A stretch of DNA of 64,000 nt from Octopus sinensis (taxonomy: Eukaryota): the NCBI RefSeq assembly GCF_006345805.1, contig NW_021832227.1:186001-250000 (forward strand). The letters run 5' to 3'. This document shows, in pieces, positions 1 through 64,000 of the stretch (positions are counted from its first letter, which is position 1; the number at the start of each line of letters is the position of its first letter). A program made the position numbers and the translations under genes. Under the pieces are notes generated by a model. The model did no database searches and was not told where the DNA came from. It saw only the letters and a list, made by a program, of their open reading frames with translations.

Positions 1-362
1 ATTGACATTTAATTTCTCCAAACATTTTTCGAAGGCAATATTGGTAATATTTATCATATATATGTTTTTCAGCTGTATCGAGTTTCCATCTTTTACCTGA
101 TCTAAATATGAATGTTGAAAAATTAGAAATCCCGGTTAATCTTAATTAAAGTTAATTTCAAAATGAGCAAACTACAATAACATGAATCATCTTCCAAATT
201 TTAAATTATTTTTTAAACAATTAAATTAAAATATAATTAAATAATTAAAACTCACAGAAATTATATTCCAATTACATTTCCTGCTATTACTAAGTAATTA
301 GTAAATTTCTTTTTTTTACAATTTTTAACAAGTTCGAGTGTTAATTAAGTGAATTTATGATG

Positions 363-1243
363 TTAATTCTTTAATTGAGAGGACGCGCCAATAGATAGGC
401 AGTTTTCGCGCAATATCGCAAGCGAAATGCGCTGAAAAAGCCAGCTAGACTCACTTCTCTTGTGACTTTTCTTCGAGATCATCAAACCGATTTCTAAAAG
501 GAACCCCAGGGCTTTCGGGCCGATTATCCCACTCGTCTCGAAAGCCAGGGGGACGAAAAGGCAGGTGTTCTCCAATGAGGCGTACTTTGCGATTTTTTTC
601 GTTTCGGCATGTGCGGAAGCTGAGCCAGGGCGGGACGCGGAGTCGATGAGAGATGACGAGGAAAACGAGTCGACACAGGTCACGTCCCAAACGAGAGCGA
701 GTCCCCCCTTGAACGGGAATAGCGGGGACCCATCGGGACGTTTTCCGTCACCACGGTCTAACCCAACCGGCTCCAGGACCAAAGGAAATCCTGCGGCGTT
801 GAGCGCGCGCTTAACAATATCGTTTAAGGTGGCATGTCTGGGTATACGGCCGGCACTGAGGCGACAAGAGAGGGGGTGTAGCCCTCTCCTGTCAATGGCT
901 TTAGGCAGATATCTTCGAGTGTATAAGAACAATGTATCTCATCCCAGTTCTTTTGAACTGAGGGGACGTCCGGGATTTCAAGCCCACGAGAAATCCACAT
1001 GTTGACACCTGCCGCATATTCCGACAACTCGGGCTGTTCAGAGAAGGGGTAGAGAACAGAGTTGACAAAACTAGCGGAAGCAGACAACGAGGAAAGGTAA
1101 CATGGGAAGAATAAATCTCCACAAGAACGAATGCCGATGCCCCCGTAACGAATAGGTAAATTAACCCGTCGCATGTCTGAAGGTTTGAATTTGATATTTA
1201 CGAGGAGCTCAAGAGTTTTGGAGACCATGTTGTCGAGACGGTA
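363..1243 (-). mobile_element. 5'-truncated, internally deleted CRE-clade non-LTR retrotransposon (RT thumb + RLE endonuclease)
   Basis: GC-rich island. LPIRYGGIGIR, LHPLSC...RH..LND, RPDG, WDVTC, AE.KK..KY, ETSG and WLFQRISLAILR motifs align with the 911-aa ORF at 45656; frame change and missing segment near 900. Confidence 0.9.
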
Positions 1244-1376
1244 AATTTCTTAGATTTAATAAAGAAAAAATCTAATAATTATTTAAATTAAACGTATTTA
1301 TTCGTTTAATTAAATTCTATTCTAAAATAAAAATTTTTTATTTCATCATCATATTACACGTGCATTTAATCCACCA

Positions 1377-4300
1377 ATGAACGGTTCTACTATTTTTTCG
1401 CGTTTGTCAAAAGATGTATTTCCTCAAAGTTATCAACTCTCATTAAAAATTGACACTGAAAAAGATGTTTTTACAGGCAATGTCACGATCGCAGTGACGG
1501 TAAATATTTAAATATAAACAATTTTGACAGATTATTGCTTTAGACACTCCACAAATAATGCTCCACTCAAATTGCCTTGATATTCAACAAGTTTTAGTAA
1601 ATCAAGGTAATTAGAAAAATCCAATTTCAGATAATGAAATTGACGTTTCGGTCAAATTTTCTGTTAATGAAGAATCTCAGATACTTACAATAAATTGCCC
1701 ACAACTAGTAAAATATATTCAATATAATAGAAAATTGGACGTGCTCAAATCAAAATTAAATACAACGGGCAAGTAAATAAGCAATTATTTGGGTTGTACC
1801 GAACTACGTACAAGTACGAAGGAAGAACAATTCGAGGTGTGGCTACCGATTTTGAGGCAAGTTGAGGATTGACAGTTCATTAGACCACAAATGCTAGAAT
1901 GGCTCTCCCATGTTTTGATGAGCCAGAATTCAAAGCAGTTTTTACTCTGTCAATTATAACTCGAAAAAACCAGACTGTTCTCTCAAATACGGTTTTTTAA
2001 TATTTATACTAATTTTTAAGGATATTTGTAAAACGGAGACTTGGCTAAATGAAAATAATGACGATTTTGTGATGACTTCATTCGAACCTACACCTCCCAT
2101 GTCGACATACCTGCTTGCGATTGTTGTGGGAGAATACGACTATATTGAGGACTTTTCATCCAGTGGAGTTAAAGTCAGGGTTTATACTGGCCCCGGAAGG
2201 CAAGAGGAGGGTCGATTTGCTTTGAAAGTGATCATTTTCAGACATTTTAGATCGCTTGTCGTGCAATTGACTTTTATACTGATTTTTTTAAATATCCTTG
2301 CGTGATGAAGAAATGTGACTTGATTGCCGTTGCGGACTTTGCTTTTTGTTTGTTTTTTGTACTTTAACCTTTCAGCCGCAATGGAGAACTGGGGGTTGGT
2401 GATTTTCCGTGAAACAGCACTTTTGGCCACGGAAGGGATTTCCTCGACGAATATCCTCAACCGAGTGGCCGTCGTTGTAGCCCACGAGATTGCCCATACG
2501 TGGTTCGGGAATTTGGTTACAATGGACTGGTGGACTTATTTGTGGCTCAACGAGGGATTTGCCACATGGATTTCATATTTGTGTGTTGACAATATTTTCC
2601 CCGAGTACGACATTTGGTCTCAATTCCAAATAAACGAGATCTCCGTGGCAATGAATTTGGATTCCTTGCAAAGCAGTCACCCAATCGAGATCGAAATTGG
2701 AGCTCCTTCAGAGGCAGATGAGATATTTGACAAAATATCATACGCCAAAGGATCTTCCATAATAAGCTATCTCTACGAGTATATTGGCGACACGGTAAAT
2801 CACGGAATTCCGTAGTTTTAGAAATTCCGTGAAGGAATGAGATTGTATATATCTCGACATGAGTTTGGAAACACAACATCCTCTGATTTGTGGACTGCAT
2901 TGCAACAAGTGACTTGTGTGGATATCGGGGAAATTATGCGCTGTTGGATATCCCGGAAAGGATTTCCGTACCTTACGGTTGTCCCTCAATTTTCACGATA
3001 GGTTTCCCAACTTTCGACCACCGACAGTAACTCAGAATCAGTTTATAGAGCAGAATCAGTGTATTAGAGGAAATGGTTTTTAGCAGTTTTTTTTATATTA
3101 GACGAGTCGTTTTTATGGAAGGTCCCGTATAATTTAATCCAGGAATCATTCCCGACCAATCCGTCCAAATTTTTTTTGAAAGACAAAAAGGAAATAATTA
3201 CGATCAAATCAAGTAGAGACGAATGGATTAAAGTAATAAAAATGTTGTATTTTTAGTTCAACGCTGGAAATGGGGGGTTTTATCGAGTTAAGTACGTCGG
3301 GGCACTGAAGGATCTTATAATCAGTGCCTCGTCGAATTTGTCGGTAAGGGACAGAGTTGGACTTTTGACGGACTTTTTGTTTTTGGTTTGTATACTAATG
3401 GAATTATGACATTAGGCTAACATTGGAGAAATGTCTTTGGTTGATGGACTTGGACTCTGTTGGAATCTCCGCAATACGACAAACTATAATATTTGGCTGA
3501 GCATATATAATATCATATCGATTGTTGGTTTGTTTGTTCAAGACACTGAATCTTGTAATCCATTTCGGGAATTCGTGGTACAACTGGTTAAAGTACCATA
3601 TGAAAGTGTTGGATGGACGGTTGTTAAGAGCGAAGGGATTTTTAAGCAGAGTAAAAACTCTAGATTGCTCAATTTCTATGTTGAGGACACTCATATTTGG
3701 AATTCTGGCCAAATTTGGTCCAATTGAATTCCAAAATCGTTGTCGAGATGCATTTAACTGGATTGTTGAAGGAATACCAGTCCATGCGGATCTTCAGACT
3801 GCAATTTTGCAGTCAGTATTACTGAATGGAACAGACCGATTTGACGATTTGAACAAAATCCTCACGTGCTATAGAAACGCTGAACTTGGCGAAGAAAAAG
3901 CCCGTATTTTGTCGTGTTTAGGATTCGTACAAGACAGAGAACTTGTTGATTATGTTTTGAAATTTGCTGAATCCGTATATTTATGTATTTTTACTGTAAC
4001 AGGAAGAGGTTAAGGGACAAGATTATTTCTACGTTTTTTCTGGGTTTTCAGGGACGAAATGGAGTTCTTGGATTGTCTGGGAATATTACAAAGCAAATTA
4101 CGACAAAATATCAGAGAAAGTGACTTCTACCAAACTAATAACCAACATTTTACAGGTAATTTTGAGTATTTTGATTTAAAGTTTGTGACTGCGCAGTTTA
4201 ATACTGCAGGGGAAATTGAGGATATGAAGGTTTTGAGGGTTTTTATTTATGATTAGAAATTTTTCTCGAGTTTTAACACGAAAATTATTGAGATGGCTGT

Positions 4301-4391
4301 GAGTCAGAATATTGAATGGGCAGAAGTAAGAAAATGTGTTTGTGAAGAAAATTACGGTTCTGTCAATGACTATATGACACAGTTTAATTAA
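1377..4391 (+). CDS. NPEPPS: M1 family aminopeptidase (puromycin-sensitive aminopeptidase-like), multi-exon, copy 1
   Basis: After removing 22-31 nt introns: ATDFETTNARMALPCFDEP, DFAFSAMENWG, HEIAH...NEGFA (HEXXH-18x-E), YAKG and an ERAP1-like C-terminus; ATG 1377, TAA 4389-4391. Confidence 0.88.
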
Positions 4392-4829
4392 CTTTGTTTC
4401 TTTATCGGTTTCATTTTTGTTGAAAAAATGTTATTTTGTGTATTTATATTGTTAAATATGTTTAGAAAAAATATGTTATTTGATCTTGAGACTTGTTAAT
4501 TACATTTTTAATTGGTTAATAAATTCCGATGAGTAAACACGACAGTAATATCAAATAGACTTGAATCAATTTTTGTGAGAATTTTACATTTATATGACAG
4601 CAAATTTTTGCTGTCAACAATAAAAGTTGAATGCTTTCCTGAATCAAGTTCATCAAAGTCGTTGGAATTGTCAATAGTCTGAGAGGACTCCTGGTCCATT
4701 TTAATTCCGCCCAACATTCTTATTAGTGGTCATTCTTATTACTGGAGTGTTACGCAAATATTTTTTCTAGTATCGAGGAATGTTAAAATCTCATAATTCG
4801 TTCACAGAAGAATCAAAAATTATTATATT

Positions 4830-5030
4830 TTAGTAAATAAATTCGCCAAATCTTTTGAGTTTGATTTCTTCGGCGTCGTAAGAGCGACTATCAAGTTCGT
4901 AGTTTTTAAATTTTTGAACAAACGGTGAATATTTATCAATCGAGTCATTCATCAAAAAGAGTGTATTTTCTCTATTTTGAGTTGAGATGGGCACAAAATA
5001 GAAAGATAAAAATAAAAATAGCAGAAGCAT
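4830..5030 (-). CDS. Putative small secreted orphan protein
   Basis: Hydrophobic signal-like N-terminus MLLLFLFLSFYFVPIST; the second copy (21647-21835) differs by an in-frame 12-nt indel. No family recognised. Confidence 0.3.
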   Translation of the reverse strand: MLLLFLFLSFYFVPISTQNRENTLFLMNDSIDKYSPFVQKFKNYELDSRSYDAEEIKLKRFGEFIY

Positions 5031-5382
5031 ACTCAACACGTCAGCAAATGCTGTAAGAGTTGCGCAATAACATTTATATGAAAAGAACTGGTTTCTGAGA
5101 TTTCCGATAAAGATTCCTTGTTTATTATATATTGAAAATGATCACAAAAGTGACTTTATTTAGCAAAAGATTATTTTAAAGACACATAAATAAACAGAAA
5201 TCATGCCATTTAGTTGCCTTATTGTTTTAATCCAATTAAAAAAATAAAACCTGTTATCAGTTTTTTAGTTTTGATTTTTTAAAATCTATTTAATAACTAA
5301 AACAATTTTAAATAAATAAACACGATAATATTTGATTTACGTGATTTTTACGTGTTGACCAATACATTTAAAAATTATAGAA

Positions 5383-7897
5383 ATGTCAATCTCACGAAAT
5401 AATCAAACCTATGAAATAAACTCCGATCAAAAATATCGCGTTTTCGTTAACTTACTGGACGATTCAACCGTAAGTCTAGACATTCACAATCACACATTGG
5501 GACTAAATATCCTCGAGAGTGTGTGTCGTCATATTGGAATTCCAACTGTATATATATTGAATAAATTCAAGACAATTTATTTTTCATTCCGATTTCTGGA
5601 CAAGGATGGCCAATCTCGTTTCATTAGATTAGACAAACCTGTTATAAAACAGCTTAAAACGAGCCTCAGTCCTCAAAAAATAATTTTTTCAGTCTTTTAT
5701 TACTCGATCCAAACAGTTTTTGAACAGCATTTCTTGTTAAATTATTTTGATTATTTTAGTGACCAATTTTTCCTCCAATTAAACCGGAACTACTTAAAAT
5801 GCAACTTGGGACTAGAAAAATCAGAAATAACTTTTCTTACGAGTTGTTTAGTCCACAGTTTGTGATTTGACTGAATTTACTAACAGAAATTAGTTTTCCT
5901 AGCTACAAATCCCTCCTATGAGCTCAAGGACTCGTTGATTGTTTCATTTCTGCCAAATTTCCTCAAAAAATATTCACATTATTTTTATATTTCTCGAGTC
6001 ATCAACGAACTTTCTTTAATTTCTAAAATGTCATTAAAGGATGTCAAAAAATCGTTTATGGAGACAATGGTCAGCCTCCCTCACTACGGGACTGAATTTT
6101 TTCCCGCCAGAATTAATGTTGAGTTTATTGATATCATTCTTAATAGGACAGATTGGTCTCACTAGGCATATCAAGTGAGCACGTGGTATTGTGTAGTAAT
6201 TCTCATTCAAAATCATTCAAGTGTGACATTTTTTAATCATTTTAGATGGGCGGGAGTTTCCTGTGTTAAAAATTTAGGACATTCAGTTGTTTTTTACATG
6301 CACGATTCCACAATAACGTTTATTTTTGTATGATTTTTTGCTAATTAAAAGGCCTCTCAAAGCTTAGCAAAGTACATTGGCTGGCTCTCAGCAGAAATCG
6401 GTCGATTTCAGATTTAGTAAGAATTTTATTTTTTATTTTTATATAGCGATTGTTTTTACATTTCCAATGGAATAGTTCCTGAGAAGTATTTTATGGGATT
6501 TATACTTTTAGAATCCCCGAAAACTGTTGTAATATCAATTCTCCAAAAGTTGAAAAGTCTCGGAACAGTTTTAAAGACAGTCGTGAAAATTTGGCGGAAA
6601 AGTAATTTTTATAATCACCGAAAGTCCGTCGGGACCAGAAAATCGACAATTTATAACTTCATCTTTGAAAAAATTGAAATCGATGGGCAAAAATATTTTA
6701 AAAAAATCAAATACAAGCATAAATCAGCTTACTTTGAAGAAGTCTCGGGATTTGCCTCATCCCTTTGTTCAGTCTTACAGTTTTGAAGGAAGTTTAAAAC
6801 CGCCTCCCGTCGATTCAGACTCCGAGCAACTTGAAAATACCGTTTTTAGTATAAAATTTATTTTAGTCCCATTTGTCGATCTGGGGGCCTTTTACAGCCA
6901 GTGTTTTGTGTGGTATGGCCTGGAATCCTCCAATTGATATTAAAAAACTTACATGTGAAGGAATCCTCCCCCAAACACAGGTTTTTTCAAGTTTGACTAA
7001 TTTTTGCCTAGAAAATTGGCTGTGTGGCCAAAAAACGTTATAAGCCTCGAGCAACTGAATTTCTTTCGATTTACCCACAGCTGGCGACCATTTTTCGGGA
7101 TGCCAAAAAGCGGGAGAACGAAGGTCTGAATAACGACCCTCGTGTACTGCCATACGACCACAATCACGTGGAAGTACCCTGGAGTCAGCGGAACCCGGGT
7201 GGATACCAAAATGCCTCGTTTGTACGTCTGAGTGTCCAAAATGTGGTTCTTGATTTTATCGTGGCCCAAAACCCCAAATTTCCTAACGATTTTTGGAATA
7301 TGGTTTGGCGTGAGAAGGTCGGTCTTATAATGTGTCTCGATGATGGTCAGATGGATTATATTCCATCGCTAAAGAACTCCGAATTTGATATCGTACTTAT
7401 ATACTGTGCATGATAGGTATCTGTGACTTTGAGACATCAATATGACTGGAAGAGCTGTTTGGCACGTCAACTTGCTGTTGAGGTTGAAGGACAGTTTCGT
7501 ACTGTTTGGCAGCTTGTATATCATGATTGGTCTCCGAATGGGACTCCTGCGTCACTTGACCAATATCTTGGTACAATTTATTGTGATATGATTAGATTTT
7601 ATGGACGAGGTTGACTCTCTAAGGGAGGCTCAGTCTGGGAAGGATTTGAGTGGAGTTTTAGTACACTGTTCCAATGGAGCTGGGAAATCTGGACTGCACG
7701 TATTTTTGGAATTTTGTAAAATATTCATTGACAATTCCTTGGTTTATTTCCTCATTAAAATTGTACAGGAAGTGGACTATATGTCTATTTTACATTGCAT
7801 AAGAAAGCAACGTATGATGGCTGTCACATCTCTGGCTCAATATTTGTTCGCAATTGATTTTGTCGATAACTATCAACTTAAATCATTCTGTGTTTGA
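5383..7897 (+). CDS. FERM-domain protein tyrosine phosphatase (PTPN14/PTPN21/Pez-like), predicted catalytically degenerate, copy 1
   Basis: N-terminal FERM (VNLLDD...VCRHIGI...YFSFRF, FFLQL, LPHYGTEFF) and C-terminal PTP (VLPYD, FIVAQNP, DFWNMVW, RTVWQL, VHCSNGAGKSG, IRKQRM) join in one frame using GT-AG introns of about 23-36 nt. Confidence 0.85.
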
Positions 7898-8157
7898 ATA
7901 ATTAGTTATTTGTTACTTCCTATGTAAAATCATGCCTAGTGGTACATGTAGTGTATTTAAATTATAAAAAATTTATTTGCGAAAATATCTGAGAAACGCT
8001 CATCTTATTTTGTGGGATTGTATAAGACCAAAATACCACAAAAATATTTAAAAACCACCAATTTATCGGATTAAACAGCAATAAAAACAGTCAAAATCTA
8101 TCACCAATGTATAAACAAATATAAATCAGGAGAATGTAGTCGCTCAATGGGCCAAAT

Positions 8158-8763
8158 CTACATTTTTAAAACAAAATTAAACCATTTTGGTATGAGTTTA
8201 GGCCAGTCGTTTCCAACTGAGTAATCCTGACAGGAACTCGCGAGATATGAATCGTTAATAAAGTCGTCTGTGAATCCTCCACTCTAAAAATCACACAAAA
8301 ATCAATAACCGGCTTATCTCTCAAATAAATGCATTTTCTATAAATACACGATTGCTTCAGCACTTTCCGTTTAAGACAGTTTTTGCAATTATTGCAGTTC
8401 TGCTTGACATTGCACGGCCCACACTGCCCACATCGCTTCCTTCTTTGGCTTCTAACTTTTGGAAATGGCTGTGTGCCAGGAAAGTGGCCAAAATCTGACT
8501 GCATTGATGCAAGATAATTCTCAGAATGTACCACTTTTGAATTTGGAATGACCAATTTCTTTTCTGGAATGGCCTTGTTCTCATTTTGGCAGGGCTTTGG
8601 TGGCTCAAATGGGCCATATTTGTCAATCAATGTCCCAAGTCCATGAAAATTCCCACTTGAGGGGAGAATATCCAACAAATTGAGAGTTTTGCATTCGTGA
8701 TAAAGCTTTGGAGGCTCAATGTGTGTTCGGACAAAGTTAGAAATCGGCTCATCAGCCTTTGAG
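8158..8763 (-). pseudogene. CXXC zinc-finger gene, 5'-truncated copy
   Basis: Matches 24960-25565 but lacks the ATG, about 24 N-terminal codons and the upstream region, which are replaced by a CRE RT fragment. Confidence 0.75.
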
Positions 8764-9081
8764 CTCAATTACCAATCTATGCAACCGTTTTATCTCCGGT
8801 TCGCTTCCTGATTTTGCTCGCGGTATCTTATTTTCTGCAAACCTCACTGCCCTCGGGAAGAAGACAACGGCGTAAGACCCATTGCTGTGGGAAATATTTT
8901 CCGGAGGGTCTCCGCTAAGCTTCTCTGTCATGCCATTGTTCCCTGTTTGTCTCCAAACTTTCTGCCTGCTCAACTTGGTGTCGGCGTTTCCAATGGTTGC
9001 GAGGCCGCGACCCATTCCATTCGTGAGCTGTTAGAATTTTCCGAGGAGTTTATCATGGTCAAACTGGACGTATTGAATTAA
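8759..9081 (+). mobile_element. Internal RT fragment of a CRE-clade retrotransposon
   Basis: LSSITNLCNRFISG...LFSANLTALGKK/DNGVRPIAVGNIFRRVSAK...QLGVGV..GCEA...VKLD aligns with the RT at about 46360-46690; one frameshift near 8860. Confidence 0.88.
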
Positions 9082-9754
9082 TTATTAATTTATTAAAAAT
9101 GTTAAATATCGAGGCTTATACTCCCTCCAGATGATTTTTTCTTTAGAAGCCTCCACACTTTTGTTGAAATTGCGATTTTTTTAAAAGTCGTATAAGTCGT
9201 CCGGATAGTTTTGTGAGTAAATTCTATAAACATCAATCTGTCTCGAACAATATAAATTAGCCTACATTTAGTCTGTGGCTATCCGGAAAACAGTGGAGAG
9301 TATGCGTACAGAACATACGTTTGAAATGATCTCGTCGGAAGAATGACAAAGTCTCAGTTTGCAAATGGAACAACGGAGGAAGCTTTGCCGAGTGTGGCTA
9401 TCGGTCTTGAGAGCGTTATAAAACCACATTATTATTCACGGAAATAACGTGTTATTTATTGTAATATAAAATATATTGATTCCTATTTTATAGATTAGGG
9501 ATAACGTTAAATAGAAACCTAAACTTTTTCAGTGCCCTATCTAAAACCCTAATGTTACCTTAACATTGAAGAAATGAAATTTATTACTCAAAGGATCCAT
9601 GAGGCCAATCGTTACGGACACAATTCATTGGAAACTTTATAATAAAAAGAAATTTTGATAGTCAAATATAAAAATCATTCTTTTTTTGTTGAAAAAAATA
9701 ATTATTAAATGGAAATCAGGATTTGCCAGTGGCCGCACCGCGGATAGCAAGCGA

Positions 9755-10136
9755 GTTATCTCACAAGATTGGTATCGATATCCTCTGGTAGCTGGTTTTC
9801 CGGAAGTCATTGGTCTTTTCTCCAATGAGCTTCTTAATAGACGAAAGAATCCTCTTCCCCTCGGGCCCAATCATGCCCCTCGTCTCCACGGCGATTGGGA
9901 CGAAGTGGTACGAGTCAGGAGCGATGCGTACTTCCTCGTTTGTTTTCCTCGACCCGGCAAGACGCGAAGCTAGGACACGACGCAGACTGAGTAACGGTCC
10001 CCGGAGCAAAGGTGTACAGGTTGCATCCTATACGAGACACTTCCCCTCGCTGAATGGGAAGACCGTCATTCCGTCTGGACGATTGCCGTCTCCGCGATCA
10101 AGACCAGTGGCCTCCAGAACCGAAAGGAAGCATTAA
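9755..10136 (-). mobile_element. CRE-clade RLE endonuclease 3' fragment, degenerate
   Basis: [30 protein letters not shown] and FVPIAVETRGMIGP...KTND motifs, with frameshifts. Confidence 0.85.
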
Positions 10137-10299
10137 GGTCCCGGAAAAAATTAAAATCATTTAAAACCATTCTTAATCTTGAAAAAATCAAGTTAATCTG
10201 ACATTGACTAGTTGACATTGATTGGTCGCGGCTTGCACTGCGCTTTCAACATATTATCATGTCAAAGAATTGGCGATAATTTTTTTTAATTGAAAATTT

Positions 10300-10950
10300 G
10301 CGGAAGGACAGTAAACGTTATTTTATAGAGTTGCAAGTCAATTTTGGAACAATTCAAAACTAAAAATTCATCTACAAAGACAGTCAAAAAGTTAAAGTTC
10401 CCGCAACAGGACCTCATTCGGAAAATGCAAAAACTTTAAAGATACAGTATCTGTGATTTTATACTTAAATATGCCTGGAAATCATAAATTAAAGCCTTTA
10501 TTGACCACAAAATTAGTAAATCTGAGCATACTTCAAGAAATATTATCAAGGACGGATATTTACGATCCGATTGAAATTGAATTGATTTATATGCCAACAT
10601 TTGATTATATCAAACAATACAAAAGAAAGAAGTCTATTTTTAATTGGGTTACTTGAATACTTTTGATCGAGGTATGATTCTAAAACAGAACATTGAGTTG
10701 ATTTTTAGTTCATATTTAAAACAGGAAAATGAATAAAAAATACTGATTAAACCTTCTTTCCAAAAAAGATATTTTTGAGATTTTGGTTAAAATATAAAAG
10801 TTAAATCGAAGCAGATTACTGGATGTTGCGCTGCAAAATCTAGAAGATGACTATAAGAGAGGTCAATTTAAAAGATTACGTACTCCCTTTATGAAAATGA
10901 CAAAGAAAATCAACGAAAAAAATGTGTAGAATTGCTAAATCTTCAGAAAT
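10300..10950 (+). mobile_element. Degenerate pogo/Tigger (DDE_1) transposase remnant
   Basis: ILYLNMPGNHKLKPLL resembles the pogo-family N..G..KLKPLVIG motif; many stops. Confidence 0.5.
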
Positions 10951-11006
10951 CGCTGGAGAAAATAAGCAGAAAATCTTTATTCTGAAACTGTGTGCCCAAC
11001 TATATA

Positions 11007-11891
11007 CACTCAAACCCCTCTAAACCGATTCCTTGGTATACCGGAATTCCCTTAAAGTCGGATTAAAATTCTGGTTCCGATTCACCTCATAAAACATCAC
11101 TTTTATTTTATCCTTGACATATCGGATCTTTTCTATTCTAAATTCCGGCTGTATTTTGTTGTTCCGACTTAAATTTTATTTTATCATGAACCAGGCTTCT
11201 GACATCAATCTTTGATTTAATAGAACAACGATAGAGATATATACTTCGAACAACTCGACAGAAAATCAAAAACTATAAGAAAAAAACAAAAAGATGGTAG
11301 ATTGTAACTAAACTAAAACGAAAAGATGGTTGCTCCGCAAAGAAATTACGTTGCGAATTGTCTTTAAAAAAGAAAATTCAAATAATAAATGAATCATTAG
11401 ATGTTATCCGGTTGATTAGAATGGCGTATATAGACGTGAAATCAAACACAATTTCCATCTGGTTTAATAAGTGTGTAATTCTAGTCAAAATATACGATAT
11501 AAACGACAATCTTGAAAACAATTTATTGTTCATATCCTTACGAATAGACTAGTTGATAATCCAATGATTGAAAAAGAATTTTTAAATCTAGACTTGGAAC
11601 TATTCACTGAAAATACAAAAGATTGGGAATCATCCCTAGTTGAGCAATACTAAAAGGTCTCAGCGTCAGAAGATAATGACTCAGATTCTGATACGCAAAC
11701 AGAGGCAGAAGATACAGAGAAGTTAACACGCACAAATGTTCAACAAATACTAGACGAAATCTGCCACTTTTTTTGCACTAAAGATTCTCCATTACTCGAT
11801 TTCGTCAACAGACTGATATACAATAATAAATAATAAGCAATTGTTAAATCGAAGCTAAATACGAGGCAATCCTTATTGACAGATTTCTATT
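11007..11891 (+). mobile_element. Internally deleted pogo/Tigger element with 5' TIR
   Basis: TA-CACTCAAACCCCTCTAAACCG TIR-like start; N-terminal LSLKKKIQIINE fused directly to C-terminal AYIDVKSNTISIWFNKC; ends RQSLLTDFY (Q..ITDF-like). Confidence 0.55.
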
Positions 11892-12984
11892 AATTTTACT
11901 TGTTTTCACTTTCTCTTTATTAGTAACTTTAATGACTTGTTCTGAATAATTTTTATCAATATATCGGCCACATTTTTTTTGTTTTCGCCAAATATAAATA
12001 TAAAAGTTAAAGTTAAATCAAATAATTTTTCTGATCGAATTCAAGGTCACAATATTTTTTAAAGTTGGTTAATTGTTCAATCGTTAATAATAGAAAACAA
12101 ATCATTTCAGAAATCGTTCAAAAGTTAAATCTTCCCATCTGCATCTTAATATCGTTTGATTTATTTTTTTCAGCAATACATGTGAATTTATGGACAGTTA
12201 GAAAAGGGAGAAAGATTCTTGAAGACTACGCAGTTTAGGGCGCGCTCCCAGTCTTACGGATTGCGAATCGCTAATAATTGTTTTAAAAGAATCAGTTTTT
12301 TATCAAAAAAAGATAATAGAAAACCGCTAGCACATAATTTTATTTTAATTCGCACATTAACGTTAAAGCCTTGTTTTGAAATTTACTTAATTCGAGTAAA
12401 AACAAACATGGTAATAGTTTAGTATTCGACTCTCATTGACTGTCGTGTTAGAAGCTCCGATCCGGTTTGACGAGTTACTAGAAATCTCATCGCATACGGA
12501 TTCCAAATATGAATAGATTTCTGATAGGATATATCATGAACTTCCTAGTATTTATCAGCCGAACACAAATAAAAAGGAAACTTAAGAGACATGAGAAACT
12601 TATTCATGTCTCAATTTGGAATTAATCAGAATAATTACTTGTTTTCTCTCTTACTCCCAAAAAATTGTGGGAGTGGTACAAGAAAAATCTCAGGCACTGA
12701 AAATGATTAAGATTGTTTCACAAAAATTCTCATTAAGTTATTAAGTGGAAATTCAAAAAGTCATTAAACACTTTCTGTGCGATGTTGGCATAAAATAGCA
12801 AAGGAATGGTAGAATCAGAAATTGGAATCTTCTGAGATATGATAGCCTAAATAAAAAAATTTTGAAAATCTTCAGAATTAGTCCTGAAAATTATTATGAT
12901 TTATTTTTTAATTTAAAATATAAATTAAATTTTTTATAAATAAATATTTAAAATTAACATTCTCAGTCTTGGTTGTGTGTAGAA

Positions 12985-13821
12985 ATGGACTACATGCATG
13001 CTTCTAAAGATGTTGACCCTTCAATGGCAGCACGTGCTGTATGGGTTATGAAGGTCCCCAAATCTCTCTCTCGACTGTGGCGGGAAACCAAAACATCCGA
13101 TGATATTGTCGGAAAAATGACAATAAATAAAACAATGTAACTATATACGATGATCCCAAGGAATCAAGAAAAAACACCAAAAGTTGGATTTATTTCGAGT
13201 CTTCCAGTCAAAAGACAAGCCACTCCTCTAAATAAACAAAAAAATTATAAAATTAATATAATCAAAGTCGAGGACCAACAAACCCAACTCATAATCTCCC
13301 AACAACCAAAGCCCGCCAATGAAACAGCTATTTTGGGGGACGAAATCTTATCGATTGAAGGACACGTGATTCAACGTGGTGATTTTATGGCGGACATTGC
13401 CACAGCTTCCTTAGATTTGTCAAAGTTGGTCCAAACTCGATATTTAGGTACACTACACATTTTAAGCCACAAAAACAGAGCATTCAACTGGAGGGAATTG
13501 TGCGAGATAAAAAAATTATTCCACGGGAAGATGTAAGTTTTGGGGTTAATTTTTGAATAGAAAAATTCTCAGAATATGAGAGGAAGAAAGGACATGAAAG
13601 TGCGGCAGGAAAAGAGTGTGGTCTTGGAAAAGGTCTTTGCTGCCTTTGAAAGTCACCAATACTACACGACCTATGACTTGTCTAATGTGACGGACCAGCC
13701 AATGGGGTATTTGAAAGAGATTTTACAGGAATGTTGTATTTTTAATACTCGCCCTCCACATAAATCAATGTGGGAGTTGAAGCCTGAGTTTAGACATTAT
13801 GGTAGTAAAACTGATGAGTAA
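12985..13821 (+). CDS. GTF2F2: General transcription factor IIF subunit beta (RAP30)
   Basis: AVWVMKVPK N-terminus, LSIEGHVIQRGDF, and winged-helix VFAAFESHQYY...QPMGYLKEIL...WELKPEFRHY; three GT-AG introns. Confidence 0.93.
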
Positions 13822-14039
13822 TTTTTAAATATTTTGTTGTTTTTTTATAGTTGGTAGTATATATTATAAACTATTCGAATGCTAGAATTTGTTTTTAGAG
13901 AGCTCGGGTTATTGCCCAAATTTTGTAGGATGTAAAAAATGATAGTTTAGTTAGTTTTTTGTAGCCGTGACTGCTGAATAATTTTTATTAAAAATGCATT
14001 GTTTGGTAAAATTGAAGTGAATATTTTGTAAAAACCAAT

Positions 14040-15086
14040 TCAACATTCGTTTTTTAATTTAAAATATATATCTTTCACATTCGATGGGGTGTCACTAAGG
14101 TGAATAGAAATCAAGTTTTTGGCATCACATAAATAATCGTATTGTTGGTGAATTGAGAATCCTTTGACGCCTAGCTTCACTATTCCAGCCAACTCACCAC
14201 AAATTCCTAATAATGTCATTAAACGAATTTTAACCGGTTATAGCGACATCTTCAAGATGAATTAATTTTTTGTTTTGACAAACATTTACAATAGCAGTAA
14301 CCGCATCTTTAGACAAGACATAACATGTCCCAGAACAATATGGAGGATAATAATTTAAAGGATACTCTTCATATGAAATGTCCCTTATAATTTGATTTCT
14401 GATAATATAAACCATTTTGAGTTTTCTCTAATAGGAGTAGCCTCTTGATACAAATGGCACATTGTAAACCGACTATTTATCTTGTGGAAATCAGGACCTA
14501 AGAGAAATATTTTCCGTCTTAATTCCTCGATATTAAAAACAATGTCATCGTCAACTTTTACAAAATATTCAAAATTTGGAAAATCACGTATTGCCCATCT
14601 AATAAATGACGCTTAAAAAAACTTTAATGCTTCCATTATTTTTATGGACAAATTAAAGTAAGATTCGACAAAGTCTGCAAAAATCAGATCATTGTGCACG
14701 TCTGATTCTTTTCTCAATGACATATTAATCGGTTTTTCATTTGTACCCATAAAAAATAGCATTTTTGCGTTTGATCGTTCCATTATCTCTTTATTTCCCC
14801 ATGATTCTCTTATTGCTCGTCTTCTTGCTACATTTTTGGGATCTTTTACAAAACGTTAGCTTTGCCAAATTACCAGATATAATAACGACGAGAATTGATG
14901 TATTATTTTTGTTTCTCATATTTTCCAAATCTTTATAGCTAATTTTTTTAGTTTCGTATTTTCTACAATCTAAGCCAGAAACTTCATTTTTCAACAATAG
15001 ATACGTGGAAATGATTAACTACATTTTCAACAAATAAATACAGTTCCAATTATTATAATCTGCTGATATTTTCTCTTTCGAATCAT
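14040..15086 (-). CDS. GT31 beta-1,3-galactosyl/GlcNAc-transferase (type II membrane protein)
   Basis: Spliced reading gives an N-terminal TM anchor, RRAIRESWG, DFVESYFNLSIK, KVDDD, YPPYCSG.CYVLS and LEDVAITG; TGA at 14040-14042. Confidence 0.9.
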
Positions 15087-15129
15087 TAAATCGTTTATTA
15101 GCGGTTAGAGCATATTTATTAGTGGAACA

Positions 15130-15350
15130 AACCGCGTTAAAATCGAGAAAACTCAAGAACGCTTTCGAAAAGCACTACAAGGACCGGATGAACATCTACT
15201 CATCGCCCCATTTGATGAAATCTTGGGAAGAAACCTCGGGGCTACAGGCCCTAAAACACCACCACCGCGCCCTCACAGAAATTGTGCCGGGACAAGGGAG
15301 GAGCACCGGGCAAAGTTGAGGACCCTCCTCAGAGAAGCCGGGATCACCTG
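15130..15350 (+). other. Unassigned GC-rich island, probably a mobile-element fragment
   Basis: Sharp GC rise in AT-rich DNA with intronless reading frames; no family recognised. Confidence 0.3.
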
Positions 15351-15686
15351 ATTAATTAGTTTTATGTTTTGGACGGTGATCTTGGTTCTAATAATAATAA
15401 TAACATATTTATTAACCAAAAATTTTTTGCGGTTCACAAAAATCGCGAAATTTGGTATATATTATTAAATACTAGTTTTTAAAAATTTTAGTAACGATTC
15501 TAAAAGTAGACTGTTATGGTATTCTCGCCAGTAGACTGTTTTGGTATTTTCCAATGACTCAATAAAATCTAATCTATGTTTCTCTACTGACTAAATGCAG
15601 TCCTTTTTTAAGAGTCATTAAGTCGATTTATTACTAACAAAATATTAAAAAGTTAACTCGAGTTTATAAAGAGGCTGGAGGTCAGC

Positions 15687-15900
15687 TCAACGACGTATCG
15701 AGTAGCAGTTTCCGCGGAGCACCGCGACCAATATTCGCTGGAAGAGCCAGCTCGTCTCCCTCCGGTCGTTGGTCTTCCTGGCAGTCATCCTGGCAATGTC
15801 GGTAAGAAGGCGAGTCACTGACCTGCCGACGATTCCGGATGTTTCGAAGGCGAGGGGGACAAACTCGTAAGAGTCCGAAATACTTCCATATTTCGTCCAA
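15687..15900 (-). mobile_element. Short 3' end of a CRE-clade retrotransposon
   Basis: FVPLAFETSGIVG...KTNDRRETSWLFQRILVAVLRGNCYSIRR is nearly identical to the C-terminus of the 45656 ORF and shares its AGCTGACC 3' UTR start. Confidence 0.9.
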
Positions 15901-16058
15901 AATGCAGTCCTTATTTGAAAAATAAACAAAAATAAACAAAATATAAATGCAACAATTAAAAAAATAGAATTCTATAAAGATAAATTCAGTCGCCAATAGT
16001 CACCACTTGCCCTCAGTGAATTTTAAAAAGTCCAATGTTACATCAATGTATTCCTAGA

Positions 16059-16843
16059 CTAATTTAAAAAAGAAACCCTTTTTTGAATACTTGAAAGATT
16101 CTTCCAAAAACGTGAACACTTCTTTAAAGACAGAAAAGGTGAAATTGGCAGATTGACATAATAAAAGAGAGTCAACCCATACATTTCCAACACATCAACA
16201 AAACCAAACATCTCTAAAGACAACATTTCAGTCAAAATTTGATGCCGAACTTTTCTTTGATCTCCATTCAAAATACTACGCCTGACTGATATTCAATAAA
16301 AAAAGCGCCAAAACAAACCGAGATGAAAATTTCCAGCAGAAATCATCTCCGACTCCCATTTCCGAACCAAAGAAGAGGAATTGAGTGAATACTGAGAGAC
16401 AACTCGGTAGTAACCAGTTTTTTGAGAAGAACTGAGATCTTTGAACATATTCATTGCTGACTTGAAACAGGTCTAAACTCAAAATGACTAAAAATACATC
16501 TGGTTTGTATGAAAGCAAATCCTGGGAAAATATTTTTACAGAATTGGGAAAATCGTTTGGAATTTTGTGCTCTTTTTGGAGATTTCTGATGATTTTTTTG
16601 CAGTTTTTCTCAATGATTTGTTTGGGTCTGAACAAGACTGGTTTACTTTTGATTAAAATGTGATTTTGAGTTAAATTATTAAAATAACTATTCGTATATT
16701 GCTATAAATATTCATTATTTTTGGACCAATTTTGCTGAATCGACAAGTTGGCAGGTCTGAGTAAAAGATACAAAATCTGGCGGAGATGATATTTTAGGGA
16801 CTAAAAATTAAAAAATAAATTGACATTTAATTTCTCCAAACAT
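16059..16843 (-). CDS. HMG-box protein, TFAM-like (5' end uncertain, may extend to about 17010)
   Basis: Spliced reading gives KIPNDFPNSVKIFSQD...MFKDLSSSQKTGYY...RKWESEMISAGNFHLVRRSI, resembling TFAM HMG2 plus its tail (WEEQMIEVG..DLLRRTI). Confidence 0.5.
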
Positions 16844-17180
16844 TTTTCGAAGGCAATATTGGTAATATTTATCATATATATGTTTTTCAGCTGTATCGAG
16901 TTTCCATCTTTTACCTGATCTAAATATGAATGTTGAAAAATTAGAAATCCCGGTTAATCTTAATTAAAGTTAATTTCAAAATGAGCAAACTACAATAACA
17001 TGAATCATCTTCCAAATTTTAAATTATTTTTTAAACAATTAAATTAAAATATAATTAAATAATTAAAACTCACAGAAATTATATTCCAATTACATTTCCT
17101 GCTATTACTAAGTAATTAGTAAATTTCTTTTTTTTACAATTTTTAACAAGTTCGAGTGTTAATTAAGTGAATTTATGATG

Positions 17181-18061
17181 TTAATTCTTTAATTGAGAGG
17201 ACGCGCCAATAGATAGGCAGTTTTCGCGCAATATCGCAAGCGAAATGCGCTGAAAAAGCCAGCTAGACTCACTTCTCTTGTGACTTTTCTTCGAGATCAT
17301 CAAACCGATTTCTAAAAGGAACCCCAGGGCTTTCGGGCCGATTATCCCACTCGTCTCGAAAGCCAGGGGGACGAAAAGGCAGGTGTTCTCCAATGAGGCG
17401 TACTTTGCGATTTTTTTCGTTTCGGCATGTGCGGAAGCTGAGCCAGGGCGGGACGCGGAGTCGATGAGAGATGACGAGGAAAACGAGTCGACACAGGTCA
17501 CGTCCCAAACGAGAGCGAGTCCCCCCTTGAACGGGAATAGCGGGGACCCATCGGGACGTTTTCCGTCACCACGGTCTAACCCAACCGGCTCCAGGACCAA
17601 AGGAAATCCTGCGGCGTTGAGCGCGCGCTTAACAATATCGTTTAAGGTGGCATGTCTGGGTATACGGCCGGCACTGAGGCGACAAGAGAGGGGGTGTAGC
17701 CCTCTCCTGTCAATGGCTTTAGGCAGATATCTTCGAGTGTATAAGAACAATGTATCTCATCCCAGTTCTTTTGAACTGAGGGGACGTCCGGGATTTCAAG
17801 CCCACGAGAAATCCACATGTTGACACCTGCCGCATATTCCGACAACTCGGGCTGTTCAGAGAAGGGGTAGAGAACAGAGTTGACAAAACTAGCGGAAGCA
17901 GACAACGAGGAAAGGTAACATGGGAAGAATAAATCTCCACAAGAACGAATGCCGATGCCCCCGTAACGAATAGGTAAATTAACCCGTCGCATGTCTGAAG
18001 GTTTGAATTTGATATTTACGAGGAGCTCAAGAGTTTTGGAGACCATGTTGTCGAGACGGTA
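17181..18061 (-). mobile_element. CRE-clade 3' fragment (duplicate of 363-1243)
   Basis: All overlapping ORFs translate identically to copy 1. Confidence 0.9.
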
Positions 18062-18194
18062 AATTTCTTAGATTTAATAAAGAAAAAATCTAATAATTAT
18101 TTAAATTAAACGTATTTATTCGTTTAATTAAATTCTATTCTAAAATAAAAATTTTTTATTTCATCATCATATTACACGTGCATTTAATCCACCA

Positions 18195-21100
18195 ATGAAC
18201 GGTTCTACTATTTTTTCGCGTTTGTCAAAAGATGTATTTCCTCAAAGTTATCAACTCTCATTAAAAATTGACACTGAAAAAGATGTTTTTACAGGCAATG
18301 TCACGATCGCAGTGACGGTAAATATTTAAATATAAACAATTTTGACAGATTATTGCTTTAGACACTCCACAAATAATGCTCCACTCAAATTGCCTTGATA
18401 TTCAACAAGTTTTAGTAAATCAAGGTAATTAGAAAAATCCAATTTCAGATAATGAAATTGACGTTTCGGTCAAATTTTCTGTTAATGAAGAATCTCAGAT
18501 ACTTACAATAAATTGCCCACAACTAGTAAAATATATTCAATATAATAGAAAATTGGACGTGCTCAAATCAAAATTAAATACAACGGGCAAGTAAATAAGC
18601 AATTATTTGGGTTGTACCGAACTACGTACAAGTACGAAGGAAGAACAATTCGAGGTGTGGCTACCGATTTTGAGGCAAGTTGAGGATTGACAGTTCATTA
18701 GACCACAAATGCTAGAATGGCTCTCCCATGTTTTGATGAGCCAGAATTCAAAGCAGTTTTTACTCTGTCAATTATAACTCGAAAAAACCAGACTGTTCTC
18801 TCAAATACGGTTTTTTAATATTTATACTAATTTTTAAGGATATTTGTAAAACGGAGACTTGGCTAAATGAAAATAATGACGATTTTGTGATGACTTCATT
18901 CGAACCTACACCTCCCATGTCGACAAACCTGCTTGCGATTGTTGTGGGAGAATACGACTATATTGAGGACTTTTCATCCAGTGGAGTTAAAGTCAGGGTT
19001 TATACTGGCCCCGGAAGGCAAGAGGAGGGTCGATTTGCTTTGAAAGTGATCATTTTCAGACATTTTAGATCGCTTGTCGTGCAATTGACTTTTATACTGA
19101 TTTTTTTAAATATCCTTGCGTGATGAAGAAATGTGACTTGATTGCCGTGGCCGACTTTGCTTTTTGTTTGTTTTTTGTACTTTAACCTTTCAGCCGCAAT
19201 GGAGAACTGGGGGTTGGTGATTTTCCGTGAAACAGCACTTTTGGCCACGGAAGGGATTTCCTCGACGAATATCCTCAACCGAGTGGCCGTCGTTGTAGCC
19301 CACGAGATTGCCCATACGTGGTTCGGGAATTTGGTTACAATGGACTGGTGGACTTATTTGTGGCTCAACGAGGGATTTGCCACATGGATTTCATATTTGT
19401 GTGTTGACAATATTTTCCCCGAGTACGACATTTGGTCTCAATTCCAAATAAACGAGATCTCCGTGGCAATGAATTTGGATTCCTTGCAAAGCAGTCACCC
19501 AATCGAGATCGAAATTGGAGCTCCTTCAGAGGCAGATGAGATATTTGACAAAATATCATACGCCAAAGGATCTTCCATAATAAGCTATCTCTACGAGTAT
19601 ATTGGCGACACGGTAAATCACGGAATTCCGTAGTTTTAGAAATTCCGTGAAGGAATGAGATTGTATATATCTCGACATGAGTTTGGAAACACAACATCCT
19701 CTGATTTGTGGACTGCATTGCAACAAGTGACTTGTGTGGATATCGGGGAAATTATGCGCTGTTGGATATCCCGGAAAGGATTTCCGTACCTTACGGTTGT
19801 CCCTCAATTTTCACGATAGGTTTCCCAACTTTCGACCACCGACAGTAACTCAGAATCAGTTTATAGAGCAGAATCAGTGTATTAGAGGAAATGGTTTTTA
19901 GCAGTTTTTTTTATATTAGACGAGTCGTTTTTATGGAAGGTCCCGTATAATTTAATCCAGGAATCATTCCCGACCAATCCGTCCAAATTTTTTTTGAAAG
20001 ACAAAAAGGAAATAATTACGATCAAATCAAGTAGAGACGAATGGATTAAAGTAATAAAAATGTTGTATTTTTAGTTCAACGCTGGAAATGGGGGGTTTTA
20101 TCGAGTTAAGTACGTCGGGGCACTGAAGGATCTTATAATCAGTGCCTCGTCGAATTTGTCGGTAAGGGACAGAGTTGGACTTTTGACGGACTTTTTGTTT
20201 TTGGTTTGTATACTAATGGAATTATGACATTAGGCTAACATTGGAGAAATGTCTTTGGTTGATGGACTTGGACTCTGTTGGAATCTCCGCAATACGACAA
20301 ACTATAATATTTGGCTGAGCATATATAATATCATATCGATTGTTGGTTTGTTTGTTCAAGACACTGAATCTTGTAATCCATTTCGGGAATTCGTGGTACA
20401 ACTGGTTAAAGTACCATATGAAAGTGTTGGATGGACGGTTGTTAAGAGCGAAGGGATTTTTAAGCAGAGTAAAAACTCTAGATTGCTCAATTTCTATGTT
20501 GAGGACACTCATATTTGGAATTCTGGCCAAATTTGGTCCAATTGAATTCCAAAATCGTTGTCGAGATGCATTTAACTGGATTGTTGAAGGAATACCAGTC
20601 CATGCGGATCTTCAGACTGCAATTTTGCAGTCAGTATTACTGAATGGAACAGACCGATTTGACGATTTGAACAAAATCCTCACGTGCTATAGAAACGCTG
20701 AACTTGGCGAAGAAAAAGCCCGTATTTTGTCGTGTTTAGGATTCGTACAAGACAGAGAACTTGTTGATTATGTTTTGAAATTTGCTGAATCCGTATATTT
20801 ATGTATTTTTACTGTAACAGGAAGAGGTTAAGGGACAAGATTATTTCTACGTTTTTTCTGGGTTTTCAGCGACGAAATGGAGTTCTTGGATTGTCTGGGA
20901 ATATTACAAAGCAAATTACGACAAAATATCAGAGAAAGTGACTTCTACCAAACTAATAACCAACATTTTACAGGTAAATTTGAGTATTTTTATTTAAAGT
21001 TTGTGACTGCGCAGTTTAATACTGCAGGGGAAATTGAGGATATGAAGGTTTTGAGGGTTTTTATTTATGATTAGAAATTTTTCTCGAGTTTTAACACGAA

Positions 21101-21209
21101 AATTATTGAGATGGCTGTGAGTCAGAATATTGAATGGGCAGAAGTAAGAAAATGTGTTTGTGAAGAAAACTACGGTTCTGTCAATGACTATTTGACACAG
21201 TTTAATTAA
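18195..21209 (+). CDS. NPEPPS: M1 aminopeptidase, copy 2
   Basis: Same exon structure as 1377-4391 with few substitutions (e.g. Y>N in MSTY). Confidence 0.88.
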
Positions 21210-22184
21210 CTTTGTTTCTTTATCGGTTTCATTTTTGTTGATAAAATGTGATTTTGTGTATTTATATTGTTAAATATGTTTAGAAAAAATATGTTATTTG
21301 ACCTTGAGACTTGTTAATTACATTTTAATTGGTTAATAAATTCCGATGAGTAAACACGACAGTAATATTAAATAGACTTGAATCAATTTTTGTTGGAATT
21401 TTACATTTATATGACAGCAAATTTTTGCTGTCGACAATAAAAGTTGAATGCTTTCCTGAATCAAGTTCATCAAAGACGTTGAAATTCTCAATAGTCTGAG
21501 AGGACTCCTGGTCCATTTTAATTCCGCCCAACATTCTTATTAGTGGTCATTCTTATTACTGGAGTGTTACGCAAATATTTTTTCTAGTATCGAGGAATGT
21601 TAAAATCTCATAATTCGTTCACAGAAGAATCAAAAATTATTATATTTTAGTAAATAAATTCGCCAAATCTTTTGAGTTTGATTTCTTCGGCGTCGTAAGA
21701 GCGACTATCAAGTTCGTAGTTTTTAAATTTTTGAACAAACAATGAATATTTATTCATCAAAAAGAGTGTATTTTCTCTATTTTGAGTTGAGATGGGCACA
21801 AAATAGAAAGATAAAAATAAAAATAGCAGAAGCATACTCAACACGTCAGCAAATGTTGTAAGAGTTGCGCAATAACATTTATATGAAAAGAACTGGTTTC
21901 TGAGATTTCCGATAAAGATTCCTTGTTTATTATATATTGAAAATGATCACAAAAGTGACTTTATTTAGCAAAAGATTATTTTAAAGACACATAAATAAGC
22001 AGAAATCATGCCATTTAGTTGCCTTATTGTTTTAATCCAATTAAAAATAAAACCTGTTATCAGTTTTTTAGTTTTGATTTTTTAAAATCTATTTAATAAC
22101 TAAAACAATTTTAAATAAATAAACACGATAATATTTGATTTACGTGATTTTTACGTGTTACCAATGCATTTAAAAATTATAGAA

Positions 22185-24699
22185 ATGTCAATCTCACGAA
22201 ATAATCAAACCTATGAAATAAACTCCGATCAAAAATATCGCATTTTCGTTAACTTACTGGACGATTCAACTGTAAGTCTAGACATTCACAATCACACATT
22301 GGGACTAAATATCCTCGAGAGTGTGTGTCGTCATATTGGAATTCCAACTGTATATATATTGAATAAATTCAAGACAATTTATTTTTCATTCCGATTTCTG
22401 GACAAGGATGGCCAATCTCGTTTCATTAGATTAGACAAACCTGTTATAAAACAGCTTAAAACGAGCCTCAGTCCTCAAAAAATAATTTTTTCAGTCTTTT
22501 ATTACTCGATCCAAACAGTTTTTGAACAGCCTTTCTTGTTAAATTATTTTGATTATTTTAGTGACCAATTTTTCCTCCAATTAAACCGGAACTACTTAAA
22601 ATGCAACTTGGGACTAGAAAAATCAGAAATAACTTTTCTTACGAGTTGTTTAGTCCACAGTTTGTGATTTGACTGAATTTACTAACAGAAATTAGTTTTC
22701 CTAGCCACAAATCCCTCCTATGAGCTCAAGGACTCGTTGATTGTTTCATTTCTGCCAAATTTCCTCAAAAAATATTCACATTATTTTTATATTTCTCGAG
22801 TCATCAACGAACTTTCTTTAATTTCTAAAATGTCATTAAAGGATGTCAAAAAATCGTTTATGGAAACAATGGTCAGCCTTCCTCACTACGGGACTGAATT
22901 TTTTCCTGCCAAAATTAATGTGGAGTTTATTGATATCATTCTTAATAGGACAGATTGGTCTCACTAGGCATATCAAGTGAGCACGTGGTATTGTGTAGTA
23001 ATTCTCATTCAAAATCATTCAAGTGTGACATTTTTTAATCATTTTAGATGGGCGGGAATTTCGTGTGTTAAAAATTTAGGACATTCAGTTGTTTTTTACA
23101 TGCATGATTCCACAATAACGTTTATTTTTGTATGTTTTTTTGCTAATTTAAAGGCCTCTCAAAGCTTAGCAAAGTACATTGGCTGGCTCTCAGCAGCAAT
23201 CGGTCGATTTCAGATTTAGTAAGTATTTTATTTTTTATTTTTATATAGCGATTGTTTTTACATTTCCAATGGAATAGTTTCTGAGAAGTATTTTATGGGA
23301 TTTATACTTTTAGAATCCCCGAAAACTGTTGTAATATCAATTCTCCAAAAGTTGATAAGCCTCGGAACAGTTTTAAAGACAGTCGTGAAAATTTGGCGGA
23401 AAAGTAATTTTTATAATCACCGAAAGTCCGTCGGGACCAGAAAATCGACAATTTATAACTTCATCTTTGAAAAAATTGAAATCGATGGGCAAAAATATTT
23501 TAAAAAAATCAAATACAAGCATAAATCAGCTTACTTTGAAGAAGTCTCGGGATTTGCCTCATCCCTTTGTTCAGTCTTACAGTTTTGAAGGAAGTTTAAA
23601 ACCGCCTCCCGTCGATTCAGACTCCGAGCAACTTGAAAATACCGTTTTTAGTATAAAATTTATTTTAGTCCCATTTGTCGATCTGGGGGCCTTTTACAGC
23701 CAGTGTTTTGTGTGGTATGGCCTGGAATCCTCCAATTGATATTAAAAAACTTACATGTGAAGGAATCCTCCCCCAAACACAGGTTTTTTCAAGTTTGACT
23801 AATTTTTGCGTAGAAAATTGGCTGTGTGGCCAAAAAACGTTATAAGCCTCGAGCAACTGAATTTCTTTCGATTTACCCACAACTGGCGACCATTTTTCGG
23901 GATGCCAAAAAGCGGGAGAACGAAGGTCTGAATAACGACCCTCGTGTACTGCCATACGACCACAATCACGTGGAAGTGCCCTGGAGTCAGCGGAACCCGG
24001 GTGGATACCAAAATGCCTCGTTTGTACGTTTGAGTGTCCAAAATGTGGTTCTTGATTTTATCGTGGCCCAAAACCCCAAATTTCCTAACGATTTTTGGAA
24101 TATGGTTTGGCGTGAGAAGGTCGGTCTTATAATGTGTCTCGATGATGGTCAGATGGATTATATCCCATCGCTAAAGAACTCCGAATTTGATATCGTACTA
24201 ATATACTGTGCATGATAGGTATCTGTGACTTTGAGACATCAATATGACTGGAAGAGCTGTTTGGCACGTCAACTTGCTGTTGAGGTTGAAGGACAGTTTC
24301 GTACTGTTTGGCAGCTTGTATTTCATGATTGGTCTCCGAATGGGACTCCTGCGTCACTTGACCAATATCTTGGTGCAATTTATTGTGATATGATTAGATT
24401 TTATGGACGAGGTTGACTCTCTAAGGGAGGCTCAGTCTGGGAAGGATTTGAGTGGAGTTCTAGTACACTGTTCCAATGGAGCTGGGAAATCTGGACTGCA
24501 CGTATTTTTGGAATTTTGTAAAATATTCATTGACAATTCCTTGGTTTATTTCCTCATTAAAATTGTACAGGAAGTGGACTATATGTCTATTTTACATTGC
24601 ATAAGAAAGCAACGCATGATGGCTGTCACATCTCTGGCTCAATATTTGTTCGCAATTGATTTTGTCGATAACTATCAACTTAAATCATTCTGTGTTTGA
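22185..24699 (+). CDS. FERM-PTP (PTPN14/21-like), copy 2
   Basis: Same structure as 5383-7897; same HCSNGAGKSG motif. Confidence 0.85.
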
Positions 24700-24959
24700 A
24701 TAATTAGTTATTTGTTACTTCCTATGCTAAATCATGCCTAGTGGTACATGTAGTGTATTTAAATTATAAAAAATTTATTTGCGAAAATATGTGAGAAACG
24801 CTCATCTTATTTTGTGGGATTGTATAAGACCAAAATACCACAAAAATATTCAAAAACCACCAATTTATCGGATTAAACAGCAATAAAAACAGTCAAAATC
24901 TATCACCAATGTATAAACAAATATAAATCAGGAGAATGTAGTCGCTCAATGGGCCAAAT

Positions 24960-25636
24960 CTACATTTTTAAAACAAAATTAAACCATTTTGGTATGAGTT
25001 TAGGCCAGTCGTTTCCAACTGAGTAATCCTGACAGGAACTCGCGAGATATGAATCGTTAATAAAGTCGTCTGTGAATCCTCCACTCTAAAAATCACACAC
25101 AAATCAATAACCGGCTTATCTCTCAAATAAATGCATTTTCTATAAATACACGATTGCTTCAGCACTTTCCGTTTAAGACAGTTTTTGCAATTATTGCAGT
25201 TCTGCTTGACATTGCACGGCCCACACTGCCCACATCGCTTCCTTCTTTGGCTTCTAACTTTTGGAAATGGCTGTGTGCCAGGAAAGTGGCCAAAATCTGA
25301 CTGCATTGATGCAAGATAATTCTCAGAATGTACCACTTTTGAATTTGGAATGACCAATTTCTTTTCTGGAATGGCCTTGTTCTCATTTTGGCAGGGCTTT
25401 GGTGGCTCAAATGGGCCATATTTGTCAATCAATGTCCCAAGTCCATGAAAATTCCCACTTGAGGGGAGAATATCCAACAAATTGAGAGTTTTGCATTCAT
25501 GGTAAAGCTTTGGAGGCTCAATGTGTGTTCGGACAAAGTTAGAAATCGGCTCATCAGCCTTTGAGGACGAGAGAGAGTCTCTCAGTAATTCAATATAAGG
25601 GATTCTTATGCAAAGAGAAGGACGTGATTGAGTCAT
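24960..25636 (-). CDS. Stand-alone CXXC zinc-finger protein (CXXC4/5-IDAX or TET-type CXXC)
   Basis: RKRCGQCGPCNVKQNCNNCKNCLKRKVLKQSCIYRKC: eight cysteines, no KFGG motif; one 26-nt GT-AG intron after KP. Confidence 0.8.
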
Positions 25637-26281
25637 AAATACTTTTCATAAATTTGAAATGGGCAGAACTAGAAAACATTATTTGCCGCACAACAATTAG
25701 AATTACGCTACGCCGCTGTTGCGCAGGTATAGTCGATATGTAGCGATATTAATTGAACTTAATAGTTTGGAATATTTGTTTAAGCACAAAAAAAGAAAAT
25801 AAGCTACTTATGTTGGTTATTATACCGACATACGAATTAATTAAGGCGATAATATGACCCACTAACCAACCAAGTGTTACTAATATTCTTATATAATTAA
25901 ATATCTAAAAATTAATTTTATAATAAATTTAACCAATTTTTATTGTTAATTTATATTCTTATTCCAAGAATATGTTTTCCTATTCAATAATGAGATATTT
26001 TCTTACATCATTAAATCAATCAACGAGTATATTTCAATCTTTTTAATTGATTTTTATCGGAATTTTTGAAAAATGGTCAAAAACAAATTTATTTGATTAG
26101 TCATAAATGACTAAAAACTAATGTCAATTAGCTTTAATTGTCTATCAAATTTAATCATAAATTTTATTTGAGAATCTAATCAAGAATTTTATTTTTTGAT
26201 ATATACTTAAATATTTTTTTAATTATGAAAAAATTAATTTTTAATAAATTTGCGCAAATATTTTTCTATCTTTGTGGTGAC

Positions 26282-27110
26282 ATGAGTTATTCTGAATATG
26301 AAAAATGTGATGAAACTGTATTTACTAAGATCATCAATAAACCAAAAATGTCATTATTTAGCAATCGAATAAGAAAACCAAAAATAATATTTAAAAATGA
26401 ATTCGACCCAGGAATTTTACATTTGAAAAATACTCAAATCCTCTCAAAAGTAACAAATCTATTCTGAGATAATAAATAGACGAATCCCGACATCGATGAG
26501 AAAATTCTAGTCTTAGTATGCCTAAAATATCAATTGACTATTTTTAGAATTCAAAATATTCAGAGAACCTTGAAAAAAGAGACCAACTTTTATTCAACCT
26601 AAAAAACAAATCTGAAAAATATGAAAAAATAAAATTAACATCACTAGAAACTGAAAATAAGAACAAAATCATAAAAAATGAAATTTTTGATTTCAAAAAA
26701 ACCATATCTGACATTTGTCCTCATTTGAAACGTAAAATTTTAATGTTTGCTTTCATATTTGTGATTTACGGCTTAGTTCTTTGACATTCCTCGAGTTTAT
26801 GAAATATTTTTTGTATTTTACGCCTTCCGCGGATTCGCCGTTTTTAGAATTCTTGGTGCCAGTCTACAACAACGTGAAAGTAAAGATGTACAATATCGAG
26901 AATGTAATTAGGCTGGAAATGTCGATGGTTAATATAAAATGTTATTTTTAGTCTGTGATGAGTAATGCGTGCTGGGAAATGAAATTTGATGTGTCTGATG
27001 TTTGTCGAGTTGCTCAGGCTGTTTTACTTTTGGCTAAGAAAATGCCGGATCGTAAATTTGACACTTTTATAAATAATCGGACTATTATTGACAAATCTAG
27101 ATTACTTTAA
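26282..27110 (+). CDS. Putative spliced orphan gene
   Basis: Open frames separated by short GT-AG intron-like segments (e.g. near 26730-26780 and 26922-26952); exon structure unresolved, no family recognised. Confidence 0.35.
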
Positions 27111-27554
27111 TTTATTTTGCTTGATTTTTTTATATTAGTTATTTGTATAAAGTTGTGTTTTGAGAAGTAGAGTTTAGGCTTGGATATTATCTGAACATTT
27201 CAAGGATTTAAAAATTTTTTAAACATACAATTCCTGGGTCGAATTCATTTTTTTTGATTTTTAAGATTATTTATATGTATAAAGATGGGTTTTGAGACAG
27301 GTGTTTAGGCTTGGATCATTTTCTGAGAAATTATTGAAGATCCTTACTCAGTAAAATGTTGTTGCATTAAAAGAGTTACTATAAGACTTTTTTCTACTGG
27401 CAGAAAATACTTTATATGCCTGAAGATCGGCAATTAAAGACAGATTGATTCTCCTTTTGGTTGGGATAATCTGGGCATAGTCTTAATGGAGGTTTAGACC
27501 TTTTGAGTGACATTGGCAGTGATCATTTTCCTGCAGGCAGCAATTGTGGTGATT

Positions 27555-27621
27555 GCGGGCCATTTGAGATCGTCCGCGGGCCAGCTCTGGCCTGCGGGCC
27601 GTATCTTTGACACCCCCGCTG
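27555..27621 (-). mobile_element. hAT-type transposon terminus
   Basis: Reverse strand reads CAGCGGGGGTGTCAAAGATACGGCCCGC...GGCCCGC...GGCCCGC, typical of hAT/Charlie-like ends with repeated GGCCCGC subterminal motifs. Confidence 0.7.
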
Positions 27622-27799
27622 TAGACTATAACTAAAAATATGAACTTGAATTACGACACAATAATGAGTTAGATGAGCTACTTTCTAGATTGTGTCTCGG
27701 ACGTCTACCAGAATTGTAAACACGAACATCAAATTTTCTTTTTTACTAAGCGTAAAATTTCCTATTAATTTCAAAGGCATTGGTAGAAAATTATCATTA

Positions 27800-28423
27800 T
27801 GTCGCGAGCGCTGCGAGCGATCGAGCGCTGAGAGCGATCGAGCGCTGAGAGCGACTTTGACGCCTAACAAGCCTGTCATCAACAAATATATTTATTAAAT
27901 TATTTAAAATTTTAACATGATTTAAAATTAAAATTGAAATAACTTAAGTTTTCCATTGAATCCCATAAAATAATTTATAAGTAGACCTTAATATAAAAAG
28001 TAAAATCAATGAATACTGAACGCTAATTTGGTTTAGGTTGTGAGGGGGGTAATAATTTGACAGATCTCATTGCTATTTCTCGTTTCAATCTCTAAAATTA
28101 GGTCTTCTGATTACAAATGAACTGTGCAGACAGGCTTGCTCCTTCAGAAGATTCTTGTTTTGACATTTTAATAAATTATGAAGCATTTAGGTTTTTTCTC
28201 ATTATTCTAAAATATCAATTATAAATTTTAAAATATTATTTTTATTTATGAAATCGGTTTTAAAGCACATTCTGCTTTGGCATCGATTTTAATTTTTGTA
28301 ATCGAATATATTTAAACCCAAATACCAGCACGGGTATTTGTCAATTTATGAATTTGTTGATTGATCGCATCTAGAAATTGAGTGGTCGCTCGCTGCGCTC
28401 GGTCGCTCGCAGCGCTCGCGACA
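27800..28423. mobile_element. 624-bp MITE with about 40-bp TIRs, TGT...ACA ends and CATTA target-site duplication
   Basis: 27800-27839 vs reverse complement of 28384-28423 match at 36/40; CATTA at 27795-27799 and 28424-28428. Confidence 0.85.
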
Positions 28424-29388
28424 CATTATTTTAGAGGAATTTATTTTGAAATTACAATATATATACCAAAACATGAAATTTTTTGATTGATATGTCTCAT
28501 TTGGTTTTATTCCTATTTTCAATTGGAGCTTCCATCTGAATTTCATTCAATGTTGAGTAGTCTTCCAAGAGTTGAACAATTTTTTAAATTGATTATGGTG
28601 TAAAAGACACGATTATTGAGAACAAAAAAATCTAGATAAGAATTACTGAGATTAAAATTTTATTTTTGTAAAGCAACTTCTTTTGATAGATTTTGGCTTG
28701 ATTATCATTTTCCTTTATTCTGTAAAATTAAATGTAAAACATTATTTTCAATTCGCGTTCCATTAAAGCTACCAGTCTGAACAAAACAAATTTCATATTT
28801 CTTTACCTTATTAATTCTTTTTCATTGCAACATGCATAAATATAACTTGTTTGCAAGCAAATTAATAATTACTCACTAATCCATGTTAGGGTTTAGTGAC
28901 AGTCCGTAACTTTTTCAGATTTATGGTAATTTATGTTGCGTTAAAACACTTTTTAAACAGTAGCAGATTTTTCAAAAACATTTTAAAACCTGAAGAGCTA
29001 AAAAAGTGAAGTACAGGAAATCTGGGGTCGTTTTAGTGTAATATTTGCTTCAGGATAGAAGTATAATGATCCTTCAGAAGTCGCAAATTATCAAGAAAAT
29101 TGGACTCCTCGTCTTTAAGAAGAGAAACTATTACAGAGAAACCTCCGTTTTTTAACAAATTTTCTAAAAAAGTTTCTGAAAGAACAACGGTTCATTCCTT
29201 GGTGCATCTTTTTGCCAGAATTTATAAGTTCCTAATCCTAACATCCTCAGAGTAACGTTTATCAATATTTGGACACGACATTAAATAAAGATCAAAAATA
29301 TATTAAAAAGATAATGAATCGTGTAATTCACATAAGATAAACATTTCCGACTTGATTCAAATTAACAGTATGCACAAAATATCAAATT

Positions 29389-32300
29389 TCATTTGATCAT
29401 ATCGAAATAAATCCGTGTTTGATCAAGGAAACACACACATAGCCGACTATCTAGTTTCCATTCAATTGATAAGACCACTTTCTCTGGCAGTTGATGCACC
29501 ATAACAATATGGAAAACACGATTTGTAAACATCATATAAGAGTTTTCTGTTTTCCACAACACAATTTTATTAGTTTCGCCAGAGAATGAGACAAAGCTTA
29601 GACCATCAAGTGAAAAATGAATAATATCAACAGTCCCATCATGACCAGTGACAGAAGTGAGCCGATCCCTCGCCATATCAAGAAACGTTACTTTCCCATT
29701 TGATAACCCCACTGCAAGAATTTTTAATTTTTCGTTCCATGCGAGACGAGTGAAATCCTTCAAGCAAGGGAATGACTCATAAAAAGGGACCTTTCTGTAT
29801 ATATTGTAGATAAATGCCAAAATATTAATAAAATCAATAATCATTTCATTTTGTTTCCAAATTGAATTAAGGGAAATTATATTTATTATTAATTTTATTC
29901 CAGAAGCGCAAAAAATCATTTCGTTTTCATTTTTTTTAATTTCTCGAATTACGGCAGTAATAAAAACGAGAGGCCTTATATAAACAATGTTTTTGAGGGA
30001 AATTATGGCAAATTCTTTTTTAAAACGACGAGATTTCTGGTCGAAAAATTGATTAGAGACAATTTTCTGTTTAAGATGAGCAATTTTTAGCATTTTGATG
30101 ATAAGGCGTGTTACAGGAATATAATGCTCGATTGAAATAAAACATTTTCCAACAATGCTAAGAGCAAACTGAATATTAACTGATTCTTCCTTAGAAGAAA
30201 TGATACCCCAAAATAATCTGCTAAATTTTATAATAATTTCACGAAATTCATCTCCAGATGACAAACTATCAACATATCCAGTCGGCATGTGGGCAATAAC
30301 AAATCCAAAAAGAAGCCCGTTTTCTTCAGAAGGGTTTTTTGAGTATTCGACAGCATAATGTTCAATTGCATTTTTAGAATCAGCATCAATGATCATTTGT
30401 GTCAACTTAGTTGAAACTGTCCGAATGATGACTGAAGGATGCTGAGATAAATATGATAAGAAAACTAAACATTCCAGTCCACGAGGAATTGATGATCCAA
30501 TGATATAATTTACTGAATTTGAAACGTCTTCTTTATGATACAACACAATTATCATCGATGTACGAATTATTATCATAGTACATTGTTGGCTGGAATCAAG
30601 CTGTGAAAAATCTGAAGAAATCAATATTTGAAGGCACTTAAATCCACTAAACAGGCACAAAGAACATGAATTATTCTCTTCGTTTATAATTTTCAAATAG
30701 ATTTTTGCAACATTTTCAATTCTGGATTGGGAATCAGCTTGTTTAGATAACAAAAAAATAAGCAACTCGACTTGGAATATAATGACAATCCAGTCCACAG
30801 TCCCCATAGGACTATATACTGTTCTCACAACAACATAAGAACTTAACGATTTCGGATTATGCTCGAATAAAGCAAATAAATCCTGCTCATGATGTGCAGA
30901 ATACCACAAATAACTTATGTGATCACTCAGAAACGGCACAAGAGGTGACTTAAGGTCCTCTAACTTGTGGGAATTAGAAATGACTTTATCCAGATATCCT
31001 CCACTGATATTCCAAGCATAAACAATATTTTGTGAGCAAAAAACATATAGATATTCAATATCAGGCCGACAATGAACAGATAAAACTGTTCTTTCATGAT
31101 GGGCAGAAAAAATACACTCAGACCGGTCAAGCAAGGCAACAGAATTATCTTCTCCAATAGCACACACTTTGTTATGCAATAGGCAGAGAGAATCGGTCAC
31201 TTCAAGACAACTCAAAGACATAATTCCACCTCCATTGCAGTATAATCTGCAAATAAATGTTCCATCAATTAAATCGTGGATAGAAATTGACATGTCTTGC
31301 CCTCCGCTGAAGAGGAGTACAGATTTTTGGTCTTTTCCGTGATTTCCAGACGACAAAAGACAAGTAACATCACCGATATGAGCCTTTGGAAAATATAATT
31401 TATATTTAATGCTATCTGGAAGTTCCAAAAATGTAGAAAAGCCATAGAAGCAGGCTATCGAGCCATCTCGGCATCCACAAACGATATAATCGAGTCCAAA
31501 ATCGTAGATGAGACAAGTAATAAAAGTATTTTTGATATCAAACTGTGAAGGAATCGACTTGTATTCAACTTTAACAGTTTCAGTAATCTCAAATTCGCAG
31601 AAATCACCCAAATATAATTCAGAATCATTTAAATAGCACAAATTAAAACTGGAATGGATATATTTCCCTGAAAACTGTATCGACTTTTTGTGTAAATATT
31701 GTTCGTTTTCAACGTCCAAGAAAAATTGTAAAACAACCCCGTCATCGTAGAAAATGAACAAATCTAAATTATTGTTTATTTTTGTATTAATCAATTGAAA
31801 ATCCTCTAATCTGGTATCGAATTGAAAAACTAATTTTCCACAAAAATAATCTCTGACTTGAACAAAATGGCAAAAGCAAATTAAAATATAAATCTTTGAT
31901 CCTTGATAAAGGAAATTTATCATAAAATTTTCATTCAAGTTTTCTAAAACAAAAGAACATTCCAAAGGCTTTTTACTCAAGTCATAGATAGTCCACCACC
32001 AAAGGGAACTCGATGTGACTGTTGCTATTATTACAGAAGATTTGTGAATAAAATAACTCGAAGTTTTGAGTGCTGTAATCGAATCTTCCACAGGAAGAAT
32101 GTGCAAGGGTGTAAGAGTAGAATAATTCATTATTAAGACGAAAGAATACAAACCATGGCAAATCACGAGACTTTCGTCGTTTTCCAAAGAAAGTTGTTTC
32201 TTATTTACGAATGAAAATGCCGTATGTTTTATATTTTGAAATGACCTGCAGAGACACGTTACTGATTGTACTTTTAAGGACCATGCTATAAGTTCGGAAT

Positions 32301-32589
32301 CATTTGAAAAAGATAGAAAGCAATCATCAGATAAGCCATTCCAGCCCGTCCCTATTTCGATGATACAGGACGTGTGTCCATAAAACACAGAACTGAGAGT
32401 AAACAAACTTTGACGAGAATAAATAAGTATCAAGCCAGAAGTAGAACATAAGACCAAATATCCTGATTTCGACAAACAGCCACATACAATTTTGATATAT
32501 TTTGTGTCAAAACCATTGATTGGAATTGCAAGTGACTGATTTAATAATTTTCCATTATCGTGCTTTAATTCCGTCATTCCTAAATACAC
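29389..32589 (-). CDS. WDR7: WD40-repeat protein, rabconnectin-3 beta/WDR7-like (intronless)
   Basis: 1066-aa ORF; N-terminal NQSLAIPING, GCRDGSI, AHIGDVTCLL..LLFSGGQD, LYCNGGGI, CHCRPD..YLYV and C-terminal GHDG.V...FSLDG repeats. Confidence 0.75.
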   Translation of the reverse strand: MYLGMTELKHDNGKLLNQSLAIPINGFDTKYIKIVCGCLSKSGYLVLCSTSGLILIYSRQSLFTLSSVFYGHTSCIIEIGTGWNGLSDDCFLSFSNDSELIAWSLKVQSVTCLCRSFQNIKHTAFSFVNKKQLSLENDESLVICHGLYSFVLIMNYSTLTPLHILPVEDSITALKTSSYFIHKSSVIIATVTSSSLWWWTIYDLSKKPLECSFVLENLNENFMINFLYQGSKIYILICFCHFVQVRDYFCGKLVFQFDTRLEDFQLINTKINNNLDLFIFYDDGVVLQFFLDVENEQYLHKKSIQFSGKYIHSSFNLCYLNDSELYLGDFCEFEITETVKVEYKSIPSQFDIKNTFITCLIYDFGLDYIVCGCRDGSIACFYGFSTFLELPDSIKYKLYFPKAHIGDVTCLLSSGNHGKDQKSVLLFSGGQDMSISIHDLIDGTFICRLYCNGGGIMSLSCLEVTDSLCLLHNKVCAIGEDNSVALLDRSECIFSAHHERTVLSVHCRPDIEYLYVFCSQNIVYAWNISGGYLDKVISNSHKLEDLKSPLVPFLSDHISYLWYSAHHEQDLFALFEHNPKSLSSYVVVRTVYSPMGTVDWIVIIFQVELLIFLLSKQADSQSRIENVAKIYLKIINEENNSCSLCLFSGFKCLQILISSDFSQLDSSQQCTMIIIRTSMIIVLYHKEDVSNSVNYIIGSSIPRGLECLVFLSYLSQHPSVIIRTVSTKLTQMIIDADSKNAIEHYAVEYSKNPSEENGLLFGFVIAHMPTGYVDSLSSGDEFREIIIKFSRLFWGIISSKEESVNIQFALSIVGKCFISIEHYIPVTRLIIKMLKIAHLKQKIVSNQFFDQKSRRFKKEFAIISLKNIVYIRPLVFITAVIREIKKNENEMIFCASGIKLIINIISLNSIWKQNEMIIDFINILAFIYNIYRKVPFYESFPCLKDFTRLAWNEKLKILAVGLSNGKVTFLDMARDRLTSVTGHDGTVDIIHFSLDGLSFVSFSGETNKIVLWKTENSYMMFTNRVFHIVMVHQLPEKVVLSIEWKLDSRLCVCFLDQTRIYFDMIK

Positions 32590-32889
32590 ATAATTGAAAA
32601 ATTAATAAATATGAGAATTAATCATTATCACAAATCATTAATTGATAGCATTCATTAGGTAAATAAAATTTCTTAAATTGTTTTTATAGAATTTTTAAGG
32701 TCTGATAATAAAAATATTATTTTTAGAATTATCTGTTAAGATTATGTTAATAAACCATAGTTGTAAAGAAATACTTTTTAGAAGAATTAATAACAATAAC
32801 ACATCGATATAGGTGAAAATCTATTACCTTTTTAAATAAATAAAATTAAAAAAAACATTAAATAATTGTTAATTATTTTTTATAAACTT

Positions 32890-33720
32890 GAAAGGGCATT
32901 AAGAGATCTGAGAAAACTAGTGAAAACTGAGTCAATAACTGAAATTATATATGGCGACAAACTAGACTTTTTCTCTTGATAAGTCGACACCTGTTCATTC
33001 TCAATTTTATTAAAAAACATGCAAAACTGCTGAACATGGATTGGAAAAATGGTTTTTGAAAGTGAATATGGAAAAAACAGTATTTAACAATCAACCAGAA
33101 GGCAAACAGGACAAACAAAGAATTGCAAAGCTAAAAAAAGTTGGAACACATTTAGGAGATAGCAAGGACAATGTGAGGAAAAAAATGCTGTCGACTGACG
33201 CACTTGACGATTTACGGATCACATGGCTATAAAGCCGCAAGGATGGAACAGCCTTACGTGCCAAGTTATACAATGCTTTTGTTAAGCCTATGCTTTTGTA
33301 CAACGAATTTTCATATAAAAGATGTTTCTTCAAGTTTGGTTTTATTGATTTGGAATTTATAAGCCAACAGGTGCGACGGAAAAAATCCAAATGACAATGT
33401 TTCAATTTCGTAGAGGGAATAATCTCGTATAGGATGTTACATTCGTGCCACATGTATCCGAGACGAGCGATGTCATTAGTATTATCAGTAAAAACATTTA
33501 TTTTTACTGACAGAAAACCATAAACTGATTAAGCTATCCATGTGCCAAAATTGGCATCCTTTGACACATGCGTTTCCATTTGCCTCCTGTTGTTTTCTAA
33601 TGTTCGTAGTGCATCGAGATTATCTTCATTTTGCAATTTTTGTTTATTTTTGCTAAGTCTTCGTTTAATGCGGTAGGTAGAGTGGCTCTGGGACTTCCAC
33701 GGAATACTTCTTCAGATCAG
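32890..33720. mobile_element. Scrambled RTE-like LINE fragments
   Basis: Plus strand: YGDKLDF, LKVNMEKT, KLYNAFVKPMLLYN. Minus strand: KLKHCH...RR...LYE (33310-33450) and FRGSPRATLPTALNEDL...W (33540-33720). Confidence 0.7.
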
Positions 33721-34188
33721 ACAAAATAGCTTTCCATTGCGATATTTGGCGAAGTTAGACTGCTCAGTCTTAATATGTGGCTAACTACTAATATGTGGCC
33801 GGGTAGAAACATAAAATAATTTTTTATTTTTTGATTTCTATCTTAAATGTATATTATTATCAACTTGTTTATTTATTAAAAAACTTACAAAAATTGGGAG
33901 TTATTTTGGATAAAGAGTATAAATTCCTATAACTCCAATTCTAAAATTTATTATCCAATATTACAATTTGAATTCTATAAGATTTTTGCGGTTATTTTTG
34001 TTTATTTTTTCTTTATCTTTTAAAACGTTACTATAGTGCTTTATTCACTCTTATGTCTGAAATTGTACTATATTTATAGTTTTTACTTAAATTTAAAGGT
34101 TTATTCTTTAATTTTTTTTAATAAAAATAAATACTTTATACAACTCATTACCCAAAAGTTATTTATTTGTAATTATCCATTTAAATAA

Positions 34189-36204
34189 ATGAAACGTTAC
34201 TATATTGCGTCATTCACTCTCATATCTGGAATTGGATTATATGGTTTGGGATTAAAGAAAAAAAAGATCCTCGATTTATTACAAATCAACACTGAATCTA
34301 AGCAAATTGCTCGTTCCGACAACATTGAAAAATTAAAAAACGAAAATTTTGATGTGCTTATAATTGGTGGGGGTGTCACAGGCTGTGGATGTGCGCTTGA
34401 CGCTTCCAGCAGAGGTTCGGGCCATTTTTTTTAATTTTTGTAGGTCTTCGAACTGCTTTAGTTGAACGCTTTGATTTTTCCAGCGGAACGAGCAGTAAAA
34501 GCACAAAATTACTTCACGGCGGAGTTAGATATTTAGAACAAGCATTTAAAAACCTCGATTATGAGAAAGTAAAGTATATTTTTTTATTTCTAAGTATAAA
34601 ATGTGCAATGAAGCACTAAAAGAAAGAATCCATTTGTTCAATGTTGCACCTCATCTTGTTTCTCCTATGCCAATCATGCTTCCTGTCTATTCGTTAGTAA
34701 CACGTTTATTTTATTTCATAGTTGGTGGAAGCTCCCATATATGTTTTTTGGAATCAAATTATATGATTTTATGTCAGGAGACAAGATCATAAGTCCAAGC
34801 TATATGGTGGGGAAAACTCGTTGTTCAGATTTATGTCCTTCCATCAAAAAAGAGGGACTTAAGGGCGGCATAGTTTACTTTGACGGTTCCCACAACGATT
34901 CTCGAACTACTCTTTCTCTTGCCCTTACAGCATACACGAATTTTGGAGCCACAATCGCCAATTATATTTCTGTTGTAGAGATATTGGTGAATAGTGAGGG
35001 AATGGCTTGTGGAGTTCGTTGCAGAGACAACTTGACAGGCAAATATAAAAACATATTTAAACAGGAAATGAATTTTCCATTAAAGCCAAAGTCATTATTA
35101 ATGCATGTGGGCCATATTCTGATGGAATAAGGAACATGAGTAAGAATGCAGTCACTAAAGACTCGGAACCAATAAAGCCTCTGTGCTGTCCAAGTATGGG
35201 AGTTCATCTAACTTTGCCCAAAAAATATATGTTTATTCATTCCTAATATTTCAGATCAAATCAAATCGGAATTTTAAAATCAGACACGAGTGATGGTCGT
35301 TTGTTGTTCTGTCTTCCTTGGGAAGGATTTGTAATCGCAGGGACCACAGATTCTCCGAGAGAGTTGACCGATTCTCCCGGTGTCCCCGACAAAGATATTG
35401 ATTTTATTATTGATGAACTTCGTGAATTTTTTGATCCCAGTATTCCAAGTACTTTTCTGTTGTAAAAAAATTACAAGTTGAGCGTAAAAATGTCATTTCT
35501 GCTTGGTCTGGATTTAGACCACTAGTTTATGACAACACGACAACCAACACAGCCGCATTGGCTAGAAATCACGTGATTGAAGTTGACGAACGGAATTTGG
35601 TGACGATTGCAGGTTATTTATTAGTATAATTTTTTGTAGGCGGAAAGTTTACTACATTTAGACAAATGGCAGAAGAAACAATTGACCGAGTTGTTCAAGT
35701 CGGTGATTTTAAATCATCAAATCTCTGTAAAACTCGACAAATTCCTCTAATTGGAACAAATTTGAATATATCTGACATGATTGATACTAAGGTCAGAAAT
35801 CGAATGTTTATTTGTGGAATAAATACGTCATTAAATTTTATTCATGGCATTATTTTAATTATTTATAGAACGATATAGAAGATCGATTGGTAGCAGTATA
35901 TGGGGTCAATTTTAAAAAAGTTTTAGAACTTTCTAATGAGAAAAATTCTCAACTCCATCCTTCTTTACCTTATATTGAAGCTGAGGTGATTTACGCCTGT
36001 CGATACGAAATGGCAGAGAGAGCAGTAGACATTATAGCACGTCGGACTCGGGCAGCATTCTTGGATAGACAAGCTGCTTATGAGGCAGTGGATAAAGTTG
36101 TTAATTTGATGGCCACAGAACGTGGTTGGGACTCTGAAAGAATTAAGTTTGAGAAAGAAAATGCGAAAGAATGGCTTAAAGCTGAAATAGGATACATTGA
36201 ATAA
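34189..36204 (+). CDS. GPD2: Mitochondrial FAD-dependent glycerol-3-phosphate dehydrogenase
   Basis: [78 protein letters not shown]; no C-terminal EF-hand extension seen. Confidence 0.95.
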
Positions 36205-36449
36205 TTCAAAAAATAATATATTTAACTGTTTTAAATAACACTTTGTAACATGGTTTCTTAACACATTTTTAATAGAGCGAGAGAAGACTTAAAAAAACAG
36301 AGTTAGTATTTATAACTTAGGTCCATAATACATAGTTTATGTCCTATAGCAAATTGGGAAATTAAAACAAAGTATATAAATTATGTCAAAAAATGATAAT
36401 AAAATAAACATTACCTTAGATTTTTAGAGCCATAGATTTTTAGAGTTAT

Positions 36450-37290
36450 TTAATGTATTCTAAAAATAATAAAGACTTGACCCATTTGTTATTGAAAAGC
36501 CAAAAATCCACGCTGTTTTAAAAGAAGTTTTACTCGATAATGCTACTGTACATGCACATGATTTAGATTTCAGTAACATCGAACTTTTTTCACTCCAAAT
36601 ACAACATTGAAGTTACAACCTCTTTATTAAGGAATAATAAAATCATTCAAGGACAGGTATAGACAACTCCTATGTGCACACTTGATTGAATTTTATACTA
36701 ATGATGGTAATGTAGATCACGAAAAAATTACTGAAAAGTTGAAGAAATTCACTTTATTGAATGTCTTGATATTCATAAATCAAGCTTGGTTAGAAGTATC
36801 GGAATGGACAATTACAAATTGTTTCAAGAAAGCATTTGAAAATGCGTTAATACAGAACCTGACAGAAATAGAAGAAATAGATGGTGAAAATTGTTTGATT
36901 CATGAAAATGATCAAATTGACGACGAAAACTTTATACCGAACTTCGCGAGAAAACTAAAACAGCAAGATTAAGTTGAAGAGGAAGATGAAAAATGTATGT
37001 TCCGACACTATATGAGGCTAGTGAATATGCAAAGGCGCTTGAATTATGGTTTCTTGAAAATAATTATAAACAAAGAGGAAAAGTATACGAAATACAAAAA
37101 ATTTTAAGAAATTATCAAACTAATCATTCTCAAAAAATCACCGATTACATAATAAAAATCTTTAGTAATTGTACTTTAATATTATTTATTGTTATTTTGA
37201 TTCCTTGATGTATTTTTTTATTCACTTTAGACAATAGTGAACATGATGTTTTGAAGTGCACATTTTGTTCACTATAGAGAGGGTTGACTG
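36450..37290 (+). mobile_element. pogo/Tigger transposase 3' half with 3' TIR
   Basis: LQP...GIIKSFKDRYR, INQAWLEVSEWTITNCFKKA and QKITDY motifs; the reverse-strand end reads TA-CAGTCAACCCTCTCTATAGTGAAC. Confidence 0.85.
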
Positions 37291-38027
37291 TATGAGTATA
37301 TTTTAATGTAACACGAAGGAGAAGCATAATGAGTTAACAGTATAGTTGTTTAAAAAGAAAATTATTTTTACCATTTAGATTTAGGGAATTTAACATCAAA
37401 TTTGGATAAGTTATAAGTATAATGACAAGAAATGAAGCCAGGGTCTAGAATTCCTGGAAAAACTTTATCACATAAATAATATTCTCGAGTGGTACGAAAA
37501 CATACAATACATTTGACTCTCGGAAATTGGCCACAATTTAATTTTTAATACGAATTAAACAAATAATAATTTAACTATGAAGACTATACTCCTGTGAATG
37601 CTATACTCGGCTTCCTTTAAAAGTAAAAACTGAAACTGTTAATTATAAACAAGAAAATGATGGCGTTTCGCGCCAGCGATTAGCTAATAAATTCTCAAAC
37701 ATTTTCTGAAAGAAATAAAAAGCCAATTTTCGAAGGTCGAGTGTACTGCTTTTTGATATTTTTTTAGTGTCTACAAAGTTATTTACTCTTTTCTTACTTG
37801 TGTAAAAACTTGCTAATAAACTAGTATTCCAAATTGAATTCTCGATCAGTCTACCATTAACAAAATTCCTTAAAAATATCAATTTTTTATTCATTATTTT
37901 TATTTCAACAAACCCAAAAACTAACAATCGATCACGCAATTATAATTCTAATAAACGACTTTACGCAAATCTAGCAATAAAATATTGAGAAAAAATTATT
38001 CAAAAAACCAAAATAAGGAATTAAAGA

Positions 38028-38863
38028 TTAATCGCAGATGTTTCTGACATCAGGAACGTGCTCTGACTCAGATTCGGTTTCAGATGCACTAATTTTCTCC
38101 AAATCATCGACAGAATTTATCAACGTGACATTATTCTCTCCCGAATTCTCAACTTTCGAACCAGAAACGTCTAACGGGGACGAATTTTTTCTTTTTGAAG
38201 CCTCACGTGAGGGAGAATTACTATTTCTCATCATTTCATTCAAAAATACAGATTTATGACATCCTCTATCAATTCAAGTTTTCTCCCGTTCAAATCATAT
38301 CCATTAAACTTATCTTTTGCTGCCTTCAAGTCAGCTTGTGACCAAAATTCCACAATTCTGTTGAACTAACATCAACTATGAGCCGACCCTGAATTTACGA
38401 CGGGTCTGTGAGCATCGACAAAGGAGACACTGGCCACGTTACTCATGAGTTCCCTCAAATCCTTATACATAGTACGAATAATAAAATACTAATTAAGACT
38501 ATAATTCCTATTCTACGCTGCAGCACAATTATCACCTGCCAACTCACACCACTGGAGAGATTGTTCACAATTAGTCTGTGGGACGTCCGTTTGACAGGAG
38601 GGCTGGGAATGACAAGATTTATCTTACCGTTGATAGTTTTGTCTTGTAGAACGAGCATAGTCCAAACGGAGTCTTTTGCCGAGAATTTCCTTTCCGTTGA
38701 GTCTTTGAATTGCCTTTTCTGCGTCGCGGCTTCTTTTAAATTCAACAAAGGCATATCCGGTCTTTAAATTGACATGCACAATTGATCCAGAATTACGGAA
38801 AAAATGGTCAATGTCACGTTCACGTGTATTGCTTGGTAAATTTCCAACATAAATCCGAGACAT
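38028..38863 (-). CDS. SRSF4/5/6-like splicing factor (two RRMs, no RS domain)
   Basis: MSRIYVGNL...GYAFVEF...LNG (RRM1); HRLIVNNLSSGVSWQDLRE...DAHR...VEF (SR-type RRM2); four GT-AG introns; acidic Ser-rich tail. Confidence 0.88.
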
Positions 38864-38969
38864 TAGGACAACGTAAACAGACACGTAAACACAACAATCA
38901 AAGTGTATTATTATTTTTAATTAACATAATTTACTTTATTAAAAAATTATTAACTAAATATTTATTTCA

Positions 38970-39600
38970 AATCTTGATAAGTCGACACTTAGAGACACCT
39001 GAACATTGCTCCCCATGAATTGGAAAAATGGTTATTGAAAGTGAACATGAAAAAAACTGAGTGAAACAATTAGCCGATAGGCAAACGAAGGAACTTTGGG
39101 GAATTTGAGTCTGAACTAAAATCTCTCGACGTTTCTCACAGAAAACGGTTAAAACTTTTTATCAGTATCAACTGGCCAAACTGGGAAATGATATCTTATT
39201 ACAAAGACCACAAATTGATGTTTCGAAATGAACAACACTATTTACAGTTATTTTAAAAAATTTTCAACGCATTAAAAGACACTGAAAATAGACGTCCTTA
39301 ATACTTTCAGGACTATTGCACGCAACGTCGCATCCTGAAAAAAATATTATCAAGACAGCAGTTTCATGTCTGGCATATTATTATTAATTGCACATCCGCA
39401 ACAAGAAAGAAAGTTACAATCTTCTCATCGTCTGTGGCACACCTCGTAAGATTTTGTATGTTAGACACCTCCACGCTCTTTTTGAGATTTATAAATTGTC
39501 TATATTTTCTAGTAGTAATCCGACATGCTTAAGGTCGTTATTTAAGATTAGTGGTATTGTTGTCCGTGGCCTGCCTCGAGAAATCCATGTGTGGCATATG
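38970..39600. mobile_element. RTE-like LINE fragments (plus-strand middle, minus-strand 3' end)
   Basis: DNA similar to 32978-33110 (TTGGAAAAATGGTT.TTGAAAGTGAA); minus strand RGRPRTTIPLILNNDLK at about 39410-39590. Confidence 0.7.
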
Positions 39601-39933
39601 TAAGAACTTAATTAGTTTTTTTAGAATATGTTCCTATGATAGTGCAAATAATAATAATTCTCGATAATTAGATCCCAAACTTCTTTCCTCTTCTCATATG
39701 GTGGCTGTAGTGTTTGTAAATGAGAAATATCATTGACGGAAAGTCGGATCAATGCCTGTGTGAGTATTTTTTAGAAATATTTAATTTCTAAAATTTAAAT
39801 TTTTGTTATATAAATAAAGTAAAACTTATCTCGCTGGTCGTTTCTGGGACCGAGGAAAAATGACATTTATAAAATTATAAAATTATTAGAATGAAAAAAT
39901 TAACTAAAAAACCATTAATTAACTAAAAAACCA

Positions 39934-40720
39934 TTAGGTTCTCAGAGACAGATATTGCTTGAAGTATTGGATAGTTATAGTCAGCAGAACTATCGGCCTC
40001 AGGTTTTTCAAGTCACTACTCTGTCTTCCTGGCTTTTGGATAGGGATTAATAATCGTTCGCCCAATGGGAACAAACAATGATGAGGAAAACAGCTGTTGA
40101 AAATTTCGATTATTATCATCAAAAGTGAATATTTCTGAAGTTCAGCTGGGACTTCGTTGTATCCCGGTGCCCGATTGTTGTTTAGGCGACGGAACGGGTT
40201 GATGCCCTTCTCTTATGTAATCTTATGTTTTCACGGAGTTCTTTATCGATAAATGGTTGAATTTTAGTTGCTTTTACTTGGAGTTAGTTTTCAAAATGAC
40301 TAGCAATACGATCCGCTTTTTATCTGTTATTTAGAACAGAATGCCCTACTTCAGGAATGGTTATTTTCCTTTTTGATACTTCAATTTATTAACCGTACAG
40401 TTTTGTGCATTTACTTTCCGCTTGCAAAAATTCAATTTCACGGACAATCGAATCAATAGCTTCTTTATTTTGTTTAATTTGACGAAGAATTTTGTTATGT
40501 TATTAGCTCTTTTTTATTTATCAGGTTGCAATTTTTTGCGCAAACTGGTTTTGTACCCGGAAGATTCACTACTGATGCAATGTGGATCTATCGTTGGTTT
40601 GTTGCGATATGTTAAAAGTAGAAAGTTGTGATCCATATCCTGAGAATTGAGCTCAGCATTGCTTCCGATTGTATTGATCGAAACAAACTACTCAACTTGG
40701 TTATGAATATTGTTGATGAA
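39934..40720 (-). mobile_element. N-terminal RT region of an RTE-like LINE, degenerate
   Basis: LNNNRAPGYNEVPAELQKY and LIPIQKPG...NLRPIVLL motifs. Confidence 0.8.
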
Positions 40721-40885
40721 GGCAGTATAAGAATGATTCGGCTACTTTTAGGCAATACTGTTCTTTATTTAAAATTTTGCCGATATTAAAAAAATCATTT
40801 TTGTCGATATTTAAAAACATTATTAAAACAAAAGAAAAATTATTAAAAACCACGTCCATTAGAGATATTAACCGATTCCAAAAAA

Positions 40886-41174
40886 TTATTTCTCCCTTGG
40901 AATAAACCCCCTAGGAACTTCAGAAGAACGCTTTAATTAAAAATAGAAATAAAACCAAATGGGAAAAATGGTTCACGCCCATCATAAACGTGGTTTCCCC
41001 TCTTTCATACTTTGCGTTGTGTTCTTCGATATTGTTGAGAGTTTCTGTGAATATTGAAAAACGTAATTCGTCATCCTCGAACTCAAAGCCTAAATAAATA
41101 ATAATAAATATTTTTCCATATTTCTCTTTATATTCTTTCCATTGTTGAAGAAGAGCGTCTTCACTTAAAGGCAT
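40886..41174 (-). CDS. Stand-alone I29 cathepsin-propeptide inhibitor (Crammer/CTLA-2-like)
   Basis: WKEYKEKY...R..IF......IEEHN.KYE.GE.TF.MGVNHFSHL, then a 25-nt GT-AG intron and a stop 15 codons later; no protease domain, no signal peptide. Confidence 0.85.
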
Positions 41175-41435
41175 ACTTTCACACCAATTAAATGTATTTA
41201 TTATGTATATTTAAATATATTAATTATATTAATAAATATGTATTTTGAAAACAATAAGAATTCAAATGTCAACGGTGTTTCCAGTAAATATCAAACTGGA
41301 GGTATATTGATACCAATTTTAATACGAATTCACTAAAATTAAAAAAAGTTAATTATCTTAAATAAAATTTAATTTTAAATTAGTAATTAATTATTTTATT
41401 TAAATTATATAAATAAAATAAATACGTATAACATT

Positions 41436-41922
41436 ATGTTGGTGTTGTTTCCTTTTTTATTATTCTCTATCCAAAGCAAAGAAGATTACTATAAGAGCCT
41501 GGGAGTAAGTAGAACTGCAACTACGAAAGAAATAAAATCTGCCTACCGTAAATTAGCAATGGACAAACACCCTGACCGAGTTAAAGGTGACAAAAAAGAA
41601 GCAGAGGCAGAATTTTCAAAAATAACCGAAGCCTACGAAGTTCTTTCAAATACTGAAAAGAGAAGACTCTACGACTTGCATGGACACACTGAACCACAAA
41701 TGCCAGATACAAACTTCCGTAAAAACTTTTATTCGTTCAATGACATGTTTGAGTCATTTTTTGACGGAGATGTGTTCGGAAATAGTGGTTTTTTTAATCA
41801 TGATGATATGTTTGGGTCTTTTCACGGAGGTTTGTGTTTTTTTGTAAATTTAAGGACAAAATTGTCACACCAAGACAGTCAAAGTGGGAAACACGGTCAT
41901 GACCACAACGACTTGCCAATAA
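41436..41922 (+). CDS. DNAJB9: ER DnaJ co-chaperone ERdj4-like
   Basis: Signal peptide, J-domain with HPD, F-rich region; after a 25-nt intron the C-terminus [22 protein letters not shown] matches the ERdj4 CRTVTQRRGNMVTTYTDC pattern. Confidence 0.85.
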
Positions 41923-42166
41923 TCTATTAAATTTATATAGATTTTTGTAATTTCTTATATTAGATTTATTATTAGAATTTTTTTTGGTTTTTTAAAAATT
42001 CCAAATTTAGAAATATTGAATTTTTGAAATTGAATAATTCGATATTTGCTTAATTAGTCGTCGACAAATATGTCGGGTTTGTTATTCGGAATGGCACTTT
42101 TACTTCGATAAAACATAATATTTTTTTATTAATAATGTGATTTCTAAAAGTAAAAAGATAGCTAAG

Positions 42167-42753
42167 CTAATTAATGGCCTCACGCGACACCCGGCCAGCC
42201 TCGCGAATGGCGAAGCCGTTCCCTCGGATCACAGCAATCGACAGACGTTCCAGGAGCCAAGAATACTCTCTTGGATCGTGGCTTGTCCTTGAAATCCGTC
42301 GACCGAGCGAGCGAAGGAAGCGGAGTGTTTGGGGCCGAAGATCCCGGAGGACTCCACGGCGATTGGAGTAAAGAACAGCGAGTTGGAGAGGTGGCCGTAC
42401 TTGAGAATCTTTCGCTCCTCGGCCTGCCTCGAAGCGTGCCCAGGATTGGCGGCGGACAGAGCGAGATTTCCCAGCGAGAACATGTTTGAACAGGTAGAAT
42501 CCCAAATAAGGGATTTCCCCTGCTCGTATGGGAAGGTGGACATGCCGTCTGGGCGTTTGCCATCCCCTCTATCCAGTCCAACAGGTCCAAGAACTGACGG
42601 GACGCCAGCTGAAGCGAGGGCTCTCTGTATGATCGAGTTGAGTTCACTGTGACGGGGAGCACGACCGGCACTCCGCCGGCAAGCGAGGGGATGCAAACCG
42701 TACTCGTCAACAGTTCCCCCACAGCTGCATTTGTGCGTCTGGCAGATTTTCAA
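42167..42753 (-). mobile_element. 5'-truncated CRE-clade element (zinc knuckle + RLE)
   Basis: CSCG...GLHPLAC...RHSELN, RPDG, WDSTC, AEERK..KY, ESSG; one frameshift near 42320. Confidence 0.9.
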
Positions 42754-43013
42754 ACATAATAATTATAACCAAATAGAATTTTATTGTGAAAATAGCATGG
42801 TTGTGTAATGTTAGAAGTTATTGTTGACAACTGTATTCTCATATCAGCATTGAGTTTATCTTGTATTGATTGCAGTGAAACCTCTCTAATTTGCCACCTC
42901 TATGATTTGCCACTCTCCTTTTTTACAGAAAAATTGAAATTCTGTAAATTCAAAAAACCAGAAAATTCAATAAATTTAATTATTCTATATATTCATACAA
43001 CCAAACTTTGTGA

Positions 43014-43250
43014 TGATTTCAAAAGAATTCAATTTATGGTTAATAAATATAGATATGAAGTTAAAAAGAAAAATATTATTGATTTTACCACCTTCCTTTT
43101 TTGCCACTATTTTGGTTGGTCCCGTTGGTGGCAATAAATAAAGAATTGACTGCATATTGAAAATTCTGACTTGTATAAGTAAGTCGTTGGGAAAGGTCTT
43201 TCAGAGACATCTGGATATTTTGAGATGTATGCTTTCCATAAATTAAAAAA
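43014..43250 (+). repeat. Dispersed direct repeat, copy A (possible hAT remnant)
   Basis: Similar to 50072-50300 (roughly 85 percent by eye, small indels). Confidence 0.85.
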
Positions 43251-43279
43251 ATTTGTCTTTATCAATCGTCTTGAATTGT

Positions 43280-44050
43280 ATTTTTATGTCAAATCAAAAA
43301 ATAATAATATTCAATTGATGTACTTGACCCACTTGGAGACCATCTCCGTCGTCCAACAGCACAGTGCTCAACACACGTTCCCCACACACATTCATTTCTA
43401 TCCACGGAATCGCTGGCAGGATCATCAGGGGACTTGTCCGACCCACCGAGGCCATGAAATTGGCCGGAAAGTGGAATCCTTGTTCATAATTGTACGAATG
43501 GGCTGTAAATGTGATGTTCGTGGCCTTCAGTTGGCACACAATTTTGTCCAGCCATGTGATTAGTTGCTTAGGAATTGTGGGTCAGTCTCCATCAACACTT
43601 TGGCTATGCTTCGCTTTAGTTGTGGTAGAGGGGGTCTTTTGTGCTCGACATGTTCTATATAAACAATGATCGTACTACCTTAATCTACTATGTGGTTTGT
43701 TAGACCTGTATAAAAAACAATCAAAGACTGGTCTCATTTGCATTGTGACATTGGTGGTGAAAAGATAACCCATTTGCCAGGCTCCGCTTAAACAACTCCA
43801 ATCGTGAGAGTAAAACATACTTCCAACGTAAGACGGGTTTATAAATCAGGAATGCACGTGCCATTTCAATGTCGTTGATGTGGTACAGTCCGGCAGCCAA
43901 TGAAGGGGGGTCACCAAATATGCAAATCTTGGATTAAAACACAAACTAACTGCGTGTTAATGACTGAGCATAGTTGTCTATAAAACTCGTATTTTATTGA
44001 TTAACCACTATTCCGAACATGCCTATTTGTTAGTCTACATTTGGAGTGCC
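43280..44050 (-). CDS. Unassigned multi-exon gene (GC-richer)
   Basis: Open frames (e.g. LITWLDKIVCQLKATNITF...DDGDGLQVGQ) with short GT-AG intron-like spacers; structure unresolved. Confidence 0.4.
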
Positions 44051-44110
44051 TATATATTGAGAATATTAAACACAACAATACATTGACTGGCCTAATTCAG
44101 TGACAGTCCA

Positions 44111-45400
44111 TTAGCCTGTGGGGAGTTGAATATATGCTACTCGCCCTCCCAGTCCCACCACGACTAACCACTGTACGGACCGTGCACTCACAATCCTCTC
44201 ATTCAACCTCTTCTTGACGACCACTTGGAGGTTGGAGATATTAAATATCTGAATGTACAACACAACTCGAATCTGTTCCTCCGCGCACACAAACTGTCCC
44301 CCACAGATATGTCTACAATAAGTGAGACAACTGAATGGTCTTGACGAAAACACTCCCTCGACTGGTATATGTACATCTTTCCCCCACCCACAATGTCGGA
44401 TACCCACCTTCCACCTTCCCATTACTAGGCAACCCCTCCTCCGCGAAGTACACAACATCACCCACTTGTCCTGGGTCTAGCGAGAGTTTGTCTGGGGAGT
44501 GTCTGTCCGACAACGCTTGAGGGTTTCTCTGAGGGACTTGACCATGCTCAACTGCCGTTTATTACTGCGGAGTTTGTGCATGTCTATCACGTCACCCACA
44601 GGAATGACACTGAGGGTGGAGTGGGAGTAGACTGCCTGCGTGTGTCGACCACCACACATCCCTGTCGTGTGGCCACCACCAGTCTGATTATACACTACTC
44701 GCCCTCATTGAGTGACACACCCACGAAAAAGGGTGCTCTTGGTATATTCTACAGTTGGACTTTCCCACATTCATTCATTTGGTTTATGCCCTTCAATATC
44801 TCGTCCTCGTGCAAAATATGCAACCCCGTCAGCAACAGATCCCCGATGCCTTGATGGAGTGGAATGTGTATACGTGAGAATCTCCCTCAGTCCCGTCATA
44901 TATTCCATAGACAGTGAGTCGAGGACCACAAACGTCGTGATTTTGGACACGTGGATGCAGTTCAAGTACTCGAGGGACACACTCCGGGACATCCAAACCG
45001 AACATTTCCTCACGTGTAACCACAAGAAAGTCCTCTCCTGTTGTGAATAAGACGATGACGAGGGAGAGACGAGTGGATGACCGTCCCCTCATCTGTCCGC
45101 GGTTTATAAAATGTGACAGACTGCCCTCACAATTCGGTCACCAATCCACACAAGTATATTTACTGATTTCCCTGCCTGTCTTTCCTTCTATCCACGTCCC
45201 ATTGTCCCGTCCACACGCCCTTTCCTCCCTTCAAAGTGGCAGCCGTGTCCTTTCAAGGCAATGACCAACTCCTGGGTAGCCATATTGCTGTGATGAATTT
45301 GCCAGTCCTGTATGGTGAGGCACACCATTCAGACTGAGTGAGCAGAGACAAGCTGTCGGATGTCAATTGGTAAAAAAGAATGTGCTGATTAATGACTATT
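44111..45400 (-). CDS. Unassigned multi-exon gene, beta-propeller/WD40-like
   Basis: Beta-strand-rich frames ending QIFNISNLQVV...WLVVVGLGGRVAYIQL; exons unresolved. Confidence 0.35.
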
Positions 45401-45655
45401 ATTTTTCCATGCAAAGTGTATGTTTGCACAAACTTGTCACTCAATTAAGCCAATTCAGCGAACTTGGCCGGGGACTGACCAGGAGAGTGGGTAGGAGGCA
45501 TCTCCATATTTTTAATTGATCTGAAAATGTACATTGCCTAAAATAAAATTTTATAAATATATTTTGTGATTAACTAGAAGTGTTTTTTAATTGTAATTTA
45601 CTAAAAATATATTTAGTAGTGGTAATATTATAATTATCATAAACTTAAAATATTT

Positions 45656-48391
45656 TTGAATTTAATATCCCCAATTCCCGGGAGCCATTTTACCCCTTCT
45701 CAATTCCTCAAATCCTTATCTGCTTTCCGAAGCGAATCATTCATCCCAGTAAGGATTCCAAAATCGGCCAGACCCACTGTGGCCAAGTCCCTCGCAGCCT
45801 TGATCGACCAGGCGCTGGCTTCCAGCGCTCCTGACCCTTGGTTCAAGCTGTTCTCTTTCTTTCCCGTTTGCCTCAATTCTTCTCCCATGCGCTCATGCGC
45901 TGCTAATCACGTTTCTTCTGCCCAGCGGATTAAGGACCGTTGTACATCTTACGTCCACTCAGAGTTCAACTCTGATTGGCTGTCTGTCTCTCTTACGCCC
46001 CCTTGTAAGGAGGCACCCTCAAAACGGCCCGGTCTCGCAGAATTGCGCTTTTCCCGGGCAGTCCGAAGCAAACTCCTCCAGGGCGATATCTCTGGAGCAG
46101 TGCGCGCAATTTCATCCAACTCCTCTGTGGCTCCTCGGTGTGATGCTGTCCTGAATCAACTCCGCAGCAAACACCCCCAAGCTCCCACCGACCTCCGTGC
46201 AACACCGACGTTAGTTTCGGCTCCGTCCAACCCGATAACCTCGTCTGAGGTTTCGGCCGCTCTCGGGTCTTTTGCGCCCAGTAGCAGCGGCGGGATAGAC
46301 GGTGTAAAGCCCATCCACCTACGCGATCTCCTGAGCCCATTGACCCACGAATCCGGAAAAGACCTGCTATCTTCTGTCACTCGTCTTTGTTCGCACATTG
46401 TCTCGGGCGAGATTCCAACCGTCGCCAGAGATCTTCTTTTCTCTGCTGGCCTCATTGCCCTGTCGAAAGCCGATGGTGGCGTGAGGCCCATTGCGGTCGG
46501 TAACGTTTTCAGGAGACTCTCGGCCAAGATAATGTCCCGCAGGGTGGTTCCCCCCCTGAGTCTGGAGTTTCTCCCTTTCCAGTACGGTGTCGGCGTCCAA
46601 GGTGCCTGCGAAATTCTCGCGCACGGCACTCGCCAACTTGTCCAGTCAAAGCCAGAAGACTGCAAGTTCATCGTGAAGCTGGACGTCAGCAACGCATTCA
46701 ACTGCGTCCGCCGGGACCATCTGCTCGAAGTGGTCTCGGCACGTTGCCCCGTTCTCTTCCCAATTGTAAAGCTGGCATACTCTGCCCCAAGCTGCCTTCT
46801 GATCCATGATCAGATCATCATGTCAGAATGCGGCATTCAGCAGGGTGACCCACTGGGCCCATTGCTGTTTGCCCTCTCTGTTGACCACATTGCACGGAAC
46901 CTTTCTTCCACTGTTAACTTCTGGTACCTGGACGACGTGACGATTGGTGGACCTACAGAGGTCGTTATGGAAGACGTTAAGAGAATCACTTCCGGTTTCT
47001 CCAAGATCGGACTATCTCTTAACGGCGAAAAATGCGAACTCGTAAACATTTCTCTTGCCCCCGCCGCTCTCCGCAACACATTCTCCTCTCTCAGCAGCCT
47101 GATCGTTGGGTTAAGGCTAACGCCCACCAGCGATCTAGTTATCTTGGGCTCTCCAATTTCCGCTGTTGGCATAGAAAATGCCTTATCGTCTAAATGGGAC
47201 GAAATTAAACTACTCACTGATCGGATCCGTGGGCTTGGCTCGCATCTTGCGTTTTTCTTGTTGAAGAACTTTCTTTTCGTCCCCAGACTGACCTATATTC
47301 TCCGTTCCTCCCCGTGTTTCGCTGCCACAGACTCATTATCCAGAATCGATAATCTTGTCCACCAATCGCTAACATTCCACCTCAATTTGAGGTTCACTGG
47401 TGACGGTTTTACCCGTGCCAGTTTACCAACTCGCTTCGGGGGGATCGGGATCCGCCCTTGTGCGGACCTGGCCCTACCCTGCTATCTCTCATCCATGTCG
47501 GCTTCCAGGAATTCCGTTTGCTCAGTTCTACTTCCCTCTCTCGAACTTAATGAGCTCTCGGAATTCTCATCTGCATGCCGTACGTGGTGCTCACTCGACC
47601 TTGATTTTCCCACGATCCCTTCAGTTCAAAGGGGCTGGGACGAAATTCTCTGCTTGAACACATTACGAAAACTTCGCTCCAAGTCGGACCAACTCCAGCT
47701 GGCCACCCTTAACTGCGCCTGTCAGCCGCACACGGGTGACTGGCTCAAAGCTCTCCCCACTCCTAGTACGGGGTTACTACTGGACGACGAATCCTTGCGG
47801 ATTGGGATCAGCTTACGATTGGGTTTGGACATCTGCCAGCCCCACCCTTGCCGGTGCGGGTCCTCAATTTCGTCAAACGGCTTGCACGCCTTGTCGTGTA
47901 AGAAGAGTGCCGGGAGAATTCCCCGTCACACTCATCTGAATGACGTTGTGAGGAGGGCTCTAGAGTCGGCTGGTTTCCCTTCCACCCTAGAGCCAGTCGG
48001 CCTTTCCCGGAGCGACGGCAAGCGTCCCGACGGGATGACGACCTTTCCTTTTAGGGAAGGCAAGTCCCTGGTTTGGGATGCCACGTGTGTCGACTCTTTT
48101 TCGGCGACAATGCTTCCCAGGACTGTCGCAAACCCGGGTTCCGCCAGTGCGCTGGCTGAAGAGACAAAGATGACGAAATACCGGTGTATTTCGGACGCTT
48201 TTGAGTTTGCCCCCCTCGCCTTCGAAACCTCTGGAATCGTCGGAAAGGCTGCGACTCAACTCCTCACCGCCATTGGTAGAAAAATCTCCACAAAAACAAA
48301 CGACCGGAGGGAGACGAGCTGGCTGTTCCAGCGAATCTCGGTTGCTGTGCTCCGCGGAAACTGCCACTCAATACGCAGCGCGCATCGTTAA
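45656..48391 (+). mobile_element. Near-complete CRE-clade non-LTR retrotransposon ORF (RT + zinc knuckle + RLE), 5'-truncated
   Basis: Uninterrupted 911 codons: RPIAVG, KLDVSNAFN, GIQQGDPLGPLLF, WYLDD, GLSLNGEKC, CxC...H...C knuckle, RPDG/WDAT/AEETK RLE. The frame opens at TTG in AT-rich flank with no N-terminal zinc fingers. Confidence 0.95.
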
Positions 48392-48462
48392 GCTGACCCT
48401 CAGGCCCTCGACAATTCCCTTAGCCACCCAATTGCTTACTTTTTTTATTATAGGATTTTTAT

Positions 48463-48601
48463 TAGAGCGTACTATCGCAAGGGATATCCTCTCGAAAAAC
48501 CATCTCGATTCGCGGGCGTCGCCTGTGATAGCAGACATGCGGGACCCGATCTCCTGAACGAAGCTGATTGCCTTACTGCCCAAGGAACCGGAAGTCTCAA
48601 T
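48463..48601 (-). mobile_element. Very short CRE 3' fragment, tail-to-tail with the long element
   Basis: IETSGSLGSKAISFVQEIGSRMSAITGDARESRWFFERISLAIVRSN followed by an A-rich tail. Confidence 0.85.
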
Positions 48602-48662
48602 TTGAAATTTATAATTAACAAATTGATTTTTTCATTTAATAAAATAAATAAACTAGTTGGTG

Positions 48663-49872
48663 ATGGTCACGTTTACGGACAATGGTGAGCGATTCAGGAT
48701 CAAATCGAGGACGTACGACAACCAATACTACAAATTTTGTTCCATACGACTGAGAGAAGCAAAAGTGAGATACATTCGAGCACGTATTCCACAATATGAC
48801 TGACAGCCATATATGCCCCTCTACCCGTCCGGAATCTGTGCAGTGTAATCCCCGACGAGGAGTGCGTGGTGTTGGGCTGTGTCTACAAGGAGAGCAATCG
48901 ACTCATCCTGGAAGACCACGACCAGCGAATTGTGCTGAGGGGCATCACCCCTGACAGTCTCCCTACAGGCGTATGCATTGCCGTACGGGGGAAGGAAGGG
49001 TCGTCCACCCCTGGGATATTAGACGTGGAGGACTACCAGTACATCACTCCTCCTTTCAAGACCTCCCCCCTCCAATTCCAGTTGATGGAGGCTGACAAGT
49101 GACTGCCCATTTGGATTGGTTAGGTCTATTTTGTTCATTTCGGACTTGGGAATTGGGGAGAGTGGACTGAGTGGGTCACTGGAGAGTGTTTTTGGAGTAT
49201 TGGGGGGGCTGATTGGAGGGGAGGAGACACGGCAGTCATTTTGCAGACATATCCAGGCTGTGGTGATAGCCGGGAACACTCTGAGTGCTGATTTGTTAGC
49301 AGACTGTAAGGCTCATAAGGCGGTGGAAATATTGGACGAGTGTTTGTGGCAAATATGTGTATAAATAAATGGTGACCCCACAGAGAGTGCTACCCGTTGT
49401 GGTCATCCCAGGCATCCACGACATTGTCAATATAATGCTACCTCAGTCCCCATCAAGCCACATTTCCTTCCAAAGAGTGCTCAGTCGGCCAATCTCCACC
49501 TTGTGTCCAACCCGGCCGACTTTAGTCTGAATGATATGCAGTACATGGCAGTCATATTCCAGGCTGATCTGATGGCACAGGTCGACCGGGGGGAACTCGA
49601 CTGTCTTGAATTGCTTGTTCGAAGTTATCCCCACTACTCCCTCCCGTCCTACCCGGGGGAGGGGGAAGACCCTTTTATTATTCGCGAATGTCCCCACGTC
49701 TTATTTGGGGGAGGTGCCACTCGCCAGACTGGTCATCGGAGGGTTGAATGTATTCTGGCTGTTTGGAGTTGTAGGCTGTGATCTGCTTGCCATCCCTTCT
49801 TTTTCACACACGCGTAGGGCTCTTTTATACACCCCTGCATCCAATTCGGTGACTTTTGTTGATTTGTCCTGA
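48663..49872 (+). CDS. POLD2: DNA polymerase delta subunit 2, divergent; 1-nt frameshift in a C run at about 49450
   Basis: F....RTYDNQY...RL, LILED.DQRI.L, TGVCIAVRG, VIPG.HD.VN.MLPQ, VSNP, DPFII.ECPHV and IPSFS motifs; short GT-AG introns. Confidence 0.85.
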
Positions 49873-50071
49873 TCTTTTGACTGGTTATCTTATGTTTGAC
49901 TTATCTCATTTCCTTTTGATAGCTCATATCGTCTAATTCAATTTTAAGGATCGACTCGGCCGATTATTTCGCGGAGGTTTGATAGGATATAGCACGGACA
50001 GGAGCGTAGTGTGAATATGTTAGCTGCTCTTCTGCAAGAATAAAGCGTAGAGTGATTTGAGACGAAGGAGG

Positions 50072-50300
50072 TGATTTCAAAAGAATTCAATTTATGGTTG
50101 ATAAATATAGATGTAAAGTTAAAAAGAAAAATATTATTGATTTTACCACCTTCCTTTTTTGCCATTATTTTGGTCGGTCCGGTTGGTGGCAATAAATAAA
50201 GGGTTGACTGTATATTGAAAACTCTGACTCGTATAAATACGTTGTTGGGAAAGGTAATAGTGTAGATATTTTGAGATGTATGCTTTTCATAAATTAAAAA
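50072..50300 (+). repeat. Dispersed direct repeat, copy B
   Basis: Similar to 43014-43250. Confidence 0.85.
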
Positions 50301-50339
50301 GTTTCGCGTAAATGGAAACCAAATATGCAATTTGTTGTA

Positions 50340-50640
50340 GCCAAAGATTTTCTTCTAAATTGGAAAATTTTAATTTTTGAACACACAAGCTCTTTGCGCA
50401 ATTCAAACGAACGTTGGAATACCCTTCCAATTGACAACCATCTTGATTATGACAAAGTATCAATGTAATGATTCATCGCACAATATTTTGAATATACGAG
50501 ATATCTTTTTAACATAAATAATTATCTTTAAGTATCTTCCGAAACTTGACCAAATTAAAATGAAATATTTTTCAACACTAAAGCATGGCGATGAAGGATG
50601 CAATGACTACAAATAAATTTTGAGCCATTTGATTTATCCT
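50340..50640 (-). mobile_element. hAT (Buster/Charlie-like) transposase remnant
   Basis: SHCILHRHALVLK followed by ..IFKILC.E..; in-frame stops. Confidence 0.65.
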
Positions 50641-50922
50641 TGGTACAACTCAGGGTAATTTATAACCAAATTCCCGGAACACCAAAGTTTCCCAGAACCA
50701 TCTCTTTCCTTGTTTAATTTCACTGCCCTTTTCCTTGATTTAAGATCTATGGAAACTAATCTATAATCCTTTCCTCTCCTTACTCATATATGATCGACCA
50801 GAATATCTGCAAAACTATATAAGACTGATTAATTATATTTTAACTAAAATTAAATTCTTTAAAAATAATAAAACATATTATTTAGATTGTTGTGAGCAAT
50901 TTTGACCTATTTTTAACATAAA

Positions 50923-51959
50923 ATGGACTTTGGTACTTATTTTAGAGGAGTTGGTTTGAAAGGAGCAATTTTATTGGTATTTTTAAGATATTTTCACTAT
51001 TTTTAGTTCCCACCAATATTTTTTACAAATCTAGGATTCTGGCAACTTCGCCGTCTAAAATGGAAATTAAAACTAATCGACGACTTGGAAAATAAAATAA
51101 ATTCCCCTCCGATTGACCTCAAACTGCCGTAAATGTCCTAATTCAAAAATAGTGTTGACATTCCCGAACAAGAGTATACTCACTACAGACTGAATGGTAA
51201 ATTCCTCAATGAAAAGGAGGTTTACATTCATCCTCGGTTGTTGGATTAGATTGATATTATAGTCATCTTGTTGTTGATCACAATTATCAAGAAAATTGTC
51301 GAATTGGCTCACTTTTGGTTACTCCGTTTGAGTTAAATGACGATTCGGGGTATTTTTGGGTTTTATTTTAGAAATATTGTGCTTATCAACAGAGGTTGGG
51401 TTTCGAATGCAGCTCGTAATGATTTGTCGTACAACAAAGTTAATATAATTTTAAGAATTTATTCTCAAAATAAAAAAAATTATTTAAGAAATTAATTTAA
51501 TTAATTTTTTAATAAATTTTATTATAGGTTGAAGGGAACTGTACAATTTTTGCAAGACTTAGAAAGTCTGAAAAAGTTTAAATATTTATTACATTTTAGC
51601 TTCCAACTTTGTCTTTCCAGAATTGCGAAAATGGATCTCTTTCTTTTAAGGACGTCGACGTTCTTTCAAAGTACTCGGGCACGCTGCCAATTTTATTCGA
51701 TATATCTGAGAGTTACTTTATTTTTGTTTATGTTCTTAGATTTTGGTTCTTGTGAAGAGCCGAGGGGTGGGCAAACTGTATTTTTCTTTAAAAATGATCA
51801 TTTTTCTTATGCAATTACTTGGTATGCCGGTTGTTTCATATTTATAGGTTTTCTCTGGCATTTATTACTTCTTTGATGTGTTTGTGGAACCTCTGTGGCC
51901 CATTTATCAAGAGAGCTCGGCATTCTCCAAAGTTTAGGGGTATGTCGTATAAAAAGTAA
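50923..51959 (+). CDS. SURF1: SURF1/Shy1 cytochrome c oxidase assembly protein
   Basis: Spliced reading gives LGFWQLRRLKWKLKLI, EYTHYRLNG, VTPF, LINRGWV, PRGGQT...NDHFSYAITWF. Confidence 0.92.
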
Positions 51960-52039
51960 CAAAAAAATTTAATTGATTTTCTTTTTTCAATAATTTTATT
52001 CAGTTTTAGTTTTTTTTATGTCGTTTGGAAAAGGGGTTA

Positions 52040-52092
52040 TTAGATTTTGGTCTTGTAAAAAGCCGAGGAGTGGCCAAACAGTATTTTTCTTT
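52040..52092 (+). repeat. Degenerate partial duplicate of a SURF1 exon
   Basis: Similar to 51736-51789. Confidence 0.7.
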
Positions 52093-52109
52093 ACTATTAT
52101 TATTTAACC

Positions 52110-52750
52110 CCGGGAACACAGAAAAGAGGAATAGTAATTGTCTAATTAAGTGATCCCGGTGTCAGTGCGTCTCCTTTTATCTCTTCCTTGTCTCTAATTC
52201 TTAATCAACGTCCAAAAGGGGGATGGTTTTTTTCAAATTTCCTAACACATTTTCCATAGGCGAGTTACTCCTCTTCAAGGGGACCTTCGGTAGATCTTGC
52301 CATCGTTAGGAAGATGTGCTATCTTTCTGTAAGATGGTCCATTAATTTTTTGACGTTGAGTGTATTTCTCAATTCCGAAGTAGGCGTCATTTTATCACGT
52401 TTCAGTAAAATCCGTAAGCACTGGTTCTGTACGATTTCCAGTTTGTTTTGTGCGGATATTGACAATGGCGTGATCCACGACGCAATATTTTTCTTAAAAA
52501 TGATCATTTCTTTTTTTTCTTTAATACTTTTCGTTGGAATGACGAGATAAGTTTTTGTAATGAAATACAAAATTTTAGAGTGATCACATTGAAAGTATGC
52601 ACCAAGACTGATATGAAAATAACCCGATCCAGAATCCGTTTTTAGTTTTCGGTTTTTATAGTACAGGGTATGTTGTTTAAGCTTGAAGGTTTGTGGATAC
52701 ATGAACAACTGGTTATTTTTTTGACCTCCTGTCAACGTCGAAATAAAATA
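52110..52750 (-). mobile_element. 3' fragment of a Jockey/I-like LINE
   Basis: W..LS.SAQNKLEIVQNQCLRILL....TPTSELR..LNV..L motif typical of the post-RT region. Confidence 0.6.
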
Positions 52751-53911
52751 TTTTGATTGTCACAAATTTATTTATTCGCCCACAAGCTACACGTCATAGT
52801 GGCAACCGGACACAAACAAAAGTCAGAACTAACTAATTCAAACGAAGACAGGGAAAGAATTGTTTGTGTCGATCAACATACACCTCCAAATTCTTCATTA
52901 CAGATTTTCGTATCCAAAGGGAGGTGGGGAAATTTTGGTATGCCCAGCTCCTATTTGACAGCGTTCTTATGTCGCTGACCGCAACTCATTTTTTTCTAAA
53001 AGGTTTTTGAATAATAAAGATTTTTCATTGGTAATGTGATCAAGGAAAGTAGGAAAACACAGACTACAACAACTAGCTCACAGCAAAACCAAAGGCTCGT
53101 AGGTGACTAAGATTTTGCTTGCGGTGACTAAGATTTGTTATTAAGCTTAGAAACATCAGACCGATATAAAAAGTCCCTTGAATGCGAAATCGAGCAGCAT
53201 CGAAATTTTATTTTTCGGTCAATCAAGTAAAAATGATTCTTAGAATCTCTTGACAACAATCGATAAATTAGATTAATTTGATTGTCTTTTATTTCCAATT
53301 TTGATTACATTATTGAATGATATCACATACCAACACAAATTCTTTAAACATCTTTCAAAAAAAGGAAACTTTTTGCGACATGCGGAATCCACTTTTAAAC
53401 TCAATTATTTGATGGGATTAATAAAAATAATAATTAGATAAAGTTTATTTTATGATATTTAGCAATCCGAGAGACGACTCCAGGGAACAGTTGAACATCA
53501 ATCAACAATAAATAAATTCGTAATTAAGAAAAAAATCAGTAAATTGTAATTATAATAAAGAGGTAATATTTAGATTCTGCCTTAAATGTACATTTACGGT
53601 CTGATAGTATTTTTTATGAACACAAGACTAATTCGATTATTTACTTTTATTCATTTAATTTTAATTCGAAATAAAGAAATCATTGGCGGATAGCCAGGGA
53701 ATTATCTTTGAATATACCCAGAGAAACTCCCTCGACCAGATACTGGTGCTCGGATAGGTTGTCGGGAATTTTTATATAAGTGGCTCGACGTGTCAGTTCA
53801 CGATATGAGCCCCTGTATTCAAATCGCTTCGAATCAAAGTGAAAAGGTGACATTAGCATACTTTTCAGTGATAAAAATTTTAACAAAATAAAAAATTGAT
53901 TTCAAAATGTG

Positions 53912-55635
53912 TTAGGAATGTACGAATTTTTTAGTAGGCTTAACTTTCTTGTAAATTTTAGCTTTTTTGGCGACCTTCATATGTTTGGGACGACTTTTAA
54001 TGGACACGGGAACATCTACAAATAAAAACATAACAAAACCCAAATCAATATATGGCGGATTATTAAAACAAAACGACTGGGCCACTTGTTGCAAATCCAA
54101 CTTATCAATATTAAAAACATTTCTCAGACTGTGAGACACATACGACCTGACACACGACTTGTATGCCTCCCTGGCAGACATGTGCAAATAATGATTCGTT
54201 TCCACCAACCGTTCCAACTACAATCAACACACATACTACCTGATCCTGTATTTTTACCAACTTACTGTCCGCAAATTCAAATTCCTCCAACTTTACACGT
54301 GCCTCACGTAGATAGTGGATAAATGAAACTTCATCAGGTCTAAGCACAAGAAGTGCCTGACCAATCCCTGCCTCACCACGTGCAGTCCTCCCCGCCCGAT
54401 GAATGTAATCCTGTCCATAATCAACTGATAATCAACACTTGGATCATCCGGCGGGTCGTACTGAATGACCCAATCAACTGCTGGAATATCCAGTCCACGA
54501 GCAGCAACATCAGTACAAAGCAAAATCCCCTTCGAAGCCTCTCCAAACTGAAAAAATGTTTTTGTTCTTTTCGTCTGTTTTTGCTTCCCCTGTCAAATAC
54601 AGACAATATTCCCAACATGAATAGCCAGGACTGCCAGATCGATGTAATTTAAAAGTTCTGCATAGAACTTAACCGCCATACAAGAGGACATAAAAACCAT
54701 CACTTTTTTGTTTCGATTTTTCTTAAGAAAAGTAAGGAGAAGTAAAAATTTCTTTTCTGAAGAAATTATGACATATCCCTGAATAAGGCAACTCAATACT
54801 TGCTGGAGTGAAGACACCGTCGCCTCCACTTCTCCGTCATCCACTCCCACATAACGCGGAGAGTCATTCAAAGATATTTTGGCAAGGTCTTCGGTTTTTG
54901 CGTTCATTGTAGCCGAGAACAACATCGTTTGTCTTTTCTCTAATGAGAATAAACACACAAAAAACAAAAAAACTACACAACAAATACTCACTTGGAAGAA
55001 GAGCGACAATTTTTTTAATTTCTTGTTCAAAACCAATTTCAAGAATACGATCAGCCTCGTCAATTACCAGACATTGCAGATTCTTCACAATAAAGTCATT
55101 CGAATGCTACAAATATACAAAAAATGTCATCAAAAAACCTCCAAATGGTCCAAAAGTCGACCAGGCGTGGCCACAACAATGTTGGCTCCAGAAGCCAGTT
55201 TCTTCTTCTCTTCCATTCGGTTAGTTCCTCCAATAACGAGGGCACATGTGAGGTTATTATCAGTGACCAGTTCACTTAGGACTTTGAAAGTTTGAATGGA
55301 TAACTCTCTTGTGGGGGAAATGATGACACAACCCGTTCCTTTGGCTTGAATCACGTTATTTTACCATTTCGGGGCTTGAATTGGAGTTTTGTTAGGTTTT
55401 CGACCACTGGGATTAGGAAGGCTAATGTTTTCCCGCTTCCTGTCTTTGCAGACGCCATTAGGTCGCTTAGTGGGTTATTTTATTATAAATACTTTCCATT
55501 GAGAAGGTAAGGAATGGACTCTGCCTGGATTTTTGTCATTTTTTGATAATTCATTTTTTTGATGAAATTGAGTGTTTTGTTGGAAATTGAATCTTTAAGA
55601 GATTCAAAAGATAAATCTGATAATATTCGTGACAT
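53912..55635 (-). CDS. DDX18: DEAD-box RNA helicase Has1/DDX18
   Basis: [79 protein letters not shown]; GT-AG introns of 21-52 nt. Confidence 0.95.
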
Positions 55636-56007
55636 TCTGAAAGCAATATTCTCTAGAATATATTGTTTAATAAAAATATCAAAAATAATTAATTAAAGGA
55701 AGATACTCACATAACAAAACTTAAAAAGAAAACACGTGGAAAATATTCACTTTTTATTAGATTTAAAAATATTTATTAATTAATAAAATAATTCCCATTA
55801 ATTTATAATCATTAGAACATTAATATACTAATATTAATTAATGTTTTAGCTGATTTTCCTATGACGTCATTACATGATTGATTGTGAATCACATAAGAAA
55901 ATGAAGAAAATTTTCCCGCCTCTGACTTTATGGACACATTCGATGGAGTGAAATAATTATTACTGATTGAATAATATTGTTTCCAGGCAACCAAAGTCAC
56001 TGATTGA

Positions 56008-59000
56008 ATGACCAAGTCAAAAGATCTTTATTCTACGAGAGTAAAAGTAAGTGGGTGGTGACATAAACACAGTTGGCGGTGACCCCAGTCTTCCCCGAAG
56101 TGACATTCAGCTCATTGAGAGACGCACTGGCGTCAGTTATCTCAGAAAAACAAGTAAAATGCAAAAAATAAAACTTAGACCCTTCATTTGAAAGAGGAGG
56201 AATACAACCTGGGGGAATGGGCGGACAGGCTGTTGAAGAAAAGGGGACTCATCAAAAAAGTAAAAAATAGAAATAATTGTAGAAAAAAGGACACCGACTG
56301 AGTGGAGAAGAGGCAGTGGAGTACTTTGCTAATTGTGCACATAAACGTGAATTTGACTGGATTTATTTGAGGAATGTGTCCAATTACTATGATTTGGTGG
56401 AATCAGACACGGTAATTTGTTTTAATATTTTTAGTTGGCACACAATCAGTTTATTATCGGCTACTTTGGTGTCCTCCAAGTCGACAAAGAAGGAGTTACC
56501 CAATTCACCAGTCTATCCCAGTGGCGGACTGAACTTACCCGATTTAATATTATTTCACAAATCAAATTCTTCAAGACTTTTCTCATATGGAAAATTCTAA
56601 AAAAGTAGGTTTATTGAACTAGTGGAAGGTGGAAAGCAAATGTGAGTGGAATGAGTGTTATTTCGAGTGCACTTACCCTGCGACATCACTCTTTTATTGT
56701 CCAACATATTCTCCAATTTGCACATCACACTCAGACTGTTCTACCCACTACATTTGTTACTCCAAATCATCTATTTAAAACACTTTCCAATATGTCTATT
56801 AGTGCTAGATTTACTCATCTCAACAAGTCTAGTCATTTCACTCATTTTAGACTCAAATCGGAACTTTTGGAAAAATTTAAGAAACATTTGAAAATCCTAA
56901 CTGGTAGACAAGTGGCAAAAATGAATATTTTACTCAACCAATTTCTGGTCTGGGGACTATTCCAGTTATTGAATGATATGTCTCTTTACTCTCCGACTAT
57001 TCTTATGAATGTTAGTACTTCCTTTACTCTCGACCACCACGTCCTGGAGAGTATAACTAATGCAATCAGAGATATTTTCAACATTTCTCCCCCATTGCTT
57101 CACAAGACAACCACAAATGGACAGTTGATTGATGACCTTTGCCAGCATTTGTAATAAGTAATGTATTCTACTTATAGTTTTCACAAGTCTTGTTTTCCAG
57201 AATTCACTCCTAATGCCTGGGAGACTGCATTCTCTCCTATTTTGGAGTCATTTCGAGAACTACAAAACAATCTGGACAGCCACGTTAGTTTATTGCTGTA
57301 ATTTAGGAATGGTGCAATTTATTTAAATGGGTTGATCAAAGAATCATAGAATTGGACGGAAAAATTATATTCCGCCACAATAACATGGCCATTGACCTCA
57401 CATTTGCCTACAACGACTGCCTCTCTTTTTATAAAACATTAGTGGTACTGTCATATGATTTTTGTAGTCTGATTGCATGACTGAAATGCCCGAGTTGAAA
57501 GAAGTGGAAGAAGCACCTGAAATATGTTTAGTGGAATCAGTGAAGGACCCACTGGAGAATATAAGCAGAGTATTTCCTATTGTAGCAGTCAGCAGATTAT
57601 TAGGGAATTAAATGACAAGTCTGAAGTGACTAAAGAAGACATCGAACAGTTCTTATCTCAACTCTCTAAAATGTGGAGTCCATTTCTGATAAAGGAGACA
57701 CTGGATGAGTCGACGATGGCAATCTATCAAGTCCTAAAGGACAGAATGATTGAAATAAAGGACGAAAGTGTGAGAGAACAATGGGAGCTGATCGACAGCA
57801 AATTGTGTTTATTATTTCCAGTGAAGACTGGAGAATTAGTGCCGAATTGTGAACAACTTTGTGCTTCCCTGGGAATGCGAGTGGTGAGTGTGGGTGGAGA
57901 GGAATGGAGAGTGGTGGTACTGCGCAATGCAGCTGAATTATCAGCCTCAATAAATGTACTCCCAATTCCTCACTTTAGCACGCACTGAGTATTCCAGGAG
58001 AGTTGGAGACACTAAGAGAAGTGGTGGAGAAGTGGAGACATGTCAATGAGAAGGTTAGTATAATGTGATCCTGGTAGATATACACTGTCTGCTTGGTGGC
58101 TGATCAAATCACTCTCCACGACACGGACATGATTCAGTTTCTTCGAATTGCCCAAGTAAAGTCAATACGTGACTGACAGGAACATCTGGAGACAATCAAA
58201 GAGCAAGTGCAGACGGAGTCGTTAATGGATAATCAACACAAGTTTGTTGAGTGGCGGGAAAAGTTGAATAAAATTATCGATTTGGTTAACCGACTGTAAA
58301 TAATCTAGAATATTTCCCGCGATAAAGTAGAAATAAAATTGCGGGAAATTCGGGATGGGTGTCCTCAATTCTACTTTTTGGAGGACAGCGAGTTGATTGA
58401 ACTGCTCGAAGGCAATGACATTCTCTACTTTGAGTTATGTTTCCTCAAATTATTTCCCGCCTTCAAACACGTGTTGTGGAGAATAGGAGAGGAAAGAAAA
58501 CTAACGCGGGAAATATGTCAAACAAGGAATGGAATGTGCATGGAAAGTGTGGAGAGCTTTCACGGAGAAATAATTGGATTGAACGTGGCCTGGACTGACC
58601 CACCAAAAGTGGTGACAGAGGTTGCTCAGAAGATACAAACTGTGGTGGAAAGGGACGTAAGAAAGGCGAATTCTGTCACATCTTTACTCATGACTGACCT
58701 CCGCCACATCAGTGCCCTTCTCCTCGCACGTGTCCACCAATTACCGAAGGACCAATTTGCAGAATTTGTGGAGACCAAATACACCCAAATCTTGCAAATC
58801 CTGGACGAGTGTTTACTACAAGGGTGGTTTGTAGCACTCAATGCTCGTATTTGTGCACATATCGACACTGCTAGCGAAATGAGTGGGGAGATTAAGGATT
58901 TGCAGACTATATTACTCCACTGTTGCACAGGCAGTCGAATCACCTCATTTTACTACCGACTCGCTCATTTGATTCAACAACGAATTTATTTCCGAGATTT

Positions 59001-62000
59001 GTCTCTTGGGGATGTCTATGAGTGGTATCGACAGCCTAAATATGTGTACACTGAGGGTAGTTTATGGCCAATCACTGTAGATGGACAATTATTATTTTCT
59101 TCATTTGGATTTCGCTTCCCTTACTCATTCGACTATGTGGACATGGATAGTCTCAATTACAGTCTCCTCCCCTCCCACCAGTTATTATCCTCTCTCTATC
59201 ACTACCAACCAATCACAGTCGGAGAAGAAGAACATGTCAGGACTGCCTTGAGTGTAGTACTTGTCCTTATTTCTCTAGTTTATTGGAAGGGAATATTTTG
59301 TATTCAATGCTACCAGTTCTCCACAATACTTAACCAATTGTTGGAGAGGCTGTTTACTCACTGGGAAAGTGTTTATATTCACTGAGTGCCACACAAACCT
59401 CCTTCAACAAATTCTTAAAAGTCGTATTCCTATTACAATCCGTCCTTACTCATTCCTTGAGGAGGTTCCTCACTTATATATATGCTAGATACACCAATAT
59501 GACTCTCTCCACATCACTCATAACAAAATGGCACATTTCTTCCACAATGGTTAACCATCGCTCACTAGTCTAGAACTCGACTACACCCAACAACTCAGCC
59601 ACCACAACTACACAGTCTTCATTACATCACAAACCAAAATTCTCCCCTTAGCTATCAGAGTACAGAACTATATATACGGCGAGGAATGTTTTAGATCTGT
59701 CCCCAACCGTTCCGTCGACCTTAGACTGTACTGTGAGACTTGTTTGGCCTCCCTGTCATTTGAATACTCTGCTTTCGTTGCTGCCAGGTTGTGTCACTTT
59801 ATGGAAAATGTCGGCATTTTGGTACCACATCACACAAATACAATTCGTGCTTTTAATAGAGTTTTAAAAATCTACGGGAGGTGGTTTCCCACGTTAGAAA
59901 TATCGCAATAGAAATAAGAAAATACAAAAATGAAGACCCAATAAATAAAAATAAAAACATAAGTAATGTTTATAACTATAAAGTAATTTATGGATTTGAA
60001 TTACGGTCACTTGGCTGGTCTGAAAAAAACGTGGAGGAGTTGACTGTGGTCCTCTCCCTTTATAAAATACAATCATTGGGGGACAGACATTTCGGAGATT
60101 GCTTAAGTGAATATTTTCCAGTGGCAATGGGAATGTTAATACCTCCAAAGTTATTGGAATGCATGGAAAGTGCTCTCAGGAGAAAACACATTCGAATAGG
60201 GACCTCCCTCAAGGCAAAAGTATATTCATAAACTAACAATAAAGTTGTCCAAATTGTATCTCACACTCCAAAATGGGCACCAAATTATAATAACAGGCCC
60301 TTCGTGCAGTGGGAAAACACTGTCGGTTCGATCAGTGGTGGAGGCATTCAACAAAGAGGAATGCTCAGTATCCATCCAATTATAACAACTAGAATATTCG
60401 ACTGGTAGAGGCCTGTGGGGACTCGATAGTCCACAGTGAGGTTGGTGTGACTTTAAGTGATCAGTTTTTTACGAGATATAGAAGGGACTACAGTAGAGTG
60501 GACTATGACTGCAGTGGGAGTCAGATGAGACTAGTCAATGTACGTACTTAGACTAAGGTCATAGGCCAGCAAAGCGCATAGGACGTGGTTTCTCATTACA
60601 GGTGGCAAGGGGGAGGAAATATATCAGGATTATATCAAAAATATGACTAATACTAGTATATGGATGATATATTGCAGATTCTAAATTAATATTGGAAACT
60701 CAGTCACTGCAGAATTTCTCTGCCAGGTTCTTGAACTCGTGTTCAGTCGTGCATTTGAGTGCGGACGAGGATTTCGTGGAGAGTTTAATTTCCAAAAAAT
60801 GGAATAAATTTGTGTGTGAATATGGAAGTGAGTACTCGTGGGGAAGTCAACTGGTGAATGTATTATCCTCTATTTGCCTTCTCATCACTACTCGGCAAGT
60901 AGACACAGTTTTTGATGAAGGCACCACTGAATGCATGTGCTACAATCTAATCAACTCTTTCTTCCAAATACTGCCCATTACTTTGCAGGCATTCAACACT
61001 CATTCGGGCTTTATATTGGCACTTTTTTGGGCATGTTTAGGAATGCTGATTGATGGTGAGCCACTCGTTAGGAAAGTCTTCCACGATCACGGAATTGAGG
61101 ACATTCCTCAGATCAACCTGACTTATAGACGAAAAAGAGGTGACTACGTGGAGACTGGCCTTGTAATCTGCATTGTGAGTGGTAGAGTTCTCGATTGGGA
61201 TGGCTGATGACTCGCCTCTGTGGGTCGGTTGTAGTGACTGGACCACGTGGATGTGGTAAGACTGCATTTGTTCAGGTTGATTGGGAGACTGATTGTAGAA
61301 TTACAAAGTTGATGACCTCAATCGACCCAAACAAGTATTAATTTGGTGACTATCCAGGTTGTCACTGCCACCCTCCCCCTCAGTGCTTATTTCAGACATT
61401 TTGTCGTTTTTAATCTGCACGAACAAGAACATCTTACTCAAATAGTCAAGCAGGTCATCTCCCGTACTACCACCATCTCCAATGTCCCCCCTCTCGCAGA
61501 AAAATTAGTCACTGTGTGCAAGGACAAACTCCACCATATGTGGACTATCCTCGATTTCCTGTCCCAAGTTGACAAAGCTCGGTATTTGAGTGCGAGCGAA
61601 TATTTCCAATTACTGACTCTTCGATTGGGCCATGTGCTCCCCCATGGTTCCAAAATCGGTGGTAGGAGGATTGGAGGAAATTCATTTTGGTGTCCTCCAG
61701 CCTTTGTGGACAGTACTCAATTCAGGCAACACATCCGAAAACTGTACGACATTGCATTCAATAAAAAATACTACAAACCACAAATATACATTGATGATAC
61801 TCTTCTCTCCTGCTTTGAACAATTTTTTTGTGTACTGGTGAGCACTTGTCACTAATGGCCAGGCACACAAGAGTCCCCTGGTTGTTATCTCCTACTCGAC
61901 TGACTGCATTATACCCCCAAACGTGTTACTCCAAATGTGTTTGCCAAATTACAAAAAGAGGGGAGAATGTGTGCTTGAGGACAGTATAGAATTGACTATA

Positions 62001-64000
62001 CAGGTGGAATGTGAGCGGATAGTCAAGTGGAGGGGTGAATTGAACATTCCTCGACTGTCGGGGGACTATTTGTATTGCCTGGTAAACCAGTGTCTTGTTG
62101 ACTGTTCGGTAAAGTGTATTTGATAACATAAATAGGAGTCAATATTGGTATATTCTGATTTGTGGAAGAGTAATATTGGTCGTGTGTGTGAAGTAGTGCT
62201 GTCTATGGGAAGTTGGGGGAGAACACGTGTGGAGTGGGTGACCCAGTTTGTCCGGACTGTCAAGTCATTGTGGAATTATTTGGGAAAGTTACACGTATAT
62301 TGAGGACTCTATTGAAGGAGTGCCACAACTCCCGGATTCGTCAAATTCTTACCACTGTCGATTCACTACACAGAACCAAACAGGCCCGAACTGAACAAAT
62401 CGAGCAACTAAATAGGCAAAGAAATGTCATTGCCCAGAAGTGTGAGCAAGTAAAGTCTCGGCCAGCTGAAAAAAAGAACAAACCCCCAAAAATTAAACTT
62501 ACCAACCAGCAACTCAACATGGTCAAATTACCCGATATTCAACTTGCCTCAGTCATTTGGTTGTACTCATTGTAGGCCACTCGTTTGTGCCAACTGGCAG
62601 TTCAAATGTACAAGAACCTGAGTATTTATGACTTTGAAGAAATGAGGAGCTACTTCCGCCCTCCTCCGACAGTTGTTTCCATAGCCTCTTGCATTTGTCG
62701 CATGTTCAAACAAAGGCCATGTTGGGAGGACGCGAAAAGACTGTTTTTGTCTAATCGATTTTTCGAAAAGATGGAATTCTACGACAAAGATGCAGTCGAC
62801 ACTTCTCTCCTCACCCACCTCCGTAAATTCACTGAGAACCCACGTTTTGCTCCCGAAGCAGTGGGGAATGTAAGCAGAGCAGCAGTGTCCTTGTCCATGT
62901 GGATTCATGGGGTGTATAGCTACGCCAGTTTTAAACACTCTTCGACTCCCAAAGACGTCTACAATTTCCACCCACAGTTTAGAGATCAACTATACAAGGA
63001 GGAATCACTCCAAGACGAGTTGGTGGACATACAACAACAACTCACCAAAATTTGCGAGCAGATTAAAGTAAGCCTCACTACTTTCTCCAGGAACAAGAAC
63101 TTAAACTGACACGACTTGCCAACTTGCTGACCAATCTTGATCTTTTTACTATTCAATGGAAGGCACAACTCGACAATAACAATTTTATTGGTGAGGACAT
63201 TTAACTGACTTGAGGCCACGTGCTGTACTGTGCGGCTATGTTCAGATGTTGTGGGGAGATGACAGAATCAGACCGACAGGTTTTCGAGAAAAAAATATTT
63301 GACATTCTCAACCAAATTTTTGAGTGGAATCTTGAAATGGATGAAACCCTCAAATACAACAACAGCCACTTGGACGCCTTGTTGAGTGGACATGTGCACA
63401 AGGAATATTGGCGACTGGACGAAATACTTTTCGACCGAGAGCAGCAATATCACATTCAATACAAGTTCAGGTCTCCACATGCAATACAAAATTATGCACT
63501 CTTCACTCTCGCCCACATCCTCAACGATCAAAGCGAGTGGGCCTTGTTTGTGGACCCCCAAAATAAGATCTCCGACTACATCGACGAGTCGGTCGTCTCT
63601 TTGAGAGATAGGAAAGATAGAGTTAGGGAGGCGATAAAGAATGGTAGTTTTATCCAACCACGTTCAAGGGAGCCGCCTTGTCGTTACTGACATTGATGGA
63701 GAATGCCCACATCTCATCACTAAAGACTTTGAATCCTCCCCTTATCCCACTGTCTTCATCGAGACAGACCCAATTGTCGTCCACCCTGACTTTAGTTTGG
63801 TCGTCACGTCCTTTGACCACCATGTGTCCACATCCTTGTCTCCTATTATCGACCTCCGGGACAGTCCCACTGAGCGTCTGGCAGCGTTGGATAGAGAACT
63901 GACGAAAAAAGTGGGCTTGGATGGTCAGGAAGAGACAATTGCACGCCGTCTGTTAGAACTTGGATTGGAGTCTCTACAAATATTTGTATTGGACTAGTCT
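56008..64000 (+). CDS. Highly divergent axonemal-type dynein heavy chain (DNHD1/inner-arm-like), incomplete at 3' end
   Basis: CPQFYFL.D.EL.ELL (end of DHC_N2), AAA2 GPSCSGKT, AAA3 GPRGCGKT, stalk/MTBD E.RSY..PP..V...W..AK.L...F....YDKD...F.PE.V..VS.AA.SL..W; many short introns; start codon uncertain. Confidence 0.85.

Follow-up and report, generated by a model that had tools for sequence, protein, structure and literature searches.

In this work, we found that a 28-nt GG...AG segment in a puromycin-sensitive-aminopeptidase-like (PSA-like) M1 gene is, judging from its sequence, homology, and position, a genuine mini-intron of the U2 type that descends from the PSA gene of ancestral animals, with G replacing T at donor position +2. 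The meaning of this replacement is more tentative. With confidence falling somewhat short of even, we attribute the GG to a T-to-G lesion of the donor, in a duplicated PSA gene that lost its function recently, rather than read it as a donor in routine use; such a lesion is a slightly better explanation than a spliceosome that tolerates G-N donors. The 64-kb window (i.e., the whole stretch of DNA analyzed) is part of a contig in GCA_006345805.1 (Octopus sinensis), yet its gene structure is not that of an octopus. The contig, which is annotated as Octopus sinensis, is probably contamination from a dicyemid, a parasite of octopuses. The features that define the locus are as follows.

1377..4391, plus strand: PSA-like M1 gene, copy 1, with ~17 tiny introns and an end-to-end alignment to human PSA
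18195-21209: PSA-like M1 gene, copy 2
1..8763: first copy of a segmental duplication that carries the aminopeptidase gene and a FERM-tyrosine-phosphatase gene; the second copy is 16819-25565
3416..3635, plus strand: upstream exon, ending ...VGWTVVKSE + G
3636..3663, plus strand: candidate mini-intron, copy 1 (28 nt, GG...AG, phase 1), splitting an Asp codon (G/AT)
20454..20481, plus strand: identical candidate intron, copy 2
3664..3974, plus strand: downstream exon, beginning AT/TGC, (D)CSISMLRTLIFG...
3725..3727, plus strand: TGA met on retention of the 28 nt, a premature stop with loss of ~215 C-terminal residues

The PSA-like gene aligns from end to end with the human PSA structures 9o5k and 8sw0 (E 2e-172). 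Protein searches (word-index, exhaustive phmmer, and cluster and contig look-ups) found no dicyemid PSA, and no transcript or other protein of this organism, beyond RefSeq models from the same contig, where two partial Gnomon models (XP_036354881.1 and XP_029655050.1) are both mis-spliced at the tiny introns. The frame of ...VKVPYESVGWTVVKSE continues until the TGA at 3725-3727, and CSISMLRTLIFG...KFAES is read in the +1 frame, which is open from 3501 to 4010. Both the need for a +1 shift and the stop at 3727, as put forward in a preliminary description of this DNA, were therefore confirmed. The intervening segment reads GGATTTTTAAGCAGAGTAAAAACTCTAG, and its excision yields GWTVVKSEDCSISMLR, which is gap-free against human PSA and spaces the conserved W and R by 13 residues, a distance shared by 56 of 72 homologues. 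The junction 3635/3664 is the best one by Pfam (199.3 bits) and by the subfamily HMM (912.0), in agreement with the earlier proposal that a 28-nt removal restores the PSA spacing. The homology optimum under the subfamily HMM is exactly this 28-nt removal, for which 3636-3663 alone provides an AG end. Also, a gene-finder limited to GT donors breaks the PSA-like gene precisely at 3636-3663.

Except for position +2, the segment is typical of the introns of this genome: it is AT-rich, with ATTT at +3 to +6, AAG at the exon end, and TAG at the acceptor. Its length is 28 nt (21-33 nt among the training introns) and its GC content 0.32 (0.24 ± 0.09). With the dinucleotide left out, its intron-model score is +6.4 bits, at the 58th percentile of true introns; only 8 of 5834 NN..AG decoys in coding sequence (0.14%) attain this score. 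At the locus, 24 NN..AG options would restore the frame; among them, 3636-3663 alone has a positive, intron-like score. At its 5' end, the canonical GT is replaced by GG in both copies. The motif GGATTT-N19-TAG is present at the two gene copies only, which is not above chance. A second GGATTT...TAG that had been suggested at ~16920-16950 is on the minus strand (16951-16921), upstream of the HMG-box gene and outside coding sequence; it has no support.

The position of the segment is conserved in another animal. In the mollusc Babylonia areolata (XP_076459328.1), whose intron positions were checked one by one by pattern searches, a phase 1 GT-AG intron (...CAA G/gtagcg...ggcag/AT CAC) occupies the same site and phase as 3636-3663 and splits the same Asp codon, which precedes the conserved Arg by 7 residues. 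Because of this shared site and phase, 3636-3663 is taken as an intron by descent with G at +2. A U12-type intron was rejected because GGATTTTTAAGCAGAGTAAAAACTCTAG has neither an RTATCCTT donor nor a TCCTTRAY branch box. Programmed +1 ribosomal frameshifting or translational bypass, with no intron involved, was rejected on sequence and homology and is regarded as extremely improbable. A +1 shift at any point from 3617 to 3663 would likewise keep the ORF, but it would lengthen by 9 residues a loop that is of fixed length in 78% of homologues; frameshift-only readings cost 8.5-8.9 bits. Moreover, there is neither a stop nor a known slippery motif at the shift site, and the 28 nt are intron-like and stand at a conserved intron position.

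Several other splices are available between 3593 and 3663. Since the +1 frame is open from 3501, the ORF is also restored by GT-AG introns at 3608-3635 (28 nt), 3606-3630 (25 nt), 3620-3635 (16 nt), and 3593-3635 (43 nt), all of which were overlooked when only two GT alternatives (13 nt and 58 nt) were listed previously. For these four, homology is 7-24 bits poorer and the intron model gives -6 to -18 bits; none of the in-phase GT donors yields an acceptable model. We consider it very improbable that a cryptic splice is in use, whether the GC-AG 3630-3663 (34 nt), the 13-nt GT-AG 3651-3663, or the GT-AG 3608-3635. Each of these gives an ORF, and GC donors do occur elsewhere in the window. However, they lose 7-13 bits by the subfamily HMM and 3.7-13.7 bits by Pfam, and none occupies the conserved intron position. 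The intron model assigns -3.9 to the 34-nt GC alternative, a poor fit whose donor had been called poor before, and -7.2 to 3608-3635, while the 13-nt candidate is shorter than every intron in the window (minimum 21).

Non-GT donors across the window were surveyed with a dynamic-programming gene-finder that allowed all 16 donor dinucleotides. The introns in these 64 kb number ~94 (~91 GT-AG, two GC-AG, one GG-AG, and no required GA-AG), with lengths of 21-33 nt and a tail to ~90. Two GC-AG introns proved to be real; GC-AG cases had been mentioned in the preliminary description.

1857..1883, plus strand: GC-AG intron, 27 nt, GCAAGT...TTAG, in frame with stops; copy 2 is 18675-18701
35039..35064, plus strand: GC-AG intron, 26 nt, in a mitochondrial glycerol-3-phosphate dehydrogenase-like (GPD2-like) gene

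The first of these (donor GCAAGT) breaks the GT-only gene model and is chosen once non-GT donors are permitted. Its removal gives ATDFE/TTNARMALPCFDEP, which is gap-free against PSA, and Babylonia has no intron at this position. The second (donor GCAAAT) has a junction that is gap-free in alignment to glycerophosphate oxidase 2rgo. The gene-finder also proposed AC, TG, AG, AA, AT, and CA as donors, which were rejected as artifacts, arising either because the length prior was too narrow or because neighboring genes had been merged. At these sites, canonical GT-AG introns are available, with lengths of 36 nt (5858-5893), 38 nt (59822-59859), and ~74 nt (in an SR-protein gene). A percent-level recurrence of G-N donors other than GT was not found across the genes of the 64-kb window. 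With one GG and no needed GA among ~94 introns, the G-N-accepting spliceosome that had been proposed is not supported. Rfam and tRNA scans of the window returned nothing; hence, no snRNA gene is present there.

A second frame problem is located ~0.6 kb upstream of 3636-3663 in both gene copies.

2978..3001, plus strand: canonical GT-AG intron, 24 nt, phase 0 after GFPYLT, position conserved with Babylonia
3002..3075, plus strand: exon with the frame anomaly, 74 nt long, although the conserved phases of the introns on either side call for 3n+1
19820-19893: the same exon in copy 2
3027..3048, plus strand: possible 22-nt GT-AG intron, a canonical frame rescue that deletes the conserved Q-x-R-F strand
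3076..3101, plus strand: canonical GT-AG intron, 26 nt, phase 1 before (D)ESFLW, position conserved with Babylonia

Exon 3002-3075 is one base too long and has homology in two frames, VSQLSTTD and then TVTQNQF. The best HMM score (918.3) is obtained by a 1-nt skip near 3023-3027, compared with 912.0 for GG2977-AG3001 and 904.6 for the extra 22-nt canonical intron. The GA-AG case mentioned earlier, for which 2977-3027 is the likely region, is better described as the canonical GT-AG 2978-3001 with an exon behind it that is off frame by one base. As candidates for the upstream frame shift, GA-AG 2997-3027 (914.3) and GG-AG 2977-3001 (912.0) are poorly separated by homology; neither was counted as established because the conserved intron position belongs to GT2978-AG3001.

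Because both copies of the gene share this second frame defect, a donor-site lesion at 3636-3663 is a serious explanation. The PSA-like gene may have been disabled recently and afterwards duplicated or homogenized in tandem. The GG would block splicing of 3636-3663, the frame of the retained intron would meet the TGA at 3725, the C-terminal domain would be lost, and the locus would presumably be non-functional. In favor of a lesion, the remaining ~93 introns of the window are ~91 GT-AG and two GC-AG, and no further GG or GA donor is needed. Also in favor is the second, independent frame problem common to both copies: two defects cluster in one of ~11 genes, while ~6000 codons of the other genes need none. 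Genomes of this kind are reported to have a 5' splice signal reduced to 'GTa' (PMC13644364), from which we infer that little else could offset the lost T. Against a lesion, the protein shows little other damage: of 77 near-invariant family columns, 73 are unchanged, and four changes are a number also seen among real homologues; HEXXH, the downstream Glu, and the catalytic Tyr are all retained; and ~860 codons and ~16 introns contain no other stops. Any inactivation must therefore be very recent. Furthermore, the second defect has both a canonical (3027-3048) and a non-canonical (GG2977-AG3001) rescue, so the gene could still be expressed, and some other animals with compact genomes do splice at G-N donors (PMC7072748).

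These last points bear on the alternative that a dicyemid U2-type spliceosome excises 3636-3663 despite G at +2 and produces a full-length PSA, perhaps with GG 2977-3001 excised as well. We regard this as possible but doubtful. The intron is typical apart from +2 (with its score at the 58th percentile), the rest of the gene is intact and well conserved, the two GC-AG introns indicate that +2 is not absolutely fixed, and G-N donors in compact animal genomes offer a precedent (PMC7072748). The 2977-3001 GG...AG would also solve the second frame problem, and does so with a better HMM score than the canonical rescue (912.0 vs. 904.6). However, 3636-3663 has the sole clear GG among ~94 introns, and two GG donors in one gene with none in the ~75 introns of other genes would be odd. 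At 2977, moreover, the conserved position and phase are those of the canonical GT2978, and homology favors a mid-exon shift. We think it rather unlikely that the dicyemid spliceosome, with a 5' splice signal pared down to about three bases, can excise 25-28-nt introns with G at +2, which here would include 3636-3663 at its ancient intron position and possibly 2977-3001.

The duplication itself bears on whether both defects could be artifacts. The duplicated 8763 bp (1-8763 = 16819-25565) have 99.14% identity, with 59 substitutions and 4 indels between copies over 8.7 kb. The two PSA-like copies are identical across 2335 to 4051, and the 28-nt sequence at 20454-20481 is the same as at 3636-3663, as had been claimed. 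Coding differences between the copies are three synonymous and three non-synonymous, and these six have no power for dN/dS or constraint. A sequence or assembly artifact, in which base 3637 and the extra base in 3002-3075 are consensus errors and the second copy is an assembly duplicate, is improbable in our assessment. This reading takes the contig for a low-abundance contaminant in a long-read octopus assembly, and in its favor are the non-octopus gene structure and the identity of the two copies across 2335-4051. However, an identical pair of errors would be needed in both copies. The 59 substitutions but 4 indels between copies, together with ~6000 codons of other window genes that needed zero frame repairs, argue for a low consensus error rate. 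In addition, a T-to-G substitution is an untypical long-read error.

If the lesion reading is correct, this is an ordinary young pseudogene pair, and it urges caution against inferring non-canonical splicing from homology alone. If the GG-AG is truly used, an animal splicing system that ranks among the most minimal known could do without the +2 uridine, which would bear on 5' splice site recognition in 20-30-nt introns, and no animal would be known to have shorter non-GT/GC introns than 3636-3663 and possibly 2977-3001. For users of the assembly, it matters that the Octopus sinensis reference contains a contig of 456 kb that RefSeq annotates with 'octopus' proteins but that is very probably DNA of a parasite (a dicyemid).

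Ultra-short spliceosomal introns, with medians of 22-27 bp, are found in Dicyema japonicum and myxobolid myxozoans (PMC13644364, PMC6543705, PMC6736024). The introns examined here are similar in being short and AT-rich, with splice signals that amount to GT[a/t]...AG, a run of A before the AG, and conserved positions. They differ in that the donors reported there are GT, with no GG (PMC13644364, PMC6543705, PMC6736024), and the donor of 3636-3663 is GG. Non-canonical G-N donors (GA-AG and GC-AG) occur in U2-type introns of Oikopleura dioica and Eurytemora affinis (PMC7072748), and Fritillaria has wholesale non-canonical splicing (PMC13326754). As in those animals, the G at +1 and the AG acceptor are kept in a compact genome with short introns. 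In those animals, however, the non-canonical cases make up several percent of introns, have conserved flanks, and are backed by RNA-seq; the present window has one putative GG in ~94 introns and no GA, and its introns are shorter. GC-AG introns are a standard minor variant of the U2 type, but the candidate has G rather than C at +2, and the two true GC-AG introns are elsewhere in the window. U12-type introns may carry non-GT termini, but 3636-3663 is far shorter than those known. Lastly, T>G lesions at donor position +2 occur in disabled genes and unitary pseudogenes. Unlike these, the rest of the PSA-like gene is free of decay, and its loss of function is putative. The resemblance lies in three features: one base is altered in an intron that is normal in other respects and conserved in position, retention of this intron would bring a premature stop, and another frame-disrupting change is present in the same gene.

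The window codes for an M1 aminopeptidase that is present twice in a segmental duplication, and the relevant features are as follows.

1377-4391 (+): M1 aminopeptidase gene, copy 1
18195-21209: aminopeptidase gene, copy 2
1-8763 and 16819-25565: the 8763-bp duplication (99.14% identity)
3636-3663: candidate 28-nt GG-AG intron, copy 1
20454-20481: the same 28 bases, inside the second copy

With its tiny introns removed, the product can be aligned end to end with human puromycin-sensitive aminopeptidase (PSA; PDB 9o5k and 8sw0; E 2e-172), and 73 of 77 near-invariant family columns are retained. The frame coding ...VKVPYESVGWTVVKSE runs into a TGA at 3725-3727, and the homologous continuation CSISMLRTLIFG...KFAES belongs to the +1 frame, open over 3501-4010; the segment 3636-3663 reads GGATTTTTAAGCAGAGTAAAAACTCTAG. 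The preliminary description had placed a frame shift here and the same sequence in copy 2; both sites read as described, and a window-trained gene-finder limited to GT donors broke the gene precisely at 3636-3663 (and at 1857-1883). The exopeptidase motif GAMEN is SAMEN in this protein (2345-2392), with the Ser codon split by the intron 2348-2375; G is found in 69 of 72 homologues. Divergence between the two copies is very uneven, with three differences in the first ~4 kb (none in 1-2107 or over 2335-4051) versus ~1.2% from 4052 on, pointing to recent gene conversion or to a mosaic origin.

The closest homologue is XP_076459328.1 of the mollusc Babylonia areolata, and its gene was examined with its introns. 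The Babylonia gene reads ...GGC TGG GAG TGG GAT GAG GAA TCT GAC AGG CAA G/gtagcg...ggcag/AT CAC GGG GAT TCC AGA CTG CGA, and the window ...GGA TGG ACG GTT GTT AAG AGC GAA G/ggattt...ctctag/AT TGC TCA ATT TCT ATG TTG AGG. The Babylonia intron is in phase 1, splits an Asp codon (G/AT), and has the conserved Arg 7 residues on. Because phase, split codon, and distance to Arg are all equal in the window, the 28 bases are an intron by descent, and the G at +2 is their sole abnormality. The introns 2978-3001 and 3076-3101 also match Babylonia introns in position and phase; for the GC-AG intron 1857-1883, no intron was found at the matching position of the mollusc gene.

The alternatives listed in the preliminary description were incomplete: the upstream part of the +1 frame has no stop, so the reading frame is also restored by GT-AG introns at 3608-3635, 3606-3630, 3620-3635, and 3593-3635. 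The choice of the GG junction itself stood.

Table. Candidate junctions, named by donor dinucleotide and length in nt, scored in bits with Pfam ERAP1_C and with a subfamily HMM (profile from 72 full-length homologues).
Junction; position; ERAP1_C; subfamily HMM
GG28; 3636-3663; 199.3; 904.1
GC34; 3630-3663; 195.6; 895.9
GT13; 3651-3663; 194.7; 897.0
GT16; 3620-3635; 192.6; 894.6
GT43; 3593-3635; 189.5; 885.9
GT25; 3606-3630; 188.6; 891.1
GT28; 3608-3635; 185.6; 891.5
GT58; 3606-3663; 182.4; 880.1

By the subfamily HMM, GG28 is ahead of all other junctions by 7-24 bits. An unconstrained ranking of all 1-70-nt deletions here by homology put 28-nt deletions in the first 18 places, and of the boundary pairs that give the best product, 3636-3663 alone has a terminal AG. 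With this segment removed, the conserved W and R are separated by 13 residues, a spacing shared by 56 of the 72 homologues. Reading the region with a 1-nt shift and without an intron loses 8.5-8.9 bits, and frameshifting or bypass is exceedingly improbable. We also scored candidates with an intron model trained on 67 non-redundant GT-AG introns from within the window (length, +3 to +8, -10 to -3, flanks, and composition, with the first dinucleotide ignored). The candidate obtained 6.4 bits, which places it at the 58th percentile of true introns in leave-one-out scoring; just 8 of 5834 NN..AG decoys taken from coding sequence scored at least as high. The GT alternatives scored -6 to -18 bits and GC34 -3.9 bits, and none of the 24 frame-restoring NN..AG options at the locus, apart from 3636-3663, exceeded 1.2 bits; cryptic alternative splicing is very unlikely. 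The segment is almost certainly a genuine mini-intron occupying an ancestral site, with a GG donor in both copies.

A spliceosome accepting G-N donors had been proposed from this intron together with GA-AG and GC-AG cases, and the donor census of the window shows no such pattern. With all 16 donors open at a 6-bit penalty, the gene-finder used 88 GT, one GG (3636-3663), one GC, and three non-G donors in eleven gene spans. The three non-G donors are artefacts: each of these sites has a canonical GT-AG intron (36, 38, and ~74 nt). Two GC-AG mini-introns are well supported.

35039-35064: donor GCAAAT, glycerol-3-phosphate dehydrogenase-like gene, ungapped against 2rgo
1857-1883 (copy 2, 18675-18701): donor GCAAGT, in frame, with internal stops

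Including 1857-1883, the tally is ~91 GT : 2 GC : 1 GG : 0 GA, and a GC-AG share of ~2% in the window is unremarkable. Beyond the 21-33-nt majority there is a long tail of canonical introns of 36, 38, and ~70-90 nt (5858-5893, 59822-59859, ~38461-38535 (-), 35792-35868, and 51439-51527), and a narrow length prior made the gene-finder invent non-canonical introns where they stand. The second GGATTT...TAG segment noted earlier (31 nt, 16951-16921 (-), with a copy at 133-103) is non-coding and lies ~15 nt before the first ATG in the leader of an HMG-box gene.

A second, independent frame problem is found in the exon 3002-3075 (copy 2, 19820-19893), which has 74 nt versus 82 nt in Babylonia. This exon must be 3n+1 nt long because the flanking canonical introns, 2978-3001 (phase 0, after GFPYLT) and 3076-3101 (phase 1, before (D)ESFLW), are conserved. 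Its first part is homologous in one frame (VSQLSTTD versus VTERQTSD) and its second part in the +1 frame (TVTQNQF versus ITQQKF, the conserved Q-x-R-F strand), a pattern that suggests a frameshift inside the exon.

Table. Readings of exon 3002-3075 and their HMM scores.
1-nt skip around 3023-3027; 918.3 bits
Non-canonical splice GG2977-AG3001 (same mRNA as GT2978-GG3002); 912.0 bits
Extra canonical 22-nt intron 3027-3048; 904.6 bits

The frame could be rescued only by the 22-nt GT-AG intron, which would delete the conserved strand and leave exons of 25 and 27 nt, or by a non-canonical splice. The defect is common to both copies, and ~6000 codons of other window genes needed no comparable repair. 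A sloppy consensus is unlikely since the copies differ by 59 substitutions and just 4 indels, and we consider an assembly or base-call artefact improbable. The likeliest reading, though somewhat short of even odds, is a recent lesion of the donor in a duplicated gene that has been disabled. Functional GG-AG splicing of 3636-3663 is a more tentative reading: the gene is otherwise intact, though with SAMEN for GAMEN, every feature of the intron except +2 is typical, and some compact animal genomes use G-N donors (PMC7072748, PMC13326754), but this is one case alone, the genome's 5' signal is essentially GTa and nothing more (PMC13644364), and the same gene carries the defect in exon 3002-3075.

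Searched exhaustively against protein sequences, the catalytic exon gave a 100% match to RefSeq XP_036354881.1, [quoted passage not shown], which is coded on VCDQ01001820.1 (456 kb; O. sinensis assembly GCA_006345805.1), where the window occupies ~186001-250000; XP_029655050.1 is on copy 2. Both Gnomon models mis-splice tiny introns, and one omits an exon and runs into an intron. Database searches found no further proteins or transcripts of the source organism beyond these two. By its composition and introns, the window appears unlike octopus DNA. It has 36.5% G+C, LINE-like elements, and ~94 introns of 21-33 nt (a few reaching ~90 nt) with splice signals cut down to GT[a/t]...AG, and the top-scoring aminopeptidase homologue is a mollusc protein, which fits a spiralian source. 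These features suggest that the contig is probably dicyemid contamination in the octopus reference. The dicyemid Dicyema japonicum lives in octopus kidneys. Among animals, such introns have been reported only in myxobolid myxozoans and D. japonicum (PMC13644364), and the genome of the latter has 36.7% G+C and is rich in LINEs (PMC6736024).

Other elements in the window are as follows.

45626-48388 (+): 921-codon ORF, GC-rich (46-54%), reverse-transcriptase domain RVT_1 (E 1.4e-17), in a ~7-kb island
43014-43249 and 50072-50300: 236-bp direct repeats bracketing the island (89% identity)
366-1249 (-), 17184-18067 (-), 42232-42762 (-): C-terminal fragments related to the RVT_1 ORF
29392-32577 (-): 1062-codon ORF with WD40/beta-propeller matches and zero introns; its neighbouring genes have one intron per 100-300 nt
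56217-63994 (+): putative, very divergent dynein-heavy-chain-like gene, > 2350 codons, ~30 tiny GT-AG introns, continuing past the window end

Compared with known introns, 3636-3663 is like the ultra-short U2-type introns of dicyemids in working and descent but departs from the GT donor of that type; a U12-type identity was rejected. Its likeness to the G-N donors of Oikopleura and Eurytemora is limited to the G at +1 and the AG acceptor, and the recurrence across genes that defines those donors is absent from the 64-kb window. Should splicing occur at this junction, the intron would add a new, unusually short member to the known non-canonical G-N-AG class; otherwise it would be an ordinary splice-site lesion.
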